Source of the DNA: a virus | Strand: one strand, 5' to 3' | Length of the DNA stretch: 64,000 bases | IMG/VR virus record: IMGVR_UViG_3300013132_000028 | Location: 1-64,000 of that record | Part shown: piece by piece, positions 1 through 64,000 of the stretch | How positions within the stretch are numbered: the first letter of the stretch is position 1 | Layout of the letters: every line of letters starts with the position of its first letter | The notes under the pieces: generated by a model | Database searches by the model: none | What the model was told of the DNA's origin: nothing | Seen by the model: only the letters and a program-made list of their open reading frames with translations | Translations under genes and position numbers: made by a program

Positions 1-345
1 ACCGGAGCGACTGGTGCCACTGGACCAGCGTTCTACAACTTAGTTGCAGCTCCTCAGGCTAATGCCTATCCGTTGGCTTTAGTTGATGCAACCAGACTGG
101 TGCAGATGACTTCTAACACGCCAGTAAACGTAACAATTCCAACAAACTCCAGCGTTCCGTTTTCAGTAGGAGCACAAATTGTGATAGTGCAAACAGGAAC
201 TGGACAAGTTTCTATTGTACCTGCTAGCGGCGTTAATCTCTATTCTGTCCAAAATAAAAGAAAGCTCTCAGAACAGTACGCGGTTGCCTCTCTGGTAATG
301 TTAGCTGCAGACAGTTGGATTTTAACGGGTAGCTTGGCTTTATAG
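1..345 (+). CDS. Collagen-like tail fibre protein, 3' part (truncated by window start)
   Basis: Frame is open from base 1 (TGATGATGPAFYN...). The C-terminal domain 'VTIPTNSSVPFSVGAQIVIVQTGTGQV...WILTGSL' is typical of phage fibre tips. Confidence 0.7.
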   Translation, partial: TGATGATGPAFYNLVAAPQANAYPLALVDATRLVQMTSNTPVNVTIPTNSSVPFSVGAQIVIVQTGTGQVSIVPASGVNLYSVQNKRKLSEQYAVASLVMLAADSWILTGSLAL

Positions 346-354
346 GAGTCTTAC

Positions 355-1260
355 ATGTTAACAATGTTGCATGGAGTTTTTTCCTCAATAAAGATAGTAA
401 GACCACCAGAAAACTGGACTGTACGCAACGCCGGGTTTGGAACTACAAACATAAACACCCTTGCTTTTGGCAGTAACTCTGGACTGTATTTAGCGGCTGG
501 AGATAGTGCTAAAGTTGCAGTATCTCTTGATACTGTAGTTTGGTACCACAAAACTTCTGGTTTTGGCTCCTCTGCTATTTATGGATCCGCTCACGGAGTA
601 GGTACTTTTGTCATAGCTGGAGCCGCTGGAAAGCTGGCAACTTCCACAAACGGAGAGAATTACACGCTGAGAAGCTCGTCTTTTGGCACTACAGCAATTT
701 TTGACGTGCACTATGGAGATAACATTTTTGTGGCCGTTGGAGCAAACGGAAAACTAGCTACATCTTCAAACGGTATTACATGGACTCAACGTACTTCTAG
801 TTTTGGAAGTACTTTTATTTATGCAGTCTCGTACGGCAACGGTCAGTGGATTGCTGTCGGAGACGGAGGCAAGTTAGCTACCTCTTCCAACGGTATCAAC
901 TGGACCCAGCGAACATCCGGATTTGGAACAACTCGTATTCGTGGAGTAGTTCATAGTTCATCTGTAGGGGCGGTAATAGTAGGTGACGATGGTAAACTAG
1001 CGTCATCTAGTGACGGTATCACTTACACTTTGCGTACCTCTAGCTTTGGGCTAACTAACATAACCGCGGTTGCTGCCGGAAACGACGCATACGTCGCGGT
1101 CGGCTTTAACGGAAAACTGGCCGTTTCTGTGGACAACGGCTTAAACTGGGCACAACAATACGTGGGTGTGGGGCAAAATTGGCTTGCCTGCGCCTCCTTT
1201 GGTCCAGGTGCCTTCGTGGCTGCCGGAGCCGCCGGGCAGCTAAGTTCTTCAATACTATAG
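355..1260 (+). CDS. Beta-propeller (BNR/Asp-box-like repeat) virion or receptor-binding protein
   Basis: About 7 repeats of W/YTxRTSxFGxxxIxxVxxGxxxxVAVGxxGKLAxSxxG; AGGAG RBS upstream. Confidence 0.7.
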   Translation: MLTMLHGVFSSIKIVRPPENWTVRNAGFGTTNINTLAFGSNSGLYLAAGDSAKVAVSLDTVVWYHKTSGFGSSAIYGSAHGVGTFVIAGAAGKLATSTNGENYTLRSSSFGTTAIFDVHYGDNIFVAVGANGKLATSSNGITWTQRTSSFGSTFIYAVSYGNGQWIAVGDGGKLATSSNGINWTQRTSGFGTTRIRGVVHSSSVGAVIVGDDGKLASSSDGITYTLRTSSFGLTNITAVAAGNDAYVAVGFNGKLAVSVDNGLNWAQQYVGVGQNWLACASFGPGAFVAAGAAGQLSSSIL

Positions 1261-1282
1261 AGATACCAGGAGAAAATAAAAA

Positions 1283-1456
1283 ATGAGCTATTCGTACGAA
1301 GTGACAGACAACCCTCCTATGGCAAAAATACAGTCAAACGGACAAACAATAGATTTAAGTGGCCCCTGGGAGTCTACCGAGGCCGCGACAGCCTGGGCAG
1401 AAGCCTACACTAACCAGTTAAATCAAGGACTAGCTACGCCAGAAGCGCAGCAGTAA
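1283..1456 (+). CDS. Small hypothetical protein, 57 aa (not in ORF track), probable fibre accessory
   Basis: ATG 1283 to TAA 1456, MSYSYEVTDNPP...GPWESTEAATAWAEAY...; AGGAG at 1268-1272. Confidence 0.65.
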   Translation: MSYSYEVTDNPPMAKIQSNGQTIDLSGPWESTEAATAWAEAYTNQLNQGLATPEAQQ

Positions 1457-1555
1457 AACAGCGAAAATAGGAGCATTTTGCTTCTGTTCATATTGCATGT
1501 TTACGGTACACTTTGACAACGGCACTTCATCAGTAATTCTTCGCAAGGAGCACAA

Positions 1556-3340
1556 GTGGCAGCAATAGACTTTCCTAACAACCCTAGCGTTGGGCAAGAA
1601 TTTTTTGCTGGCGACACAACTTGGCAGTGGACCGGAGCGTACTGGCGAGTACTTAGAATTACTCCTACAGGACCAACTGGATCAACTGGTCCGACAGGAC
1701 CGGCTGGTAATTTTTCTACAGCAGCAGACACACCGCCTTCAAACGCGGTCTTAGGTCAAGCATGGTTTAATGCAAACACCGGAAAAGTTTATGTGTACTA
1801 CGACGGTTATTGGGTTGAAGTAGGCGCAGCTCCTATAGGACCGACAGGACCGTCTGGCAGTCTTGGTCCAACTGGTCCGACAGGAGCGATCGGCGCTGCT
1901 TCTAACGTAACTGGACCGACTGGCGCACTTGGACCGACAGGACCAACCGGGCCCGCGCAGCCAGGACCGACGGGACCAGTCGGACCAATTGGAAAATTTC
2001 AACCGTCAGACACCGCACCAACATCTGCGCAAATCGGAGACGGTTGGTTTAACACACAAAATTTAAGGCTATACGTTTACGCAGACGGTTACTGGGTTGA
2101 GACGGCAACGGCAAACTTTGGTCCGACGGGACCGACTGGACCGGCTGTCACGGGACCGACTGGAGCAGCTAGCACAGTTCCGGGACCGACTGGTGCAACA
2201 GGCGCGGTTGGAGCAACTGGCCCGACTGGACCGGTGTCAACTGTGCCAGGTCCTACTGGACCGTCTGGCGGACCGACTGGCCCAACAGGCGCGCGTGGTC
2301 CGACGGGACCGACGGGACCGACAGGCGCAGTCTCAACTACGCCAGGACCGACGGGACCGACAGGCGCGGCTGCACCTCAAGTTGAAACCTTTAGAAACAT
2401 AATCATAAACGGAGGAATGCAAGTTGCGCAGCGCGCTGCTACGGCCACGGGCATAACTAGTGCAAGTACCGCCGAGTACTACACCGTTGATCGTTGGAGC
2501 TTTACCGGCGCCGGGTCTTTTGGCACGTGGAGCCTGGAGCAGTCAAACGACGCCCCTCAGTACAACGGCCATAGCAAGTCAATAAAAGCAACTTGTACAA
2601 CCGCTACAGGTCCGCTAAGTGCAAATACTTTTTTGGTTCTACGACAAAAAATAGAAGGAAAAGCCTTGCAGCACCTGTCTAAAGGCAAAGTAGGCTCTAG
2701 AGATTTAAGCATAAGTTTTTGGGTAAAAGCATCTCAGGCTGGTACATATACAGTAGAGCTTTTTGACTATGACAACACCAGACACGTTACAAAAAATTAT
2801 ACGGTAACCACGGCAAATACCTGGGAGCAAAAGTCTATTGGCATTGTTGGTGACTTATCGGGAGTGCTAGACAACGACAATCAAACTTCTATGCACTTAG
2901 CGTTTATGTTACTTGCTGGCACTAATTATACGTCCGGCTCTATTACAAACACCTGGGCTCCAGTAGCCGTGCAAAACACAGCGCCTGAACAAGTAAACGT
3001 AGGCTCTTCTGCGCAAAGCTATCTAGCAGTTACAGGCGTACAGTTCGAAGCAAACACTACTGCCACGCCATTTGAGCATAGAAATCACTCAGTTGAGCTG
3101 GACTTGTGCATGCGCTACTGTGAAAGAAGCGCACAAAATGCCGGCGTTGCTTTGACAGTTGCCTCGGCTGGTTACCCAGGTTTTTACTATAAAGTTAGAA
3201 AAAGAGTGGCACCCAGCATAACTGCCACTTTTACGGTTGGAACCGGTGCAACGTTTTTAGCCACAGAAGATAGTCACGTACAGCTGACCAGTCATTCAAC
3301 TGCGGCACGATACAGCTTTTTAGCGGAGGCAGAACTATGA
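1556..3340 (+). CDS. Collagen-like (Gly-Pro-Thr) tail fibre with C-terminal jelly-roll/CBM-like domain
   Basis: N-terminal IDFPNNP module; GPT runs; two 'GxxWFNxxxxxxYVYxDGYWVE' modules; '[14 protein letters not shown]...GVQFE...TPFEHR...ELxLCxRY' fibre-tip signature; AAGGAG RBS. Confidence 0.8.
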
Positions 3341-3513
3341 GCTATTTTTTACACAATGATGCCAATTTTGGAGCAGTAATAATGCGTGTAAATCAGGATA
3401 ATTCCATAACGTGCATTCCAACAGACGAAAACAATGTAGACTACGTCTTGTACAAAGCCTGGCAAGCAGCAGGCAACACTGCAACCACGTGGTCAGAGCA
3501 GAGCGGAGAGTAG
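3337..3513 (+). CDS. Small fibre-associated protein, 58 aa (not in ORF track)
   Basis: ATGA overlap with upstream stop. '[21 protein letters not shown]' matches the IPxDxxNxDYxxYxxW motif commonly found after such fibres. Confidence 0.7.
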
Positions 3514-3516
3514 CAC

Positions 3517-4710
3517 ATGCCATACGACTTTCCCGACTCTCCTTCGGTAGGACAGTCAGTAATAGTAGACTCAAAGCGCTACGTGTGGACTGGTGCTGCT
3601 TGGAACGTAGACTACAGCACTGGCCCAGAAGGACCAACTGGTCCAACGGGAGCAGTAGGCTCGACGGGACCGACTGGACCAGAAGCTTCCATAAACGCAG
3701 TGGCACCGTTGTTGTTCAACAACACCACACGAGAGCTGTCTGCGCCGACAATTACTACTTTAACACAGGCTGCAGAAATAGCAGCAGTAGCTGCTGCAGC
3801 AGCTATTGCAACGCACAACGCAGATCACGAAGATGTACACGGTATTCCAGCTACCTATGAGCTAGAAACACAGGTAGGAGCGCAAGATAAGGCAACAGCA
3901 ACGGCAGATGCAAAAGTAGCGGCGCACAACGCTTTAACAACTAATATACATGGCATTGCAGACACAAATGCGCTTGCAACAGAGGCAGAGGCGCTAACAA
4001 TAGCCACAAACGAAGCCGCGGCCCAGATCGAGACACACAGAATAGACACCACAGACGTGCACGGCATTTCAAACTCTGCTAACTTGGTATACCGGTCAGA
4101 TGGCATCATAAAAACAGCAACGGGCGCTGCTATTAGTCCGTACGACATCGGTTCTCTGTCGTTAGACGCTCTGTACGGCTACCAACACATGAGCAGAGAC
4201 CACCTAGACTTAGCGCCTCGTAGATTTAACAGCCAGGTGAGCTTAGTTTCTGGAGTGTGTTGGTTTCACTACTTTACGCCGTTAGTAAACAAAACAGTCA
4301 CCAGCATAATGATTGTAGGCGGTAACCCAGCCGCAGCTAATCCATCTATGATTAGATTTGCACTGTATACCGCTGATGAAAATGATTCGTTGACTATGGT
4401 CGCCAGAACAGCAAATCAACTTTCTCTGTTTGAATTCACAAACTCATACAATACCGGCGCATTTGTTGCAGGTGGCGGCTTTCCGAATTCGTACAACTTA
4501 GTTGCAGGCACCAGATACGCACTCGGTGTTATATTTGTCGGTTCAGTGGCTCCCGGCGTGTACCTGGCGTACAACAACCCGCCGGTAACGTTGACATCGC
4601 TGGCCCCACGCATAACTTCGGCAATCGGCGCACAGACAGACCTACCAACTACTGTCGACTACACAACTTTCAGTAACACTACCATCGGTATTTGGGCGAG
4701 GTTAATCTAA
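3517..4710 (+). CDS. Tail fibre-like protein with short collagen segment and His repeats
   Basis: N-terminal YDFPDSP module, GPT run, three Hx7HGI repeats, C-terminal beta domain. Confidence 0.7.
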   Translation: MPYDFPDSPSVGQSVIVDSKRYVWTGAAWNVDYSTGPEGPTGPTGAVGSTGPTGPEASINAVAPLLFNNTTRELSAPTITTLTQAAEIAAVAAAAAIATHNADHEDVHGIPATYELETQVGAQDKATATADAKVAAHNALTTNIHGIADTNALATEAEALTIATNEAAAQIETHRIDTTDVHGISNSANLVYRSDGIIKTATGAAISPYDIGSLSLDALYGYQHMSRDHLDLAPRRFNSQVSLVSGVCWFHYFTPLVNKTVTSIMIVGGNPAAANPSMIRFALYTADENDSLTMVARTANQLSLFEFTNSYNTGAFVAGGGFPNSYNLVAGTRYALGVIFVGSVAPGVYLAYNNPPVTLTSLAPRITSAIGAQTDLPTTVDYTTFSNTTIGIWARLI

Positions 4711-5156
4711 TGGCAATCGATTTTCCTAATAGTCCGGCAATAAATCAAACCCACACGGCGAACGGTCAGACCTGGAAGTGGTCTGGCGTTGCCTGGGACC
4801 TAGTAGTAGTTCCGTTAGTAGGACCGACCGGCTCGGCAGGAGTGCAGGGACCGACCGGACCGCTCGGACCTACTGGTCCGACTGGACCAATTGGTCTTTC
4901 TGGACCGTTTACAACAATACAAGGACAGTTCTCGTCGTTGGCGGCTTTACTGGCCGCGCACCCCACCGGAGAGGCGGGCGAGGCCTACGTTTTGACAAAC
5001 GGAGACTTGTACGTTTGGGTAGTGAGCACAAATCAGTGGGATAATGTAGGCAATACACTAGGCGCCACCGGACCGACCGGACCAATAGGCTTGCCTGGAC
5101 CGATTGGACCGCAAGGCACTGCTAACTTTTCAGTGTCCTGGTGGTTGGGAGGATAA
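4710..5156 (+). CDS. Short collagen-like virion protein
   Basis: Likely start ATG 4710 overlapping the upstream TAA; MAIDFPNSP module, GPT repeats. Confidence 0.7.
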   Translation: MAIDFPNSPAINQTHTANGQTWKWSGVAWDLVVVPLVGPTGSAGVQGPTGPLGPTGPTGPIGLSGPFTTIQGQFSSLAALLAAHPTGEAGEAYVLTNGDLYVWVVSTNQWDNVGNTLGATGPTGPIGLPGPIGPQGTANFSVSWWLGG

Positions 5157-5159
5157 AAC

Positions 5160-5489
5160 ATGACAGCTAGCATTAAAAGACTGGCCATTGCAAACCCAAT
5201 CGCTGGCGCAACCGGCAGCAAAATCTTTGACTCAGACAGCGAGCACTTGGTTTCTGTGATAGTAACAAACAAATCCGCAGTCGTAGCCACCTTTTCTATC
5301 TGGGCAGCACCAGGAGGAGTAAACACCGAGTCCGGAAGAGGTTACATAGCAAAGGACCAGTACTCTGCGCCCGCTAACTCGTTTGAAACATTTAGATTTC
5401 CACTCAACACCGACGACGACTTATATGTTGCTGCCTCGACTGCCGACCTGTCCTTTACAGTGGTCGGCGTAGACCAGTTAGACCTATAA
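5160..5489 (+). CDS. Small beta-sandwich virion protein (hypothetical)
   Basis: GGAGG RBS, tight operon packing, beta-rich sequence. Confidence 0.55.
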   Translation: MTASIKRLAIANPIAGATGSKIFDSDSEHLVSVIVTNKSAVVATFSIWAAPGGVNTESGRGYIAKDQYSAPANSFETFRFPLNTDDDLYVAASTADLSFTVVGVDQLDL

Positions 5490-5513
5490 AAGTAGACAAA
5501 AGGAGACACACAG

Positions 5514-5876
5514 ATGCCAGGGTATAGCACCAGCACCATGGAAGGCAGCCAGAGAACCATCAAACACACCAACGCCGGTGGCTCAGACTTTGCAGCAGTA
5601 TACCTACCACCGGTGCGCGCCAAAGTGCAGAGCATACAGCTAACCAACCGGACAGGTGGAGCCCTACCGGTGTCAATAAAGGTGGTTCCACGCAGCAGCA
5701 TCAACTTCGACACTGACGGTTTCTACGTGTGTAATCAGGCTCGAGTGCCGGGCGGAGAGACAATAAGCCCTGTAAAACTTGGTATTATCATCGAGGTTAC
5801 AGAGCAGCTAGTACTGCAAAGCCCTGTGGCATCCAGTATAGACGCAGTAATAACGTCCTCGGAAGGTGTGATCTAA
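5514..5876 (+). CDS. Small beta-sandwich virion protein (hypothetical)
   Basis: AAGGAG RBS; pattern similar to the preceding gene. Confidence 0.55.
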   Translation: MPGYSTSTMEGSQRTIKHTNAGGSDFAAVYLPPVRAKVQSIQLTNRTGGALPVSIKVVPRSSINFDTDGFYVCNQARVPGGETISPVKLGIIIEVTEQLVLQSPVASSIDAVITSSEGVI

Positions 5877-6124
5877 TGCCAGCTCCAGATTACTATAATT
5901 TGGAACAAGTTCCAGACACAGTTTTCTACGGGTTTAGACTTGACTGGGCAACCGGCAAACTGAGCCTAGAGAAAGTAGACCCCACAGACCCTACAGTCGT
6001 GAGCCTACCAGACACTTACGCAAAGAGGAAAAACGACTACGTACAGTGGACGTTTACAAAGAACACTTTGCGGTTTTTATGGAATAATTCAGACTCAAGT
6101 CATCTTTTGGTGGAGGTACTCTAA
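5876..6124 (+). CDS. Hypothetical protein
   Basis: TAATG overlap with upstream stop; FYGFRLD motif resembles the FFGLKVD end of the next protein. Confidence 0.55.
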   Translation: MPAPDYYNLEQVPDTVFYGFRLDWATGKLSLEKVDPTDPTVVSLPDTYAKRKNDYVQWTFTKNTLRFLWNNSDSSHLLVEVL

Positions 6125-9100
6125 GTGGCACAGATACTAGATTTAGGTAAGCTTCGTTTTGACTTTGTAGGAGACTACAACGCCTTAACGACATACGAGA
6201 GAAATGACGTCGTCAAGTACGGCGGCAATGTATACGTTTACATTAACTCCACTAACGCTGCCGGCAACCTCCCAACGGCAACCACTCACTGGTCACTCAT
6301 GGTCGAGGGCATTAACTTCAGAGGCGCATTTGACCCAGCCGTTGCATACATAATCGGTGACGTAGTTGCCTTCGGCGGCGCTGCATTTATCTGCACGCTT
6401 AACACTACAGCCGGAACGCTACCCACGGTATCCGCTAACTGGGAAAAGTTTATCGACGGCATACAGTTCGAGGGTGCGTACAGCAACACCACTAGCTATC
6501 AAAAAAATGACGTAGTTACTTACGGAGCACGCACTTTTATTGCTAAGCAAGTAACCGTTGGCAACCTACCGACCGACACCGCCAACTGGGATTTATTCTC
6601 AGACGGACTAGCTTCCGCCGGAGAGTGGAACGCAACCACTAATTTCAAAAAGAACGACATAGTCACTTTTGGAGGCGTCGCGTACATCGCACTTCGCGAC
6701 ACTGTAAACGACAGCCCAGACACGAGCAACTCCGACTGGATGGTTTTCTTCGAGGGACTCCGCCTACGCGGCAACTGGACAACCGGCACAGTCTACTACC
6801 CAAGAGATCTGGTCTCAAGAGGTGCCTACCTATACGTAGCTACCGCTAAACACACTGCCGCTGCAACCTTCGCAGCAGACTTGACCACAAAGTGGTCGAC
6901 AATCACGTCAGGCTTCAGGTGGAGGGGTTCCTGGGGACCAGGAGTGTCCTACTTCCGCGGCGACGTAGTAACAGACGGTAACTCCTCGTACATCGCTAAC
7001 TCAGACTTTAACTCGGGCGTCACTACAATTCTCGACGACGCCGACTGGACAGTAATTGCACAAGGTGCAGACTACCTACCGGCCCAAGTTAGTAACGCAA
7101 ACAAGCTGCTCACAACGAACGCAACTGACCCACTGTGGACTGACGACATTGACATCAACAGCGCCAAACTAGACACTAGTCTTATCATCGGCGGCACCGC
7201 CGCTGCGACCTTCGACAGTGCTCTAACTAATCCCGTAGTCACAATTGTTCGAAACTTTACACAGGACTACGCACAGGTCTCCTTCAAGAACACAGGCAAT
7301 AACACGGAGTCTTCTACCGACTTCATTGCGTACACAAACAACGGCAACGATGAAGAAGGCTTCATCGACATGGGTATTACAGCTGCCGCCTTCTCGACAG
7401 CAGAGTTTGGCATCACCGGACCACACGACGGCTACATCTTCATGGAGGCCCCAACCGGCAGTACTGGAAACGGTGACTTAGTCCTAGCAACTGGCGACAA
7501 GGGTACGCGCAACGCCATCGTCTTTGCAGCCGGCGGCTTCTCGAGCGGCACGGAGCAGATGACCATCATCCCAGAAGAGGCAGTCCACATCGAAATCGAC
7601 ACCGAGTCCACCACTCCTCAAACTGGTGCTCTCACTGTCGCCGGAGGCGTGGGCATCGTCGGTAACCTCAACGTAAACGGTGACGTAAAGATCAACGGTG
7701 ACATAAGCCTCACTGGCTTGGAGTTCTTGGCTGTCGGTAACGGCGCGCTCGAATTTGCTGATACACTGATAAATCCGGTTACAGTGTTCCAGATCGACGC
7801 AGACGACAACTACGCACAGGTCGCCTTTAAGAACATCGGCACAGGTCCAAACGTCTCTTCTGACTTCATCGCGTACGCAAACAACGGCAATGACAACGCC
7901 GGATACATCGACATGGGTATCACAGGCGCCCAGTTCAATGACCCTGCATTTACCATCACGGGAGTAAACGACGGCTACATCTTCATGGAAGCTCCAGTCG
8001 GCACCACCGGCCGCGGCGACCTTGTATTTGCTACCAGCAACAACGGTACGCGCAACGGCATCGTCTTTGCAGCCGGCGGTCTAGCCAGCGACAACGAGCA
8101 GATGACTATTATTCCTGACCAAAGTGTTCACGTAGAAATTGCAACTCAGTCAAGCTCGCCTACCAACGGCGCTTTGACTGTAGTAGGTGGTATTGGTCTA
8201 CAAGGTAACCTAAACGTCGGCGGCAACGTCGGCGTCGTCGGTAACGTTGATATTCAGGGTCAAATCACAATTGCAGGAAGTGGTACCACCTTTGATACCG
8301 CCAACCTCGCCGTCGTCGACCCAATGATCTACGTCGCTCAGGGCAACCCAGACGACGTGATCGACTTTGCTCTTGTCGGCGAAGAGGCCGTAGACCTTCC
8401 GACCCCACTCGTAGCTACAATTACAAACCGAGCTCTGTCCAGCGACGAAGTCACAATTACTACGGCCGCTGCCCACACTTTCCAGGTAGGTGACTACACG
8501 GTAATTGCCGGCGTGACCGGCGCCAGCGCGGCCGTATTCAACGGTACGCACCGCATCACCGCGACGCCAACCGATACCACTTTCCGCTTTGCCAAAGTAA
8601 ACGCCAACGTCGCCAGTGCAGCCACCGCCGGCACGGCCACAGTCTCCGCCAGGGCGCAGTACGCAGGTATTGCACGAGATGCGACAGACAAAAAGTTCAA
8701 GCTGTTTGACGGTGTAGACACAAAGCCGGCGAGCACGGTCAACTTTGGTGAGGCTACTTACTCGACCCTTGTTTTAGGAACAGTTGAAGCTAGTACAGGA
8801 ATAACTGTTAACGGCTCTGCTGTAATAACAAAGAACGTATTAACCGCAAAAGGCGACCTAATCGTGGCCTCTGCTGCAGACACGTCTACTCGTCTACCGG
8901 TCGGCACAAACAACACCTTCGTGCAGGCCGACAGCACCACCGCCTCTGGACTTAAGTACACCAGCCTGGCCACAGACAAGGTCCTCGGCGCCATCACACT
9001 GGGCACTTCCTCGGCCAGACCGTCTGCACCAGCAGCTGGTCAGTTCACGTACGAGACCGACACCCAGAGTCTGCTACGCTATACCGGTACCGCCTGGCGC

Positions 9101-9274
9101 AAGCTGGGACCGGTGTTTTTCGGCCTGAAGGTTGACGAAAACGGCAACCTATTAGCAGAAATAGGTGCAGATAATGCAAGCTATTCAACCAACAACTTCC
9201 AGGACTATGCTATACTTCCTGATGAAGTAGCTGTACAAGTAAACTCAGCAGGCGAGCTCCTGCTGATCTCATAG
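6125..9274 (+). CDS. Large fibre/hub protein with CBM5/12-like repeats and an internal duplication
   Basis: About 6 N-terminal repeats GxW/YxxxTxYxxxDxVxxGGxxY; two ~180-aa tandem copies; beta-domain 'TITTAAAHTFQVGD'; 'AKGDLIV...TRLPVG' motif. Confidence 0.75.
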   Translation: MAQILDLGKLRFDFVGDYNALTTYERNDVVKYGGNVYVYINSTNAAGNLPTATTHWSLMVEGINFRGAFDPAVAYIIGDVVAFGGAAFICTLNTTAGTLPTVSANWEKFIDGIQFEGAYSNTTSYQKNDVVTYGARTFIAKQVTVGNLPTDTANWDLFSDGLASAGEWNATTNFKKNDIVTFGGVAYIALRDTVNDSPDTSNSDWMVFFEGLRLRGNWTTGTVYYPRDLVSRGAYLYVATAKHTAAATFAADLTTKWSTITSGFRWRGSWGPGVSYFRGDVVTDGNSSYIANSDFNSGVTTILDDADWTVIAQGADYLPAQVSNANKLLTTNATDPLWTDDIDINSAKLDTSLIIGGTAAATFDSALTNPVVTIVRNFTQDYAQVSFKNTGNNTESSTDFIAYTNNGNDEEGFIDMGITAAAFSTAEFGITGPHDGYIFMEAPTGSTGNGDLVLATGDKGTRNAIVFAAGGFSSGTEQMTIIPEEAVHIEIDTESTTPQTGALTVAGGVGIVGNLNVNGDVKINGDISLTGLEFLAVGNGALEFADTLINPVTVFQIDADDNYAQVAFKNIGTGPNVSSDFIAYANNGNDNAGYIDMGITGAQFNDPAFTITGVNDGYIFMEAPVGTTGRGDLVFATSNNGTRNGIVFAAGGLASDNEQMTIIPDQSVHVEIATQSSSPTNGALTVVGGIGLQGNLNVGGNVGVVGNVDIQGQITIAGSGTTFDTANLAVVDPMIYVAQGNPDDVIDFALVGEEAVDLPTPLVATITNRALSSDEVTITTAAAHTFQVGDYTVIAGVTGASAAVFNGTHRITATPTDTTFRFAKVNANVASAATAGTATVSARAQYAGIARDATDKKFKLFDGVDTKPASTVNFGEATYSTLVLGTVEASTGITVNGSAVITKNVLTAKGDLIVASAADTSTRLPVGTNNTFVQADSTTASGLKYTSLATDKVLGAITLGTSSARPSAPAAGQFTYETDTQSLLRYTGTAWRKLGPVFFGLKVDENGNLLAEIGADNASYSTNNFQDYAILPDEVAVQVNSAGELLLIS
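7220..8225 (+). repeat. Internal tandem duplication (~540 bp period) within the 1049-aa gene
   Basis: Matching DNA segments, e.g. tacgcacaggtc at 7268 and 7811, gacggctacatcttcatgga, catcgtctttgcagccggcgg; protein copies YAQVxFKN...GNLNVxG. Confidence 0.85.
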
Positions 9275-9287
9275 GAAAAGGATAACG

Positions 9288-11258
9288 ATGACAACGATCA
9301 ATCTAGGTAAAGTTCGCCTCAACTGGCGCGGAACGTGGTCGGGATCTACGGCCTATGACGTAAACGACAGCGTCTACTACGACGGCAGCTCTTACGTCTG
9401 TGTAACCGCGAACACCAACCAAACGCCAATCTCCAGCGGCACAGTAAATGCTAACTGGAACGTGCTAGCACAGGGTACCACTGCCGTAACAACCACCCGA
9501 GGTGACATCGCCTTCCGCGGCGCTTCAGGCCTCACGAGACTCCCGGCGGGCGCTGACAACACGGTTCTTACGTCAAAGGGACCTGGCCGTGACCTACAGT
9601 GGCAAGACAAGCCTGGTCGTTATTTCCAGACCGCTTACACTGGCACTTCAATCTTGCTAGACCCGGCTGTCTACCCAGGCAGTCAAGACTTAGACCGCTA
9701 CAGCGGCTTGCACATGAACAACCGTAATGCAAACCCAGGCGATGGTCCAACCTACGTAATCTCTCCAGACCGCAGGTCCGTCAAGGCCTTTGGCTACAAC
9801 TGGCAGGGCGTTCTCGGCTTCAACCACATGTCTGACAACTACTCTTCCTCTACATATCCAGGCGCACGCCAAACCACACCTCAGTACTGCCAATTTATTG
9901 ACAGCTCGTCTACAACCGGCAGCTACCTAGACGAAGACGAGTTCTTCGACTACGTCCGACGCGGCGGCTACATGGCTTTCGTGGTCACCACCAAGGGCAA
10001 GCTGTTCGCGACCGGCTACAACAACTACGGTCAGCTCGGCACCACGGACACGACCAACCGCTACATCTTTAACAGAATTCAGTTCTTCGGTCCTGGCACC
10101 GGCAAAACCGTGCGTGACGTACGCTGTATGCGACGTTTCTCTGGTTCAAACGGTAGCTCCAGCAGCAACTTTGTGCTCACGCAAGAGGGTGAGTTGTACG
10201 GAACCGGCTACAACGCACAAGGAGTGCTCGGTCAGGGCGACACCACCAACAGATCAACTTGGACTCGCATCGGCGCATCTACGTTAAACGGCGGCGGTGC
10301 AACTATCGTCGGCTTTGCCACGTCACATGAAGCCAACGAACCCGGCTTCGGCAACGAAGTCATTGCTTGGAACTCCAACTACCAAGTTTGGGGTTGGGGC
10401 AGAAACCGCAACTTTGGCCTTGGCTTTGGATCTAGCGATACAACCCAGCGAAACACTCCAGAAAGATTAACCCAACTAGAGACGTTAGCAAACATCAACG
10501 CCACCAGCGGCATCAACATCAAGCAAGTTCTAATGCCTCGCAACGACTGTTCTACAGACGGTGCCCGTCAGACGAACATGGTTTTGACGACGGCTGGACA
10601 GCTGTACTCAGTTGGTCGCTCCAACCAGGGACAGCTCGGCATCGGCGGCGCGGACTCGCAGGACCAAAGTAGTTGGCAGTTAGTCACACGGCCAACTGGC
10701 AAAGTTTGGGAGCAGTGCTGGGCAGAGGGCGGCACAGGCGCAACGTACTACGCGCTGACCACCGACAAGCTCCTGTACTCCTGGGGCTTAAACAACTACT
10801 ACCAGGGAGGATTCGCAGACACGAGCAACCGCCAGACACCGACGCTCATGACTGCCCTACCATCGGGCTTCCAGGGCAACATCACCGGCGTGTGGGTGAT
10901 GGGAGACGCGTCATACGTCACCTGCTATGTGCGTGCCTTGATCGCCGGCAAGCAACGCTGGTGCTCGTTCGGCTGGTCAAACTACGGTGCCATCATGCAC
11001 GCTGACCGCTACATCCCTGACATGTGGAACACTTCTAATCAGGCCAGAGAGATTACAGGCTTCCTGCCTAACCAGGGAGAGGGCATCCTCAACATGACGA
11101 TGTGGAACAGCAGCAGCACCTGCGCTGGCATGATTCAAATGGACGACGGTCGTCTGTTCTGGTTCGGCTACCGTGACGGAAACCTGCACGACGGCAGCAC
11201 CGACGGCAGCAACTACACCACCTACAACTACTACCCACTGCAGGTTAACCTTCTCTAG
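9288..11258 (+). CDS. RCC1/BLIP-II-like beta-propeller virion protein
   Basis: Repeated GYNxYGQLG / WGxN motifs; N-terminal LGKVRLNWRGTW module; AAGGA RBS. Confidence 0.75.
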   Translation: MTTINLGKVRLNWRGTWSGSTAYDVNDSVYYDGSSYVCVTANTNQTPISSGTVNANWNVLAQGTTAVTTTRGDIAFRGASGLTRLPAGADNTVLTSKGPGRDLQWQDKPGRYFQTAYTGTSILLDPAVYPGSQDLDRYSGLHMNNRNANPGDGPTYVISPDRRSVKAFGYNWQGVLGFNHMSDNYSSSTYPGARQTTPQYCQFIDSSSTTGSYLDEDEFFDYVRRGGYMAFVVTTKGKLFATGYNNYGQLGTTDTTNRYIFNRIQFFGPGTGKTVRDVRCMRRFSGSNGSSSSNFVLTQEGELYGTGYNAQGVLGQGDTTNRSTWTRIGASTLNGGGATIVGFATSHEANEPGFGNEVIAWNSNYQVWGWGRNRNFGLGFGSSDTTQRNTPERLTQLETLANINATSGINIKQVLMPRNDCSTDGARQTNMVLTTAGQLYSVGRSNQGQLGIGGADSQDQSSWQLVTRPTGKVWEQCWAEGGTGATYYALTTDKLLYSWGLNNYYQGGFADTSNRQTPTLMTALPSGFQGNITGVWVMGDASYVTCYVRALIAGKQRWCSFGWSNYGAIMHADRYIPDMWNTSNQAREITGFLPNQGEGILNMTMWNSSSTCAGMIQMDDGRLFWFGYRDGNLHDGSTDGSNYTTYNYYPLQVNLL

Positions 11259-11291
11259 GGAAGCACTGCACTACAGACGAGAGGACCGAAC

Positions 11292-11552
11292 ATGACTGAA
11301 GAGGCATACGCACACCCGATCTACACTTACGCCGTGTTGTTAGACGCACCATATCTAAAGCAGGGTGGTTGGTCAGGTGGGCCTATCGAGGAAGTGGGTA
11401 CTTTTGAGGGTAGACGCTATTTGCGTTTTCCTAACGAAGCAGCGGCAAACGCAGTCGAGCCAACCGAAGAACAAGACTTTAGGTTAGCCACCGAAGAAGA
11501 GATCACCGCGGCCGGCCTAGACGGCGTGGCCGCGTACCCATCGGCAGAGTAG
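11292..11552 (+). CDS. Hypothetical protein
   Basis: GAGGA RBS; lies between the two RCC1 paralogs. Confidence 0.6.
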   Translation: MTEEAYAHPIYTYAVLLDAPYLKQGGWSGGPIEEVGTFEGRRYLRFPNEAAANAVEPTEEQDFRLATEEEITAAGLDGVAAYPSAE

Positions 11553-11588
11553 TTAAGCACACGAGTAGAAACAGAGGAAGCTAAAAAC

Positions 11589-14435
11589 ATGGCAACTGTT
11601 AGCCTGAGCAAGATTAAGTTCAACTGGCGCGGAGAGTGGTCTGACAAGGTTCAATACTTAGTCAACGACGCCGTTAGTTACAGAAGCGCTAGCTTTGTCT
11701 GTACTGCAGATACACCTGCACCTATTCAGGTAGTACGCACTAACCCTAGAACTCTAGAAGATGAAATTGTAACTACCTTTGATACCACGTACCCCAACAT
11801 ATATGGAAACATAGCGGCTGAGGGTAGCACTGCAGCGGCCCGTCGTTTGACGCCACTTTTGTCGAACGGACTGGCCCCACAAACCTTTACAGTTACGTAC
11901 GACGGAACCGGCTACGTGTTTTCCGGAGTCTCTGGCACCAACCCAACACTTAGATTAGTGGCCGGCGAGACCTACAAGTTTGATTGCTCTCAACTGGCGT
12001 CAACTGCATCGTTTGCACTTCGCACCGCCGCAGGAGTTACAGCTAACAACCCGATTGGAGCGGTTTTCAACAACCCGGTAGGGGGCACAGACAGCACACT
12101 TGCTGCCACACAGGGAACTCCGTACTCAAAGACTATCATTTATCGCGTGCCGAAGTCTCCTGCGATGACTAGCATAGTGTACCAGTCAGCAGACAGCGCA
12201 GGCGTAGTCGGTACCATTCAAATAGTAATAGATGACGTCTCTTTGGTAAACTCTACATACTGGAAGAAGATTAGCGGCTTCGCAGACGAGGAGATGCTAA
12301 GTAGTCAGGGAGATTTGTACGTAGAGGGCAACGCAGACGCACCGTACAACCTGCCGTCAGGACAGCCAAACGACGTTCTTGAGGGTGGAAACGCCTGGCC
12401 AAGTGGCACAGTTTTTCAGGTGATCAGCCCGACAAGTGGCTCGTCCGGACCGTACACGATCGTTGCACGAACCAAGAAGCACGGCCGCAACGGACTTATC
12501 ACGGGCAACAATCCGACGTTACGCCTGGCAAAAGGCAACACCTACTATTTTGACTTACGTCAAACTATCTCCTCGCACCCGCTTGCGCTGCGCACAGCTA
12601 GTGGCAGCACCACTGCACTTACGGGCACAACCAACAACAGTCCGTCGGAGGGTGTGCACCAAGGCACTGGCACCGGTTCGATGATTACCTACAAAATACC
12701 GTCAGATGCGCCGGATTCTCTTGTGTACCAGTGTGTAAACCACGCGAACATGATTGGTACCATTCAAACTACTGGTACGGATGCCGACCTGGTCTTCAGA
12801 CCACAGGCTGGACGTCCCTTCTCAGTCATGCCGTCCTCTAACTGGACTGCTTCGGGAGAGATTTCACCAACTGGAAACGCAAGACCTACACAAGTGGAGC
12901 AGCAGTTCTGCGTTACCGACATTAACATGCGCGGTACGACCTCCGGCTTTAAGGCAGCACAGCATTGGATTCTTCCAGGACGCAAGGGACTGAAGGCCTC
13001 TGGCTACCAGGCACAGGCGCCACTCGGCTTCAACCACTTGTCCGACGAGTACTCCACCACCACCTACCCAGGCCAGCGCTACGCAGAGCCAGAGTACTGC
13101 CAGCTAAATCCTTGGCTGGAAGATGACGAGTACATCTCCTACGTCAACGGCAACAACGGCGCGGCCTACTTTGTCACGACGAAGGGCAGAGTCTACTTCA
13201 CCGGCTACAACGCATACGGCCAGTTCGGCTTCGGCGACACGACCCGTCGCAACGTCTTTACCAGGAACGACTTTTTTGGTCCCGGCACCGGCCGTACCGC
13301 ACGCGACGTGCAGTGGAACGGCAACTTTACCAGCTCAGACGGCAACGTAAACACGACTTTCGTGCAAACTGTCGAAGGCGAGCTGTGGGCCGCTGGCTAC
13401 AACGCACACGGCGTGCTCGGTCAGGGCGACACCACCACTCGTGCGTATTGGTCGCGCATCGGCGCAACTACGTTCAACGCAGGTGGCGCCACTCTGGTCG
13501 GCTTTAAGTACTCCCGTCAGTCCGGCCAAGACGGCAACGTAATCGCCTGGGACTCGCTCAAACGAGTGTGGGGCTGGGGTCAGAACGGTACCTTCACTCT
13601 CGGTATCGGCAACCAGACGCAGCAAAACTCGCCAGTACGTCTAAACCAGCTAGAGTCACTGTACACCGGCACTCTCGACGTAGTCGACGTGGCGATGAAC
13701 TTCTACTCCGGCCGCTGTGTATGCGCTATCCTAATGAGCAACGGATACGTCTACACCACGGGCCAATCAGACCAGGGGCAGCTTGGCATCGGCGGCGCGG
13801 ACTCACAGCAGGTTACGAGCTGGACGCAAGTCACCATGCCGGCAGGCAAGACGTTCCGCAGGCTGACAAACTTTGGTGCCGGCACCGGCACGTTCTACGC
13901 AATTAGTACAGACAATTACTTGTACGCATGGGGCTACAACGCCTACCGACAGATTGGTGACGCCACAACTGCCAACCGCCAGGTTCCAACGCTTTGCTCT
14001 GCGCTGCCAGACGGTTTTCAGGGCAACATCCAGCAGCTGTACGGCGAAGGCAACGGCGGTGGCTACACCTCGGTGTGGGTACGCGCAACCATAGACGGTC
14101 GCACTCGCTGGGCTTCTTGGGGCTATGACAATGGCGGTGTTCTCTGCCACTCAGACCGCCACATCCCCGACGTGTGGTACAACGGTCAAAATCCGAAGGA
14201 AATTACGCAGTTCCTACCATTCATGGGACAGAACCTTGTTGACATCTACTATCAGTGGTACGGCACAACTAACCAGGCCTGGTACTTGCTGTATGACGAC
14301 GGACAGATGTTCTTCATCGGCTACACGGACAACTACCTGCGAGATGCCTCGGTTGGAACTGCCAACTACAGCGCTGGTTCTGGCTACACTTTCAGGTATC
14401 CTAGAAACTTAACCAACAGCAAAATGTTTGGATAA
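11589..14435 (+). CDS. RCC1/BLIP-II-like virion protein with two cupredoxin-like domains
   Basis: Paralog of 9288-11258; two 'NPTLRLxxGxTYxFD' domains, the second with HP...YQCVNHANM. Confidence 0.75.
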   Translation: MATVSLSKIKFNWRGEWSDKVQYLVNDAVSYRSASFVCTADTPAPIQVVRTNPRTLEDEIVTTFDTTYPNIYGNIAAEGSTAAARRLTPLLSNGLAPQTFTVTYDGTGYVFSGVSGTNPTLRLVAGETYKFDCSQLASTASFALRTAAGVTANNPIGAVFNNPVGGTDSTLAATQGTPYSKTIIYRVPKSPAMTSIVYQSADSAGVVGTIQIVIDDVSLVNSTYWKKISGFADEEMLSSQGDLYVEGNADAPYNLPSGQPNDVLEGGNAWPSGTVFQVISPTSGSSGPYTIVARTKKHGRNGLITGNNPTLRLAKGNTYYFDLRQTISSHPLALRTASGSTTALTGTTNNSPSEGVHQGTGTGSMITYKIPSDAPDSLVYQCVNHANMIGTIQTTGTDADLVFRPQAGRPFSVMPSSNWTASGEISPTGNARPTQVEQQFCVTDINMRGTTSGFKAAQHWILPGRKGLKASGYQAQAPLGFNHLSDEYSTTTYPGQRYAEPEYCQLNPWLEDDEYISYVNGNNGAAYFVTTKGRVYFTGYNAYGQFGFGDTTRRNVFTRNDFFGPGTGRTARDVQWNGNFTSSDGNVNTTFVQTVEGELWAAGYNAHGVLGQGDTTTRAYWSRIGATTFNAGGATLVGFKYSRQSGQDGNVIAWDSLKRVWGWGQNGTFTLGIGNQTQQNSPVRLNQLESLYTGTLDVVDVAMNFYSGRCVCAILMSNGYVYTTGQSDQGQLGIGGADSQQVTSWTQVTMPAGKTFRRLTNFGAGTGTFYAISTDNYLYAWGYNAYRQIGDATTANRQVPTLCSALPDGFQGNIQQLYGEGNGGGYTSVWVRATIDGRTRWASWGYDNGGVLCHSDRHIPDVWYNGQNPKEITQFLPFMGQNLVDIYYQWYGTTNQAWYLLYDDGQMFFIGYTDNYLRDASVGTANYSAGSGYTFRYPRNLTNSKMFG

Positions 14436-14447
14436 TAGTTTCTACTT

Positions 14448-14489
14448 AAAAACCCCGCGAATCTACAGTTCGCGGGTTTTTTATTTTTT
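14448..14489 (+). terminator. Rho-independent terminator
   Basis: Stem CCCGCGAA/TTCGCGGG with 7-nt loop, followed by a T tract, right after the fibre operon. Confidence 0.85.
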
Positions 14490-14490
14490 A

Positions 14491-14509
14491 GTGTAGGATA
14501 CACGACGTG
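14491..14509 (+). promoter_or_regulatory. Putative -10 element (TAGGAT) driving a leaderless transcript
   Basis: TAGGAT at 14494-14499, 7 nt before the GTG start at 14507; no SD sequence. Confidence 0.45.
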
Positions 14510-15577
14510 GACGTAAAAGTAGGCTTTTATACTATAGCCTTAAACGAAAAGCAGTTCGTAGAGCGCTGGTACGAGTCGTGCAAAGACGGAGACTATCTAC
14601 TAATTGCCGACACAGGTTCTACTGATGGAACAGTCAAACTTGCGCAAAGTTTAGGCATACAAGTGGTCTCGGTTAAAGTGTCTCCCTGGCGCTTTGAGGT
14701 CGCTCGCAACGCTTCGCTAGCTGCGCTGCCGCTCGACCTAGACTACTGCGTGGCGCTCGACATGGACGAGGTAGTGCTGCCTGGCTGGCGAGAAAACTTA
14801 CAGAAGGCAAAAGAACAAGGATGGACTAGACCGCGCTACAAATACACCTGGAGCTGGGGGTCAGACGGCACGCCCGGCCTGCAGTACGGCGGAGACAAGA
14901 TTCACACCAGAAAGAACTATCGGTGGAAGCACCCGGTGCACGAGGTGCTGCTTCCGTACCCGGCGCGACACGAGGTGCAGGGCTGGACCGACAGTCTAGA
15001 GATTCACCACTATCCGGACTCCAGCAAGTCTAGGTCACAGTACATGCCGTTACTCCGCATGGCAGTTGAAGAAGACTTGCATGACGACAGGAATGCTTTT
15101 TATTTTGCAAGAGAACTTTACTATCACGGCGAGTACGTAGAAGCGGTAGTAGAATTTAAGCGGCACCTAGCACTGCCAACCGCAACTTGGGCACCAGAGC
15201 GCGCCGCTTCCTACCGTTTTTTAAGCAAGTGCGACCCGGCAAACAGAGAGACCTGGCTCACCGAAGCGATAAAGACGGCACCCGCGTCTAGGGAACCGTA
15301 CATAGACCTTGCTCAGCACTACTACGAGACGGCCGCGTGGCCGCAGTGCCTGGCTGTGGCAGAAAGCGCCCTTCAAATAACTCAAAAACCACTCGAGTAC
15401 CTGTGCGAGGCAGAGGCCTGGGGCTCCAAGCCGTACGACCTGGCTGCGATTGCAGCGCACCGACTAAATTTGCACGTCAAAGCGCTTGACTACGGTAGAA
15501 CAGCCTGTGCGCTATCGCCAAACGACGAGCGACTCGCTAAGAACCTGGCTTTTTACGAGGCGGCTTTGACCGCTTAG
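14507..15577 (+). CDS. GT2 (GT-A) glycosyltransferase with C-terminal TPR repeats
   Basis: IALNE, DTGSTDGT, FxxARN, LDMDE (DxD) and HPVHE motifs; TPR-like helices. Confidence 0.9.
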   Translation: MDVKVGFYTIALNEKQFVERWYESCKDGDYLLIADTGSTDGTVKLAQSLGIQVVSVKVSPWRFEVARNASLAALPLDLDYCVALDMDEVVLPGWRENLQKAKEQGWTRPRYKYTWSWGSDGTPGLQYGGDKIHTRKNYRWKHPVHEVLLPYPARHEVQGWTDSLEIHHYPDSSKSRSQYMPLLRMAVEEDLHDDRNAFYFARELYYHGEYVEAVVEFKRHLALPTATWAPERAASYRFLSKCDPANRETWLTEAIKTAPASREPYIDLAQHYYETAAWPQCLAVAESALQITQKPLEYLCEAEAWGSKPYDLAAIAAHRLNLHVKALDYGRTACALSPNDERLAKNLAFYEAALTA

Positions 15578-16076
15578 CTCTGTTTTTTCTTCTTGTTTTT
15601 GCTCTTTCTGCTTTTTCAAGTCTAGACTGTCTGTCCAAGTGATAGGCTTCTACGGCGTTTGCGCTGGTTCTACTCTTCCAGCTAAAGTTACAAGATTTGC
15701 ATGTTACGATTTTTGCAGTTGTCCATCTTCCACTGCCTGACAGTTGTATTACTCCCGTGAATAAATTTACCGGTCTAGCCGAGCACAGTGGGCAGTTCGG
15801 AAAGCGCCTCCTTCTAGTTTCTTCACCGGTATAGCCCACTGAGAGCGCTCTTCTTATCTCTACTTCGTCTTTTCCTCCCCATACTCCCCATATTTGTTTG
15901 TGTTCCAGCGCCCACTTCAGGCACTGTGCCCGCACTGGGCAGGAAAAGCAGAGGTTTTTTGCCGCGTATTTTTTATTGAATTCTTTAGAAAAGAAGTAGT
16001 CGATCATGTTTTTATTTTCCGGCCTGGCGCAGGCTGCTTGCCTTTGCCACTCTAGTTCGTCGGCTGGTCTGCTCAT
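15537..16076 (-). CDS. whiB: WhiB-family transcription factor with C-terminal Zn-ribbon extension
   Basis: WQxxAAC...AKxxCxxCPVxxxC...GVWGG, then CPLC...CKSC and a basic tail; start probably ATG 16076. Confidence 0.85.
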   Translation of the reverse strand: MSRPADELEWQRQAACARPENKNMIDYFFSKEFNKKYAAKNLCFSCPVRAQCLKWALEHKQIWGVWGGKDEVEIRRALSVGYTGEETRRRRFPNCPLCSARPVNLFTGVIQLSGSGRWTTAKIVTCKSCNFSWKSRTSANAVEAYHLDRQSRLEKAERAKTRRKNRAKRSKPPRKKPGS

Positions 16077-16137
16077 CGTAGGATAATTGAACCACGGAAG
16101 CAAGTCTTCCGGCGTGTCCTAGGGGTGCTAGCTGAAC

Positions 16138-16476
16138 CTACATGACTTCTATCCAGGTTACAGCTTGCACGGCATCTACGGTGTCGCCTAGCCTAGTCTC
16201 TCCATTTTGTTCGCATACAGTACGTAGATCGTCGCCGTTTACATGTCCCGCGTAGCCTAGCACCACTACGGCGCCGCTTTGCAGTCTGTACCCTTCGCCT
16301 AGGCCAGTAGCCACCCCGTCGCGTTGAAGTGATGACGCGAGTGCTCGTTGAACCACGTCATTCTCCATGTCCACATGTCCATCGGTGCAGTAGACAAGCG
16401 CGCCGTTGACCGCCGCGGCATAGCCGTAGCCGTCCCATTCTCCCCACAGCTGCTCTCCGGGGCGTCTATCCTTCAT
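16138..16476 (-). CDS. Hypothetical protein
   Basis: ORF co-oriented with its neighbours. Confidence 0.55.
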   Translation of the reverse strand: MKDRRPGEQLWGEWDGYGYAAAVNGALVYCTDGHVDMENDVVQRALASSLQRDGVATGLGEGYRLQSGAVVVLGYAGHVNGDDLRTVCEQNGETRLGDTVDAVQAVTWIEVM

Positions 16477-16687
16477 ACTTCTACCACTTTCTGTTTCTTT
16501 CTGTGCAAATAAATAGTTTTAATGTACTTTACTTGCGTACTTATCCAGCTTATTCGGGCTGTTTAGCTCAAAAAAAGTCACCTGGAGTCAATAGGAAGAT
16601 TTTAGCGCTCCATAAGGTAATACGACTATACTACCCACAAAAGTGCCTTAAAACCAATCCTAGGGCCTTTTTGAGGCAGTTTACGGG

Positions 16688-16942
16688 TTAGTGCTGCCTG
16701 TACAGTTTGTGGTTTACCGGCACCATGTCGTATATCCCGGCTACAGTCACCGCTTCACAAATAGAGCACACTTCTACCGTCCCGTCGTTGACTTTTTCCG
16801 GCACTTCTACCCCGACCAGCTTCACGCTTATCGAGCCGTTTTCAAAGACACCTTCCGGCTCCCACTTGGAGTGGGTGGCGAGCCAGCAGGCTTCACACAC
16901 CGCGGCAATCGCGACGTGCGGCGCAAAGCGACCATTGGCCAT
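16688..16942 (-). CDS. Small CxxC...CxxC Zn-binding protein
   Basis: CEAC and CSIC motifs; AAGGGA RBS. Confidence 0.55.
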   Translation of the reverse strand: MANGRFAPHVAIAAVCEACWLATHSKWEPEGVFENGSISVKLVGVEVPEKVNDGTVEVCSICEAVTVAGIYDMVPVNHKLYRQH

Positions 16943-16974
16943 ACGTGTCCCTTTCTAGTCAAAGACGTACTGGC

Positions 16975-17838
16975 CTAGCGTACCATGACTGGAGCACTCC
17001 AGTTATGCGGCAGCCTGTCTAGGGCTTTTGGGTTGGTCTTGTATGTGCGCATTTTTACTTTTTTGGTGTCGCTTTCGGCGTGTTTTATGTATTTATAGTA
17101 CTCGCACAGGCTATGTTCAAGCGCTCTGGCGTCGTATGCGACCGGACCGCCGGCCACTACCGGCCTACTGTCCAGGGGTAGTCCGGCATCCACTGTTTGC
17201 AGCAATGTGTTCCAGTTGCCCTGCCCCGTGGCGGCGCAGTGAGCTATGCCCCGTTCTGCTCCAGGACCGAGCGATGGCATAAACTCACCTTGAAACGGCC
17301 CGCCCTGCCACACCAAGTCCATCATCAGCTGGTCTACTAGAAAGTCACCAAACGAGTATATCTTTCTAAGCAGCTTCCAGGCCTGGGCGGTTGCGCCGGC
17401 TTCTAGCGCCTGCGCCGTTTTTGTGGCAACCTCGCGCAGGTCGGAGAGCACCTCGCACACCTTTTTCAAGTCTGGACAGCGTACGTAGGCCCCCGTGAAG
17501 TTTTTTTCTCTGGCTGACAAAAATACGTATAGTGCTTTTGCGTCTGCCCGTGCCGCGGGCCAGCTACCGAAGTGAGCCAGTATCGCCTCGTGCGTGTCAA
17601 TCCTGTTGAAAGCCCTATAGCAGACGGTGTCTGCAACTAGTTTTGCGCTGTTTTCACTGTGAACTTGTACGTTGTTAAAAAGATAAACAGTGTGTCGGTC
17701 TAGCTCTCGCCAAAGGTTTGTGTAGTGGTACTGCCTAAGTTCTGCCGTATTTTGACTTAAGCGCTCTGCCGGTAGGCTGTACGAGCGCTCTAGCCACAGG
17801 GCGTGCCTAGCCCGGCAAAACTCAAGCAACGTTAGCAT
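16975..17838 (-). CDS. aGPT-Pplase1-like (alpha-glutamyl/putrescinyl thymine pyrophosphorylase clade 1) DNA-modifying transferase
   Basis: YHYTNLWRELDRHT, YRAFN, FTGAY, LGPGAERG and EHSLCEYYKY motifs; start probably ATG 17838 overlapping the whiB stop. Confidence 0.75.
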   Translation of the reverse strand: MLTLLEFCRARHALWLERSYSLPAERLSQNTAELRQYHYTNLWRELDRHTVYLFNNVQVHSENSAKLVADTVCYRAFNRIDTHEAILAHFGSWPAARADAKALYVFLSAREKNFTGAYVRCPDLKKVCEVLSDLREVATKTAQALEAGATAQAWKLLRKIYSFGDFLVDQLMMDLVWQGGPFQGEFMPSLGPGAERGIAHCAATGQGNWNTLLQTVDAGLPLDSRPVVAGGPVAYDARALEHSLCEYYKYIKHAESDTKKVKMRTYKTNPKALDRLPHNWSAPVMVR

Positions 17839-18098
17839 ACTTTTTTCTCTTGTCGTCTTTTGTATATGCGTCGCTCTACTACAGACATTCCTCCCCATAT
17901 ACCGTGAACCTCGTTTGTCGCTATTGCCCAGTCCAGGCACTCTTGTTTATGTTTGCAAGCATTGCACAGCTTTTTTGCCAGTTTCCAATTCTCTGGATGC
18001 ACTATTTCTCTGTCGCTCGTGTCGTCTGAGAGGGGGAAGTACGCCGAAGGGCCTATCTCTGCACAAAGCGGTTGATCGAACGTCCACGGTGATTTCAT
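17832..18098 (-). CDS. whiB: WhiB-family transcription factor
   Basis: LCAE...AKKLCNAC...CLDWA...HGIWGG...ERR. Confidence 0.9.
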   Translation of the reverse strand: MKSPWTFDQPLCAEIGPSAYFPLSDDTSDREIVHPENWKLAKKLCNACKHKQECLDWAIATNEVHGIWGGMSVVERRIYKRRQEKKVC

Positions 18099-18143
18099 TT
18101 GTGTCTACTCCGTTTCTCATGTAGCTATGTAGGTCTAGTTTGA

Positions 18144-18458
18144 TTACTGTTGTTGTTGTTGTTGTTGTTGTTCCCTCTCCATGCTGCCGACTTCGTACCC
18201 GCAGCCGGCGTATCCAGCTATGTCTACCCAAGTGTCTGGCTTGTACGGAATACCAGGACCTACGTCCCTTGACAGTTTAACCAGGATTAGCGCGGTTGCT
18301 ACGTCGCGTCTGCTGAACTTGCGCCCAAACGCCGTACTCCAGAACTCTGCAATGCGTCCAAAGTTTTCATACGGACCGCCGTAGTCCGCGTCTCTGGTCC
18401 CCGAGATTAGGCTAGCGGCTTCCCTGAGAGCCTCTACTCTCAGCGCGTCCTGGCTCAT
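18144..18458 (-). CDS. DUF6378-like protein (putative nucleotide-related) with poly-Gln tail
   Basis: EAxxLIxGxRxxDYGxPxENFxRIAxxWS...DTWVDIAGYA. Confidence 0.7.
   Translation of the reverse strand: MSQDALRVEALREAASLISGTRDADYGGPYENFGRIAEFWSTAFGRKFSRRDVATALILVKLSRDVGPGIPYKPDTWVDIAGYAGCGYEVGSMEREQQQQQQQQ
18147..18170 (-). repeat. (CAA)7CAG microsatellite encoding Q8
   Basis: Seen directly, immediately before the stop codon. Confidence 0.9.
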
Positions 18459-18880
18459 ACTGCTACTCTTTTTTCAAGAACGTGAGGTGAAAAATGCGTG
18501 CCTTCTAGGACCGGCGTCTGTCCATCTACGCTATTTACGATCACGTCGCCGTATCTAATTGCCACGACTCTAGCAACCCTCCCGTTGTGCACTACTCCAG
18601 TGCTGCCCGTGAATGCGTCTAGTTTTATCCGCACTTCGTCTCCTACGCTAATTTGTCCAGGCCCGGTTGCGGCCCAGGTCGTGTCTTGCTCTTTTACTAG
18701 CACATGTCTCTTTGCTAGCTTAGAAAAGTAGCTTAAAGTTTGGTCTGCGACGTCTTCTTTCATTTTTTCAGACGCAACGTCCCACACTTCAAGCAGCTTG
18801 AGTACGGTGTCTCCCACAGCTTTTCGTGCTTTTACACTCTGAAGCTGTTGTAGAACCCAGTCTTTTTCTTGCTGTTTCAC
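18455..18880 (-). CDS. Hypothetical protein with SH3/KOW-like C-terminus
   Basis: ISVGDEVRI...HNGRVARVVAIRYGDVIV; coupled start/stop overlaps. Confidence 0.6.
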   Translation of the reverse strand: MKQQEKDWVLQQLQSVKARKAVGDTVLKLLEVWDVASEKMKEDVADQTLSYFSKLAKRHVLVKEQDTTWAATGPGQISVGDEVRIKLDAFTGSTGVVHNGRVARVVAIRYGDVIVNSVDGQTPVLEGTHFSPHVLEKRVAV

Positions 18881-19353
18881 GTGTCACTCCGTTCTTTTTG
18901 CTTGTTTGGACAGACAGACTCTCTGCACTGTTCTGTGTCAAAGTCGTCTAACGCCCTGCTGCATTGACTGCACTTTACACCTTCAGCTCTTACTTTGTAA
19001 CCGTCTAGCTGACGTTTTTTGTTTTTTTCCATTTTCTGCAGGTAGAGCTTGTTTAGCTCCGCGTCGGTACCGCCGGCAGCCACGATCATATTTGCTATAA
19101 AGTGCAGTACATCTACCGCTTCTTTGAGTATCTCCTCGCGGTCTGCGTACGGCGAGTCGTGCTGCCACGGCTTCCACGATATGGCCTGACGCATTTCAGC
19201 TAGCTCGTCGTCCACTGCGAGCATATTCCAGCGCATGTACTCAACTAAGTTGCGAATTTTGCGTGGGTCATTACCCGACATTTCGTCAAAGTTGATGTAG
19301 TACACTTCCTTCTGTAGTCTTTTTGTCATGTCCAGCCATCTGTTGAACAGCAT
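18877..19353 (-). CDS. All-alpha dimeric dUTPase/dCTPase (MazG-like superfamily)
   Basis: DELAE...WKPW...EAVDVLHF...YLQKMEKNKKRQ; C-terminal Cys cluster; start probably ATG 19353. Confidence 0.8.
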   Translation of the reverse strand: MLFNRWLDMTKRLQKEVYYINFDEMSGNDPRKIRNLVEYMRWNMLAVDDELAEMRQAISWKPWQHDSPYADREEILKEAVDVLHFIANMIVAAGGTDAELNKLYLQKMEKNKKRQLDGYKVRAEGVKCSQCSRALDDFDTEQCRESVCPNKQKERSDT

Positions 19354-19355
19354 TC

Positions 19356-20387
19356 TTACACCACCCCTACTAGTTGATCTTGTAGACAAATTGCCAGGTG
19401 CGACGAGGCAGCCAGCGTGCTGGGCACGGCTTCTGCGTACGTAACTCTCTGTCGAATAGCCATTTCGTACCGCTCTAGCTTATCCATACTTTCCACGGCG
19501 GACGGCAGCGTAACCCAATCAGACCCAAGCCCGGCAGAGTTTCGCCAGTCTGTGAGCACGGGCGTATTTATTGCCAAGCTCTGCGCTAGTTTGTTTGTCC
19601 ACCAGGGAATACCGTTTCTGTATGTGCTAACTAGTAGACCGATTGCTCCGGCAACTACAGCTAAAACTTCTGAGTCGCTGCTTTTTGGATGTTTTTTTAC
19701 TGGCACGATCATGTGGTGCAGCTGCTTGCTTACCTCGTCAATCCAGTCCGTGTTTAGCGTCGTTGCGCACCACCAGCTAGCGCTCGACTTGGCTGTTGCT
19801 GGTTTGACAGTGTCTCGCAGAATAAATGCGTCTAGACAGACCGAAAAAAGATTGCTGCTGCAAAGTGCAGGAATTTGTGATACTAAGTGTTCATCTTCTG
19901 ACCACGGCAGCGCCGCGTACATGGTTTTTGGCCAGGGGTTATTCAATAAATTGAGTACTGTTCTTACTAAACGTTTGTAGTGCGCTGGTTCTGTTGCCTT
20001 TGCATACTCGTATCTATTTTTGTAGAAAGGCTTTACCAGACTTTCCGTAGAACGCTCTACCGTTTTTAGGCTGGTCCAAATCTTGTACGGCTCGGGCGCG
20101 TCGACTAGCAGCGTGAGTCTGGGATCGTTCTGGAGAACATCTAGCGCCCCTAGTGCTCCGTACGCTCTATGGGCAGAAGTACTCGTGAGAGGCGCAATGC
20201 CCACTACTACGCTCTCGTACTTTTCAAAGTCTTTTTCTGTCCACTCTAAAGACGGAGCAAGTTGCTCTACGTTCCAGCCGTGTTCTGTCAGCGCAGTACG
20301 CATTAGACTGCTGAAGCTCTGCGTTCTTTTGTTGAGCCTCTCGGAAGTGTGTTGCGCGGTCATACCGGTTAAAAGTACGTTTTTCAT
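19356..20387 (-). CDS. Putative GT-B DNA glycosyltransferase
   Basis: Two Rossmann-like halves; WWTNKLAQSLAINTPVLTD resembles the GT-B donor-binding motif; located in the nucleotide-modification block. Confidence 0.5.
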   Translation of the reverse strand: MKNVLLTGMTAQHTSERLNKRTQSFSSLMRTALTEHGWNVEQLAPSLEWTEKDFEKYESVVVGIAPLTSTSAHRAYGALGALDVLQNDPRLTLLVDAPEPYKIWTSLKTVERSTESLVKPFYKNRYEYAKATEPAHYKRLVRTVLNLLNNPWPKTMYAALPWSEDEHLVSQIPALCSSNLFSVCLDAFILRDTVKPATAKSSASWWCATTLNTDWIDEVSKQLHHMIVPVKKHPKSSDSEVLAVVAGAIGLLVSTYRNGIPWWTNKLAQSLAINTPVLTDWRNSAGLGSDWVTLPSAVESMDKLERYEMAIRQRVTYAEAVPSTLAASSHLAICLQDQLVGVV

Positions 20388-20599
20388 TTAGCATCACTCT
20401 CTAATTTGTCTATAGCTTCTAAAACTATTTTTGCTTCTGTAAAGCAAATTTCCCACCATTTTTTGTAGGATTCACTGTCCATCGGCTCAATTGACGGCCA
20501 CCAGTACTTCCAGAGGGCGCGAGCAGCCGTGGACAGGCGTACGTCTTTGTTCTCCAATTTAGGTTCTTGCATTGGTGTCTTTCCGTTAAAGTAAAGCAA
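20384..20599 (-). CDS. Hypothetical protein (start may be ATG 20572)
   Basis: Short co-oriented ORF that overlaps the next start. Confidence 0.45.
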   Translation of the reverse strand: MLYFNGKTPMQEPKLENKDVRLSTAARALWKYWWPSIEPMDSESYKKWWEICFTEAKIVLEAIDKLESDAK

Positions 20600-20610
20600 C
20601 GTTAATAAAC

Positions 20611-20653
20611 TAGAGCTCTCGTCGTGAGCATGTGCAGCACGACGAGTTCTCTA
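20611..20653 (-). terminator. Hairpin / probable terminator after the SSB gene
   Basis: CTCGTCGTG/CACGACGAG inverted repeat extended by TAGAG/CTCTA; weak T-rich tail on the minus strand. Confidence 0.55.
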
Positions 20654-20663
20654 TGTGTTCCTT

Positions 20664-21197
20664 TTAGAACGGTGCAGGTGGTGCCTTTACGCTTGCCGGT
20701 GCCGGTGCCGGTGCCGGTGCAGGTGCCGGAGCTGGTGCCGGAGCAGCCGCTGCCGGCGCCATTGCTGCGGCTGGAGAAGCCGCTGCGTTTACCGCAAGAT
20801 TGAAGTAGTTTCTTATCTCGTTCTTTTTCTGGCCTTGCCAGGTTCTGCTCCCAATAGTTCCGCGGAACTTTTTTCCGACCATTGCCGCCTCGATTTGCGC
20901 GTTGGTTGGATTTTGTGCAAAGTAATCTCGGTTTAGGCCTAGGGCATACATCTTGCGAAAGAAAATGCCAAGAGCTGCCTGATTTTCCGGAGAAATTACT
21001 AAGTTGTCCCAGACGAGGCGCTTGTTATGCGCGCCTCCTTGAACTTGTGCCTTGATGGCAAACATGGTTTTACCAGACTGTGAAACTTTTGCAGTGGCTT
21101 CTAACACTACTAAGTCGTAGTCACCGTCTGGAAGTGGATCAAGAGAGCCGGTGTCTCCGGCATCTTTTACTAGGTCTCCCCAGTTAAGCGTGCTCAT
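20664..21197 (-). CDS. Single-stranded DNA-binding protein (DUF669-like)
   Basis: PLPDGDY...SGKTM...VWDNLV...KNEI; adjacent to AAA_24 ATPase; (PA)n tail. Confidence 0.75.
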   Translation of the reverse strand: MSTLNWGDLVKDAGDTGSLDPLPDGDYDLVVLEATAKVSQSGKTMFAIKAQVQGGAHNKRLVWDNLVISPENQAALGIFFRKMYALGLNRDYFAQNPTNAQIEAAMVGKKFRGTIGSRTWQGQKKNEIRNYFNLAVNAAASPAAAMAPAAAAPAPAPAPAPAPAPAPASVKAPPAPF

Positions 21198-21206
21198 ATT
21201 TCTCCT

Positions 21207-21986
21207 TTAAGCGCTTAGCGCGGTTGTGGGTGGTTGTACTACTGCTGGCTGCTTTGGACCGAAAACTATGTCTAGCATGTTTTCAATCCCCAGATTTTCT
21301 TGTTCTACGATTTTGCCAAGGCGTCCTTGAACACGTTCGCCTGCCTCGTATTGATTTGTTCTCTCTATGTACATACGTCGTACTTTCAGAGAACCTACTT
21401 GTGTCGGGTCAGGATTAGGAAACTCCTCGACCGTGATAGCTCCGAGTAGATCGTAAAAGTACGGAGCTTGGATTGCTAGCTGTCCCTGTAGGTAAGGACG
21501 ATACCTTCCGTCCGTAGCGGGTCTGGCCATTGCGGTCAGTACTACAGCTTCCAGTGGTGCGGTTGGGTGCATAGTCAGGTCACGTAGGTCACGCAGTAGA
21601 GCCCCCATGTGACGAAGCAGTTCTCCCCACTGTTGCTGGCTCATTTGCTGTTTGCCAGCAATGTTTTCGAGGCACTTAACCTGCAGCTCGCTCACTGAGT
21701 CAATGATTAGCGATTTGAATTGGTGTCTACCAATTTGAAGCCACTGATAGGCCTTCAACACGGTGTCGTAGTCACGAACTTGTACTACACACGTGTCCCA
21801 GGTGCCGTCTGCTATTGGCGGTTCCTCGCGCAGTGGATCCCAGTATTTAACGACTATAGGTAAAAATCTATGGCCGCCTTCGACGTCTAACATCAGTCTC
21901 GGATATGGAGCTGTTACTGCAAAAGTAGACTTACCAACTTTACTTTCGCCGTACACCATCATCGTTAACGATCTTTGTACCGTCAT
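21207..21986 (-). CDS. AAA_24 / Sak4-like recombination ATPase
   Basis: Walker A YGESKVGKST, LDVEGG, Walker B IIDSVSE. Confidence 0.85.
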   Translation of the reverse strand: MTVQRSLTMMVYGESKVGKSTFAVTAPYPRLMLDVEGGHRFLPIVVKYWDPLREEPPIADGTWDTCVVQVRDYDTVLKAYQWLQIGRHQFKSLIIDSVSELQVKCLENIAGKQQMSQQQWGELLRHMGALLRDLRDLTMHPTAPLEAVVLTAMARPATDGRYRPYLQGQLAIQAPYFYDLLGAITVEEFPNPDPTQVGSLKVRRMYIERTNQYEAGERVQGRLGKIVEQENLGIENMLDIVFGPKQPAVVQPPTTALSA

Positions 21987-21989
21987 ACG

Positions 21990-22922
21990 TCATTCACTTC
22001 CTTTCTTATTGTCACTTTCGTAGTAAGCATACGGGTCGGCGACCTCGTACATTTCACTGATTGCCTGCTCGGCGGCGCTTCCGTCGTCGATCATGTTGCA
22101 TACAGCGAAAAACTGACACTTCCAGTTGCAGTCTCGGCTCGGCCGCGGGTAGGCGACAAAGTTTGGATCAGCACCGTCATCTAGTGATTTTCTAGTCTGC
22201 ATGATGTCAGATATGACACCGTGAAGTCTAGCCCAAAAAGACCTTAAAGTAAACACGTTGTGCCTTACTTCTATTTGCTGGTAGAAGGGTGGCTTAGCCG
22301 TGGCGGCTCTCTTTACTTTCTTCAGCATGGTAAATATGCCTCCGTCGCACCGCTCGTCTTGCTTGTTTTTAGACGACTCTAAAACCATGTAGGTCATGAT
22401 CTGCTCGTTCATGTGCGCCATGCGGGTAAAGTCGGTAAAAGAGCCACCGACGGTCTTAAAGTCACGGAACATACGTGTTCCGTCTGCCTTGCGACGTACT
22501 CTCATGTCTAGCTTTCCTTGCAGCTCTACAGCACCGTTGAACAGCGGCATAGAAATTTTTTCCTCGCTTGACAAAAACTCTAGCTCGGCGTCGACACCCT
22601 CTTCTTCTACCCACTGAAGATAGCCTTCCAGCATTAGCCTGCCTAGCTCTGCTTCCCCGTCTAGGTCGGTAGTGTCGCGCATAGTTTCAATTAACTTTTG
22701 TCGGTCCGTCTCGACCAGCTTGGTATGCGCCTCCAACAGCGGCACACCGTTTGCGTAGTAATTTTCTAGTGCTGAGTGTATACGACTTCCCAGCGCCAGT
22801 GCGCCAGTTATGTCTCTCTGCGCCGGCTGTAGTCTTCTGTAGTACGAAAGCCACCACTTTCTCCGGCAGTCTTTGAACGTTTGTATTTCCGAGTTGGAAA
22901 GTCTGAGCACGTTGTCAGTCAT
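21990..22922 (-). CDS. PD-(D/E)xK (Cas4/RecB-like) exonuclease
   Basis: LSNSE...CRRKW, GSRIH, GKLD...DFKT, CxWxCxFxxxC. Confidence 0.85.
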   Translation of the reverse strand: MTDNVLRLSNSEIQTFKDCRRKWWLSYYRRLQPAQRDITGALALGSRIHSALENYYANGVPLLEAHTKLVETDRQKLIETMRDTTDLDGEAELGRLMLEGYLQWVEEEGVDAELEFLSSEEKISMPLFNGAVELQGKLDMRVRRKADGTRMFRDFKTVGGSFTDFTRMAHMNEQIMTYMVLESSKNKQDERCDGGIFTMLKKVKRAATAKPPFYQQIEVRHNVFTLRSFWARLHGVISDIMQTRKSLDDGADPNFVAYPRPSRDCNWKCQFFAVCNMIDDGSAAEQAISEMYEVADPYAYYESDNKKGSE

Positions 22923-22949
22923 TTTTTCTCCTAGCGTCTCTGCGGTTTT

Positions 22950-24752
22950 TCACAGTCTTCCTGCCTTTTCGTCCTTTAACATTGCAAGCAGCTTGGCTCT
23001 GTCCCGAACTATCTCGTCAAAATTGTCTGCCTTGGTGTCGAGCACCTCTATTACGCGCTCTTCCACGGTGTTTTCAGTTACATAGTCAATTATTGAAATT
23101 GAGTCGTGCACCTCTGAGCCAATACGGTGAACCCTGTCCATAGCTTGTTTGTAGTCAACTAGTGACCACGGCCGCTGCAGCATTACCAGTCTTCGTGCCG
23201 CGCTGAGCGTGATTCCCACGCCGCCAGCCTGTGCGGTAAACAGTAGCCATTTGGTATTGCCAGACTGAAAGTCGTCAATTGACTTTTGACGTTCGTCCTC
23301 GTCCTGGCTGCCTGTGACTAGTCCGTGTTTTATGTCTAGCTTTGTAAGACGTGCGCTAAGCAGTTCTATTAGTTGTCTGGACACGGCGCAGACGGCAACA
23401 GAATCCTCGCCAAAGTCACCGTTCTCTATGTCTTCTATCAACGCGTCGACTTTACACGACGGCTCGACTAAAATTGCCTTTGTTTCTCCGCTTTCTGCGT
23501 CGGTGCTTATCGTGGCGTAGGAACTGGCAAACTGTAACAATCTAGTAGTCTGAGTAAGAGCGCTTGGCGCAGTTAAAGCCTCCCCATTTTCTAGCTCGGC
23601 AATCATCGTGTCACGCATCTGCTCATACGCTTTTTTCTGCTTAGTGGACATTTCAACGTCCCTGCGCTCTTTCATGATTGGCGGCAGCCATTTAAGAACC
23701 TGTTGTTTTAGCATGCGGCGCATACGCGGATTTATGGACTTGTAAAACTCATCTTGCATGTGTGGCTTAACACCAAGTACGGTCATACCACCGAAGGCGT
23801 TGAGCATCGTGTCAACCATTCGGTCTACCCACTTAGTCTTGCTAGGCCACTCTTCTGGCGACAGCCAGTGCAAAATTGCCCACAAGTCTAGTACGTTATT
23901 TGCAATTGGAGTGCCGGTCAGTGCAAATCTAAACTGAGCGTCTCCGGTTGCCGCCCACAACGCTCTGGTTTGCTTACTGCGCGGGTCTTTTGACCTATGA
24001 ATCTCGTCTGCCACAACAGTGTTAAACTCTATGTTGTTCAGCTCTCTAGGCCTAACTTCACAGCGCGCTTCAGTTACTCTTTCGTCATGTCCGCCGTACT
24101 CTGGACTTCTGGCTAGTGCTATTGAGCCGTACGGTGCAAGCCTAGAGTGCGCACGCAGCGCCTCCCAGTTGATAATGTAAACCTGCGTGTCGGGCTCTTC
24201 TAATTGCCTGCGTCTTTGCAGCGCGGAGCCCTTAACTACCTGCGTTACCACGCCAGGCCACCACATTTCAAACTCTCTTGCCCAATTCTTTTTCAGCGTG
24301 TTTGGGCAAACCACTAAAGTTGGAAATACTGACTCACCGCGGTCGTGAAGCAGCTTCATTGCATGTATTGCCTGAGCGGTCTTTCCGAGCCCGGGCTCGT
24401 CGGCTAGTAATGCTTTGCGTGCTGTGGCTAAAAACTGTACGCCGGCACGTTGGTAAGGAAACAGTCTTTCTGCACCCTGGCCGTCTTCCGCCTCGCGGAG
24501 TGCCAGCGAAGGAGTGACTCTGTCTAAAACTTCTGTCGCGGCCCAACCGGCGAGTGCGTCCCCAATAATGAGCTGGTCGCGAAATGTGGACCTCAAAGCA
24601 AGGCAGCTACTCCAACTAAGGGGCACGCGCCAAACCTTGTCCGTGGTCGACCACGTGGCTCCTGGGATGCCTTTACAGAGCTCCTTATAGCGCCATTCCG
24701 CCGTTATTAGAATAGACGCTTTGCTAGGGTCTACGTCTACTGTGACTGACAT
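22950..24752 (-). CDS. SNF2-family helicase
   Basis: ADEPGLGKT, DEIH, LTGTP, GITL, QAMDRVHRIG; GAGGAG RBS. Confidence 0.9.
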   Translation of the reverse strand: MSVTVDVDPSKASILITAEWRYKELCKGIPGATWSTTDKVWRVPLSWSSCLALRSTFRDQLIIGDALAGWAATEVLDRVTPSLALREAEDGQGAERLFPYQRAGVQFLATARKALLADEPGLGKTAQAIHAMKLLHDRGESVFPTLVVCPNTLKKNWAREFEMWWPGVVTQVVKGSALQRRRQLEEPDTQVYIINWEALRAHSRLAPYGSIALARSPEYGGHDERVTEARCEVRPRELNNIEFNTVVADEIHRSKDPRSKQTRALWAATGDAQFRFALTGTPIANNVLDLWAILHWLSPEEWPSKTKWVDRMVDTMLNAFGGMTVLGVKPHMQDEFYKSINPRMRRMLKQQVLKWLPPIMKERRDVEMSTKQKKAYEQMRDTMIAELENGEALTAPSALTQTTRLLQFASSYATISTDAESGETKAILVEPSCKVDALIEDIENGDFGEDSVAVCAVSRQLIELLSARLTKLDIKHGLVTGSQDEDERQKSIDDFQSGNTKWLLFTAQAGGVGITLSAARRLVMLQRPWSLVDYKQAMDRVHRIGSEVHDSISIIDYVTENTVEERVIEVLDTKADNFDEIVRDRAKLLAMLKDEKAGRL

Positions 24753-24785
24753 GCACTGCTCCTCGTCTTTCGTCTCTGTACGTAC

Positions 24786-24796
24786 ATACTACCATG
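24786..24796 (-). promoter_or_regulatory. Putative extended -10 promoter (TGGTAGTAT) upstream of the helicase
   Basis: TGnTAnnnT in the intergenic gap; similar GTAnnnT elements near 16630, 49245 and 53480. Confidence 0.4.
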
Positions 24797-24836
24797 AACC
24801 AACAAAAAAATTTAACTTATTTACGACAGTATCTTT

Positions 24837-25337
24837 CTAGCACTCCAGCAGGGCTTTCGGCACCCAGCCGGCTTTAACCAGTCGTAATAGACCGTGCCTT
24901 ATGGCGTCTAAAGCGTGGCCGTCTCCCCCCACATGCCAGTAGCCAAGCTTCTTTAGCGCTTCGTTCGGGAACATGTTCTTCGCGTCCGACGGCGCTTGCA
25001 TTGCCAGTCCTGGCAGGTAGTGGTCTATTCTGTTGAGATGTTTTTCCATGTCTTTCAGCGCCTGTTTGAGAATGCCTATCTGCTCTAAACTGTAGGGTGC
25101 TTGGCTGTTCTTTACCGTCTGGGCGTTTATGGTAAATCGCTCGCACGCCACCAACAGTCTGTCGGCCTGATTGTACATGCTCACGTAAATCATTCCTCTA
25201 ATGGTGTCTGCGTACTTGTCAAAGTCAGTTTCGTACGAGTGCATAAGCACGGGCACCCCGTCTTTATAGTGGAATAGAGCTATACCGCTCACTTTGCCCG
25301 GGTCTACGGCCAGCACAAACGTGTTTAATTCTGTCAT
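24837..25337 (-). CDS. ruvC: RuvC-like Holliday junction resolvase
   Basis: LAVDPGKVSG, CERF, HALDAIRH. Confidence 0.75.
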   Translation of the reverse strand: MTELNTFVLAVDPGKVSGIALFHYKDGVPVLMHSYETDFDKYADTIRGMIYVSMYNQADRLLVACERFTINAQTVKNSQAPYSLEQIGILKQALKDMEKHLNRIDHYLPGLAMQAPSDAKNMFPNEALKKLGYWHVGGDGHALDAIRHGLLRLVKAGWVPKALLEC

Positions 25338-27157
25338 TTGTATTTATCTCCCCATGTCTCTAGTGGTCCTTCCACGCCTGCAGTTAGTGGAACTTCCCAG
25401 TTGTCTTTGGTAGTCATGCACTCACGAACGGTCTCCATGACGTCCCTGGCGTCCTCCCTGCGGGCCTGCAGCACAATTTCGTCGTGCACTGGCACAATTA
25501 AATTTTCCGTAAGGTCGGCTTGGTCCAACTTTATCAGGTTTTGTTTGAAAACCTCGGCTGCTCCGCCCTGTATCAGGTAGTTTACCAAAGTGTAAACTCT
25601 GTCCTCGTCGCAGGGCAACCTTCGTCCAGTCCACGTATACACGTAGCCCTGGCCCTCGTCTTTTAGTCTGCGCATACCGGCGTCCTCTATTTTTCTCTGA
25701 AACATGGCCATGCCTGGGTAGCGCTGGTCAAACGCGTCTGAGACCGCTCGCATCTGTCCTTCGGGTACTCCCGCTGTTAGTGCCTGTTTTGCGACTCCTG
25801 CGCCGTACAATCTCCCGTACACGGTGCCTTTTATTAAGTTTCTGCGCTTGTCTGTTCTTTGCATGCTCGGGTCGTTGTATATCTCTCTGCCTATTTCTGT
25901 AAACGGGTCCGAGTTAGTGGCGTCTGCACGATTAAACAGTGTTATTAGGTTTGTGTCAGTAGACAGGGAAGCAAACATTCTGAACTCAACCTGGTCTAAG
26001 TCCGAGGTAATAATTACATGGTCTTCGTCTTTTGGAATAAACGCTGTGCGCACTACCTCGTCGCCCTTTGGTAATGTTTGCAGCGCCGGAGCCTGTATTG
26101 ACATTCTTGACGTCCTGGCTCCTAGAGTCTTTACTGACGGGTGCACGAACCCGTTTACGTTGTCGTTTAGAAAGTTTGCAAAGTAAGTATTAGCTAGTTT
26201 GTCTGCTTTGCGTTGCTTTAGTACTAGAGAGGCCAGCTCTTTTACCTCTTCGTTTCCCTCTATCTGTAGTAGCTTCAGCTGGTCCTTGGTGCAGGCCTTC
26301 TGTCCGCTTGGAGTCAGCTCCGTAATTTCTGCGCCTAGAGACTCAAAGAGTCTAGTAAGCTGCGTATTACTAGTTATCGAAACACCGTTGTACTTAGTGT
26401 CTGCCCAGTCTTTTACTTGACCAGAATAGTTTATCAACTCGTCGTACTTTTTGCGTGAGTACTCCAAGTCAACTTTTGCGCCGTTTATTTCCATGCGTGT
26501 GACTATTTTTCTTGCATTCATCTCTAGTTCATAGGGTTTGTTGTATCTCTGCCCCGGTCCGCAGTCTTTGTAAAACTGATGCCAGAGACGCGTAGTCAGC
26601 ACGCAGTCAAGTGCACCGTATGCCCAGTAAGGCTGAAAGCTAGTTGGCACGGTTCCCCAAGTCCAGCCATTCTTGGCCATCTCTATGTCCAGGTTTTCCT
26701 GTAGCGCCACGGCTTTTCCGTCTATGTGCAGCGCGGCAAGACGCTTAAGCGCGCCCGAGCCTAGCGGATCTATGATGTGAGCCATAATCATGGTGTCGTG
26801 CGCTTGGTGCCACGGCAGTTTCCAACGAGACTGTATGTCAAACCAACGTGCTTCAAACGCGACGTTGTGAAAAATTATTGGACCCTCGTAGTTTTCTATA
26901 GCCTGGTAGAAGACACCGCCCCACTCGTTCCACGGTATTGCCCAAGCTTGTTCACTATCCCCTACTTGCACGAGGCGTAGCTGCCCGTGCCAAGGCGAAA
27001 GTGCGTGTGCACGTACACCCCCCGGACGCTCTCCGGTTTCAGTGTCTACAGCAATGGCATCTAGCGGCCTGCGTTGACCAATCCAGTGGATAAACTCGGA
27101 AGCCTTTTCAGCCGTGTCTACCAGGTGTAATTTAACTTCGTTCATAGAAACTGTCAT
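25334..27157 (-). CDS. polA: Family A DNA polymerase with 3'-5' exonuclease
   Basis: Exonuclease motifs DTET, HNxxF, YGALD; motif A DLDQVEFR, motif B KGTVYGRLYG, motif C VHDE; start probably ATG 27157. Confidence 0.95.
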   Translation of the reverse strand: MTVSMNEVKLHLVDTAEKASEFIHWIGQRRPLDAIAVDTETGERPGGVRAHALSPWHGQLRLVQVGDSEQAWAIPWNEWGGVFYQAIENYEGPIIFHNVAFEARWFDIQSRWKLPWHQAHDTMIMAHIIDPLGSGALKRLAALHIDGKAVALQENLDIEMAKNGWTWGTVPTSFQPYWAYGALDCVLTTRLWHQFYKDCGPGQRYNKPYELEMNARKIVTRMEINGAKVDLEYSRKKYDELINYSGQVKDWADTKYNGVSITSNTQLTRLFESLGAEITELTPSGQKACTKDQLKLLQIEGNEEVKELASLVLKQRKADKLANTYFANFLNDNVNGFVHPSVKTLGARTSRMSIQAPALQTLPKGDEVVRTAFIPKDEDHVIITSDLDQVEFRMFASLSTDTNLITLFNRADATNSDPFTEIGREIYNDPSMQRTDKRRNLIKGTVYGRLYGAGVAKQALTAGVPEGQMRAVSDAFDQRYPGMAMFQRKIEDAGMRRLKDEGQGYVYTWTGRRLPCDEDRVYTLVNYLIQGGAAEVFKQNLIKLDQADLTENLIVPVHDEIVLQARREDARDVMETVRECMTTKDNWEVPLTAGVEGPLETWGDKYK

Positions 27158-27621
27158 ACCATTTCCGACACTTCCATGCTGCACTTACGTAAATAAGTAA
27201 CAACACTTTCTGGGTTTCTATGTGCATCATTTTTAGTTTTAAGCAACACTACTCTGTTTAACCCGGAGTTAGATACCGCTTTTGCACAGTTCATGCACAT
27301 GGAGCTGTTTACGTACACGGTTCCGCCTTCTACTCTGGACCGGTCTACATACATTAAGGCGTTCATCTCGGCGTGGATGGCTGGACATTCTTCATAGCTG
27401 TTGTCAAGCGGCGCCTCACCTCTGGCGCGCTTACACCAGTTTATGCAGTCAGAGTCTTCGGGCCAAGTTGCTGCGGGGCCGTTGTATCCAGTAGAGGCAA
27501 TTCGACCGTTTGCTGAAACTATGACTGCGCCAATTTGAGCACGAGAACACCGACTTCTACGCCCGATCGCAATAGCCACCTGCATCCACGTTTCGTCCCA
27601 AGTTGGCCTAGGGGTGTTCAC
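27154..27621 (-). CDS. dCMP deaminase-family protein
   Basis: RSxC, TGYNG, HAExNA, CxxC. Confidence 0.9.
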   Translation of the reverse strand: MNTPRPTWDETWMQVAIAIGRRSRCSRAQIGAVIVSANGRIASTGYNGPAATWPEDSDCINWCKRARGEAPLDNSYEECPAIHAEMNALMYVDRSRVEGGTVYVNSSMCMNCAKAVSNSGLNRVVLLKTKNDAHRNPESVVTYLRKCSMEVSEMV

Positions 27622-27631
27622 CTGTTGCTAC

Positions 27632-28513
27632 CTACTTTGTTTCTGGTTCTATGGCCGCAACTTTTGTGTTTTTTTCTATAGCAGAAATCATTGCGTTTGC
27701 ATACCACTTCTCGTTATCTGCAAGTCTGACCAGCACGCTTGGATTTATGGCTGTTTGCAGACAGAGAAGGGCGGACGACTCGACCTCTCTCCAGTTTCTA
27801 CCCTTGATCGCAGGAATGAGCTCCGGCTGATTTTTCGGCACCTCTAGTTTTTCTGCCTTCTCAAAGTGCTGTTCGTACAAGTGCAGTGACCCCACGTGGT
27901 GTGCGTACAAGCCCGGCTCGATGTCTAGCACTGAAGCAATAGCAAGTTGTACCCTAGTAAACTGAAACCAGTCGTACGCCGCGCCAAGCCAGGCGTCGTT
28001 TGATCGCATGTACACGCTCATGTTTAGCTTGCCGTCTCTAATCCGAAACTGATGTAGCACCGTGCATGGATAGTCCTTTTTTCCTTTTAGCAGGTCTAAA
28101 TTAGGATTCCACAGTGTAACTACAGCCTGCCTGGTGTCTTTGTCGGCAATTAAACGCTCGATTATGTAGTCGTACTGGCCTTTAGTTCTTACGCCGTACG
28201 GACCGTGGAACGTTTGATTTGGCTCCAAAAACTGCGCAAAGTTTGGACTGACTGCTACGGTCAGTGCCGGGTGTGTTACGCCAGCGAGCAGTTGGCACGC
28301 CTCTACCGCACCTATGCCGGGTACTGCACCGCGACCAGTTCCAATTGGAAGCGTGTTTTGTACGTTGTTAATGTAGACCACTGCGTCCTCTAGTTCTACG
28401 GTGTTCATTCCTCTTGGCGACGTCTTTTTTCCATTCTTTAGAACCCACTGAACCATCTCCGTGTAGCCGGCTATCCCGTCTTCTACCTCAATTGCATTTA
28501 TGCGAGAACCCAT
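27632..28513 (-). CDS. Thymidylate-synthase homolog, probably dCMP-specific (hydroxymethylase/hydroxylase type)
   Basis: DYPCT, MRSNDAWLGAAYD (Asp at the base-specificity position), HHVGSLHLY. Confidence 0.8.
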   Translation of the reverse strand: MGSRINAIEVEDGIAGYTEMVQWVLKNGKKTSPRGMNTVELEDAVVYINNVQNTLPIGTGRGAVPGIGAVEACQLLAGVTHPALTVAVSPNFAQFLEPNQTFHGPYGVRTKGQYDYIIERLIADKDTRQAVVTLWNPNLDLLKGKKDYPCTVLHQFRIRDGKLNMSVYMRSNDAWLGAAYDWFQFTRVQLAIASVLDIEPGLYAHHVGSLHLYEQHFEKAEKLEVPKNQPELIPAIKGRNWREVESSALLCLQTAINPSVLVRLADNEKWYANAMISAIEKNTKVAAIEPETK

Positions 28514-29532
28514 GATGTCTCCTTTGCCCAGTTGTCACTTCTGTTTGTTGGTGCTTCTCCGCGCGCCAGTGCAGAAATTGCTGCTCCGTATTCTTGCTGT
28601 TGTCTCGCGTAGAATCTTTTTACGTGTTGTGGGTGTGATGTTACGGCAATAAGTTCTATTCCTGCTTTTTTACATATTGCTTCGGCGTTTCTTCCCAGTG
28701 CTATCGCTGCCGGAGAGCCGAGTTTTACCCACGACAAGTGTAAAATCTCAGGCGAGAGCTCGCTGCCGTTTAGTATTCCAGCGGTAGGCCAAAAGCTGTC
28801 TTCTAAGGCACCTAGTAAAAAGTCGCCACTGTTTCCATCTACAGGTATAAACGGCAACATTGTTGCCTTTCCATACCACCTGTTTTGATTACGTTGATCG
28901 CCAATTAGTAGAGTTTTTGGTTTAGGTGCGCCAATGTAGAACGGCATGTCCGTTAGATGCTGCACAGAGTCCTCTTTTTGAACAGCCATGTCGACAATAA
29001 TGTCGGCAAGCGCGGTTAGTTCGTTCATATTGTTCGGACTCGGTTGTAGCTTCCCCGTAAATACTGCAGACTTGGCCGAAGTTTTTTCGTGCAAGTCGAT
29101 TAGTGCGCTCAACTCATTTGACTTTATGTAGTCATCGCCGCGGCTTTCTAGCCGTTTTGTAACTACGTCCAGCGGCTGGTACAGCCAAAACAATGCAGCG
29201 CCACGGGACATCAGGAACATTTCTGTCCATCTCCATCCCGCCGCGCCTAAAAGACCGTACCCGTCGCTGTCGCTGTCTGGTCGTTTTAGCGGAGCGTACG
29301 TGGCTTCTCCCCAGTGCCAGCGGTCCGCTATTATTAACGAGTCAGGATGCGCGATATTTTCTACAGACAGCACGTAGTCTTTTAGCGCCCACCGTCTGGT
29401 AAGCTCTTCTGGTTTACTTTTGTGAAAGACATGCACTGGATTTCCGGTGTCGAAGCTGCACACAAGTAGTTTTATTTCTTCTACTAGCGTGCTTTTTCCA
29501 GAGGCGTCCGTGCCTTCAATTATGATAAACAA
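28498..29532 (-). CDS. dNMP (thymidylate-like) kinase fused to a uracil-DNA-glycosylase-like domain
   Basis: N-terminal EGTDASGKST and DRWH; C-terminal LLIGDQ...PF...SGDFLLGAL...ALGRNA...HPQ. Confidence 0.7.
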   Translation of the reverse strand: MFIIIEGTDASGKSTLVEEIKLLVCSFDTGNPVHVFHKSKPEELTRRWALKDYVLSVENIAHPDSLIIADRWHWGEATYAPLKRPDSDSDGYGLLGAAGWRWTEMFLMSRGAALFWLYQPLDVVTKRLESRGDDYIKSNELSALIDLHEKTSAKSAVFTGKLQPSPNNMNELTALADIIVDMAVQKEDSVQHLTDMPFYIGAPKPKTLLIGDQRNQNRWYGKATMLPFIPVDGNSGDFLLGALEDSFWPTAGILNGSELSPEILHLSWVKLGSPAAIALGRNAEAICKKAGIELIAVTSHPQHVKRFYARQQQEYGAAISALARGEAPTNRSDNWAKETSWVLA

Positions 29533-29627
29533 TTTTTATCCTTTGTCCTATGTCTTTTTAGTCGTCGCTCTTACTGTCATTATAGGCCTGTATAGGCCCA
29601 AAAGTACACAACTGTCCTCTCCGACAG

Positions 29628-30122
29628 CTATGGAATTATTTCTACCCGATACATTTTTTCTATCTTCTGGTCGGCATCCGCGGCCTGCTCCAGCAGGCGC
29701 TGGGCTACGTTTGTGAGGTACCTGGCACCGCCTTGGTCGTACTTGTACAGCGCTTCTAGGACTGCCTGCGGGTCCTCACTAACCTGTGCCCAGTAACGGT
29801 ACTTTTCTGGAAACACCAGGTCTATGCTGTCGTCTGGTTGACAAGCTACGGGGCAGCTGTCTCTCTGGTCACCGCAGAGCACCGCGGCCGAGTCAAGCTC
29901 ACTGCGACTAGCCTCGTTTAGAGAGTACCTGGCAACCAGCGGGCACGTTGCGCCGTGGTACACGATTGAAACGCCTACCCTCGACAGGACGTACGAGCCG
30001 TTGTCAGTTTTGTACAGCTTAAACTCTATCCAGCGGTACGAGCCACGGCGCCACGAAGAGGACTCTGCCAGTAGCTTACCGTTAAACTGTAGCGTTCTGG
30101 TGCCGTCTTTTATCTCAAACAT
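29628..30122 (-). CDS. Hypothetical phage protein
   Basis: LQFNGKLLAESSS...RWIEFKLYKT; GAGG RBS. Confidence 0.6.
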   Translation of the reverse strand: MFEIKDGTRTLQFNGKLLAESSSWRRGSYRWIEFKLYKTDNGSYVLSRVGVSIVYHGATCPLVARYSLNEASRSELDSAAVLCGDQRDSCPVACQPDDSIDLVFPEKYRYWAQVSEDPQAVLEALYKYDQGGARYLTNVAQRLLEQAADADQKIEKMYRVEIIP

Positions 30123-30158
30123 GCGGTCGTTGCCTCGTTGTCTCTGTGTTGTACCGGG

Positions 30159-30368
30159 TTATTGTTGGCTAGGTTGTTCTGTTTGCGGCGCTCTCGGCTC
30201 GAAGTTTCCCGAGCGCAGGTTTGCCACTTTTTCTTTTTCTAAGATGAGCATGCCTTCCAGCTCGGTGCATAGCGCCATTGACCTGCCAAGCTGGTCTCTG
30301 GTTATACGAACTACCTGCTGTAGTAAAGCTATCTGCTCGGCCTGTTCCTGCAGCTTTTCCTCTGACAT
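30159..30368 (-). CDS. Small coiled-coil protein
   Basis: TGATG overlap; heptad pattern. Confidence 0.55.
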   Translation of the reverse strand: MSEEKLQEQAEQIALLQQVVRITRDQLGRSMALCTELEGMLILEKEKVANLRSGNFEPRAPQTEQPSQQ

Positions 30369-30598
30369 CAGTCTTCTGCCGGCAATAAGGCAGTTCTACT
30401 GGCAGTGAGTGCTGCTATCTGCCGGTCTTTTTCTGCAATCTGATTTGTTAGCTCTAGCAGAGTAGTAGCGTCAGGAGTACTCTTTGCCTGTTCGGCAATT
30501 TTTGCAATTTCGTTAGTATATTTGCTGTACTCAATCGTACGAATCTGAGACTCTACTATTGCAATTTTTTCAGAGTTGTCTATGAACGTATAGGGCAT
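30368..30598 (-). CDS. Small coiled-coil protein
   Basis: Helical heptads; operon packing. Confidence 0.6.
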   Translation of the reverse strand: MPYTFIDNSEKIAIVESQIRTIEYSKYTNEIAKIAEQAKSTPDATTLLELTNQIAEKDRQIAALTASRTALLPAED

Positions 30599-30603
30599 GT
30601 TGT

Positions 30604-30771
30604 CTACATTCTCCTCTCGGTTATCATTGTTTTTACTTCTTCCAGCTTAGCTTTAAGCGCTAGTACCTGTGCGTATTCTAGCCCTGGCTCCCCCAGCGCC
30701 ATTCGAACTGGGCGTAGCAGCTGGTCGTCGTCTAAGTACTTATACACGTACGCACTGTCATTTTTACTCAT
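30604..30771 (-). CDS. Small hypothetical protein, 55 aa (not in ORF track)
   Basis: TAATG overlap with upstream stop; MSKNDSAYVYKYLDDDQLL...; fills the gap exactly. Confidence 0.55.
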   Translation of the reverse strand: MSKNDSAYVYKYLDDDQLLRPVRMALGEPGLEYAQVLALKAKLEEVKTMITERRM

Positions 30772-31334
30772 TACATCTTTCCTGTCTTCTCTCTTGCTCT
30801 TATGGTTTCTAAGTAACTAGGCCCGTGTGTATAGTACCAATGATCTGGCTCTACGAAGTGGAAAAAGACCATGGCTACCTGGTTGGTGGCCGGCGAAGGA
30901 AAAGCCTCTCGCCAGTGCCACTGGTCGTTGCCAAAGTACGCAAGCGACTGGTTTGGTCTAAGCATGTAGGGTCGGTCTGCTACCCAGAGAGCCCAGGGTT
31001 CATTTTGATACACGCACATGTCTATTGTGTACGTGCAAGCGTTGTTATCTCTGTGTCTAAATAAGTTTGCTTTCTCCGTTTCATAGTGCGCAAACAGCGC
31101 ATAGGAAGGTAGAAGAGTGTCGCTGTCAAAAGTTTCTCTGGCTAGCGGTAGTACTGACTCAAATGCCTGTTTGAGGAGTGGCTCAGCCTCTGCCGATATA
31201 CAAAAGCGTCCAAATCCTGGGTCCCAGTGCATCGAGCCGGTACCGCGTTTTTTGAGTACGTCAACTAAACTTTTGTGCATGCCCAAGTCTAGTGTTTCTT
31301 CGATTATCACCGGGTCCGGTCTACGTCTGCCCAC
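30771..31334 (-). CDS. 2OG-Fe(II) oxygenase-like protein
   Basis: LFRHRD (HxD)...HWRE...VFFHFV; start probably GTG 31334 overlapping the upstream TAG. Confidence 0.7.
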   Translation of the reverse strand: MGRRRPDPVIIEETLDLGMHKSLVDVLKKRGTGSMHWDPGFGRFCISAEAEPLLKQAFESVLPLARETFDSDTLLPSYALFAHYETEKANLFRHRDNNACTYTIDMCVYQNEPWALWVADRPYMLRPNQSLAYFGNDQWHWREAFPSPATNQVAMVFFHFVEPDHWYYTHGPSYLETIRAREKTGKM

Positions 31335-31972
31335 TAGTGAAACCATCCAACTACGCAGTATCGCATGCCATTCGTGACAGGCCACACTTTGTGCGTGTAG
31401 ACATACGTTGATGGAAAGAACACGGCCTGGTTTGCCTGAGGTTTTATTTTTAGATTGAACTGGTCAAACTCTATCTCGCCGCCTTCAAAATCTGAGTTTA
31501 GATAAAAACTCATGGACACACGGCGCGCAAACATTTTAGACGCATCGGCGTGTCTGTCAAAGTGCTGCCCTAGGCCGTATTTTAGAAGCTGCCAGCCCTC
31601 GTTATCGAGCTGGCCGCCTACTGAAAACCGCCTAGAGTAGTCGTCTAACACCGGTAGTAAGTTCGTATCTAGCAAGTTGCTTATTACTGCGAGCACACCG
31701 CCTGTGGCTTTTAGTTCTGGTGTTTTTGCAAAGGGCGGTAAAGATACGGTTTCGACATCGCGAATAGACCTAGTGAGCGTGCCGGTCCTGTCAAGATGAC
31801 CACTGCCCTGCTGACCTGGTACCCACGTTAGTTGACGCATCTCTGTAAGACCTTCCAGGTCGCGTATCAGTCCCGCCGGGTCTTGCATAACGTCAGAGTA
31901 GCTGACTATGCCTGGAGCTAGCACTGTTCCTTGCACCTGTCTAGGGGTTGCGTCTAGCGCCGTTGTAATCAT
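31334..31972 (-). CDS. Prolyl-4-hydroxylase-like 2OG-Fe(II) oxygenase
   Basis: LLKY...HAD...SFYLNSDFEGGE...FPSxYxxxHxVxPVxxGxRY. Confidence 0.85.
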   Translation of the reverse strand: MITTALDATPRQVQGTVLAPGIVSYSDVMQDPAGLIRDLEGLTEMRQLTWVPGQQGSGHLDRTGTLTRSIRDVETVSLPPFAKTPELKATGGVLAVISNLLDTNLLPVLDDYSRRFSVGGQLDNEGWQLLKYGLGQHFDRHADASKMFARRVSMSFYLNSDFEGGEIEFDQFNLKIKPQANQAVFFPSTYVYTHKVWPVTNGMRYCVVGWFH

Positions 31973-32382
31973 TGTTGCACTCCGTTCTGTGGTGACGCTG
32001 CTTGTGGATTAAAGTAAAAAACACCGTTATCGTAGAAGTCGCCAATTTCTGGAAGCCAAGGCTGGTCGGTCACATCTACAATTGTGGGACTGCTCTGCAG
32101 GGCTGCAGAAAGTCGCTCTGTTGCCATGAGAGCCTCTACCACGGCTCCATCTATGACTATGACTACAAAACGCTGTCCTGGTATTGTCGGTGGCTTGTGT
32201 CTATCTCGTGGTAGGCCTAGCGTCGGCGGCTGCTGCGCGACTGTAGCTGTTGTTGCGCCGACCTGCGGCATGTTAAGCGGCAGTGGCGCAGGTTTCCCTT
32301 CCGCGGCTGCTTTTCTCGCGAGAGCTGCTTGCAACTCTGCAGAATCAAGCACAGAAAAACCGTTGTTGTTTGTATTATTCAT
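31969..32382 (-). CDS. Hypothetical fibre-associated protein
   Basis: ATGA overlaps; C-terminal IGDFYDNGVF motif. Confidence 0.55.
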   Translation of the reverse strand: MNNTNNNGFSVLDSAELQAALARKAAAEGKPAPLPLNMPQVGATTATVAQQPPTLGLPRDRHKPPTIPGQRFVVIVIDGAVVEALMATERLSAALQSSPTIVDVTDQPWLPEIGDFYDNGVFYFNPQAASPQNGVQQ

Positions 32383-32654
32383 GACTGCACCTGAGGATTG
32401 TTGTTTCCGTAGTCGCTAACGTTTACGGCTAGCCACTTGGGTGGGTCTAACGGACACTGGGCGTGCGGCAACTTTGTTTTGGCCGGCATAAAGCAACCAC
32501 ACTTGGTGCACTGCTTAGTCAGGCCAATAAAGTGTGGACAACCTTTGCAGATTTCCATTCGATCGACTTGTAGTTGTTCTTCTACACGTCCATACTTGCT
32601 CATGAACAAATCCCACGGTCTAGCGGGCTTTGGCTTGAATGCGTCCTCAGTCAT
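32379..32654 (-). CDS. Small Cys-rich protein (DUF6171-like)
   Basis: RMEICKGCP...QCTKCGCFM...CPLDPPKW; GGGAG RBS. Confidence 0.7.
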   Translation of the reverse strand: MTEDAFKPKPARPWDLFMSKYGRVEEQLQVDRMEICKGCPHFIGLTKQCTKCGCFMPAKTKLPHAQCPLDPPKWLAVNVSDYGNNNPQVQS

Positions 32655-32710
32655 TTAGTCTCCCTGTCTTTTTAGTGTACGTCGTAGTGGTAATACCATA
32701 TCGCACAGCA

Positions 32711-37909
<5,199 letters not shown>

Positions 37910-37960
37910 GTTGCTAAGTGTACCAGAGAGTAGTCGTCAGTGCGTCCATGAAGCGCGGCC

Positions 37961-39430
37961 TCAGTTGCTAAACCAGATTAAAATGTCTCCCGCCCTGGCG
38001 GAGCCAGGGTAGCTGTTGGAGTTGTTGTAGAAGATTCTGTTGTTCAACGTGCCGGGAGAGGAGCCGTTGAAGTAGCCGGCCGTGCCGGTGCCGCCGCCGC
38101 CGTTTACCAGCACTACGTTGCTGCTTTCATTGTCGTATCCGAGTGCGAAGTACCGCGCGGTATCTACTTCTTTTATGGATTCTGGGTTCATGTCATTAGT
38201 TATTATTTTCATCACGCCTGCTGCCAGTATTAGCACGCCCGCCTGTTCTTCCGGGTCCTCCGATTGCGAAGAACCAGACGCCGATATGTAGGTCTGGTCG
38301 CCTAGGAGATCGATCTGCGGTGAAAATATAGTGGCGTACCTGCTGCTTCCATACTTAGTTGTTGCTATGTAGTTCTGTGCTGCGTAGTCGTCGCCAGCGT
38401 CATCCGAGTACATGTAGGCTCCGTCATTCTCGGCAAGAATCACTCTAGGGCCAGCCAGGCCTGTGCCAGACTGTAGACGGATTACTGGAAGGTTTCCGCC
38501 AGAAGGATTCTCAGACTCTCCTACAGTTTCCGTGGTCTGCTCCAGCGCGCCGACGAAGGTTCCATTTCGATAAAAGTTTACCTTGTCATTTGTGGCTAGC
38601 TCAATGCGGGTGCCGCCGGCGGAGGTCCTTATCGTCTTACCGGTAATGGTGTTGCCCGTGATGTTCTCGGCCTGCACGCTGTCCGCGATGATCGAGCGGC
38701 CGGCGATGACGTCCGCGCCCATCTGGCCGGCGAGAATCTTGTCTGCCGCCACTGTGCCGGCGTACACCACTCCGGCGGCCAGGGTGCCCGCGGTGATCTT
38801 TCCGGCGTTCAGTCCCGCGATCGCGCCGTCGCCGAAGGTCGCCGGGACCCACTGCGGCACCTTGACCGTGCCGCCCGACGGGATGAAGTCCGGGTCCCAC
38901 TTGTACGGCTTGTTGCCGTCGTCCGTGTCGAACCAGAGGTCGCTCTTTCGCAGGCTGTAGGAGACGGTGCCCGGGCCGCCTGGGTTTGGCACCGTGGACG
39001 GATTGCCAGGCGCGCTGTTTTGGTAGAAGACGCGGTTTGAGTTGTTCGCGGCGACACTCGCGGCGTTGGCAGCGACCAGCGCAGCCTGCCCGGCCTCGTT
39101 GACCAGTGGCTTCCAGGCGTCAAACGGCGTGCTGTCTTCTTCGCTGGGCGCGTATACTTTTTCCTCGTACTGCCCGTCTGAGTTTGCCTTGAGCCAGGTG
39201 TCTCCCTCGTTTACGTCGCTCGGGTCTGGAGCGTCGTCGCTGATTATGGTACCGGACGCAGATACGGTGTCTCTTATGTCGGCGGCGTCGTCTGGGTCGA
39301 GCAGCGCCGCCGTGATGTACCTCGGCGCGATTCTCTTTACGGACGGCCTGCGCTCTATGTCTCGTAGGCGTGAGTCGACCGCGGTCAGCAGCGCGCCTAG
39401 GTTTGCTCTGCGAGTTCTTCTAATCGCCAA
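37961..39430 (-). CDS. Minor tail protein / central fibre
   Basis: Follows the hub gene; ISDDAP...GDTW, AGKITAGT repeats, IRTSAGGTRIE. Confidence 0.7.
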   Translation of the reverse strand: MAIRRTRRANLGALLTAVDSRLRDIERRPSVKRIAPRYITAALLDPDDAADIRDTVSASGTIISDDAPDPSDVNEGDTWLKANSDGQYEEKVYAPSEEDSTPFDAWKPLVNEAGQAALVAANAASVAANNSNRVFYQNSAPGNPSTVPNPGGPGTVSYSLRKSDLWFDTDDGNKPYKWDPDFIPSGGTVKVPQWVPATFGDGAIAGLNAGKITAGTLAAGVVYAGTVAADKILAGQMGADVIAGRSIIADSVQAENITGNTITGKTIRTSAGGTRIELATNDKVNFYRNGTFVGALEQTTETVGESENPSGGNLPVIRLQSGTGLAGPRVILAENDGAYMYSDDAGDDYAAQNYIATTKYGSSRYATIFSPQIDLLGDQTYISASGSSQSEDPEEQAGVLILAAGVMKIITNDMNPESIKEVDTARYFALGYDNESSNVVLVNGGGGTGTAGYFNGSSPGTLNNRIFYNNSNSYPGSARAGDILIWFSN

Positions 39431-41450
39431 CTCTGTCCACCGCCCCTTCTACTTCTAGCTGTAGGTCTACTTTTTCTGGAAAGTTGGTTCCGTCTGGTAC
39501 GGTTACTTTTACTTTTTGTATTTTGCGCACCAGTACTGTGTCTCTGGGCTCCAGGTCGCTTGCCAGACGCATGAGCACAAAGTCGTCGTCTATGATTATG
39601 GTGCACCAGTCTCCGGGTGCGTAGCTGCCGACCACTGGTGTCACCGAGCCGTTTACCTCTATCTTAATGTTAGAGATCGGTGGTCTGGACTCTTCTAAAA
39701 AGGTCTGGGCGTACGTGGCCAGAGTTCCTTCGTCTCCGGTGTCGTTTAGGCTCTCCACCTCTTCTAGCAGCGGCCACCCCGCGTTGAGTAGGTCGTAGGC
39801 AGACGCGGCCGAGTACGGCTGGCTTACGTCGCCGCCTAGGTCGCCTATGTTGCCCTTTACCCACATTCTAGTCGCGGCTCCTTCCGCGGTCTCGTCCATG
39901 CTCACGCTGGTGATGTTGCCAGGCCACTCGAATATGAACTCGTCTGAGATCAGACGAATTGGGTCGTCCGTCTCCATCTCTGCCGTCGTCAGCGTGCTCA
40001 GTATGTTTATCGGTCTTAGGACCAGCGTTTTCTTAAAAGTTTTTGTGGTGGCGTCGTAGCTGCAGTCAATTCTGTACTCAAAGCCGTCAATTTGATTGGA
40101 GTATTTTTCCAGCTCTTCTCCCAGCATACGTACCTCGAAGCCTCTAAAATTTGTGTTTGCCACTCTGCTTCCGCTGTATGCCTCCGTCGAAAACTCTATG
40201 CCCACGTCGGTGTTTGACAAAAATGGTCCGTATGAGTCGTAGATGAGCCTCGGCCTGGTGGACGCGGTGGCGAGCGTCGGCGTGGTGCTGAGTTTAAGCT
40301 CTGGAATGGTGTCAATCACGTACCTAAAGGTCGTTGCGTTTGGTACGCCGTCTACCACGTACTTTCCGTCAAGGTCAACCTGCGTAGTCGTGTTGCCAGG
40401 CGAGGCACCGGTGACGCCGCCAGCGCCGGCAATAGTTACTACGTGACCCGGCTGCAGGCCGTGCGGTGCGGACGTAGTCATAGTTACGTAGGTCAGAGCC
40501 AGTGCCTTAGTGGCTATCGGTATTACTCTTTCGGTTGTGGTCGTGTTTGGCACAGCCGCTCCAGCTTTTACAAAAGTAATACTTTGCGGTGTTGGGATGC
40601 TTGTTACGTTGTAGTAACCGTCTAGCTCCGCTATTCCAGAGACTTCTACGGTCTGTCCAGGTATAACACCGTGCCTGGTCGTGGTTGTGACTGTCGCGGT
40701 TGCTGTAGTCTTGGAGTAGCTCGCTATGTCTACGTCGAACTGTTGGCCAGGCTCTATCTCGTCGTTTGGAAACGAGGTTGACTGCAGGTCGCTGAGAACG
40801 GCCTGGACCAGAGTTCTGGTGTAGTCGTACGTGTCTGCTCGTACGTACACCGTGAGGTCCGGGTCGGTCAAGCTCACGCCTGCAAGGAGTGGTACGTCTA
40901 CGGTAAAGCTGGTAGTGGTCGGCGCGGGCGACGAGTTTATTGTGTAGTAGCCACTGGCCTTGACGGTGTTTACTGGGTTTAGCTGCCCAAAAAATATGCG
41001 CACGGAGGACCCTGCCTGAAAGCCTGATGGGTACGTCATGGCATTTTTCAGCGTCACTGTCGCTACTCCGCCTGAGATTTGCGCAGAGGCGCTGAAGTCG
41101 TGCGTCCAGGTTTTCCAGATGGCCCTGTGCTGTAGGTACTTGGTGAACTCTACGGCGGTCACTGCCAGGCTGAAGTCGGCCGCTTTGTACGACCTGCTCC
41201 AGACTATTCCGCCCCAGACGCAGTCGTCGTTGCGCATGACGTACAGGCCGCAGCGCCCTGGCATGGTGTTCTCGTACAGGTCCAGACCGTTGGTGGTTTG
41301 TATGGCGGGAATGGTTCCCGTAAAAGTGCCAGCAGTGCGTATGGCGCGTTCAAAACTTACGCCCTTGAAGGGAATCTCGGCGAGTACGTCCTGCGTCAAG
41401 AGGTCAGTGGTGAAGTACCGGTAGCTTGGCTTAGAGTTGTCTACTGGCAT
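39420..41450 (-). CDS. Minor tail protein (baseplate hub, Tal-like) with inserted beta domains
   Basis: WGGIVW motif, position after Dit, inserted 'TTxxxHG' domains. Confidence 0.75.
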   Translation of the reverse strand: MPVDNSKPSYRYFTTDLLTQDVLAEIPFKGVSFERAIRTAGTFTGTIPAIQTTNGLDLYENTMPGRCGLYVMRNDDCVWGGIVWSRSYKAADFSLAVTAVEFTKYLQHRAIWKTWTHDFSASAQISGGVATVTLKNAMTYPSGFQAGSSVRIFFGQLNPVNTVKASGYYTINSSPAPTTTSFTVDVPLLAGVSLTDPDLTVYVRADTYDYTRTLVQAVLSDLQSTSFPNDEIEPGQQFDVDIASYSKTTATATVTTTTRHGVIPGQTVEVSGIAELDGYYNVTSIPTPQSITFVKAGAAVPNTTTTERVIPIATKALALTYVTMTTSAPHGLQPGHVVTIAGAGGVTGASPGNTTTQVDLDGKYVVDGVPNATTFRYVIDTIPELKLSTTPTLATASTRPRLIYDSYGPFLSNTDVGIEFSTEAYSGSRVANTNFRGFEVRMLGEELEKYSNQIDGFEYRIDCSYDATTKTFKKTLVLRPINILSTLTTAEMETDDPIRLISDEFIFEWPGNITSVSMDETAEGAATRMWVKGNIGDLGGDVSQPYSAASAYDLLNAGWPLLEEVESLNDTGDEGTLATYAQTFLEESRPPISNIKIEVNGSVTPVVGSYAPGDWCTIIIDDDFVLMRLASDLEPRDTVLVRKIQKVKVTVPDGTNFPEKVDLQLEVEGAVDRVGD

Positions 41451-41499
41451 TGGTCTGTCCCCTTCTCTCTAGTGTGTGTCGGTCGTCTTGCCCGTGCGT

Positions 41500-42441
41500 T
41501 TAACCCAGCCAGCCAGACCGATAGTAGATACCCAGTTTGGCTGTGCTCGCAGAGTTGTTTGTCTCGTACACTTTTATCACGTTTGTACCCGGCACGAGCA
41601 TAATCCAGTCCACCAGAGCGTCTAAGTACGAGCGCGCACCGTTAGTGTCGTAGAAGGACTCGTCGCTCACCTTGCTCAGCGCGGCCTCGTGGTCTCTGGT
41701 GTCTAGCTCGAGTATGTTGTCGGACGTCAGTGCCTTCCTGGTTGTGATCTGTTGCTCGAGAGGATGGCTGCTGTTTATTATTACTACAGAGTTTGTGGTT
41801 GGCCCGCTCAGCTGTAGTATGCAGGGTACCTCTGCGTTTCCAGTGTTGTTTATGGTTATCGTCGCCGGACTAGCAGGCGTGCCGCCAAGCAGCGGTGTCT
41901 CGTCGTAGCGGTAGCCGTCGATGTCTAGGTCGTACCATTCGTACTTGACGGGGTCTGCCGCTCGCAGACCGACGTCAAACTCTGTTCGTCCTCTGGCGTT
42001 TACCGTTTTAATGTTTGGAGCTCCGCTTAGTCGTACGTACGAGGCTTTTGTCGGTCCCTCTTCCGTCTTTAACCAAGCTCCGGTGTAGACTAAGTTAGTC
42101 GCGCTGATTAGCATGTCTCTGGCGTACGCCACCTGAGACGGGTTTTGTGGTAGAAAAGCGCCCTTCAGTGTTATTTGTCTGGCCTTGTACCGTCCAAATA
42201 CTTCGTACGAGCCGTCTGCGTAGCCTCTGTCCAGGTCGGGAACGTCGGTGTCTGGGTGCGACCACCAGCCTTCTATGTCGGTGACAACCCAGATCACTCC
42301 GTTGTCGTCTATGGTGTTCAGTTTGAGGTCGCCTAGACGTATGTCTCCGTCCAGCTTCATGCCCGTTTTTATCGGCGGTGATACAGGCGAGAGCGCGTTG
42401 TTTACTAGGTAGTTTTCTTCTTTTTGGCTACGCGTGGTCAT
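41500..42441 (-). CDS. Distal tail protein (Dit-like)
   Basis: IEGWW, ARQITLKG, AADPVKY, NTGN, LVPGTN, YRSGW; follows the tape measure gene. Confidence 0.8.
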   Translation of the reverse strand: MTTRSQKEENYLVNNALSPVSPPIKTGMKLDGDIRLGDLKLNTIDDNGVIWVVTDIEGWWSHPDTDVPDLDRGYADGSYEVFGRYKARQITLKGAFLPQNPSQVAYARDMLISATNLVYTGAWLKTEEGPTKASYVRLSGAPNIKTVNARGRTEFDVGLRAADPVKYEWYDLDIDGYRYDETPLLGGTPASPATITINNTGNAEVPCILQLSGPTTNSVVIINSSHPLEQQITTRKALTSDNILELDTRDHEAALSKVSDESFYDTNGARSYLDALVDWIMLVPGTNVIKVYETNNSASTAKLGIYYRSGWLG

Positions 42442-42442
42442 T

Positions 42443-45400
42443 TTATATTCCTCCACGTCTCATTTGAAACGCAATTTGTCTTGACACCAACGAGGCCAGC
42501 TCTGATTCGTCCATGCCCTCGGAAGGGTACACGTTTATCGTCGCGCCTGACCCCTGGCCGCCCGAGATCATCTCTATGATTGCACGGTCGCGCTTTGACA
42601 GTCCGTCCTCGTCCAGTGGCTCTACGCGCTCCGGTCGTCCGGCCTCGCCTATCCTCGCTAGAGTACCGCCTGGTGTCGGTCTTACGATTCCGCCCTGTGC
42701 CAGTGTTGGTATGTTCGGCGTGTCCAGCGTGAAGCCTTTGCCTCTCAGGAACGGAACTATGAAGTCGGGCGGAAAGCGCGCTTCAAGTCTAAATGCGTTC
42801 CACTTGTTGATAATGTAGTTCAGCGCGTCTTTGAAGCTGTTCTTAAAGCTCACCCAAAGATTGCTTGCGGCGCTGGCTATGCGTCCGGGTAGGCCCTTCA
42901 CCCATCCGACTAAGTTGTCAAAATTGCTTTTTACCGCTGCTATGGCCGTTCTCAGCTTGTCGCCTATCCAGTCCCACAGTTTCTTACCTATTTCAACAAG
43001 TTTACCTGGCAGTCCTCTTATGAAGTCAAACACTGCGCTCCACGCCGCGATGTACAGCTGCACAGCTATCTTGAACTTGTCTACTATCCAGTCCCAAATT
43101 TTTCCTGCAATTTCACCTAGCTTGGCAGGCAGTCCTTTTATGAAGTCAAATATCTCGGTCCACGCCAGGATGTATGCCTGCACGATTATCTTGAACTTGT
43201 CTACTATCCAGTCCCACAGTTTGCCGGCTAGCTCCGCGAGCTTGGCAGGCAAATTTTTGAAGAACTCCGTTATCGTGTCCCAGTTCTTGATGATTGCTAA
43301 TATCGCCAGGCCTATGGGTCCGGTCAAGATGGCCAGCACGACTGGCCAGTTTTCTTTCAGCCAGCCTATGAACTTTGCAATCGCTTCTTTGATCTTGTCC
43401 CAGTTTGAAATGATGAGAGGCAGAAGCAGCAGGATTATTCCGATCGGCCCGCCCAACATCGCAAGACCGCGTCCTACGGCGCTCAGTCCTCTGCCGGCTA
43501 TTGTGCCGGCCGTGCCTAGTGCGCTCAGCGCTCCGGCTTTCATTCTTGACGCGACTGTTGCTTTTTGTATTGGAACTATTGCGGCTGCGGAGGCGGTGCC
43601 GGTCGCTTTGATTCCGACGGCAGCTCTCTGTCCTGCCGTGCCGACGGCTTCCATTGCTGTCTTTTTCTGCGCGTCTACTATGAGCTGCTTCTTTAGCTCT
43701 GTGCGCGTTAGGCCAGAGCTCTTAGTTACATTGTCAAACGGTCTTTTTCCAGCTATGGCCCCAAATATCCCGAGCAGTGCTTGAACTTTTTTTATTACGA
43801 AAAGAATTGAGCCAGCGACTGCTTTGCCAAAGAACGTTACGGCAGTAATTATTAAACCTAGCGCCAGGGTAATTGCCTTAAATTTTCCAGTAAACTCTAA
43901 AATTTTTGCGCCTATCTCACTGCCAAAAATTTTATTTAGCAGCCCCAGCGCGTCTTTGAGGATGTTGAAAAACAGTTGAATCGCGCCGGACTCTGTGGTT
44001 AGCCGCACGAACTTGGCAAACTCTGTTAGGAAACCGGCAAATGCAGGTCCTGCTTTTAAGGCTTCTATGCCTGCCTTGGTGAACTCCTGAACTACCGGCT
44101 CGAGAGCTCTTAAGAATATGCCTAGGTTTGGGTCTGCGCCCAGCTTTAAGAAGCCCTTTAGAATTTCGTTTAGTAGCGAGCCTAGTGCGAGAAAGTTTGT
44201 TGCCGAGTCGTCAAAAAACTTTTTTAGGCCGGCTTGGTTTTCAGGTCCCTTTGCGTATTTTTCAAAGTCCTCTGCGGATTTTTTTAGCCCATTGAGCACC
44301 GTGTCGATTGCGTCTGAGGCCGGCTTGGCCAGCGCCTTTAGACCGCCAAATACGGCGCCAAATATGTCGCCAAATGTCGCTAGTCGGTCGCCTGCTTTGT
44401 TAAACGTCTCTGTTAGTTTGCCTGTCTCCCTGTTTATTTCGGCAGTTTCTTTCCATCCCCTGGTCAGGGTTTCTACCCACGTAAAGAAGCGACGTATGAG
44501 CGGGTCAGCTGCTATTAGCAGCTCGCTGAACAGTCCAATCAAATTTTCTAGTATCTTGCCAAACTTTTCTATGACAAACACGTTTGTGTCGGAGATTAGC
44601 TCAAAGTTTTTTAGCTGTCTTTGTGTAGCTAGGAAGTTTAGCAGACTCTCTCCGGCCCTGCCTAGAGCTCCGGCCGTGTCTCCTACTATCTTCTTGAAAG
44701 TTTCTTCGCCTGCAGTAACTAGATTTTTTAGCCCGCGTGTGAACGGAGTAAAAAACTCTGTGGCAGCTATTTCATTCAGCTCTTTGAACAGAGGCTTGAG
44801 TCCGACTATAAACTTGACAAACTCCTGTGCGGCTTTTGGCAGGTTAGCAAGTGCGTTTTGATATTCGTTAACTTGTTTATTTGAGTTTTTTACGGCGTCT
44901 GCTAGTCGCTCTTCTGCGTCTCGTACTGCATCCTGCGCGTCTTTAAGTTCCCACGCCTGGTCTCTGACCATGCGGGCAAGCATAAGTTCTTCGCGGAATA
45001 TGTCTTGTTGTTTTTTCGCAAGTCTTTCTTTTACCGCGGCTTCTTCCTGTTTTGCATCTACAACTTCTTTGGTTCCTTCTACGCCGGCTAATTGTGCTTT
45101 TTCATTTTCAGCTTGCAGTTTTTTATTTGTGTCGGTGGCACGGCGAAATGCTAGCTCTGCCTCTTTGAACTGTAGTTCTGCTTCTCGACGCGCTCTACTG
45201 TTTGGTGGCAGGTCCTGCACTCTTGCGAGAGCTTCTCTTGCTTTTTCTAGGCTTATTCCAGCGCCCTCTTGCTTTAGTGCTGCGTCTTCTGCGCTGAATG
45301 CAAGTTCTTCGAGGGCACGTTTGCCGTCTATGTATGCCTGTGTTACTCTCTTTTGCGCTTCTGCCGCTTCTTTTTCTATTTCGATTAACTCTTCTTTTGA

Positions 45401-45988
45401 CTCGGCCAGTCTCTCCTCTGCGTCCGTGAGAGACTCTGCTTGTCTGGTTTCTGTGCGCGCTAGAGCTTCTTTTGCTTTTTGTACACCTTGCTGTGCGTCT
45501 CGTATTGCTTTTTTGGCGTTGTCTGCCCCTTCTTTCGTAGGCTTAAGTCCCAGCTTGATTGCCTCGCCTACGCCCTTGAACGCCAGCTTAAGCGCGATGG
45601 CAGACTGAGCTATTGCAGTTAGCGCGCTTGGAATTAGTATAAGCGCGGGAAGAGTCTGACCGGCGGCAGTACTGAGCAGGAATAGTCCAGTAACTAACGC
45701 TCCAATCGAGCCCACTAGCAGTACGATTACTTGACCTAGTGAGTAGCCTATCCTAATTAGCCTATTAAATTTTGTTCTCGCTGCTTCTGCTTCTTTTGCA
45801 AACTTTGAACCAAAAAGTCCGCCGCCGCGTGTGCTGGAGCTTTGAAAGGCGCGGCCGAAGGCGGTACCGCTTTCGTCTCCAGCGTCAAAACCTACACTCC
45901 GCGCGCCGCTAAACGCGCGAGCAATGTCGTCTTCTACGCCTGTTGTGACTGCACGTACGACAACGTACGCATCGCCTACTATGGCCAT
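42443..45988 (-). CDS. Tape measure protein
   Basis: Long helical protein with Trp-periodic repeats and C-terminal LAQGGIV...GEAGRPE; GGAGGTGA RBS. Confidence 0.9.
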   Translation of the reverse strand: MAIVGDAYVVVRAVTTGVEDDIARAFSGARSVGFDAGDESGTAFGRAFQSSSTRGGGLFGSKFAKEAEAARTKFNRLIRIGYSLGQVIVLLVGSIGALVTGLFLLSTAAGQTLPALILIPSALTAIAQSAIALKLAFKGVGEAIKLGLKPTKEGADNAKKAIRDAQQGVQKAKEALARTETRQAESLTDAEERLAESKEELIEIEKEAAEAQKRVTQAYIDGKRALEELAFSAEDAALKQEGAGISLEKAREALARVQDLPPNSRARREAELQFKEAELAFRRATDTNKKLQAENEKAQLAGVEGTKEVVDAKQEEAAVKERLAKKQQDIFREELMLARMVRDQAWELKDAQDAVRDAEERLADAVKNSNKQVNEYQNALANLPKAAQEFVKFIVGLKPLFKELNEIAATEFFTPFTRGLKNLVTAGEETFKKIVGDTAGALGRAGESLLNFLATQRQLKNFELISDTNVFVIEKFGKILENLIGLFSELLIAADPLIRRFFTWVETLTRGWKETAEINRETGKLTETFNKAGDRLATFGDIFGAVFGGLKALAKPASDAIDTVLNGLKKSAEDFEKYAKGPENQAGLKKFFDDSATNFLALGSLLNEILKGFLKLGADPNLGIFLRALEPVVQEFTKAGIEALKAGPAFAGFLTEFAKFVRLTTESGAIQLFFNILKDALGLLNKIFGSEIGAKILEFTGKFKAITLALGLIITAVTFFGKAVAGSILFVIKKVQALLGIFGAIAGKRPFDNVTKSSGLTRTELKKQLIVDAQKKTAMEAVGTAGQRAAVGIKATGTASAAAIVPIQKATVASRMKAGALSALGTAGTIAGRGLSAVGRGLAMLGGPIGIILLLLPLIISNWDKIKEAIAKFIGWLKENWPVVLAILTGPIGLAILAIIKNWDTITEFFKNLPAKLAELAGKLWDWIVDKFKIIVQAYILAWTEIFDFIKGLPAKLGEIAGKIWDWIVDKFKIAVQLYIAAWSAVFDFIRGLPGKLVEIGKKLWDWIGDKLRTAIAAVKSNFDNLVGWVKGLPGRIASAASNLWVSFKNSFKDALNYIINKWNAFRLEARFPPDFIVPFLRGKGFTLDTPNIPTLAQGGIVRPTPGGTLARIGEAGRPERVEPLDEDGLSKRDRAIIEMISGGQGSGATINVYPSEGMDESELASLVSRQIAFQMRRGGI

Positions 45989-46021
45989 TTATCTCACCTC
46001 CCCGTCGTCTTGGTAAGTTTA

Positions 46022-46480
46022 CTAGTTTAGCGGTGGCTCCAGCGCTGCGCTGAGCGCGTCTTCCGTGAGAAGCGTTGGCCGTAGGTACGGCTTAGTTGCT
46101 TCTTTCTTGTCTGTCTTCTTAAGATCGTATTGAACTTCGTCTGGGATGTCAAAGTCCTTTAGACGATCTTTGCCCACGCGCCCAGACGCCTCGGTACTGC
46201 TGGTACCCTGCAAAGCGTAGTTGTACTTCTTTTCGTACAAATCTCTGTAGAGTAGCTGCCGCATCGTGCTCCGTGACTCCGCCTGTTCGGCTGACGAGTA
46301 TGTAACGTCTGTCTCTAGTATAAAATGAATTACGTCCAGCATGTCTGACGTTTCCATTTCTGCTAGTCTTAATCCGCTCATTAGGGCTTTTCCGTTTACG
46401 TATGGCCAGAGGTCTATGCACCAGTCGAGGAGGCCTCTGGCCCCGGCATAGGGCGGTTTGAGTACTCCTCCACTAGCCAC
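46022..46480 (-). CDS. Tail assembly chaperone, frameshift (gpGT-like) extension
   Basis: Overlaps the upstream TAC in the -1 frame; directly before the tape measure gene. Confidence 0.65.
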   Translation of the reverse strand: MASGGVLKPPYAGARGLLDWCIDLWPYVNGKALMSGLRLAEMETSDMLDVIHFILETDVTYSSAEQAESRSTMRQLLYRDLYEKKYNYALQGTSSTEASGRVGKDRLKDFDIPDEVQYDLKKTDKKEATKPYLRPTLLTEDALSAALEPPLN

Positions 46481-46770
46481 GCGACAATGTCGCCTAGCGT
46501 TTCCATTTTTACAATCGTGTCCGCACTGTCTATTAGCGCCTGGAAGCGGGTGTTGTCTTCTGCCTGTAGCACTCTTTCAAAGAAGTTGAAGACCATCTGT
46601 GCGGTCTCGGCTGGCTTGCTGTCGTCTGACTTTGAGATCAGCTCTAGCATAACTTTTCCCTGAATTGCTGGTTTGCAATTGAAGGTTTGTCCGTGTAGCT
46701 TGAATGACAACGGTGCGGCAGACTCTAGCCCGCCTGTTCCGAAGTCTCTGTACCTTGGTGTATTAGTCAC
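46414..46770 (-). CDS. Tail assembly chaperone (gpG-like)
   Basis: Position; ends IVAWLVEEYSNRP. Confidence 0.75.
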   Translation of the reverse strand: MTNTPRYRDFGTGGLESAAPLSFKLHGQTFNCKPAIQGKVMLELISKSDDSKPAETAQMVFNFFERVLQAEDNTRFQALIDSADTIVKMETLGDIVAWLVEEYSNRPMPGPEASSTGA

Positions 46771-46837
46771 TTTTTACCTTTCGTCTATTTCGATGGTTGT
46801 CTTTAGCTTGGCCTCTTGGCTTTGCCATACTGCAGAG

Positions 46838-47224
46838 CTATAGTATCAAACGTAAGTTACGGCTTAGGAAACGATTTGGCTTAGTTCCTGGGTGCATGAC
46901 GGCGTGTGCGTAGAACACTTTTCCGCCCTTTGTGTACTTGAGTACACTTTTTCTATCCGGCCGTATTAAATGCGGTCTAGTGCCGCGGTGGTGGTCCCAG
47001 GCGTAGTCCAGCGGAGAGCCTACGCGTATGAACTGTCCCCGAGCGTCCCTGCGGTGCTGCAAGTGTATGGAAGCTCTAAGTGCTCCCGTCTCTACGCCTA
47101 CCTGAGTCTTGGCTGCAGTTCTTATTAGCTCACCGCGACGTTTTAGGTACCTTCCAGTGTCGCCGGTTGGGTTGTTTAGCATCTTGTCCATTTCGGCTTT
47201 TCTGGCAACAAATACGGTTGGCAT
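46838..47224 (-). CDS. Tail completion / neck protein (HK97 gp10-like)
   Basis: TGALRASI...YAxxHHxGT...HPGTKPNRFL. Confidence 0.75.
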   Translation of the reverse strand: MPTVFVARKAEMDKMLNNPTGDTGRYLKRRGELIRTAAKTQVGVETGALRASIHLQHRRDARGQFIRVGSPLDYAWDHHRGTRPHLIRPDRKSVLKYTKGGKVFYAHAVMHPGTKPNRFLSRNLRLIL

Positions 47225-47227
47225 TTT

Positions 47228-47749
47228 TTACGGCACCGCCGCAGTGCAGCTTAGGGTTACGACTTGAAAGCCACCTTCTGGTTGCAGGGTGTCCACGGTT
47301 GCTATTACTCCCACGCCAAAACCGCCTTCTTCCCACTGGTCTAGCGCTGCTGCCGACTCTATTAAAATCCAGGCGTCGTACGCTGCCACCGTTGCTGCTT
47401 TGGTCAAGCTAGCGGTGCTCGGGGCAGCCCCGGTGTGTCCACCGCTCGGTACCGGACGTGCAACAGAAACGCTAAAAGTGGCTGTTCGCGGGGCCTCGCA
47501 TTTTTGCGGCGTGGCCACCTGCGAGCCGGGCGCGCCTAAGTACATCTGGTTAAACGAAACCACCAGTTGTTCGCAATCCACCGGCGGCAGACCAATGGAC
47601 CAGTACCTGCGTGTTGGAAGAGGCATGCCGTAGGCTGTGTACTGAGCGACAACGGTTTCTAGCACTCTCTCCAGGAATACCTTTAGGTGCTTCGCATCGT
47701 CTGAGACTTCTTCGTCAAAAGTAGGAGCTGCTCCGGGACTGTAGCTCAT
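47228..47749 (-). CDS. Tail terminator-like protein
   Basis: Position; DCEQLVV...PEGG motif. Confidence 0.6.
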   Translation of the reverse strand: MSYSPGAAPTFDEEVSDDAKHLKVFLERVLETVVAQYTAYGMPLPTRRYWSIGLPPVDCEQLVVSFNQMYLGAPGSQVATPQKCEAPRTATFSVSVARPVPSGGHTGAAPSTASLTKAATVAAYDAWILIESAAALDQWEEGGFGVGVIATVDTLQPEGGFQVVTLSCTAAVP

Positions 47750-47928
47750 GGTGACTCTGTTTCTGGTTCACCAAGAAGCAAATTTGCTTGTCTGTCCGCT
47801 TCAATCTGCTCTGGAGTTCTACCGCTTCTCGGCGCCTGTCCTGCACGTATCGTGTGTAGCACACGCATCTGCTCTAACAGTGGCAGGTGGGCGTACTCGT
47901 CTGGTACGTCTCTGTGTACTTTTCTCAC
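47746..47928 (-). CDS. Small hypothetical protein
   Basis: AAGGA RBS; overlaps the next start. Confidence 0.45.
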   Translation of the reverse strand: MRKVHRDVPDEYAHLPLLEQMRVLHTIRAGQAPRSGRTPEQIEADRQANLLLGEPETESP

Positions 47929-47930
47929 TG

Positions 47931-48059
47931 TTATTCCTTGTCTGCTTCTGGCTCAGGGTTAGGGTTAACAACGACTGGGGCGGCTTTTGCTTTTGGCTTC
48001 CGCTTCGTCTGCTGAGTCGGCTGGCCTGTTTTCATGTCTGCTGATCTGAAGTTTTTCAT
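47931..48059 (-). CDS. Small basic/Pro-rich protein, 42 aa (not in ORF track)
   Basis: AAGGA RBS; MKNFRSADMK...PEPEADKE fills the gap. Confidence 0.5.
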   Translation of the reverse strand: MKNFRSADMKTGQPTQQTKRKPKAKAAPVVVNPNPEPEADKE

Positions 48060-48079
48060 GCTTTTTTCCTTTCTTAGTT

Positions 48080-49219
48080 TTATAGAGTGTAGACCGGTTC
48101 GGTAGACTCGGCTAGCTGAACTGACAGGTTGCCGGAGATTAGGTTAATTACCTCGTCTACACTTGGATTGTTTGGCGTCGGACGTGATACGTACAAGTCC
48201 CAGGTACCAGGGTCGTGCAGACCTAAAATTGATTTTGCGTCCGCGTAGGGGACAGCAACTGTCACCCGTGAACCGACAGTGTCTAGCGTCGCGGCGTTCT
48301 CTACGACTCTCGTATACGTACCGGCCCAATTAGTTATGCGGACTTCTAGGTCCCAGCTGTTGTCGTCTAGCAGGAACAGTCCGCTCACGTCTTCCAGCTC
48401 TATGACTCGTGCGCCGACTTGGTTAGGCTTCGTAGCAATGTCAAACAAGCTCTGTGGCAGCACGAACGGTTTTGGGTTTACTCTGCGTGCTCTAGGCACG
48501 TCTGGTGAGAACACCCTGGCGCGCGCTCTAGCTCTGTCTGGGTTTACGGCGCGCAGGAACAAGTCTACCGCGTAGATACCTGAGCGCAGTTCGTCGATGA
48601 AATCTTGGTTGTCTAGTACAGTGTAGGTTACGCCTTGACGTGCGATTGACGTGACACGGTTTGGCAGCGCGCAGTCGTCTGTGCCTTCATACAGCTTAAC
48701 CAGCTCTAGCGCCAGGGTTCTTGCGGCCATGCGGCCCGCTGTCGGTGGCGGAGCTCCATACGTGTAGGTTACTTCTACGTTGCATGGAAAAAAGTTTTTA
48801 CCAAACGTAGCCTCGAGAGTCGAGTGCTCTACTAGTCTGTAGTTCATCGGGTCCACCAAGTCGCCCCTTAGGGTCCTTACGTTGTGTACCTCGATGACTC
48901 TTCGGCCGCGCAGACGGAGTCTGGACCTGGCTGAGTTTGCCTCAGAGGAGAACTCTGTACCGAATCTGTCTATGTCTCCTACTGGAATGTTGAATATGGT
49001 GCCTTCTAGCAAAGCAGGGGTAAACGTCTGAGCCGATGCCCCCAGCAAACGAATGTTGCTGGCGCACACGTATCTTTCGGTGACCGTAGTGATACCCGTA
49101 AATTTTCTACCGGACAAGGCCCACAGCATGTAGGACGCGGTTTTACACGCCTCGTAAGAGTGCGTAGAACTTGAGTACTCACCCAGTTCTTCCACGTTAG
49201 TCCATAAATTTGTTGCCAT
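48080..49219 (-). CDS. Head-to-tail adaptor
   Basis: LWALSGRKF...VTYTYG...CALPxRVTSIARQGV. Confidence 0.75.
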   Translation of the reverse strand: MATNLWTNVEELGEYSSSTHSYEACKTASYMLWALSGRKFTGITTVTERYVCASNIRLLGASAQTFTPALLEGTIFNIPVGDIDRFGTEFSSEANSARSRLRLRGRRVIEVHNVRTLRGDLVDPMNYRLVEHSTLEATFGKNFFPCNVEVTYTYGAPPPTAGRMAARTLALELVKLYEGTDDCALPNRVTSIARQGVTYTVLDNQDFIDELRSGIYAVDLFLRAVNPDRARARARVFSPDVPRARRVNPKPFVLPQSLFDIATKPNQVGARVIELEDVSGLFLLDDNSWDLEVRITNWAGTYTRVVENAATLDTVGSRVTVAVPYADAKSILGLHDPGTWDLYVSRPTPNNPSVDEVINLISGNLSVQLAESTEPVYTL

Positions 49220-49251
49220 GTCTGTGTCCTTTGGTTAGCTTACTCTACCGA

Positions 49252-49305
49252 TAAAAGAGGGCGACGTACCTGTGTCTACAATTTGACACAGTAGGTACGT
49301 CGCCC
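49252..49305 (-). terminator. Terminator after the major tail gene
   Basis: 13-bp inverted repeat GGGCGACGTACCT/AGGTACGTCGCCC followed by TCTTTTAT on the minus strand. Confidence 0.8.
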
Positions 49306-49319
49306 CGTTCTTGGCCCTG

Positions 49320-50360
49320 CTACAGGGTTGGGTCTTCGGTAGAAGAAACTATGTAGTCGGATGGCAGCTCTGGGTTGTAGCCCTCGTTGCCTGGGATGTT
49401 GTAAGCTGTCTGTGATCCGGAGTCGGTGAAGGCGGCGACTGCACGTCCTGCAGCTGCGACAACCGAGGTTCCACTATCTGCAGTGGACGGGATGTTGTCA
49501 CCCGTCTTGCTGTAGGTAAAGGTTGTGTCGGACGGTGCGGCTGTGATGGTGTACGTACCGTCAATAGATGGGTCTAGGTTGCTTACTACCACGCGGTCGC
49601 CGGCTAGATAGTTGTGTGCGGCAGCCGTGGTTAGGGTAACTACGTTGTTTGTACGTGCCTTGTTGCTGATCGTAGCAGATAGCTGTGGGTGCCACTTGTG
49701 GAAGCCCTTGTATCCGGTAGGAGCCCAAGTCGTACGTGCGTAGGCGTATGGACGGTCAGACGCCACTGGGAACTCCCAGCGCTCGTCTAGGCCGGAACCG
49801 AATGTCTCGTTTCCAAGTCCGTAGCCTTCAAAAGTGTTTGCCAATAGGCCGTTCTCAATCACACGGTCGCCTGACTGACGTAGCTTGACGTATGGGAAGA
49901 TCCAGTGGAAGTAAGGCAGTGTTAGCGCCTTCTTTCCGTCCTTGATTGCCAGCGACCAGACTTCTACGGCTACGCCGTTTGCCTGTGGGTCGTCGCCAAC
50001 GTTAGGTGCTGCCCAACCTACGCTCTTTACGTTTGGTGATGCGTATGTGCCGAGGTTCTTGCGTAGTAACAAACCGCCGGAAAGTAGTTGTGAAAGTTCT
50101 GGGTCTGGCTCGCAGATCGCGATTTCCATAGTGACACGCTTTAATGTGTCTGGTGCCTGGTAGGCTACACATACAGTGCCATCCGCGGCCTTTTCAGTGA
50201 TCTCGTCGCCTGCTTCGTACTCCGGCGTGAATGATGCACGGATGAAGGCTGATGTTGTGTATACGTCGTTTTCACCATTTAAGAGAGCACCGTTTGCGTC
50301 TAAGCGGGTTACCCGTATAGACACACCTTGGATGCTCGCTGCGTAGTCCTGGGTAGCCAT
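49320..50360 (-). CDS. Major tail protein with C-terminal accessory beta domain
   Basis: RVTRLD...YEAGDEITEKAADGTVC...YFHWIFP; AAGGAG RBS. Confidence 0.8.
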   Translation of the reverse strand: MATQDYAASIQGVSIRVTRLDANGALLNGENDVYTTSAFIRASFTPEYEAGDEITEKAADGTVCVAYQAPDTLKRVTMEIAICEPDPELSQLLSGGLLLRKNLGTYASPNVKSVGWAAPNVGDDPQANGVAVEVWSLAIKDGKKALTLPYFHWIFPYVKLRQSGDRVIENGLLANTFEGYGLGNETFGSGLDERWEFPVASDRPYAYARTTWAPTGYKGFHKWHPQLSATISNKARTNNVVTLTTAAAHNYLAGDRVVVSNLDPSIDGTYTITAAPSDTTFTYSKTGDNIPSTADSGTSVVAAAGRAVAAFTDSGSQTAYNIPGNEGYNPELPSDYIVSSTEDPTL

Positions 50361-50402
50361 TTAGCTGTCTCCTTGATTCTGGTTTTTTAACCTGGGGTTA
50401 TC

Positions 50403-51281
50403 TTACGCCGTTATATCTACCCTGATAGTTTGGTAGACAGAGGTATCTACGTAGATACCGGCGGCACGGGTTGCCTTGATTCTCATGTCGTTAACACTGG
50501 CGGCAACGCCCTGGGCCAGCGATTCGTTTATTACTTCTGACTTGCCGAGATGAACCTCGACAGTTCCGGTAGCAAAAATCCACTTGTGGGTGGCGTCCGC
50601 AGCTGCCTGGGCATTCCCGATTGGACCGCCTCCGGAGTATCCGGAGCCTACCACTACGGGAGTTCCTAGACGTGTTCTAATTTGGTTTTCTGCTATTACT
50701 AGCCTGTTTCCCAGGATAGAAGCTACGTCACGTGTCATGTGGATTACTGCCTTTTCACCGCATGGAGAGCCGGCAATACCTTGTTCCAACTTAGCTAAGC
50801 AGATGTCTGCTCTTACGTTGGCAGCGTTAGAAATTACTGTGGCTCCACCAGTTTTAATTAGGTATGCTGTAGTGTTGGCTGCTGCACCGGTTCCGGTGTC
50901 GCCGCGAACTGCTACTCCTTCCCACAGTTCTTTCTCTAGTGCTTTCTGAGTGGCTGCCTCTAGCTGGCGTAAGACGCGGGCAAAACGGTCTTCTCCGAGT
51001 ACACCGAACGTCGAAATGAAGTCCTCTGTCTCGATGAAAAACGGTACGACGCGCTGAAAACGTGTCGTGCCTGACTGGTTTGCTAGCGGATTGCCATCTA
51101 CAGCCTCGTCATTTTTGTTGAGAATACGAATTGTTGGATTTGACTCATCTTCCTGGTCAAACCCGCGAATCCAGCGTTCTCCGTCTTCTGAGGTGCTGTG
51201 GTTGTACACCTTTGCGACACTCAGAAGCCCGTAGGGGTTCGGAATGAGCTCTGGAGCTTTTACTACTCCCGTGAACGGCAT
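50403..51281 (-). CDS. Second capsid protein (putative pentamer protein)
   Basis: PYGLLS...EKELWEG...TRLGTPVVVGSGY...WIFATG; follows the major capsid gene as in cluster-B-like actinophages. Confidence 0.65.
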   Translation of the reverse strand: MPFTGVVKAPELIPNPYGLLSVAKVYNHSTSEDGERWIRGFDQEDESNPTIRILNKNDEAVDGNPLANQSGTTRFQRVVPFFIETEDFISTFGVLGEDRFARVLRQLEAATQKALEKELWEGVAVRGDTGTGAAANTTAYLIKTGGATVISNAANVRADICLAKLEQGIAGSPCGEKAVIHMTRDVASILGNRLVIAENQIRTRLGTPVVVGSGYSGGGPIGNAQAAADATHKWIFATGTVEVHLGKSEVINESLAQGVAASVNDMRIKATRAAGIYVDTSVYQTIRVDITA

Positions 51282-51348
51282 CTTTATGTTTCTCCTTTGT
51301 GCTTCCGAGTGTTCGCTTAAGTTACTACTTAACTAGCTAAGTTCTATC

Positions 51349-53358
51349 CTAGAGCTCAACTGTTGATGCTGCTACGCCGCCCAACGTGTCACGGAGAGCT
51401 GCTGCTGCACCGTTGACAGAGATGGTGGATGTAACTGCGAGGCTTTCGATACCGACCTTGGCGATACCCTCGAAGGTCTCAACGAACATCTTGTAGTCGT
51501 TGGTTCCGACGAGCGTGGAGTCGCGGATGATACCTAGGTCTAGTGTTCCGCCGTCTAGGAACAGGAATGTTCCCTCGGCAAACAGACGCCATGTGAAGGT
51601 GTCTGGGAATTCGACCATGCCACCTGCGCTCTGTGCACCAAAGACACCTGCGTCCGTCGTAAACGTAATGTTTACGTTGCGGCTTGCAAGGTAGCCTTCG
51701 ATCTCAGAGTAGGTTGCACCTAGGTTGCCATCACCAGGCATGTTTAGTGCCAAGTCAGCGATTATCGCATCTCGTACCCATGCAGGAACGATTGCTGCGA
51801 GTGGTGCGTCTGCCTCTAGGCGGTGACGTGAACGGTAACCAGCAGCAGCGCGACCAATTTGTACTAGGAAGTCGCGTGCTACACCGATTACGTTGGTAGA
51901 TGTAACTGCTACTGAGCCTGCGTCGATCTTGTCAAGTAGGTACTGCTCAGCAATACGTGAGTGCTGAATCAGACCTAGCTCGTTGTGTCGAGCTACAAGC
52001 TCTGGATATGCACGAGACATCAAGTTACCAAACTGCATTTGCATCGTGATTGCATCAGTTGCAACGGTGTTTTCACCGGCTGCAGTAACGGTCAAGCTAG
52101 CCTTTGTAGCGCCGGCTGGAGTGGTGTCTGTGGCGTTTGTCCAAGTTCCGACAGCGTTTGCTGCACCTGACAGAGTCGGTGGAGTGATGAAGCGGATACC
52201 GCCTCGATCTGCTTGGAACTTAGGAAGTGAGTCACGCACCGGACGGCCTGTTGTGCCAAAGCCAAAGATGTCGTAACGAACTTCGAATGGTGCGGCATGG
52301 CCACCGGAAGCGACGAGCGCTTCAGGTCCGGCTACTGCCTGTATCTTATTCCAGTTTGCTTCTGCATCCTGGGTTAGTTGACGGTCCTCTGGATATGAAG
52401 TTGCCAGAGATGCGACGATGTGCTGCTCTCCGTCGCCACCATTTACACGGCGTAGGCCGTGTAGGCGCTTGACGAAAGCGTCTGCTACATCTGTCATGTT
52501 TGTCATTGGTGCTCCCGCTGTATAGCCAGGAATGTCAGCGCCTGCCGTGATCGCCACGGGCGCGGCTTCTGTCGTCCTGTCTGTAGGGCGGCGGTCAGCT
52601 GGAGCTTGGACTTCCAAGCTTTCTGACTCGGTTACGGCGGCTGTCACTGTTGTTGCCTCCTGGGTTTCTACTGCGGTTTCTTCCACAGTCTCGTTGCTGG
52701 TTGCTGCGGCTTCGGCTTCTTTTGCCGGTTCTGCTACTGCTTCTGCAGTTGCAGCTGTCGCTAGCTCCGCGACCTCATTAGAGGCCTCGGACTTTTCTTT
52801 CTTTTCTTCTTCTTCTTTTGCCTCTTTAGCCTTTAGTTCTTCGGCTGAATCGGCTTTTACAGTATTCTCGTCAGCGGCTGCCTCTGTGGCTGCTGCTGCT
52901 TCGACTACTGGTTCAGCTGTTGCTGGTTGTTCTGGTTGTTCGGATGAAAGCTCCGCAGCCTTCTCCGTCTCAGTTGACGCCTCGGTCGTTGCTGCTTCTT
53001 CCTTCTTTTCCTCGGCTTTTTCTTCCTCGGCTGGCACTTCTGCTTCGCCTTCGGCTTTGGCCGGCTCTTCTTCAGGTTGATTTGCAGCTTGTTCCGTGTT
53101 GTCTGCGTTGCCACGCACTCTTGCGGCAGCTTCTGCTGCACGCGCTGCTAGCTCTGAAAGCTCTGCCTCGCGGCGAGCTACTTCTGAGCGAACAGTGTCG
53201 AGCATGTCGGCAAGCGACGTCATCGCGTCGACTGTCTGTGGAGATGGCTCTTCGCCTTCAACCGTTTCGAATTCGCTGACGATAGCACTCTGTAGCTCTG
53301 TGAGTTGTTCCTCAGTGAGCTCAGACAGCTTGTCTAGCATTTCTTTGATACGGTCCAC
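51349..53358 (-). CDS. Major capsid (hexamer) protein with N-terminal scaffold-like region
   Basis: Glu/Ala-rich N-terminus, ALVASGG, RGGIRF, GGTLDLGIIRDSTL...NDY...FVETFEG. Confidence 0.85.
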   Translation of the reverse strand: MDRIKEMLDKLSELTEEQLTELQSAIVSEFETVEGEEPSPQTVDAMTSLADMLDTVRSEVARREAELSELAARAAEAAARVRGNADNTEQAANQPEEEPAKAEGEAEVPAEEEKAEEKKEEAATTEASTETEKAAELSSEQPEQPATAEPVVEAAAATEAAADENTVKADSAEELKAKEAKEEEEKKEKSEASNEVAELATAATAEAVAEPAKEAEAAATSNETVEETAVETQEATTVTAAVTESESLEVQAPADRRPTDRTTEAAPVAITAGADIPGYTAGAPMTNMTDVADAFVKRLHGLRRVNGGDGEQHIVASLATSYPEDRQLTQDAEANWNKIQAVAGPEALVASGGHAAPFEVRYDIFGFGTTGRPVRDSLPKFQADRGGIRFITPPTLSGAANAVGTWTNATDTTPAGATKASLTVTAAGENTVATDAITMQMQFGNLMSRAYPELVARHNELGLIQHSRIAEQYLLDKIDAGSVAVTSTNVIGVARDFLVQIGRAAAGYRSRHRLEADAPLAAIVPAWVRDAIIADLALNMPGDGNLGATYSEIEGYLASRNVNITFTTDAGVFGAQSAGGMVEFPDTFTWRLFAEGTFLFLDGGTLDLGIIRDSTLVGTNDYKMFVETFEGIAKVGIESLAVTSTISVNGAAAALRDTLGGVAASTVEL

Positions 53359-53520
53359 TTACTGTCCCTCCTCCGGGCCAGTCACGACAGGCTAATTGTT
53401 AGCCGGTCTCGCTGATCAGTCGAGGTCGAGGGACTCTTAAAAAACCACATGGGCCAGAGGCACTCTACCTGATCTGTATATTACTTTGGGTTTATCAGGT
53501 CAATCTGTGAGATTTTGCGC
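53359..53520 (-). promoter_or_regulatory. Structured 5' leader/promoter region of the capsid gene
   Basis: Several inverted repeats, one overlapping the GGAGGAGG SD. Confidence 0.45.
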
Positions 53521-53522
53521 AC

Positions 53523-56450
53523 TCAGGTCAGTAACCTCAGTAACTTGCTCATCTCGGAAGAGACCTCGCTCTGTGTGAGCAAGTCTCCTCCTGACATGAA
53601 AGACTCAAGTCCGGCGATTGCCTCCTTGGCGTCTTCCCTGCCAATCTTGTCTACCACCCGGTCAATCATCTCTTTGACCAGGTCTCTCAGGGCTGGTGGC
53701 AGCTCTGAGTACTTTAACTTCATTGTCTCGTTGCCAAACGGTAGCGGCAGGTTGGCCAAGACCTCTCCGAGCTGTCTAGCGCCCTCGCGGACGTTCTCCA
53801 GCGCCTTGGAGTTTAGGGCACCTGTGTCGATACGTTCAACTACGTTGATTAGCTTTCCAGCGGCTTTGGCGGCCTCGTTGTAGTCTCCGGCTTGTGCCAG
53901 GCGGTCGGCCTCTTTAATTTCTTCTACCACTCCCTGGTTTCCACTTTCGCCTAGGTCAGCCTTCAGACGTGCCAGCACGTCTCTAAACTTTCCCATTTCG
54001 TCGCGTGGTTGAGTCTGCGGAGTGTACTTTCCACCCTCGTAGACCATCGGAGGCATGTTTTCAGCTGCGGCAGCAATACCGGCTGCTCGCACTCTCAAGT
54101 CCTCGGTCTCGGCGGCTAGCTCGACGGAGTTGCTCTTCCACTTCTCCGGAATCAAGTCAGGCCTGTCCAGCCCTCTGGCGCGGCGCATGATGTGTCTCTT
54201 TACCGCGGCTTTTCTGCTGTCTTTGGCCAGTCCGTATGACGAGATCGCGTTCTTCAGGTCCTGTACGTTCCTGATCGGGAACGAGCCGTCCGGCATCGCC
54301 TTTTTCTCGGCTGCTAGCTTCTTTCTGACTCTGCGTGAGATAAAGCCTAGCTCGTTCATGTTGTCGTCCCAGGCAGTCTCCTCGCCGTCCACTCGCAGGG
54401 CTAGCTCGGCTGCGCGGATTCGTAGTCGCTCGTTACGCTCGGCTCTGGCGGCAGCCATTCTCTCGGTTGCGGCAGCGCTCGCTGCTAGCAGTGGCTGTTT
54501 TTCTAACTGTTCCAACTTTTCAATTCTTTGTGCCAATTCGGTCACCGGATCGGACTTCAAACGCGCCAAAACTCCGGCGCCAGCGGCAACAAGTGCCATG
54601 ACCTGACCAGAGGCAACTCGTGCTCTGGCGATTGGGAAGCCAGGCACGTTTACCTGGCACACGGCTACTAGCTCTAGCCCGCCCTTGATTGGTCGCCAGT
54701 CACCGGACGGTGCCGACGCGCGGAGAGCTCTGATCTGCTCAGGCGTGGTGCCTGGACGTACTGCACCGGCTACCCAGATACCAAAAGCGTCCTCTCCAGC
54801 GTGCACGTCTGCGACTGCGGAAGCGGTGTCGTCGTAGTGCTTGGCGGCCTCGGCGGCTGTAGCGCTCAGCGAGGCGTGTCCACCTGCCAGTGTCAACTGT
54901 CCGACGGCAACATCGTTATTGTCGTCTGTACGTACCACACCGGTGTGGAAGTATGCGTACTTGCTCTTGCTCTTCGGCGGCTTAGTGCCGTAGGACATGC
55001 CTATGTGGTCGACGTGCCAGGCTGCAATGTGGCCGAACACCTGTCCCTCGTCGGTTACTGTCAGCGGAGTTGGCTTAGACAAGTTTTGGTCAAAAAACCA
55101 CGTTGCCGGTGGAACTACTGGTATCGAACCAGCGATTAAACCGCACGCGACTAACGCGGACGCCTCCATCGGGTCCATCTCTTCTGCGTACACTCCGTCT
55201 GGTATGCTCACTTGGCTCTCCTGCTCTGTCTCGGCTTGTTCGTCGAGGTAAATACGGCATTCTTGGAACGCCGGTTTTGACACTAACGTAACTGCCATAA
55301 CTCTAGCTTTGTTGATCGTAATTTTACCCCCACCTAGGTCTTGGCTTGCTTCTTCTGAGTCGTCTTTTTCTTTCTTTTCTTCCTTCGCCTCAAACTGGTC
55401 TAGGTCTGCAGACACACCCCTGATAAAGCCGCTACGCACCAGTCTCTCTGCCTCTGCACCGTAGGGGCCAGTGTCAAACACACCCACCGCGTTACCTATT
55501 CCGTTTTCCACGCGCTCCATCTGGTCTATTCGACCTACCACTACAGAACCAGCGTGGCCTTCGCCAGTCTTTATCTGCCATAGGAGCGGAAGAGGCAGCT
55601 CTCGCATCTCAATCGCGCCCTGCTCAAAAATTCTTCCGTCTCCCGACTCGACACCTTCCGGTATTACTAGAGGAATCTTAAAAGAGCCCGGCTCTGTCGG
55701 CTGTATCTCGATCTTGCCGGTCGCTACCAGATTGGCGGTAAACTTTTGAACTGCTTCTTTATGTCTGGCAGCCAGCACGCTTCTAGCCATGTACGAGTCG
55801 CTGTCTATTAAAAAGTCGGCAGTAGAAAAGTACTTTCCGCCCCTCTTTCCGTGCATCTGACGGTGACGCTTGTCTCCAGTCCACATGCCGGTTGCCTCTT
55901 TGTGCCTCAGGGCGCAGTAGCCCTTGGCGCGAGGTCCTAGGTATTTTGACAGTTGTCTAAAGCACCTGGTCCAGTCACCAGGAGTGTTCCAACGAATTTT
56001 TGCGGCACCCCTGCCATACAGCCAGTAGCGTCTCAGTTGTTCGGCCTTGCCTCTGTTTCGGTCTAGTCCGCCTGCAGCCGCAACCGCCACTAAGTCGCCG
56101 GTGCTAGAGCTGTATATCGCGGTCAGACGACAGTCCACCGGCTCTACCCATGAGTACGCTGCCGCTGCCACTGCCTCTGCACCGTCTATCTGCTCCAGAA
56201 CCTGGGTCAGCGACTGGTCGTCGAGCACGACGATAGGCGGGGGCGTAGGAGAGTTTAGGTCGGCAAGTACTCGCTCGTCCTTCTCCCACTTTCCTGGCTT
56301 ACGTGTAAACGTGGTTGGTTTGGTGGAGTCAGAGGAGGCGGGAATAAGCGCCACTAGGTCCAGGACCGCCAGCGGGTCGTCTGGCGCGACGATCGCCATG
56401 TACACGGCGGCCATGTCTGAGGTTTCTGGCGTCAACTCTTTTGTGCTCAT
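53523..56450 (-). CDS. Capsid maturation protease, multidomain
   Basis: EGVESGDGR...LPLPLLWQ...GH...VVG...GVSADL...TLVSKPAF, plus GHIAAW...SGDWR and DGSFPIRNVQDL domains. Confidence 0.8.
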   Translation of the reverse strand: MSTKELTPETSDMAAVYMAIVAPDDPLAVLDLVALIPASSDSTKPTTFTRKPGKWEKDERVLADLNSPTPPPIVVLDDQSLTQVLEQIDGAEAVAAAAYSWVEPVDCRLTAIYSSSTGDLVAVAAAGGLDRNRGKAEQLRRYWLYGRGAAKIRWNTPGDWTRCFRQLSKYLGPRAKGYCALRHKEATGMWTGDKRHRQMHGKRGGKYFSTADFLIDSDSYMARSVLAARHKEAVQKFTANLVATGKIEIQPTEPGSFKIPLVIPEGVESGDGRIFEQGAIEMRELPLPLLWQIKTGEGHAGSVVVGRIDQMERVENGIGNAVGVFDTGPYGAEAERLVRSGFIRGVSADLDQFEAKEEKKEKDDSEEASQDLGGGKITINKARVMAVTLVSKPAFQECRIYLDEQAETEQESQVSIPDGVYAEEMDPMEASALVACGLIAGSIPVVPPATWFFDQNLSKPTPLTVTDEGQVFGHIAAWHVDHIGMSYGTKPPKSKSKYAYFHTGVVRTDDNNDVAVGQLTLAGGHASLSATAAEAAKHYDDTASAVADVHAGEDAFGIWVAGAVRPGTTPEQIRALRASAPSGDWRPIKGGLELVAVCQVNVPGFPIARARVASGQVMALVAAGAGVLARLKSDPVTELAQRIEKLEQLEKQPLLAASAAATERMAAARAERNERLRIRAAELALRVDGEETAWDDNMNELGFISRRVRKKLAAEKKAMPDGSFPIRNVQDLKNAISSYGLAKDSRKAAVKRHIMRRARGLDRPDLIPEKWKSNSVELAAETEDLRVRAAGIAAAAENMPPMVYEGGKYTPQTQPRDEMGKFRDVLARLKADLGESGNQGVVEEIKEADRLAQAGDYNEAAKAAGKLINVVERIDTGALNSKALENVREGARQLGEVLANLPLPFGNETMKLKYSELPPALRDLVKEMIDRVVDKIGREDAKEAIAGLESFMSGGDLLTQSEVSSEMSKLLRLLT

Positions 56451-58330
56451 TTTTTGGCCTTAGGTACTACTGAGGGAGTGGCAATCGGAATCTGGTTTGG
56501 CTGGTAGTAGACGTTCGGTCCCTTTCCGATAGCGGCTCGTTGTTCGCCTGCTTTGTCGCGTTTAGCAGTTATCTTAGAGGCGTCTTCTTCCGGTTTATCG
56601 ATCGTTCCCTCCCGGCCCTTAGTGATTATAGGGTTGTACCAACCCCTGTTTACGTATCTCTCTACTCCGTCTTTTCCCTTGTACTTCTGGTCTAGCCAGT
56701 CACGCAGCATCGGGTCATTGTAGGCGTTTGGCGCGGTTCTCACCGTTCCGAAAGTCACTGGCTTGGCTGGCGTCGCTGCTGGTGCCGTTGCTGCGTCTGC
56801 GTTTCCAGTCTTTAAGTTGCTGCCTTGGGCAGGCGTCGTACTTACGTTGGACGCTGCCTCCGGACTCACGCGCTGAGCTGCTGCCCAAGCGCTCCAGTCT
56901 CTCATCAGAAGCGAGACGTCGTTCTGTGTCAGCGCCGGTAACAGTCCTGGCAGCGATATTGCAGAACTGCCCTGCGGCACTCTAGGCTTGGCCAGTAGTC
57001 CAGTCGTGTCTAGCCTGCCTCCATCAAATCTTTCGGCCTGACTTTGCACCTCAGTCTTGTCGTCCACGCCCTGTGTAAACTGTGCTCCGACGGTAACTAG
57101 TTTGCCGTCAGACAGCTCCACGCTAACCTGACCGGTCTTGCTGTCTACGGACTTGACGGTGCCGACCGCGGACCTGTCGCCGCCTATGAATACTTTTGTA
57201 CCGGCCGTCGCAAACTTTCCGGCCGCGTCTCTGACCTGTACTTTCGCGTTGTCTGAGCGCTCGTCGGACGTGTACACTCCGGGAGTGCTGTCTTTGCTCA
57301 GACCCTCTTCGCCCGCTGCGGTGACCGAGGCCCGGTCTATGAGCTCCCAGTCTATCTCGTCGGCAGCGTCGGCTACCAGCATAGCCTCCTCTGGGTCTAG
57401 CATGGACGGTCCGATACTTGAGTACGGATTTTGCTTTAGGAATGCAGAAACTTTCATGGCAGACATCGCGTCTATGGAGACGTGGATTCTGGGCGCCTTG
57501 TCGTACGGTTCGTCCAAAGATTTATCGTACGTATTGAAGTCGTGCGCAGTGTGCCCTAGGTCTTCCCATCCATCGCCGTCCCAAACAAAAACTTCTCCTT
57601 CTGGCTGTACTTTGTACAAACGGTCGATGCCGCCGTTCTCTAGATTTACGCGGACTACAAACTCTGGAGCTAGCTCTACGTTTATCGACTCAGCGTCAAA
57701 AAATTCTTTAACGTCTTGGGTGTTGTCGCCGTATAAATCGTATTCCGCCTCGAGCATGCCGGAGTATGCGTCAGCGCGAACACTTTTCTTCTTTTTATTT
57801 TCTCGTTCGACGATTGCTCTCGCCCAGCGCCAGGCAGGGTCTCCACCCCAAAGTGCCCAGGCAATACGACCTCTGCTAGGGTAGCCGTCTTCTCCTGGGC
57901 CCCAACCCTTGCCCTTCTTGTCTACCTCGTGACGTGGGAAGTACTTTGCAATGTGCCTAATCTTTCTGATGCCGATCTGTCCGCCGCGGGCCAGTGTTCT
58001 GGCGCTGTTCACGCCGACCGGAGTTCCACCGCGGTTGTGTTTTGCACGCCACTCTAGTCCTCGTTTTGCCTCTGCCTGTGCGGCCTTTGGCACAGTGTAC
58101 ATGCGGTCTCCGCTTGCAACTATACGAATGTCGAGGTCTGTCAGTGCGCCTAACGCGAGGTCTGTCATCGCCCTAGTCGGTTTGTCGTGCGGCTTCTGCC
58201 ACTTTGCACTTGCCAGCAGGACACCGGTAGTTCCAGTACGTACAATCGTATTGGTCTCAGTGTCAAGCACGGCTGCACGACTTTCATCTACGAACAGATA
58301 AAGACTTCCGTACTGACCCGCTAGCCTCAC
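56447..58330 (-). CDS. Head-associated multidomain hypothetical protein
   Basis: AKRGLEWR...GGTPVG...YFPRHEVDK...IAWALWGGD domain; RDAAGKF motif. Confidence 0.6.
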   Translation of the reverse strand: MRLAGQYGSLYLFVDESRAAVLDTETNTIVRTGTTGVLLASAKWQKPHDKPTRAMTDLALGALTDLDIRIVASGDRMYTVPKAAQAEAKRGLEWRAKHNRGGTPVGVNSARTLARGGQIGIRKIRHIAKYFPRHEVDKKGKGWGPGEDGYPSRGRIAWALWGGDPAWRWARAIVERENKKKKSVRADAYSGMLEAEYDLYGDNTQDVKEFFDAESINVELAPEFVVRVNLENGGIDRLYKVQPEGEVFVWDGDGWEDLGHTAHDFNTYDKSLDEPYDKAPRIHVSIDAMSAMKVSAFLKQNPYSSIGPSMLDPEEAMLVADAADEIDWELIDRASVTAAGEEGLSKDSTPGVYTSDERSDNAKVQVRDAAGKFATAGTKVFIGGDRSAVGTVKSVDSKTGQVSVELSDGKLVTVGAQFTQGVDDKTEVQSQAERFDGGRLDTTGLLAKPRVPQGSSAISLPGLLPALTQNDVSLLMRDWSAWAAAQRVSPEAASNVSTTPAQGSNLKTGNADAATAPAATPAKPVTFGTVRTAPNAYNDPMLRDWLDQKYKGKDGVERYVNRGWYNPIITKGREGTIDKPEEDASKITAKRDKAGEQRAAIGKGPNVYYQPNQIPIATPSVVPKAKK

Positions 58331-59370
58331 TGGGACTCTCCCTTCCGACTATCGTCGGTAATCGGTCCGCCTGAAATCCACGCATCGCACGTGCGAGCAG
58401 ACGCACACTTGAAGTCTAGCGCCTCGCAGTAGCCTAGGTCTGCGGCTTCGATCGTGTCCCAGCCAGCGGAGGCGGCTAGTCCACTCGCTATGCACTCTTT
58501 CATCTCTGAGGTCTGAATAAAGGCCGCGCAGTTGCCGCAGCGGCTTGTCTTTGCCTCTTCGATCGTGACCGACCACTTTTCAGCCTTCTTCTGCCAGAAC
58601 TCTTCGTTTGGTTCCTCTGGGTTCATGGGACCGTATCCGATGTCGTCTATCGCATTCTGACGATTCTCTAGGTTTAGCGCCAAGTCCTGTGTCGCCGGCG
58701 GGCAGACAAACTCCCCGGCGGCTTTAATCGTTTTTTCTTTTGCTGGACGTTCTACGTCCTCGCGGGAGAGCGGCTTTCCACTTTTTTCTGCCTTGTCAAA
58801 CGTCTCTATGAAGTCAGGAGAAACCTCTACGATAGTCATGCCGTCGAACTCTGTGTGCTCAGGCGGAACCCTGAACCAGGCCGAATTATTACGGCTAAAC
58901 ATTCCGGCGTCAGAGGTGTAAACTAGTTCCTGCACGTCTTGCGCGCTCTCGTCGAGTAGGGCGATTAGTGACTCTCCGTCTCCCGGGTCCCCTGGACTAA
59001 ACGCCATAATAGTCTCCCTCATGTACATACCTTCTAGGGCTTCGGCTGGAACTGGTACTCGAAGAGTCGATGCCCAAGACCCGTCTGAGTCTTGAAACGC
59101 CCTAACAGTGTACGCCTTGCCGTAGCTATTGAACGTTATTGTGCCACTACTTCTGTCTACTGTTACGTCGTTTTTGCTCCCTAGAGGATACTCTAGCACC
59201 TCAGATAGAGTAAACAGCGCCATTACTGGACCGTCCTCGTCGTGGTCAAACCAGGCAACCTCCGACACGGCGAAGGTCTCTCTCGGCTTGTCTAGAGTTT
59301 CAACTACGGCAGGGCCTAAGTATCCAGTTTTGTAGTCTTCCGGTATGGTAAGTTTTCTCTGCTCGGTCAT
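58327..59370 (-). CDS. Head-region hypothetical protein with Cys-rich C-terminal domain
   Basis: CPPATQD...YGPxNP...RCGNCAAF...GYC...CxxxRTCDAW. Confidence 0.6.
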   Translation of the reverse strand: MTEQRKLTIPEDYKTGYLGPAVVETLDKPRETFAVSEVAWFDHDEDGPVMALFTLSEVLEYPLGSKNDVTVDRSSGTITFNSYGKAYTVRAFQDSDGSWASTLRVPVPAEALEGMYMRETIMAFSPGDPGDGESLIALLDESAQDVQELVYTSDAGMFSRNNSAWFRVPPEHTEFDGMTIVEVSPDFIETFDKAEKSGKPLSREDVERPAKEKTIKAAGEFVCPPATQDLALNLENRQNAIDDIGYGPMNPEEPNEEFWQKKAEKWSVTIEEAKTSRCGNCAAFIQTSEMKECIASGLAASAGWDTIEAADLGYCEALDFKCASARTCDAWISGGPITDDSRKGESQ

Positions 59371-59386
59371 GGTTGCCTCTGTCTCT

Positions 59387-62300
59387 TTACTTCTTCACCG
59401 GTATAAGGTCGTCCCACGATGAGGCGCCGTACTTCTCTGGCGGTACTCCATTGTCGAGTAGCATTTTAACTAGACGTTCACGCACCGCCGGGGACACACT
59501 TATGATGGCCAGGTCTGCCCACGATATTCCGTTCTTAAACATCAGTTCGTAGGTGCCTGATCCTGAAGTGGGCTTGGCTGGTTTTATCTCACCGATCGGG
59601 TCGGTCTCCTTCATGCGCTTTCCGTACTGGTCCTTGAAGTTGGCCCAGAAGTCCAGCCGTGAGTACAGCTTCAGCGGGTCAAAGTGAAAGTACGCGTGAC
59701 TGTCTGCTGCTACAGAGTAGGGCTTCATGGTTGCCTTAGGCTTCGTGAATAGGTAGTCTGCTCCCCCTGTTCTTATGTCTGCGTCGCTTGAGTCGCCCTG
59801 GCCACCAATTCCCTCTGTCCAGCGGACTGACGTGGCTTTTAGGCCGTCTTCCAGCATGAGCAGGTTGAACATCTCCTGGGCCGCTGAGTCTGCATTGTTT
59901 GCACCCTTGATTCCAAAAGAGTGAGTTATGGCGCCAGTCTCTGTTTTTTTAACCATGTACTCTGCTATTGCATTGCTCGTTCTGTACGACAGTCTGTCGT
60001 TTAGGTCGTAGGCCGGAGTGTCTAGGTTTAGCCACATCTGTTCATAAGGCAGTCCCAGCAGCTTCTCTATCGCCTTGAGCTTCGCCTTGCGGGCAGCTCC
60101 AACTACGTTTTTTGCCGGATCAATTTCTTTGCCAAAGATGCTAATTAGACGGTTTTCAGCCAGAACTCTTACGTCCTCTTTGGTTGCCGGTCTAGGGGCA
60201 CGCACTCCGCCTAGCTTCATGCCTCTTGCGATTGCGTTGGCGGTGGAGGTTGCGTCCTGCTGCTCTGGCACTAGTACCTCTACCCTATTGTGAAAAGCAA
60301 GTCCTTCTCGACTAGTATTCAGACTGCTCACCGGCTTTGAGTCTCTATTTGCTCTGTATACTCTGATAACTGCACCGGTAATTTTGTCCGTTATTACGTA
60401 TGTAGTTGTTTCATTGTAGGAAGAAGAGTACTCCACGTCCATCTGGCTACCAGACTTTACTATTGCCATGCTACCGTCTGCGTTTCTTCGCATCTTGGGC
60501 ATTCTTATGCCTTGGTTTATGAGTAGATCGTACTCGTCTGTGTTCGGCACTTTTTTGAGGAGCTCAGCTACTAGATCGTCTCCAGCCCAAGACGTGAGTT
60601 TGAAGCTGGCGCGTGTGTAGGTCTTGTCGCCGTCTACTATAGTCATCATGTGCACGTCTAGGTCTTCAACGTCTCCTGCGTCTACTGCAGCAGACCGACC
60701 GCGTGCTCCGGCGGCTGGGCTGCTCTGCACGTGCGCAACTGCGTCTACTAGAGACTTGACGCCTGCACCCGTGAGCTCGCTCTGCGACCAGTCTACGCTA
60801 GCTAAGTCTGGGTCGTCTAGCTCTGGTACGTTTACTCCGGGACCCGCCTCTGTCAGTTTTGTCTGGTCAAACAGCCTGCCACCCGTTACTTTGTCGACGG
60901 AGCGGACTTTTTTACTTCCGTCTAAGAACTGTACCTGTACGTAGTTCTCGTAGCCCTTTGCACCTGGAAAACCGTAGATCACACCCTCGTCGCCATTTGC
61001 GTCGGTCACGGTTACGCCTTTGTACAACCAGTTATTAAATCTGTCTTTCTTAAACTTTTGATTTGCGCCCGGCGGCGGTGCAAACTGGTCCTTAATCGGG
61101 GCAAGATCGTCTTTCTCAAAAGCTAAGCCCAGCCAGGTAGCGTGCGGACTGTCTGCCTGTACATGCTGAAAGTGTGGATTATCCTTGTAGTATTCGTTGG
61201 TCTCTGACGCCACCGTAATTTTTCCGTCGCTCGTAATTATTCCTGGTTTTGGTTGATCTTTTACACCAACTATAAAAACACCACTGTACTGAGAGTAAGC
61301 TACGTAGTCTATCTGCGACTTTTCTTTAGTGGTCTCTAGTGCGTTGTAGCGAGTAAACTCTTCTATGTAATTTTTTGCAGCGAGTGCGCCGTATTTAAGC
61401 GCAGAGTTTGTGTCAAATGGACCAAAGTCAATCTCGTTGTTGGCTACTGTTTTCTTGGTGGCGTCTGCCCACTCGTCTGGAGTGTACGACTTTAACGGAG
61501 ACTCAGACTGGCTGGACGAAGACGGCGGCGGTGGTGGATTAGGTACGGTCGGCTGCGGTGTGTTTATTTCGGTGCCGCTCTTTGGTGAACGAGTGCTCTT
61601 TATTACTGTCTTTCCACTGTACTCTACGTACTGTTGATTTCCGTTAGTGTGCTGTAGAAACATGCGAAACTTGTGCGTCTTCTTTCCTTTGTTGTAGGCA
61701 GCACCGTGCGACGACACGCGCGCCCAGCCGGAGCCGTACGGAATGTAGTCTCCAACTTTAAGATTTTCTACCTTGGTGTCTTTCTTTTCGTACAACTCTG
61801 GGTTGTCTAAGTCCTTCTTGTCTAGAGCCAGCGCTGGATTGCCAACCGGCGTCTTCGTGGTAGAACTCTTCGGCTCGGCTGCGCCGCTCTTTTCTTTCTT
61901 CTTTGCTTCGAGCAGGTTCTTGACTAGCTCCACCGCCTTGGCGTTGTTTCCGCCGATGTGCCAGTCGTACTTCTTGTCCGGGTCAAGCGAGTCCGGTGTT
62001 TTCCAGTCGTACAGCCTGGCGAATATAGCTGCACCGTCCGGGCTCTCAAAACGCATTGACCACTCTTGCTGTACTTTGTCGCCAGAGCCGTACTCGTACG
62101 GCTTGCCTAGAAGCTCGGTCAACTCTTTTGGAGTGTACTCCACGGTCTCGTTGAGAAAATAGCTACCAGACACAAACGTAGTCGTGTCGTTTATGTTTGT
62201 AACCTTGTACGAGTCTGTCGTGCCTAGCTGTGGCTCCGGCGGTGCGGTGTACTTTTGTTCGGCCGAAAGTTCTGCGGGCTTTGGCTTGACCGGGTCTGCA

Positions 62301-64000
62301 GACGCGCTTGCGCTTGACTCTATTAGGTGCGTAGAAAAGTTTTTCTTCTTTCCGCCGTCTCCTAGGTCTTCTGCAACTAGGTTTTTAGTTCCTGTTTTTG
62401 GGTTGTCCCAGCTGTTGAGCGGACGCACGGTGCGTTCCTTGCCGTTGTACACAAACTTCAACAGCTTTTTGTCTTTGATGGCCTTGCTTATCTGGTCGTG
62501 CAGTGCCTCTAGTGTTTCAGAAGTTTTCAGTACTACTGCGTCGTCAGCTGCTGTCGGCGCTGGCTCAGGGGATAAAGGGACGGCAGGCTCACTGCTCGGT
62601 GCTGGCGTTGTCGGTGCCGGTGTGTCTGGTTCACCGCCTCCAGGTCCCCCCTCCGGGAAACCTCCGTCGTCTACGATTTGCAGCGTCTTTGTCGTTTTCA
62701 GCTGCTTGTCTTTTTTGCCGTCAAACTTTACCCAGGCGTAGTCGGGGAACACGACACCTTTCTTTTTGTACACGTCTAACTTAGAGACTACGCCGACTTC
62801 GCCAGTCTTTGTAGACTTTACCTTCATGCCGGCCGCGATCGGTGTCTTGCCGTCAGCGGAGAGGCTCTTACCGACCGGACTACTGCCTTCGGCCGGAGTT
62901 TCGACTGCAAGTTTTTCTGGCTTGGGTGCGGACGCGTCTGCCTTGGCGTTTCTGTAGACGTCGCCGAAGAAGTTTTCTGGCTTCTCGTAGTAGCCAGCGG
63001 GCGCTTGTGTGTACGGACCTAGGTCAGCCTGTCTTAGCTCATTCCAGGTTTCGGTAAACTCGTCCATCTTGTCTAGCGGCACGCGTACTTGTATGTCGTA
63101 GGTGTTGTCTTGTGCCGTTCCTTCTGCAACGATGTACGGCACGCCGCGCTCTGCCAGGTCTACTGGTCCCTCGTCGCCGCCAAACCTAGGCATGTCGCCG
63201 CCTATGTCGTTCAGCGTTACCTCTACAAAGTTACCGTCGTCTGACAGCTTAGGCGGGTTGGCGTCGTCAAACCACTGCGTGTCTCCGGCTTTCTTTGCGT
63301 ACTTACTTGTGTCCACCTCTTCGGCCGTGATAACTGGTGACTTTACTACGTCTATCTTGTCTTTCTTGGCTACGTCGCCTGCTATGCGTAGATTTTCTGC
63401 GATGCTCTTAAACTCGCCGCCTTTGCCGTGCTTTTCTTGCATGTAGTCTGCAACTTTTTCTACTTCGTCCTGTATCTCTGCAATGTCGCCTGGATTGTCG
63501 ACTGGCTTTTTTTGTTGTACTGTCTTCTCTAGCTCGTCTAGTTTTTCTTTAAGGTCCAGGTCTTCTACCGGCAGGTCGGTCTGCTCCCTGTACATTTTAA
63601 TTGCATCCAGTGTCTCGTCTGCAAAGTCTTCTGCTATGACGTACGCGTCACCTGGTGTAAGCTCGTCTTCGTCAGCTGGTGCGGGTGCGTCTTTCAGGTT
63701 TTTGACCGTGACGGTGGTGTCTTTGTCAGTGAGTCCAGCGCGCTCGAGGATGTCCATTCTGCGCATCTCTAGCTTGTCTGCGACGGTCTTCTGCAGCACC
63801 GGCTCGTCTGGAAACGCGGCTGCCACGAGGCTGTCGATGTCTGCTCTGGTTATGTCCAGCAGCTTGGAGGCGCTGGCCTTTAGTTCTGGTTCGGTCATGT
63901 CTCCAAAGATTTTTGCGGCCTGCGGGTTCATGTCCGGGTCGCGAAGCGTCTCCCACTCGTCGGCCTTGTCGCCGAACAGCTCGCCCTTTGGCTTTCCCAT
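59387..64000 (-). CDS. Giant polyvalent protein (probably 5' truncated) with kinase-like, WYL-like and ADP-ribosyltransferase-like segments
   Basis: Open to the window edge; recognisable modules separated by Pro/Lys/acidic linkers. Confidence 0.6.
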   Translation of the reverse strand: MGKPKGELFGDKADEWETLRDPDMNPQAAKIFGDMTEPELKASASKLLDITRADIDSLVAAAFPDEPVLQKTVADKLEMRRMDILERAGLTDKDTTVTVKNLKDAPAPADEDELTPGDAYVIAEDFADETLDAIKMYREQTDLPVEDLDLKEKLDELEKTVQQKKPVDNPGDIAEIQDEVEKVADYMQEKHGKGGEFKSIAENLRIAGDVAKKDKIDVVKSPVITAEEVDTSKYAKKAGDTQWFDDANPPKLSDDGNFVEVTLNDIGGDMPRFGGDEGPVDLAERGVPYIVAEGTAQDNTYDIQVRVPLDKMDEFTETWNELRQADLGPYTQAPAGYYEKPENFFGDVYRNAKADASAPKPEKLAVETPAEGSSPVGKSLSADGKTPIAAGMKVKSTKTGEVGVVSKLDVYKKKGVVFPDYAWVKFDGKKDKQLKTTKTLQIVDDGGFPEGGPGGGEPDTPAPTTPAPSSEPAVPLSPEPAPTAADDAVVLKTSETLEALHDQISKAIKDKKLLKFVYNGKERTVRPLNSWDNPKTGTKNLVAEDLGDGGKKKNFSTHLIESSASASADPVKPKPAELSAEQKYTAPPEPQLGTTDSYKVTNINDTTTFVSGSYFLNETVEYTPKELTELLGKPYEYGSGDKVQQEWSMRFESPDGAAIFARLYDWKTPDSLDPDKKYDWHIGGNNAKAVELVKNLLEAKKKEKSGAAEPKSSTTKTPVGNPALALDKKDLDNPELYEKKDTKVENLKVGDYIPYGSGWARVSSHGAAYNKGKKTHKFRMFLQHTNGNQQYVEYSGKTVIKSTRSPKSGTEINTPQPTVPNPPPPPSSSSQSESPLKSYTPDEWADATKKTVANNEIDFGPFDTNSALKYGALAAKNYIEEFTRYNALETTKEKSQIDYVAYSQYSGVFIVGVKDQPKPGIITSDGKITVASETNEYYKDNPHFQHVQADSPHATWLGLAFEKDDLAPIKDQFAPPPGANQKFKKDRFNNWLYKGVTVTDANGDEGVIYGFPGAKGYENYVQVQFLDGSKKVRSVDKVTGGRLFDQTKLTEAGPGVNVPELDDPDLASVDWSQSELTGAGVKSLVDAVAHVQSSPAAGARGRSAAVDAGDVEDLDVHMMTIVDGDKTYTRASFKLTSWAGDDLVAELLKKVPNTDEYDLLINQGIRMPKMRRNADGSMAIVKSGSQMDVEYSSSYNETTTYVITDKITGAVIRVYRANRDSKPVSSLNTSREGLAFHNRVEVLVPEQQDATSTANAIARGMKLGGVRAPRPATKEDVRVLAENRLISIFGKEIDPAKNVVGAARKAKLKAIEKLLGLPYEQMWLNLDTPAYDLNDRLSYRTSNAIAEYMVKKTETGAITHSFGIKGANNADSAAQEMFNLLMLEDGLKATSVRWTEGIGGQGDSSDADIRTGGADYLFTKPKATMKPYSVAADSHAYFHFDPLKLYSRLDFWANFKDQYGKRMKETDPIGEIKPAKPTSGSGTYELMFKNGISWADLAIISVSPAVRERLVKMLLDNGVPPEKYGASSWDDLIPVKK

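Follow-up and report, generated by a model that had tools for sequence, protein, structure and literature searches.

The analysis described here suggests that an uncultured actinophage carries glycosylated 5-hydroxymethylcytosine (5hmC) in its DNA and has added to this chemistry a clade-1 aGPT-Pplase (PF18723) predicted to act on a hydroxymethyl-pyrimidine in DNA, a reading to which we give a probability of about one half; all the substrate assignments rest on signature residues and folds. Published accounts of PF18723 enzymes have so far been confined to phages that modify thymine. Pelagiphages are already reported to combine a thymidylate synthase (TS) with aG/PT-PPlase1, some of them also with a glucosyltransferase (PMC9599517, available text), but their TS is Asn-type; the new part is the pairing of PF18723 with a cytosine-type TS.

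The window, that is, the whole analysed stretch of 64,000 nucleotides, comes from a record (IMGVR_UViG_3300013132_000028) of 117,837 bp, estimated to be 88% complete, so that absences in the record are not absolute. The phage has a genome of roughly 120-130 kb, and its hosts are actinobacteria. We read positions 16975-29532 as a module for nucleotide metabolism and DNA hypermodification, composed of two arms and one lineage-specific addition (Table 1). The seven genes that the earlier note had listed as co-oriented with the family A polymerase (PolA) indeed all lie on the minus strand, and HMM searches gave profile matches for the TS, deaminase, MazG-like, DUF6378 and PF18723 genes. The genes separating the two arms (DUF669, an AAA_24 RecA-like protein, a PD-(D/E)XK nuclease, an SNF2 helicase and a RuvC-like protein) are 51-86% identical to their syntenic counterparts in DSL-LC01, and the DUF6378 protein is 54% identical to its own. 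The 141-aa protein has no match in Pfam, PHROGs or NCBIfam (Atlas search <=0.84), and the WhiB-like gene is kept in four close relatives of the window.

Table 1 Features of the module, with the matches or models supporting each assignment
Feature	Position	Strand	Basis
Stand-alone aGPT-Pplase clade 1 / HMUDK_hel protein	16975..17838	-	PF18723 7e-29, profile 4-279 of 281
WhiB-like transcription factor, between DUF6378 and PF18723 genes	17832..18098	-	PF02467 2.5e-15
DUF6378 protein	18144..18458	-	PF19905 4.5e-23
Conserved 141-aa protein, between MazG and DUF6378	18455..18880	-	syntenic DSL-LC01 protein 42% identical
All-alpha NTP pyrophosphatase (dUTPase_2/MazG-like), candidate dCTPase/dUTPase	18877..19389	-	PF08761 2.2e-11
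GT-B fold glycosyltransferase, 343 aa, candidate DNA (5hmC) glycosyltransferase	19356..20387	-	AF2 model + Foldseek
Replication/recombination genes separating the two arms	20664..25337	-	Pfam matches
Family A DNA polymerase (PolA), 3'-5' exonuclease	25334..27184	-	PF00476 1.5e-53, PF01612 3.5e-6
dCMP deaminase	27154..27621	-	PF00383 1.5e-19
Thymidylate synthase homolog, predicted dCMP hydroxymethylase (5hm-dCMP synthase)	27632..28513	-	PF00303 5.1e-24
dNMP kinase (residues 1-190) + UDG-fold domain (190-327), 344 aa	28498..29532	-	profiles + AF2 model

Cytosine-type nucleotide genes and the candidate glycosyltransferase

The TS homolog finds its best PDB sequence match in the CMP hydroxymethylase MilA, and alignment to E. 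coli ThyA bears out the Asp seen in it earlier, at the N177 position (RSNDAWLGAAYD), where the dUMP hydroxymethylases PaMx11 gp51 and SPO1-like gp29 have N177. Its residues D143/C146/D169/D177 are identical to the T4 gp42 signature, and by the rules relating positions 143, 169 and 177 to substrate and product (PMC13326640, available text) it is predicted to be a cytosine-type enzyme, namely a dCMP hydroxymethylase. D177 sets only the cytosine specificity, and the rules linking positions 143 and 169 to the product are correlations drawn in that single paper; the enzyme might then install another C5 group, giving for example 5-methyl-dCMP (XP12-type phages) or 5-hydroxy-dCMP (RB69), in which case the glycosyltransferase would act on this base or on something other than DNA. 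The TS of G005/G006, the closest PF18723-carrying outgroup, which has C143 instead of D143, would fit such a product, but we regard it as highly improbable because the window TS has the hydroxymethylase-type D143 together with D169, and the 5hoC synthases tested in that text all have N169.

The deaminase gene adjoins the TS gene in one operon, with a gap of ~10 nt and in an order kept in DSL-LC01, whose deoxycytidylate deaminase at the same position is 65% identical. The kinase-UDG protein, with 137 relatives confirmed in IMG/VR and the conserved motifs GDxRN and HPQ, matches PHROG_761 (thymidylate kinase, 4.8e-11), and its profile (alignment A4) retrieves YorR (PDB 2axp) at 4.6e-8. When its AF2 model (pLDDT 87.8) was compared by VIA-align, the kinase domain matched YorR 2axp and thymidylate kinases with Z 17.8, and residues 190-327 matched family-4/5 UDGs (1l9g, Z 10.8, rmsd 2.8, 128 aligned; 6ail, Z 10.7; 2d3y, Z 10.5). 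The kinase domain is probably an hm-dCMP kinase. As a separate observation, phages with modified T are described as having a UDG-fold domain and a TS gene to which a dCMP deaminase is tightly coupled (PMC13697223, available text); neither feature is described for T4, and both speak against a T4-style reading.

Beyond the replication genes, the MazG-like protein matches a PHROG dUTPase family (4.3e-22) and, in pairwise BLASTP, T4 gp56 (E 2e-11, 31% identity over 109 aa), which itself matches PF08761. The single-copy GT-B gene encodes a protein with no family match in Pfam, PHROG or NCBIfam. Two DSL-LC01 proteins resemble it at 30% and 25% identity, and one of the two carries a glycosyltransferase annotation. 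The top Foldseek PDB match of the AF2 model of the window protein (pLDDT 80.5, pTM 0.82) is T4 beta-glucosyltransferase (1bgt, E 1.5e-4), the remainder of the list consisting of GT-B enzymes. From this model, the protein is probably a DNA (5hmC) glycosyltransferase, but its target could be other than DNA, the structural match to T4 beta-GT being modest (TM about 0.5).

Compared with the T4 hmC set (gp42 dCMP hydroxymethylase, gp1 dNMP kinase, gp56 dCTPase/dUTPase, cd dCMP deaminase and alpha/beta-glucosyltransferases), the window shares the TS signature, a gp56-like pyrophosphatase, a dCMP deaminase and a GT-B protein best matching beta-GT. The T4-style modified-cytosine logic recognized in the earlier note is thus upheld, the Asp-type TS, kinase, gp56-like dCTPase and GT-B protein all being present. 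The window differs from T4 in having a YorR/TMPK-like kinase fused to a UDG fold, a glycosyltransferase without a PF09198 sequence match, no thymidylate synthase of the phage's own, an actinobacterial host and the extra PF18723 gene.

In the pre-replicative arm of the predicted pathway, the TS homolog, judged from its family membership and active-site signatures, would convert dCMP to 5-hydroxymethyl-dCMP, which the kinase domain of the kinase-UDG protein would phosphorylate and a host NDP kinase would bring to hm-dCTP. The gp56-like pyrophosphatase would clear dCTP and/or dUTP, and the dCMP deaminase would shunt dCMP to dUMP, from which the host would make thymidylate, a role ascribed to the deaminase because neither ThyA nor ThyX is encoded by the phage. 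Following incorporation of hm-dCMP into DNA by PolA, 5hmC would be glycosylated post-replicatively by the GT-B enzyme.

The same genes could be arranged into a route to 5-hydroxymethyluracil (hmU), in which the Asp-type TS would make hm-dCMP, the adjacent deaminase would convert it to hm-dUMP, and the kinase would lead to hm-dUTP for PolA; thymine would thereby be replaced, and the PF18723 and GT proteins would act on 5hmU, the role presumed for them in pelagiphage/PhiJL001-type modules. T-even dCMP deaminases accept hm-dCMP, which, like the adjacency of the two genes, counts for this route. A further point for it is the UDG-fold domain, which fits the T-modified-DNA phages of PMC13697223 (available text). 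We nevertheless consider the route quite unlikely, because it is roundabout when a single-residue change would give a direct dUMP hydroxymethylase and because a gp56-like dCTPase is best understood where dCTP must be kept out; moreover, T4 too has a dCMP deaminase alongside hmC, and the TS-deaminase pair is also conserved in relatives without PF18723.

The PF18723 protein and the missing thymidine-pathway genes

The nearly full-length match to PF18723 (aGPT-Pplase1; current Pfam name HMUDK_hel) confirms the identity proposed earlier. The reading frame is open to 17940 (321 aa), but the true start is likely the ATG at 17838 because the homologs, like the resulting product, are 287 aa long. In a MAFFT alignment at 15-19% identity, E275, H276 and C279 fall in the columns of E243, T244 and C247 of the ADDT PaMx11 gp46, C247 being one of only eight invariant columns (alignment A6), and F200 and Q204 replace the glycine-binding W146 and K150; hhalign of the PF18723 alignment (A5) against the single gp46 sequence gave no match. 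With residue roles as given in the available text of PMC11472151, the protein appears to keep the catalytic Cys and the metal-binding Glu of ADDT, without its glycine-binding residues.

The earlier statement that aGPT-Pplase1 enzymes act on phosphorylated 5-hmU is not supported, since the enzymes shown in the available text of PMC8989533 to act on kinase-made 5-PmdU (M6 gp51, ViI gp247 and PaMx11 gp46) are clade 2 (ADDT, PF18724), whereas the window protein is clade 1. M6 gp55 is placed in clade 1 on the strength of its synteny with the PaMx11 protein gp50, itself tested here; gp55 is listed in that text among the proteins omitted from the reaction sufficient in vitro, and the window protein may therefore have no catalytic role. 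Literature searches found no published activity for any clade-1 protein, and the gene is the last of the operon, preceded by the WhiB gene and separated from the TS gene by 10 kb. These points would suit a plain T4-like glycosyl-hmC phage, its base chemistry unchanged, in which PF18723 is a passenger, namely a non-catalytic DNA-binding accessory, a regulator, an anti-defence factor or a decaying acquisition. This we hold to be unlikely, as the intact gene shows 82-89% conservation in four relatives, where its synteny is unchanged, and the Cys-Glu motif and 61 invariant positions persist within the subfamily down to 42% identity. In the preferred reading, our best guess is that the PF18723 protein would flip out a 5-hydroxymethyl-pyrimidine, here 5hmC, attack C6, and then tailor a fraction of these bases or assist their modification.

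The thymidine pathway of M6, PaMx11, ViI and PhiW-14 comprises a dUMP hydroxymethylase, the P-loop kinase 5-HMUDK, ADDT (aGPT-Pplase2) and tailoring enzymes. Across the whole 117,837-bp record, neither a P-loop 5-hmU DNA kinase (no match to PF18748 at E<=10, to AAA_33 at E<=1 or to PaMx11 gp49) nor ADDT (PF18724) was found; the only PF00303 match is the Asp-type gene, and ThyX, TET/JBP (Tet_JBP) and PLP, radical-SAM and FAD tailoring genes are likewise missing. The absence of an hmU DNA kinase and an Asn-type dUMP hydroxymethylase, noted earlier, therefore extends to the entire 88%-complete record, in which neither such a kinase nor a standard hmU synthase lies elsewhere. With DNA kinase, ADDT and dUMP hydroxymethylase all missing, the PF18723 protein falls outside the canonical pathway. 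The likeness to that pathway consists of the Cys and Glu aligning with the ADDT active site and of PaMx11 gp50, a member of the same PF18723 family located between the 5-HMUDK and TS genes; the window differs by its cytosine-type TS and by lacking 5-HMUDK, ADDT and the tailoring genes.

Distribution and closest relatives

Across 80 IMG/VR loci, the TS gene beside the kinase-UDG gene carries DCDD in 78 of 79 cases, the remaining one being truncated where its contig stops. Of 40 kinase-UDG records, 34 have a GT-B homolog (5/5 among those at least 90% complete). Kinase-UDG, Asp-type TS and GT-B thus form a conserved core in a large group of related freshwater actinophages, whereas PF18723, present in only two of the 40 records, both close relatives of the window, in 0/5 of the complete ones and not found in DSL-LC01, is an addition limited to the window's immediate lineage. 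That the core lacks PF18723 in 38 of 40 related records would again suit a passenger; the tight link of the family to a hydroxymethylase-type TS (18 of the 22 other PF18723-encoding records) argues against one. These 22, the comparison set, are 19 from IMG/VR plus PaMx11, Morrigan and PhiJL001; the four without such a TS are fragments 7-40% complete, and PaMx11 alone has both PF18724 above the cut-off and a PF18748 match, clade-1 genes commonly occurring without kinase and ADDT partners.

With the window excluded, 12 of the 18 TS genes are N177 (uracil) against six, so that the ancestral substrate context of the PF18723 family looks like hmU, not hmC, a majority that also counts for the deamination route. 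Against that route, the subclade of the window goes with D177-type TS only: the window protein groups with its relatives and G005/G006 in a clade of 100/100 support, comprising four rows of D177 type and one fragment of unknown type. Among the three explanations first offered (two modified bases, hmU by deamination of hm-dCMP, and an aGPT enzyme repurposed for modified cytosine), this subclade favours the third, in the form of a clade-1 enzyme in a modified-cytosine setting, and two modified bases would have no visible source of hmU or thymine oxidation.

HTVC023P-type pelagiphages and PhiJL001 pair a TS with aG/PT-PPlase1, to which a 5'-deoxynucleotidase and a glucosyltransferase may be added (PMC9599517, available text). 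As in the window, a clade-1 Pplase occurs near PolA together with a hydroxymethylase-type TS and a glycosyltransferase, kinase and ADDT being absent, but their TS is N177 and directly beside the Pplase1 gene, an HD protein following; the glycosyltransferase of PhiJL001 is a TAGT (PF20691), in contrast to the GT-B protein and the D177 TS 10 kb away in the window. Neferthenavirus Microbacterium phages, on whose DNA chemistry literature searches found nothing published, likewise have a single cluster (for example Morrigan gp44-gp53) with genes for aGPT-Pplase1, an Asp-type TS, a glycosyltransferase, MazG and a protein resembling thymidylate kinase; there, identity of the PF18723 proteins to that of the window is only about 26% and they form a long branch of their own, the glycosyltransferase is a TAGT, and the UDG fusion is absent.

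Genomic setting and the cytosine-type gene set

The seven genes that the earlier note had read as a cytosine-type set joined by a thymine-type aGPT-Pplase1 protein were all recognized again through Pfam, structure matches (PDB and AF2) and BLASTP to T4 gp56, the identity of the DUF6378 gene being upheld by Pfam. They sit within a long minus-strand block (~15.5 to 37.9 kb) of a 117,837-bp linear record (88% complete by CheckV estimate), whose first 64 kb make up the window; family-library scans of this record covered all but about 100 smaller ORFs. For the 141-aa protein of the module, an Atlas search yielded nothing scoring higher than 0.84. The two WhiB-like genes in the window suggest that the host is an actinobacterium. 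Among named phages, the nearest relative is DSL-LC01, an Actinomycetia phage assembled from metagenomes, with 42-86% protein identity and a gene order common with the window from the kinase gene via PolA to DUF6378, and a search of named phages with the region's DNA for near-identity gave no match. The RCC1-repeat protein and the family-2 glycosyltransferase on the opposite strand are probably structural or host-surface genes, and the 2OG-Fe(II) oxygenase in the window is not a TET/JBP enzyme as judged from the Tet_JBP search.

Table. Features of the window, of the remainder of its record (own genome) and of related phages
Feature	Positions	Strand	Evidence or remark
948-aa protein with RCC1-like repeats	11589-14435	+	opposite strand, just upstream of module
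Family-2 glycosyltransferase	14507-15577	+	opposite strand, just upstream of module
WhiB-like transcription factor	15537-16103	-	PF02467 2.6e-17
PF18723 protein (321-aa ORF)	16975-17940	-	101.5 bits vs cut-off 25; profile 4-279 of 281
WhiB-like transcription factor	17832-18098	-	PF02467 2.5e-15; inside modification operon, between DUF6378 and PF18723 genes
dUTPase_2 protein, 170 aa	18877-19389	-	PF08761 2.2e-11
GT-B-like protein, 343 aa	19356-20387	-	AF2 model pLDDT 80.5
PolA	25334-27184	-	clear Pfam match
dCMP deaminase	27154-27621	-	clear Pfam match
TS homolog	27632-28513	-	PF00303, 85.3 bits vs cut-off 24.3
Kinase-UDG protein, 344 aa	28498-29532	-	sequence searches give a weak P-loop kinase signal
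2OG-Fe(II) oxygenase	30771-31385	-	PF13640 1.2e-18; same minus-strand block
Neighbour of 2OG oxygenase	31334-31972	-	matches PHROG labelled 'ferrochelatase'
Class II (B12-type) ribonucleotide reductase	own genome 103945-105981	+	
Nucleotide-sugar epimerase/reductase	own genome 109365-112422 (L015 6365-9422)	+	PF01370 1.2e-39
Serine recombinase/invertase-like gene	own genome 114038-114715	+	PHROG integrase 2.8e-41
DSL-LC01 glycosyltransferase, UDP-galactopyranose mutase and GT-B paralog in a row	L003 21924-25069		beside gp56-like gene
PhiJL001 gp22 TET-associated glycosyltransferase and gp23 Nmad5 protein	L008 8364-9798		PF20691 2.7e-53 (gp22); PF18757 (gp23)
GT-B homologs with in-frame stop	records G038, G040, G042, G048, G050, G052, G053, G054 (L099, L101, L105, L113, L119, L123, L125, L127)		

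The TS homolog, the only one in the record, has the CMP hydroxymethylase MilA as its best solved relative by sequence. In the alignment (E. coli ThyA numbering), the catalytic C146 corresponds to C150 and the position of ThyA N177 to D181 (in GAAYD), which aligns with D179 of T4 gp42 and the Asp of MilA, and positions 143 and 169 are occupied by D147 (KDYPC) and D173 (RSND). The resulting D143/C146/D169/D177 (DCDD) set is identical in T4 gp42 and common also to DSL-LC01 and Gordonia phage Forza; the dUMP hydroxymethylases PaMx11 gp51 and SPO1-like gp29 have N177. According to PMC13326640, N at position 177 goes with dUMP and D with dCMP, a hydrophobic residue at position 143 with methyl and an acidic one with hydroxymethyl products, and position 169 is normally D, being N in 5-hydroxy-dCMP (5hoC) synthases. 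The window enzyme, with this signature, is thus predicted to be a dCMP hydroxymethylase producing 5hm-dCMP from dCMP and methylene-THF. The 170-aa protein appears to be of the T4 gp56 dCTPase/dUTPase type by family membership and similarity (BLASTP E 2e-11; gp56 itself matches PF08761/dUTPase_2), with a putative dCTP/dUTP preference.

For the kinase-UDG protein (24 homologs aligned; AF2 model pLDDT 87.8), the structure search matched residues 1-193 to YorR and thymidylate kinases (Z 17.8) and residues 190-327 to family-4/5 UDGs (1l9g, Z 10.8; 6ail, Z 10.7; 2d3y, Z 10.5; rmsd 2.7-3.0 over 125-128 aligned residues), so that the latter segment is modeled with a UDG alpha/beta fold. This fold surfaced only in the structure search: the protein gave no Pfam UDG match, the profile of its homologs (A4) retrieved kinases only from the PDB sequences, and Foldseek with the entire model returned kinases only among the matches listed. 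Catalysis in family-4/5 UDGs depends on the motifs GE(A/G)PG (GEAPG) and HPS. Since the invariant motifs found at the corresponding places of the UDG-like domain in the 24-homolog alignment are GDxRN and HPQ, catalysis by this domain is uncertain.

The 343-aa protein gave no family match in Pfam (E<=0.01), PHROGs or NCBIfam and just 10 homologs in a word-indexed search. With its model, Foldseek returned 12 PDB matches at E<=0.001, T4 beta-glucosyltransferase being the first (E 1.5e-4, TM ~0.5) and all those listed being GT-B enzymes, which indicates a predicted two-Rossmann-domain GT-B fold; PDB sequence searches were uninformative for this protein and for the PF18723 protein. It falls outside PF09198, in which T4 beta-glucosyltransferase scores 325 bits, and a function in 5hmC-DNA glycosylation is putative. 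The nucleotide-sugar epimerase/reductase of the record (PHROG 'nucleotide-sugar epimerase' 2e-64; best NCBIfam rows GDP-fucose synthase and GalE, far under cut-off), flanked by 310-aa and 377-aa ORFs both without a family match, could be the source of the donor sugar for the GT-B enzyme. In place of the PF18723 gene, DSL-LC01 carries a second glycosyltransferase and a UDP-galactopyranose mutase, in a row of sugar genes that suggests galactofuranosylated DNA; the authors describing this phage, in the one paper on a named member of the group, took its sugar genes, including the mutase, for auxiliary genes of cell-wall metabolism (PMC10611076).

Conservation of the core in related actinophages

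A search with the kinase-UDG protein yielded 326 matches; confirmation in IMG/VR gave 137 relatives, and 80 of them were retained. The TS gene lies beside the kinase-UDG gene at 79 of these 80 loci and encodes the full DCDD set in 78 of the 79, the remaining one being cut by the contig end. The GT-B and PF18723 proteins were then searched for in half of these records, namely the 39 whose contigs reach 30 kb or more and, as a control, one shorter close relative. A GT-B homolog was found in 34 of the 40, including all five records at least 90% complete. A PF18723 protein was found in two, which are relatives of the window virus at 82-89%, and in none of the five complete records. The wide occurrence of the core and the presence of PF18723 in 2/40 point to kinase-UDG, Asp-type TS, deaminase and GT-B as the ancestral module, to which the PF18723 gene is a recent addition in the window's lineage. 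Glycosylated 5hmC would then be made by this actinophage group in the manner of T4, a modification not described in the group before. If so, a large and abundant group of freshwater actinobacterial phages carries glycosylated 5hmC through kinase-UDG, Asp-type TS and GT-B, with a bearing on the sequencing, cutting and cloning of these genomes and on the host defences evaded.

The GT-B gene is single-copy in the window's own genome, and many of the 40 records have one or two further copies that are more divergent. The reading frame of the best GT-B homolog contains one in-frame stop in eight related records (three with TAA, five with TGA), which may reflect broken genes, mis-joined frames or recoding.

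The PF18723 protein and its clade-1 relatives

The clades of aGPT-Pplase were reportedly defined by Iyer et al. in 2013. The window protein belongs to PF18723 (clade 1), as does PaMx11 gp50, and some Microbacterium phage records annotate such proteins as 'aGPT-Pplase1 domain-containing protein'. Its homologs being 287 aa long, translation probably begins at the ATG at 17838, and no kinase is fused to the domain, as 34 residues at most, and probably none, lie upstream. In SP10, gp186 is a kinase fused to a Pplase domain (PMC5889632), presumably the source of the Pfam name HMUDK_hel.

In the reconstituted thymidine pathways, a P-loop kinase forms 5-PmdU and a clade-2 enzyme (ADDT, PF18724) swaps the phosphate for an amino acid or amine (PMC8989533), a chemistry since extended to diamines (PMC13458397). 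The M6 enzymes gp54 and gp51 were enough in vitro with gp55 omitted (PMC8989533), and from its synteny with PaMx11 gp50, which was tested here, we infer that gp55 is a clade-1 protein. No paper assigning an activity to a clade-1 aGPT-Pplase was found in the literature searched. The earlier note had seen no 5-hmU DNA kinase, and the searches of the whole 117.8-kb record (88% complete) agree, with no match to PF18748, to AAA_33 (the family best matched by PaMx11 gp49) or to gp49 itself, at a sensitivity limited by PF18748 scoring the real kinase gp49 at just 17 bits. The same record gave no match to the PF18724 profile or to the ADDT PaMx11 gp46, and as a 5hmU source neither an N177-type TS nor Tet_JBP; a search for ThyX gave no match either.

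The window protein has no match to the PF18724 profile at E<=10, only PhiJL001 gp19 touches this profile, weakly (E 0.037), and hhalign of the profile A5 against the single ADDT sequence gp46 gave no alignment. In the MAFFT alignment A6 of gp46 with seven clade-1 proteins (15-19% identity), only eight columns are invariant, among them C247 of gp46, whose EVETILC pairs with ALEHSLC in the window protein. E275 and H276 of the latter fall in the columns of the metal ligands E243 and T244, and the donor-pocket residues W146 and K150 are not kept, the window protein having F200 and Q204. The roles in gp46, as given in PMC11472151, are clamping of the flipped base for C247, metal ligation for E243/T244 and glycine binding for W146/K150; the conserved Cys was found catalytic by mutagenesis in M6 gp51 and ViI gp247 (PMC8989533) and in 15599 Pplase2 (PMC13458397). 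The subfamily of the window protein, whose members diverge down to 42% identity, keeps C279, E280, H276 and E275 without exception. It is possible that the PF18723 protein makes no catalytic contribution; the conserved Cys, Glu and His suggest a working enzyme, which may employ the same C6-attack chemistry as ADDT with a different co-substrate.

To place this protein among its relatives, we surveyed 19 IMG/VR records containing a PF18723 relative together with the cultured phages PaMx11, Microbacterium phage Morrigan and PhiJL001. An ADDT above cut-off with a kinase match occurs in PaMx11 only, of the 22 records, and in none of the five with a completeness of 90% or more. All three phages and 15 of the 19 IMG/VR records encode a TS homolog; the other four IMG/VR records are fragments (7-40% complete). 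The TS homolog is of the N177 type in 12 records (PaMx11, PhiJL001 and ten of marine type) and of the D177 type in six (G001, G002, G005, G006, G010 and Morrigan), seven with the window; position 143 is C, not D, in G005 and G006, and G010 encodes a canonical ThyA as well. At the ten marine N-type loci the PF18723 gene is directly upstream of the TS gene, followed by an HD-domain gene in seven. The partnership of TS with aG/PT-PPlase1, sometimes with a 5'-deoxynucleotidase and a glucosyltransferase, has been reported for HTVC023P-type pelagiphages (PMC9599517). Together with the adjacency surveyed here, this makes the association of stand-alone clade-1 genes with hydroxymethylase-type TS a known pattern, from which the window differs in that its TS is D177 and 10 kb away from the PF18723 gene, whereas the module of the pelagiphage/PhiJL001 type is defined by an adjoining N177-type TS and a following HD 5'-deoxynucleotidase. 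PhiJL001 and Morrigan carry the TET-associated glycosyltransferase PF20691, and in PhiJL001 the gp22 and gp23 genes separate the PF18723 gene from that of the N177-type TS. The searchable literature makes no mention of clade 1 being paired with a cytosine-type TS, although Asp-type cases may already be visible in the pelagiphage Pplase1/TS trees (PMC9599517, Figs S4/S5) or the M6/PaMx11 synteny figure (PMC8989533, Fig S15).

In the tree, built from 20 rows of clade 1 and a single one of ADDT (near-duplicate rows L010, L011 and L026 left out), the window protein, its relatives and G005/G006 form a clade with 100/100 support, comprising four rows of D type and a fragment of unknown type, which is sister to PaMx11 gp50 plus PhiJL001 gp19 (88/85); the Morrigan protein is on a separate long branch. 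At least three changes are needed to place the D label on this tree, and the cytosine-type association therefore arose more than once or is labile.

Predicted roles on hydroxymethylated DNA

The 'hybrid pathway' of the earlier note is partly supported, as a T4-style cytosine set accompanied by an aGPT-Pplase1, and the apparent paradox that it raised shrinks once clade 1 is set apart from clade 2. What is new here is the predicted cytosine-type context for the PF18723 family, on a conserved, so far undescribed module predicted to make glycosyl-hmC. The most economical model is glycosylated 5hmC plus an added, lineage-specific clade-1 enzyme, which would act on a hydroxymethyl-pyrimidine present in the glycosyl-5hmC DNA. 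As the main rival, the adjacent deaminase may turn hm-dCMP into hm-dUMP, so that the DNA-level enzymes meet 5hmU; such a route would be in keeping with the UDG-fold domain of the kinase-UDG protein and with the bias towards uracil in the PF18723 family, although parsimony, the presence of a gp56-like dCTPase and the restriction of the window's PF18723 subclade to the D type all speak against it.

Returning to the clade-1 enzyme acting in a glycosyl-5hmC background, we speculate, with a probability of only about 15%, that it is an active cytosine-directed DNA transferase, whose Cys would attack C6 of 5hmC for placing a new substituent on the 5-methylene. The attack on 5hmC may be direct, His276 then acting as the acid that assists departure of the hydroxyl, or the base may first be activated, for example by phosphorylation with kinase-UDG serving as a base-flipping DNA kinase. 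For the kinase domain paired with that of PF18723, a complex prediction gave a score of 0.00 (no answer), which is evidence in neither direction. With such a transferase, cytosine would for the first time be a target of aGPT-Pplase-type hypermodification and clade 1 would gain its first assigned activity; an enzyme modifying 5hmC would offer a new base chemistry and a possible 5hmC-labelling tool. Clade-1 proteins are tied to hydroxymethylase-type TS genes of both uracil and cytosine types, not to a DNA kinase and transferase, so that a kinase-free test on 5hmC- or 5hmU-DNA becomes possible.

G006 is a virus of 150 kb, and its PF18723 protein shares 47% identity with that of the window (L017 8806-10903, L038). 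The PF18723 gene follows a 2OG-FeII_Oxy_5 oxygenase gene there at a distance of 11 nt. A link of 2OG oxygenases to PF18723 was rejected, as this oxygenase is not detectably similar to the 2OG-Fe(II) oxygenase of the window. The TS homolog of G006 scores ~190 bits and combines C143 with D177, and its module may lead to a different cytosine product.
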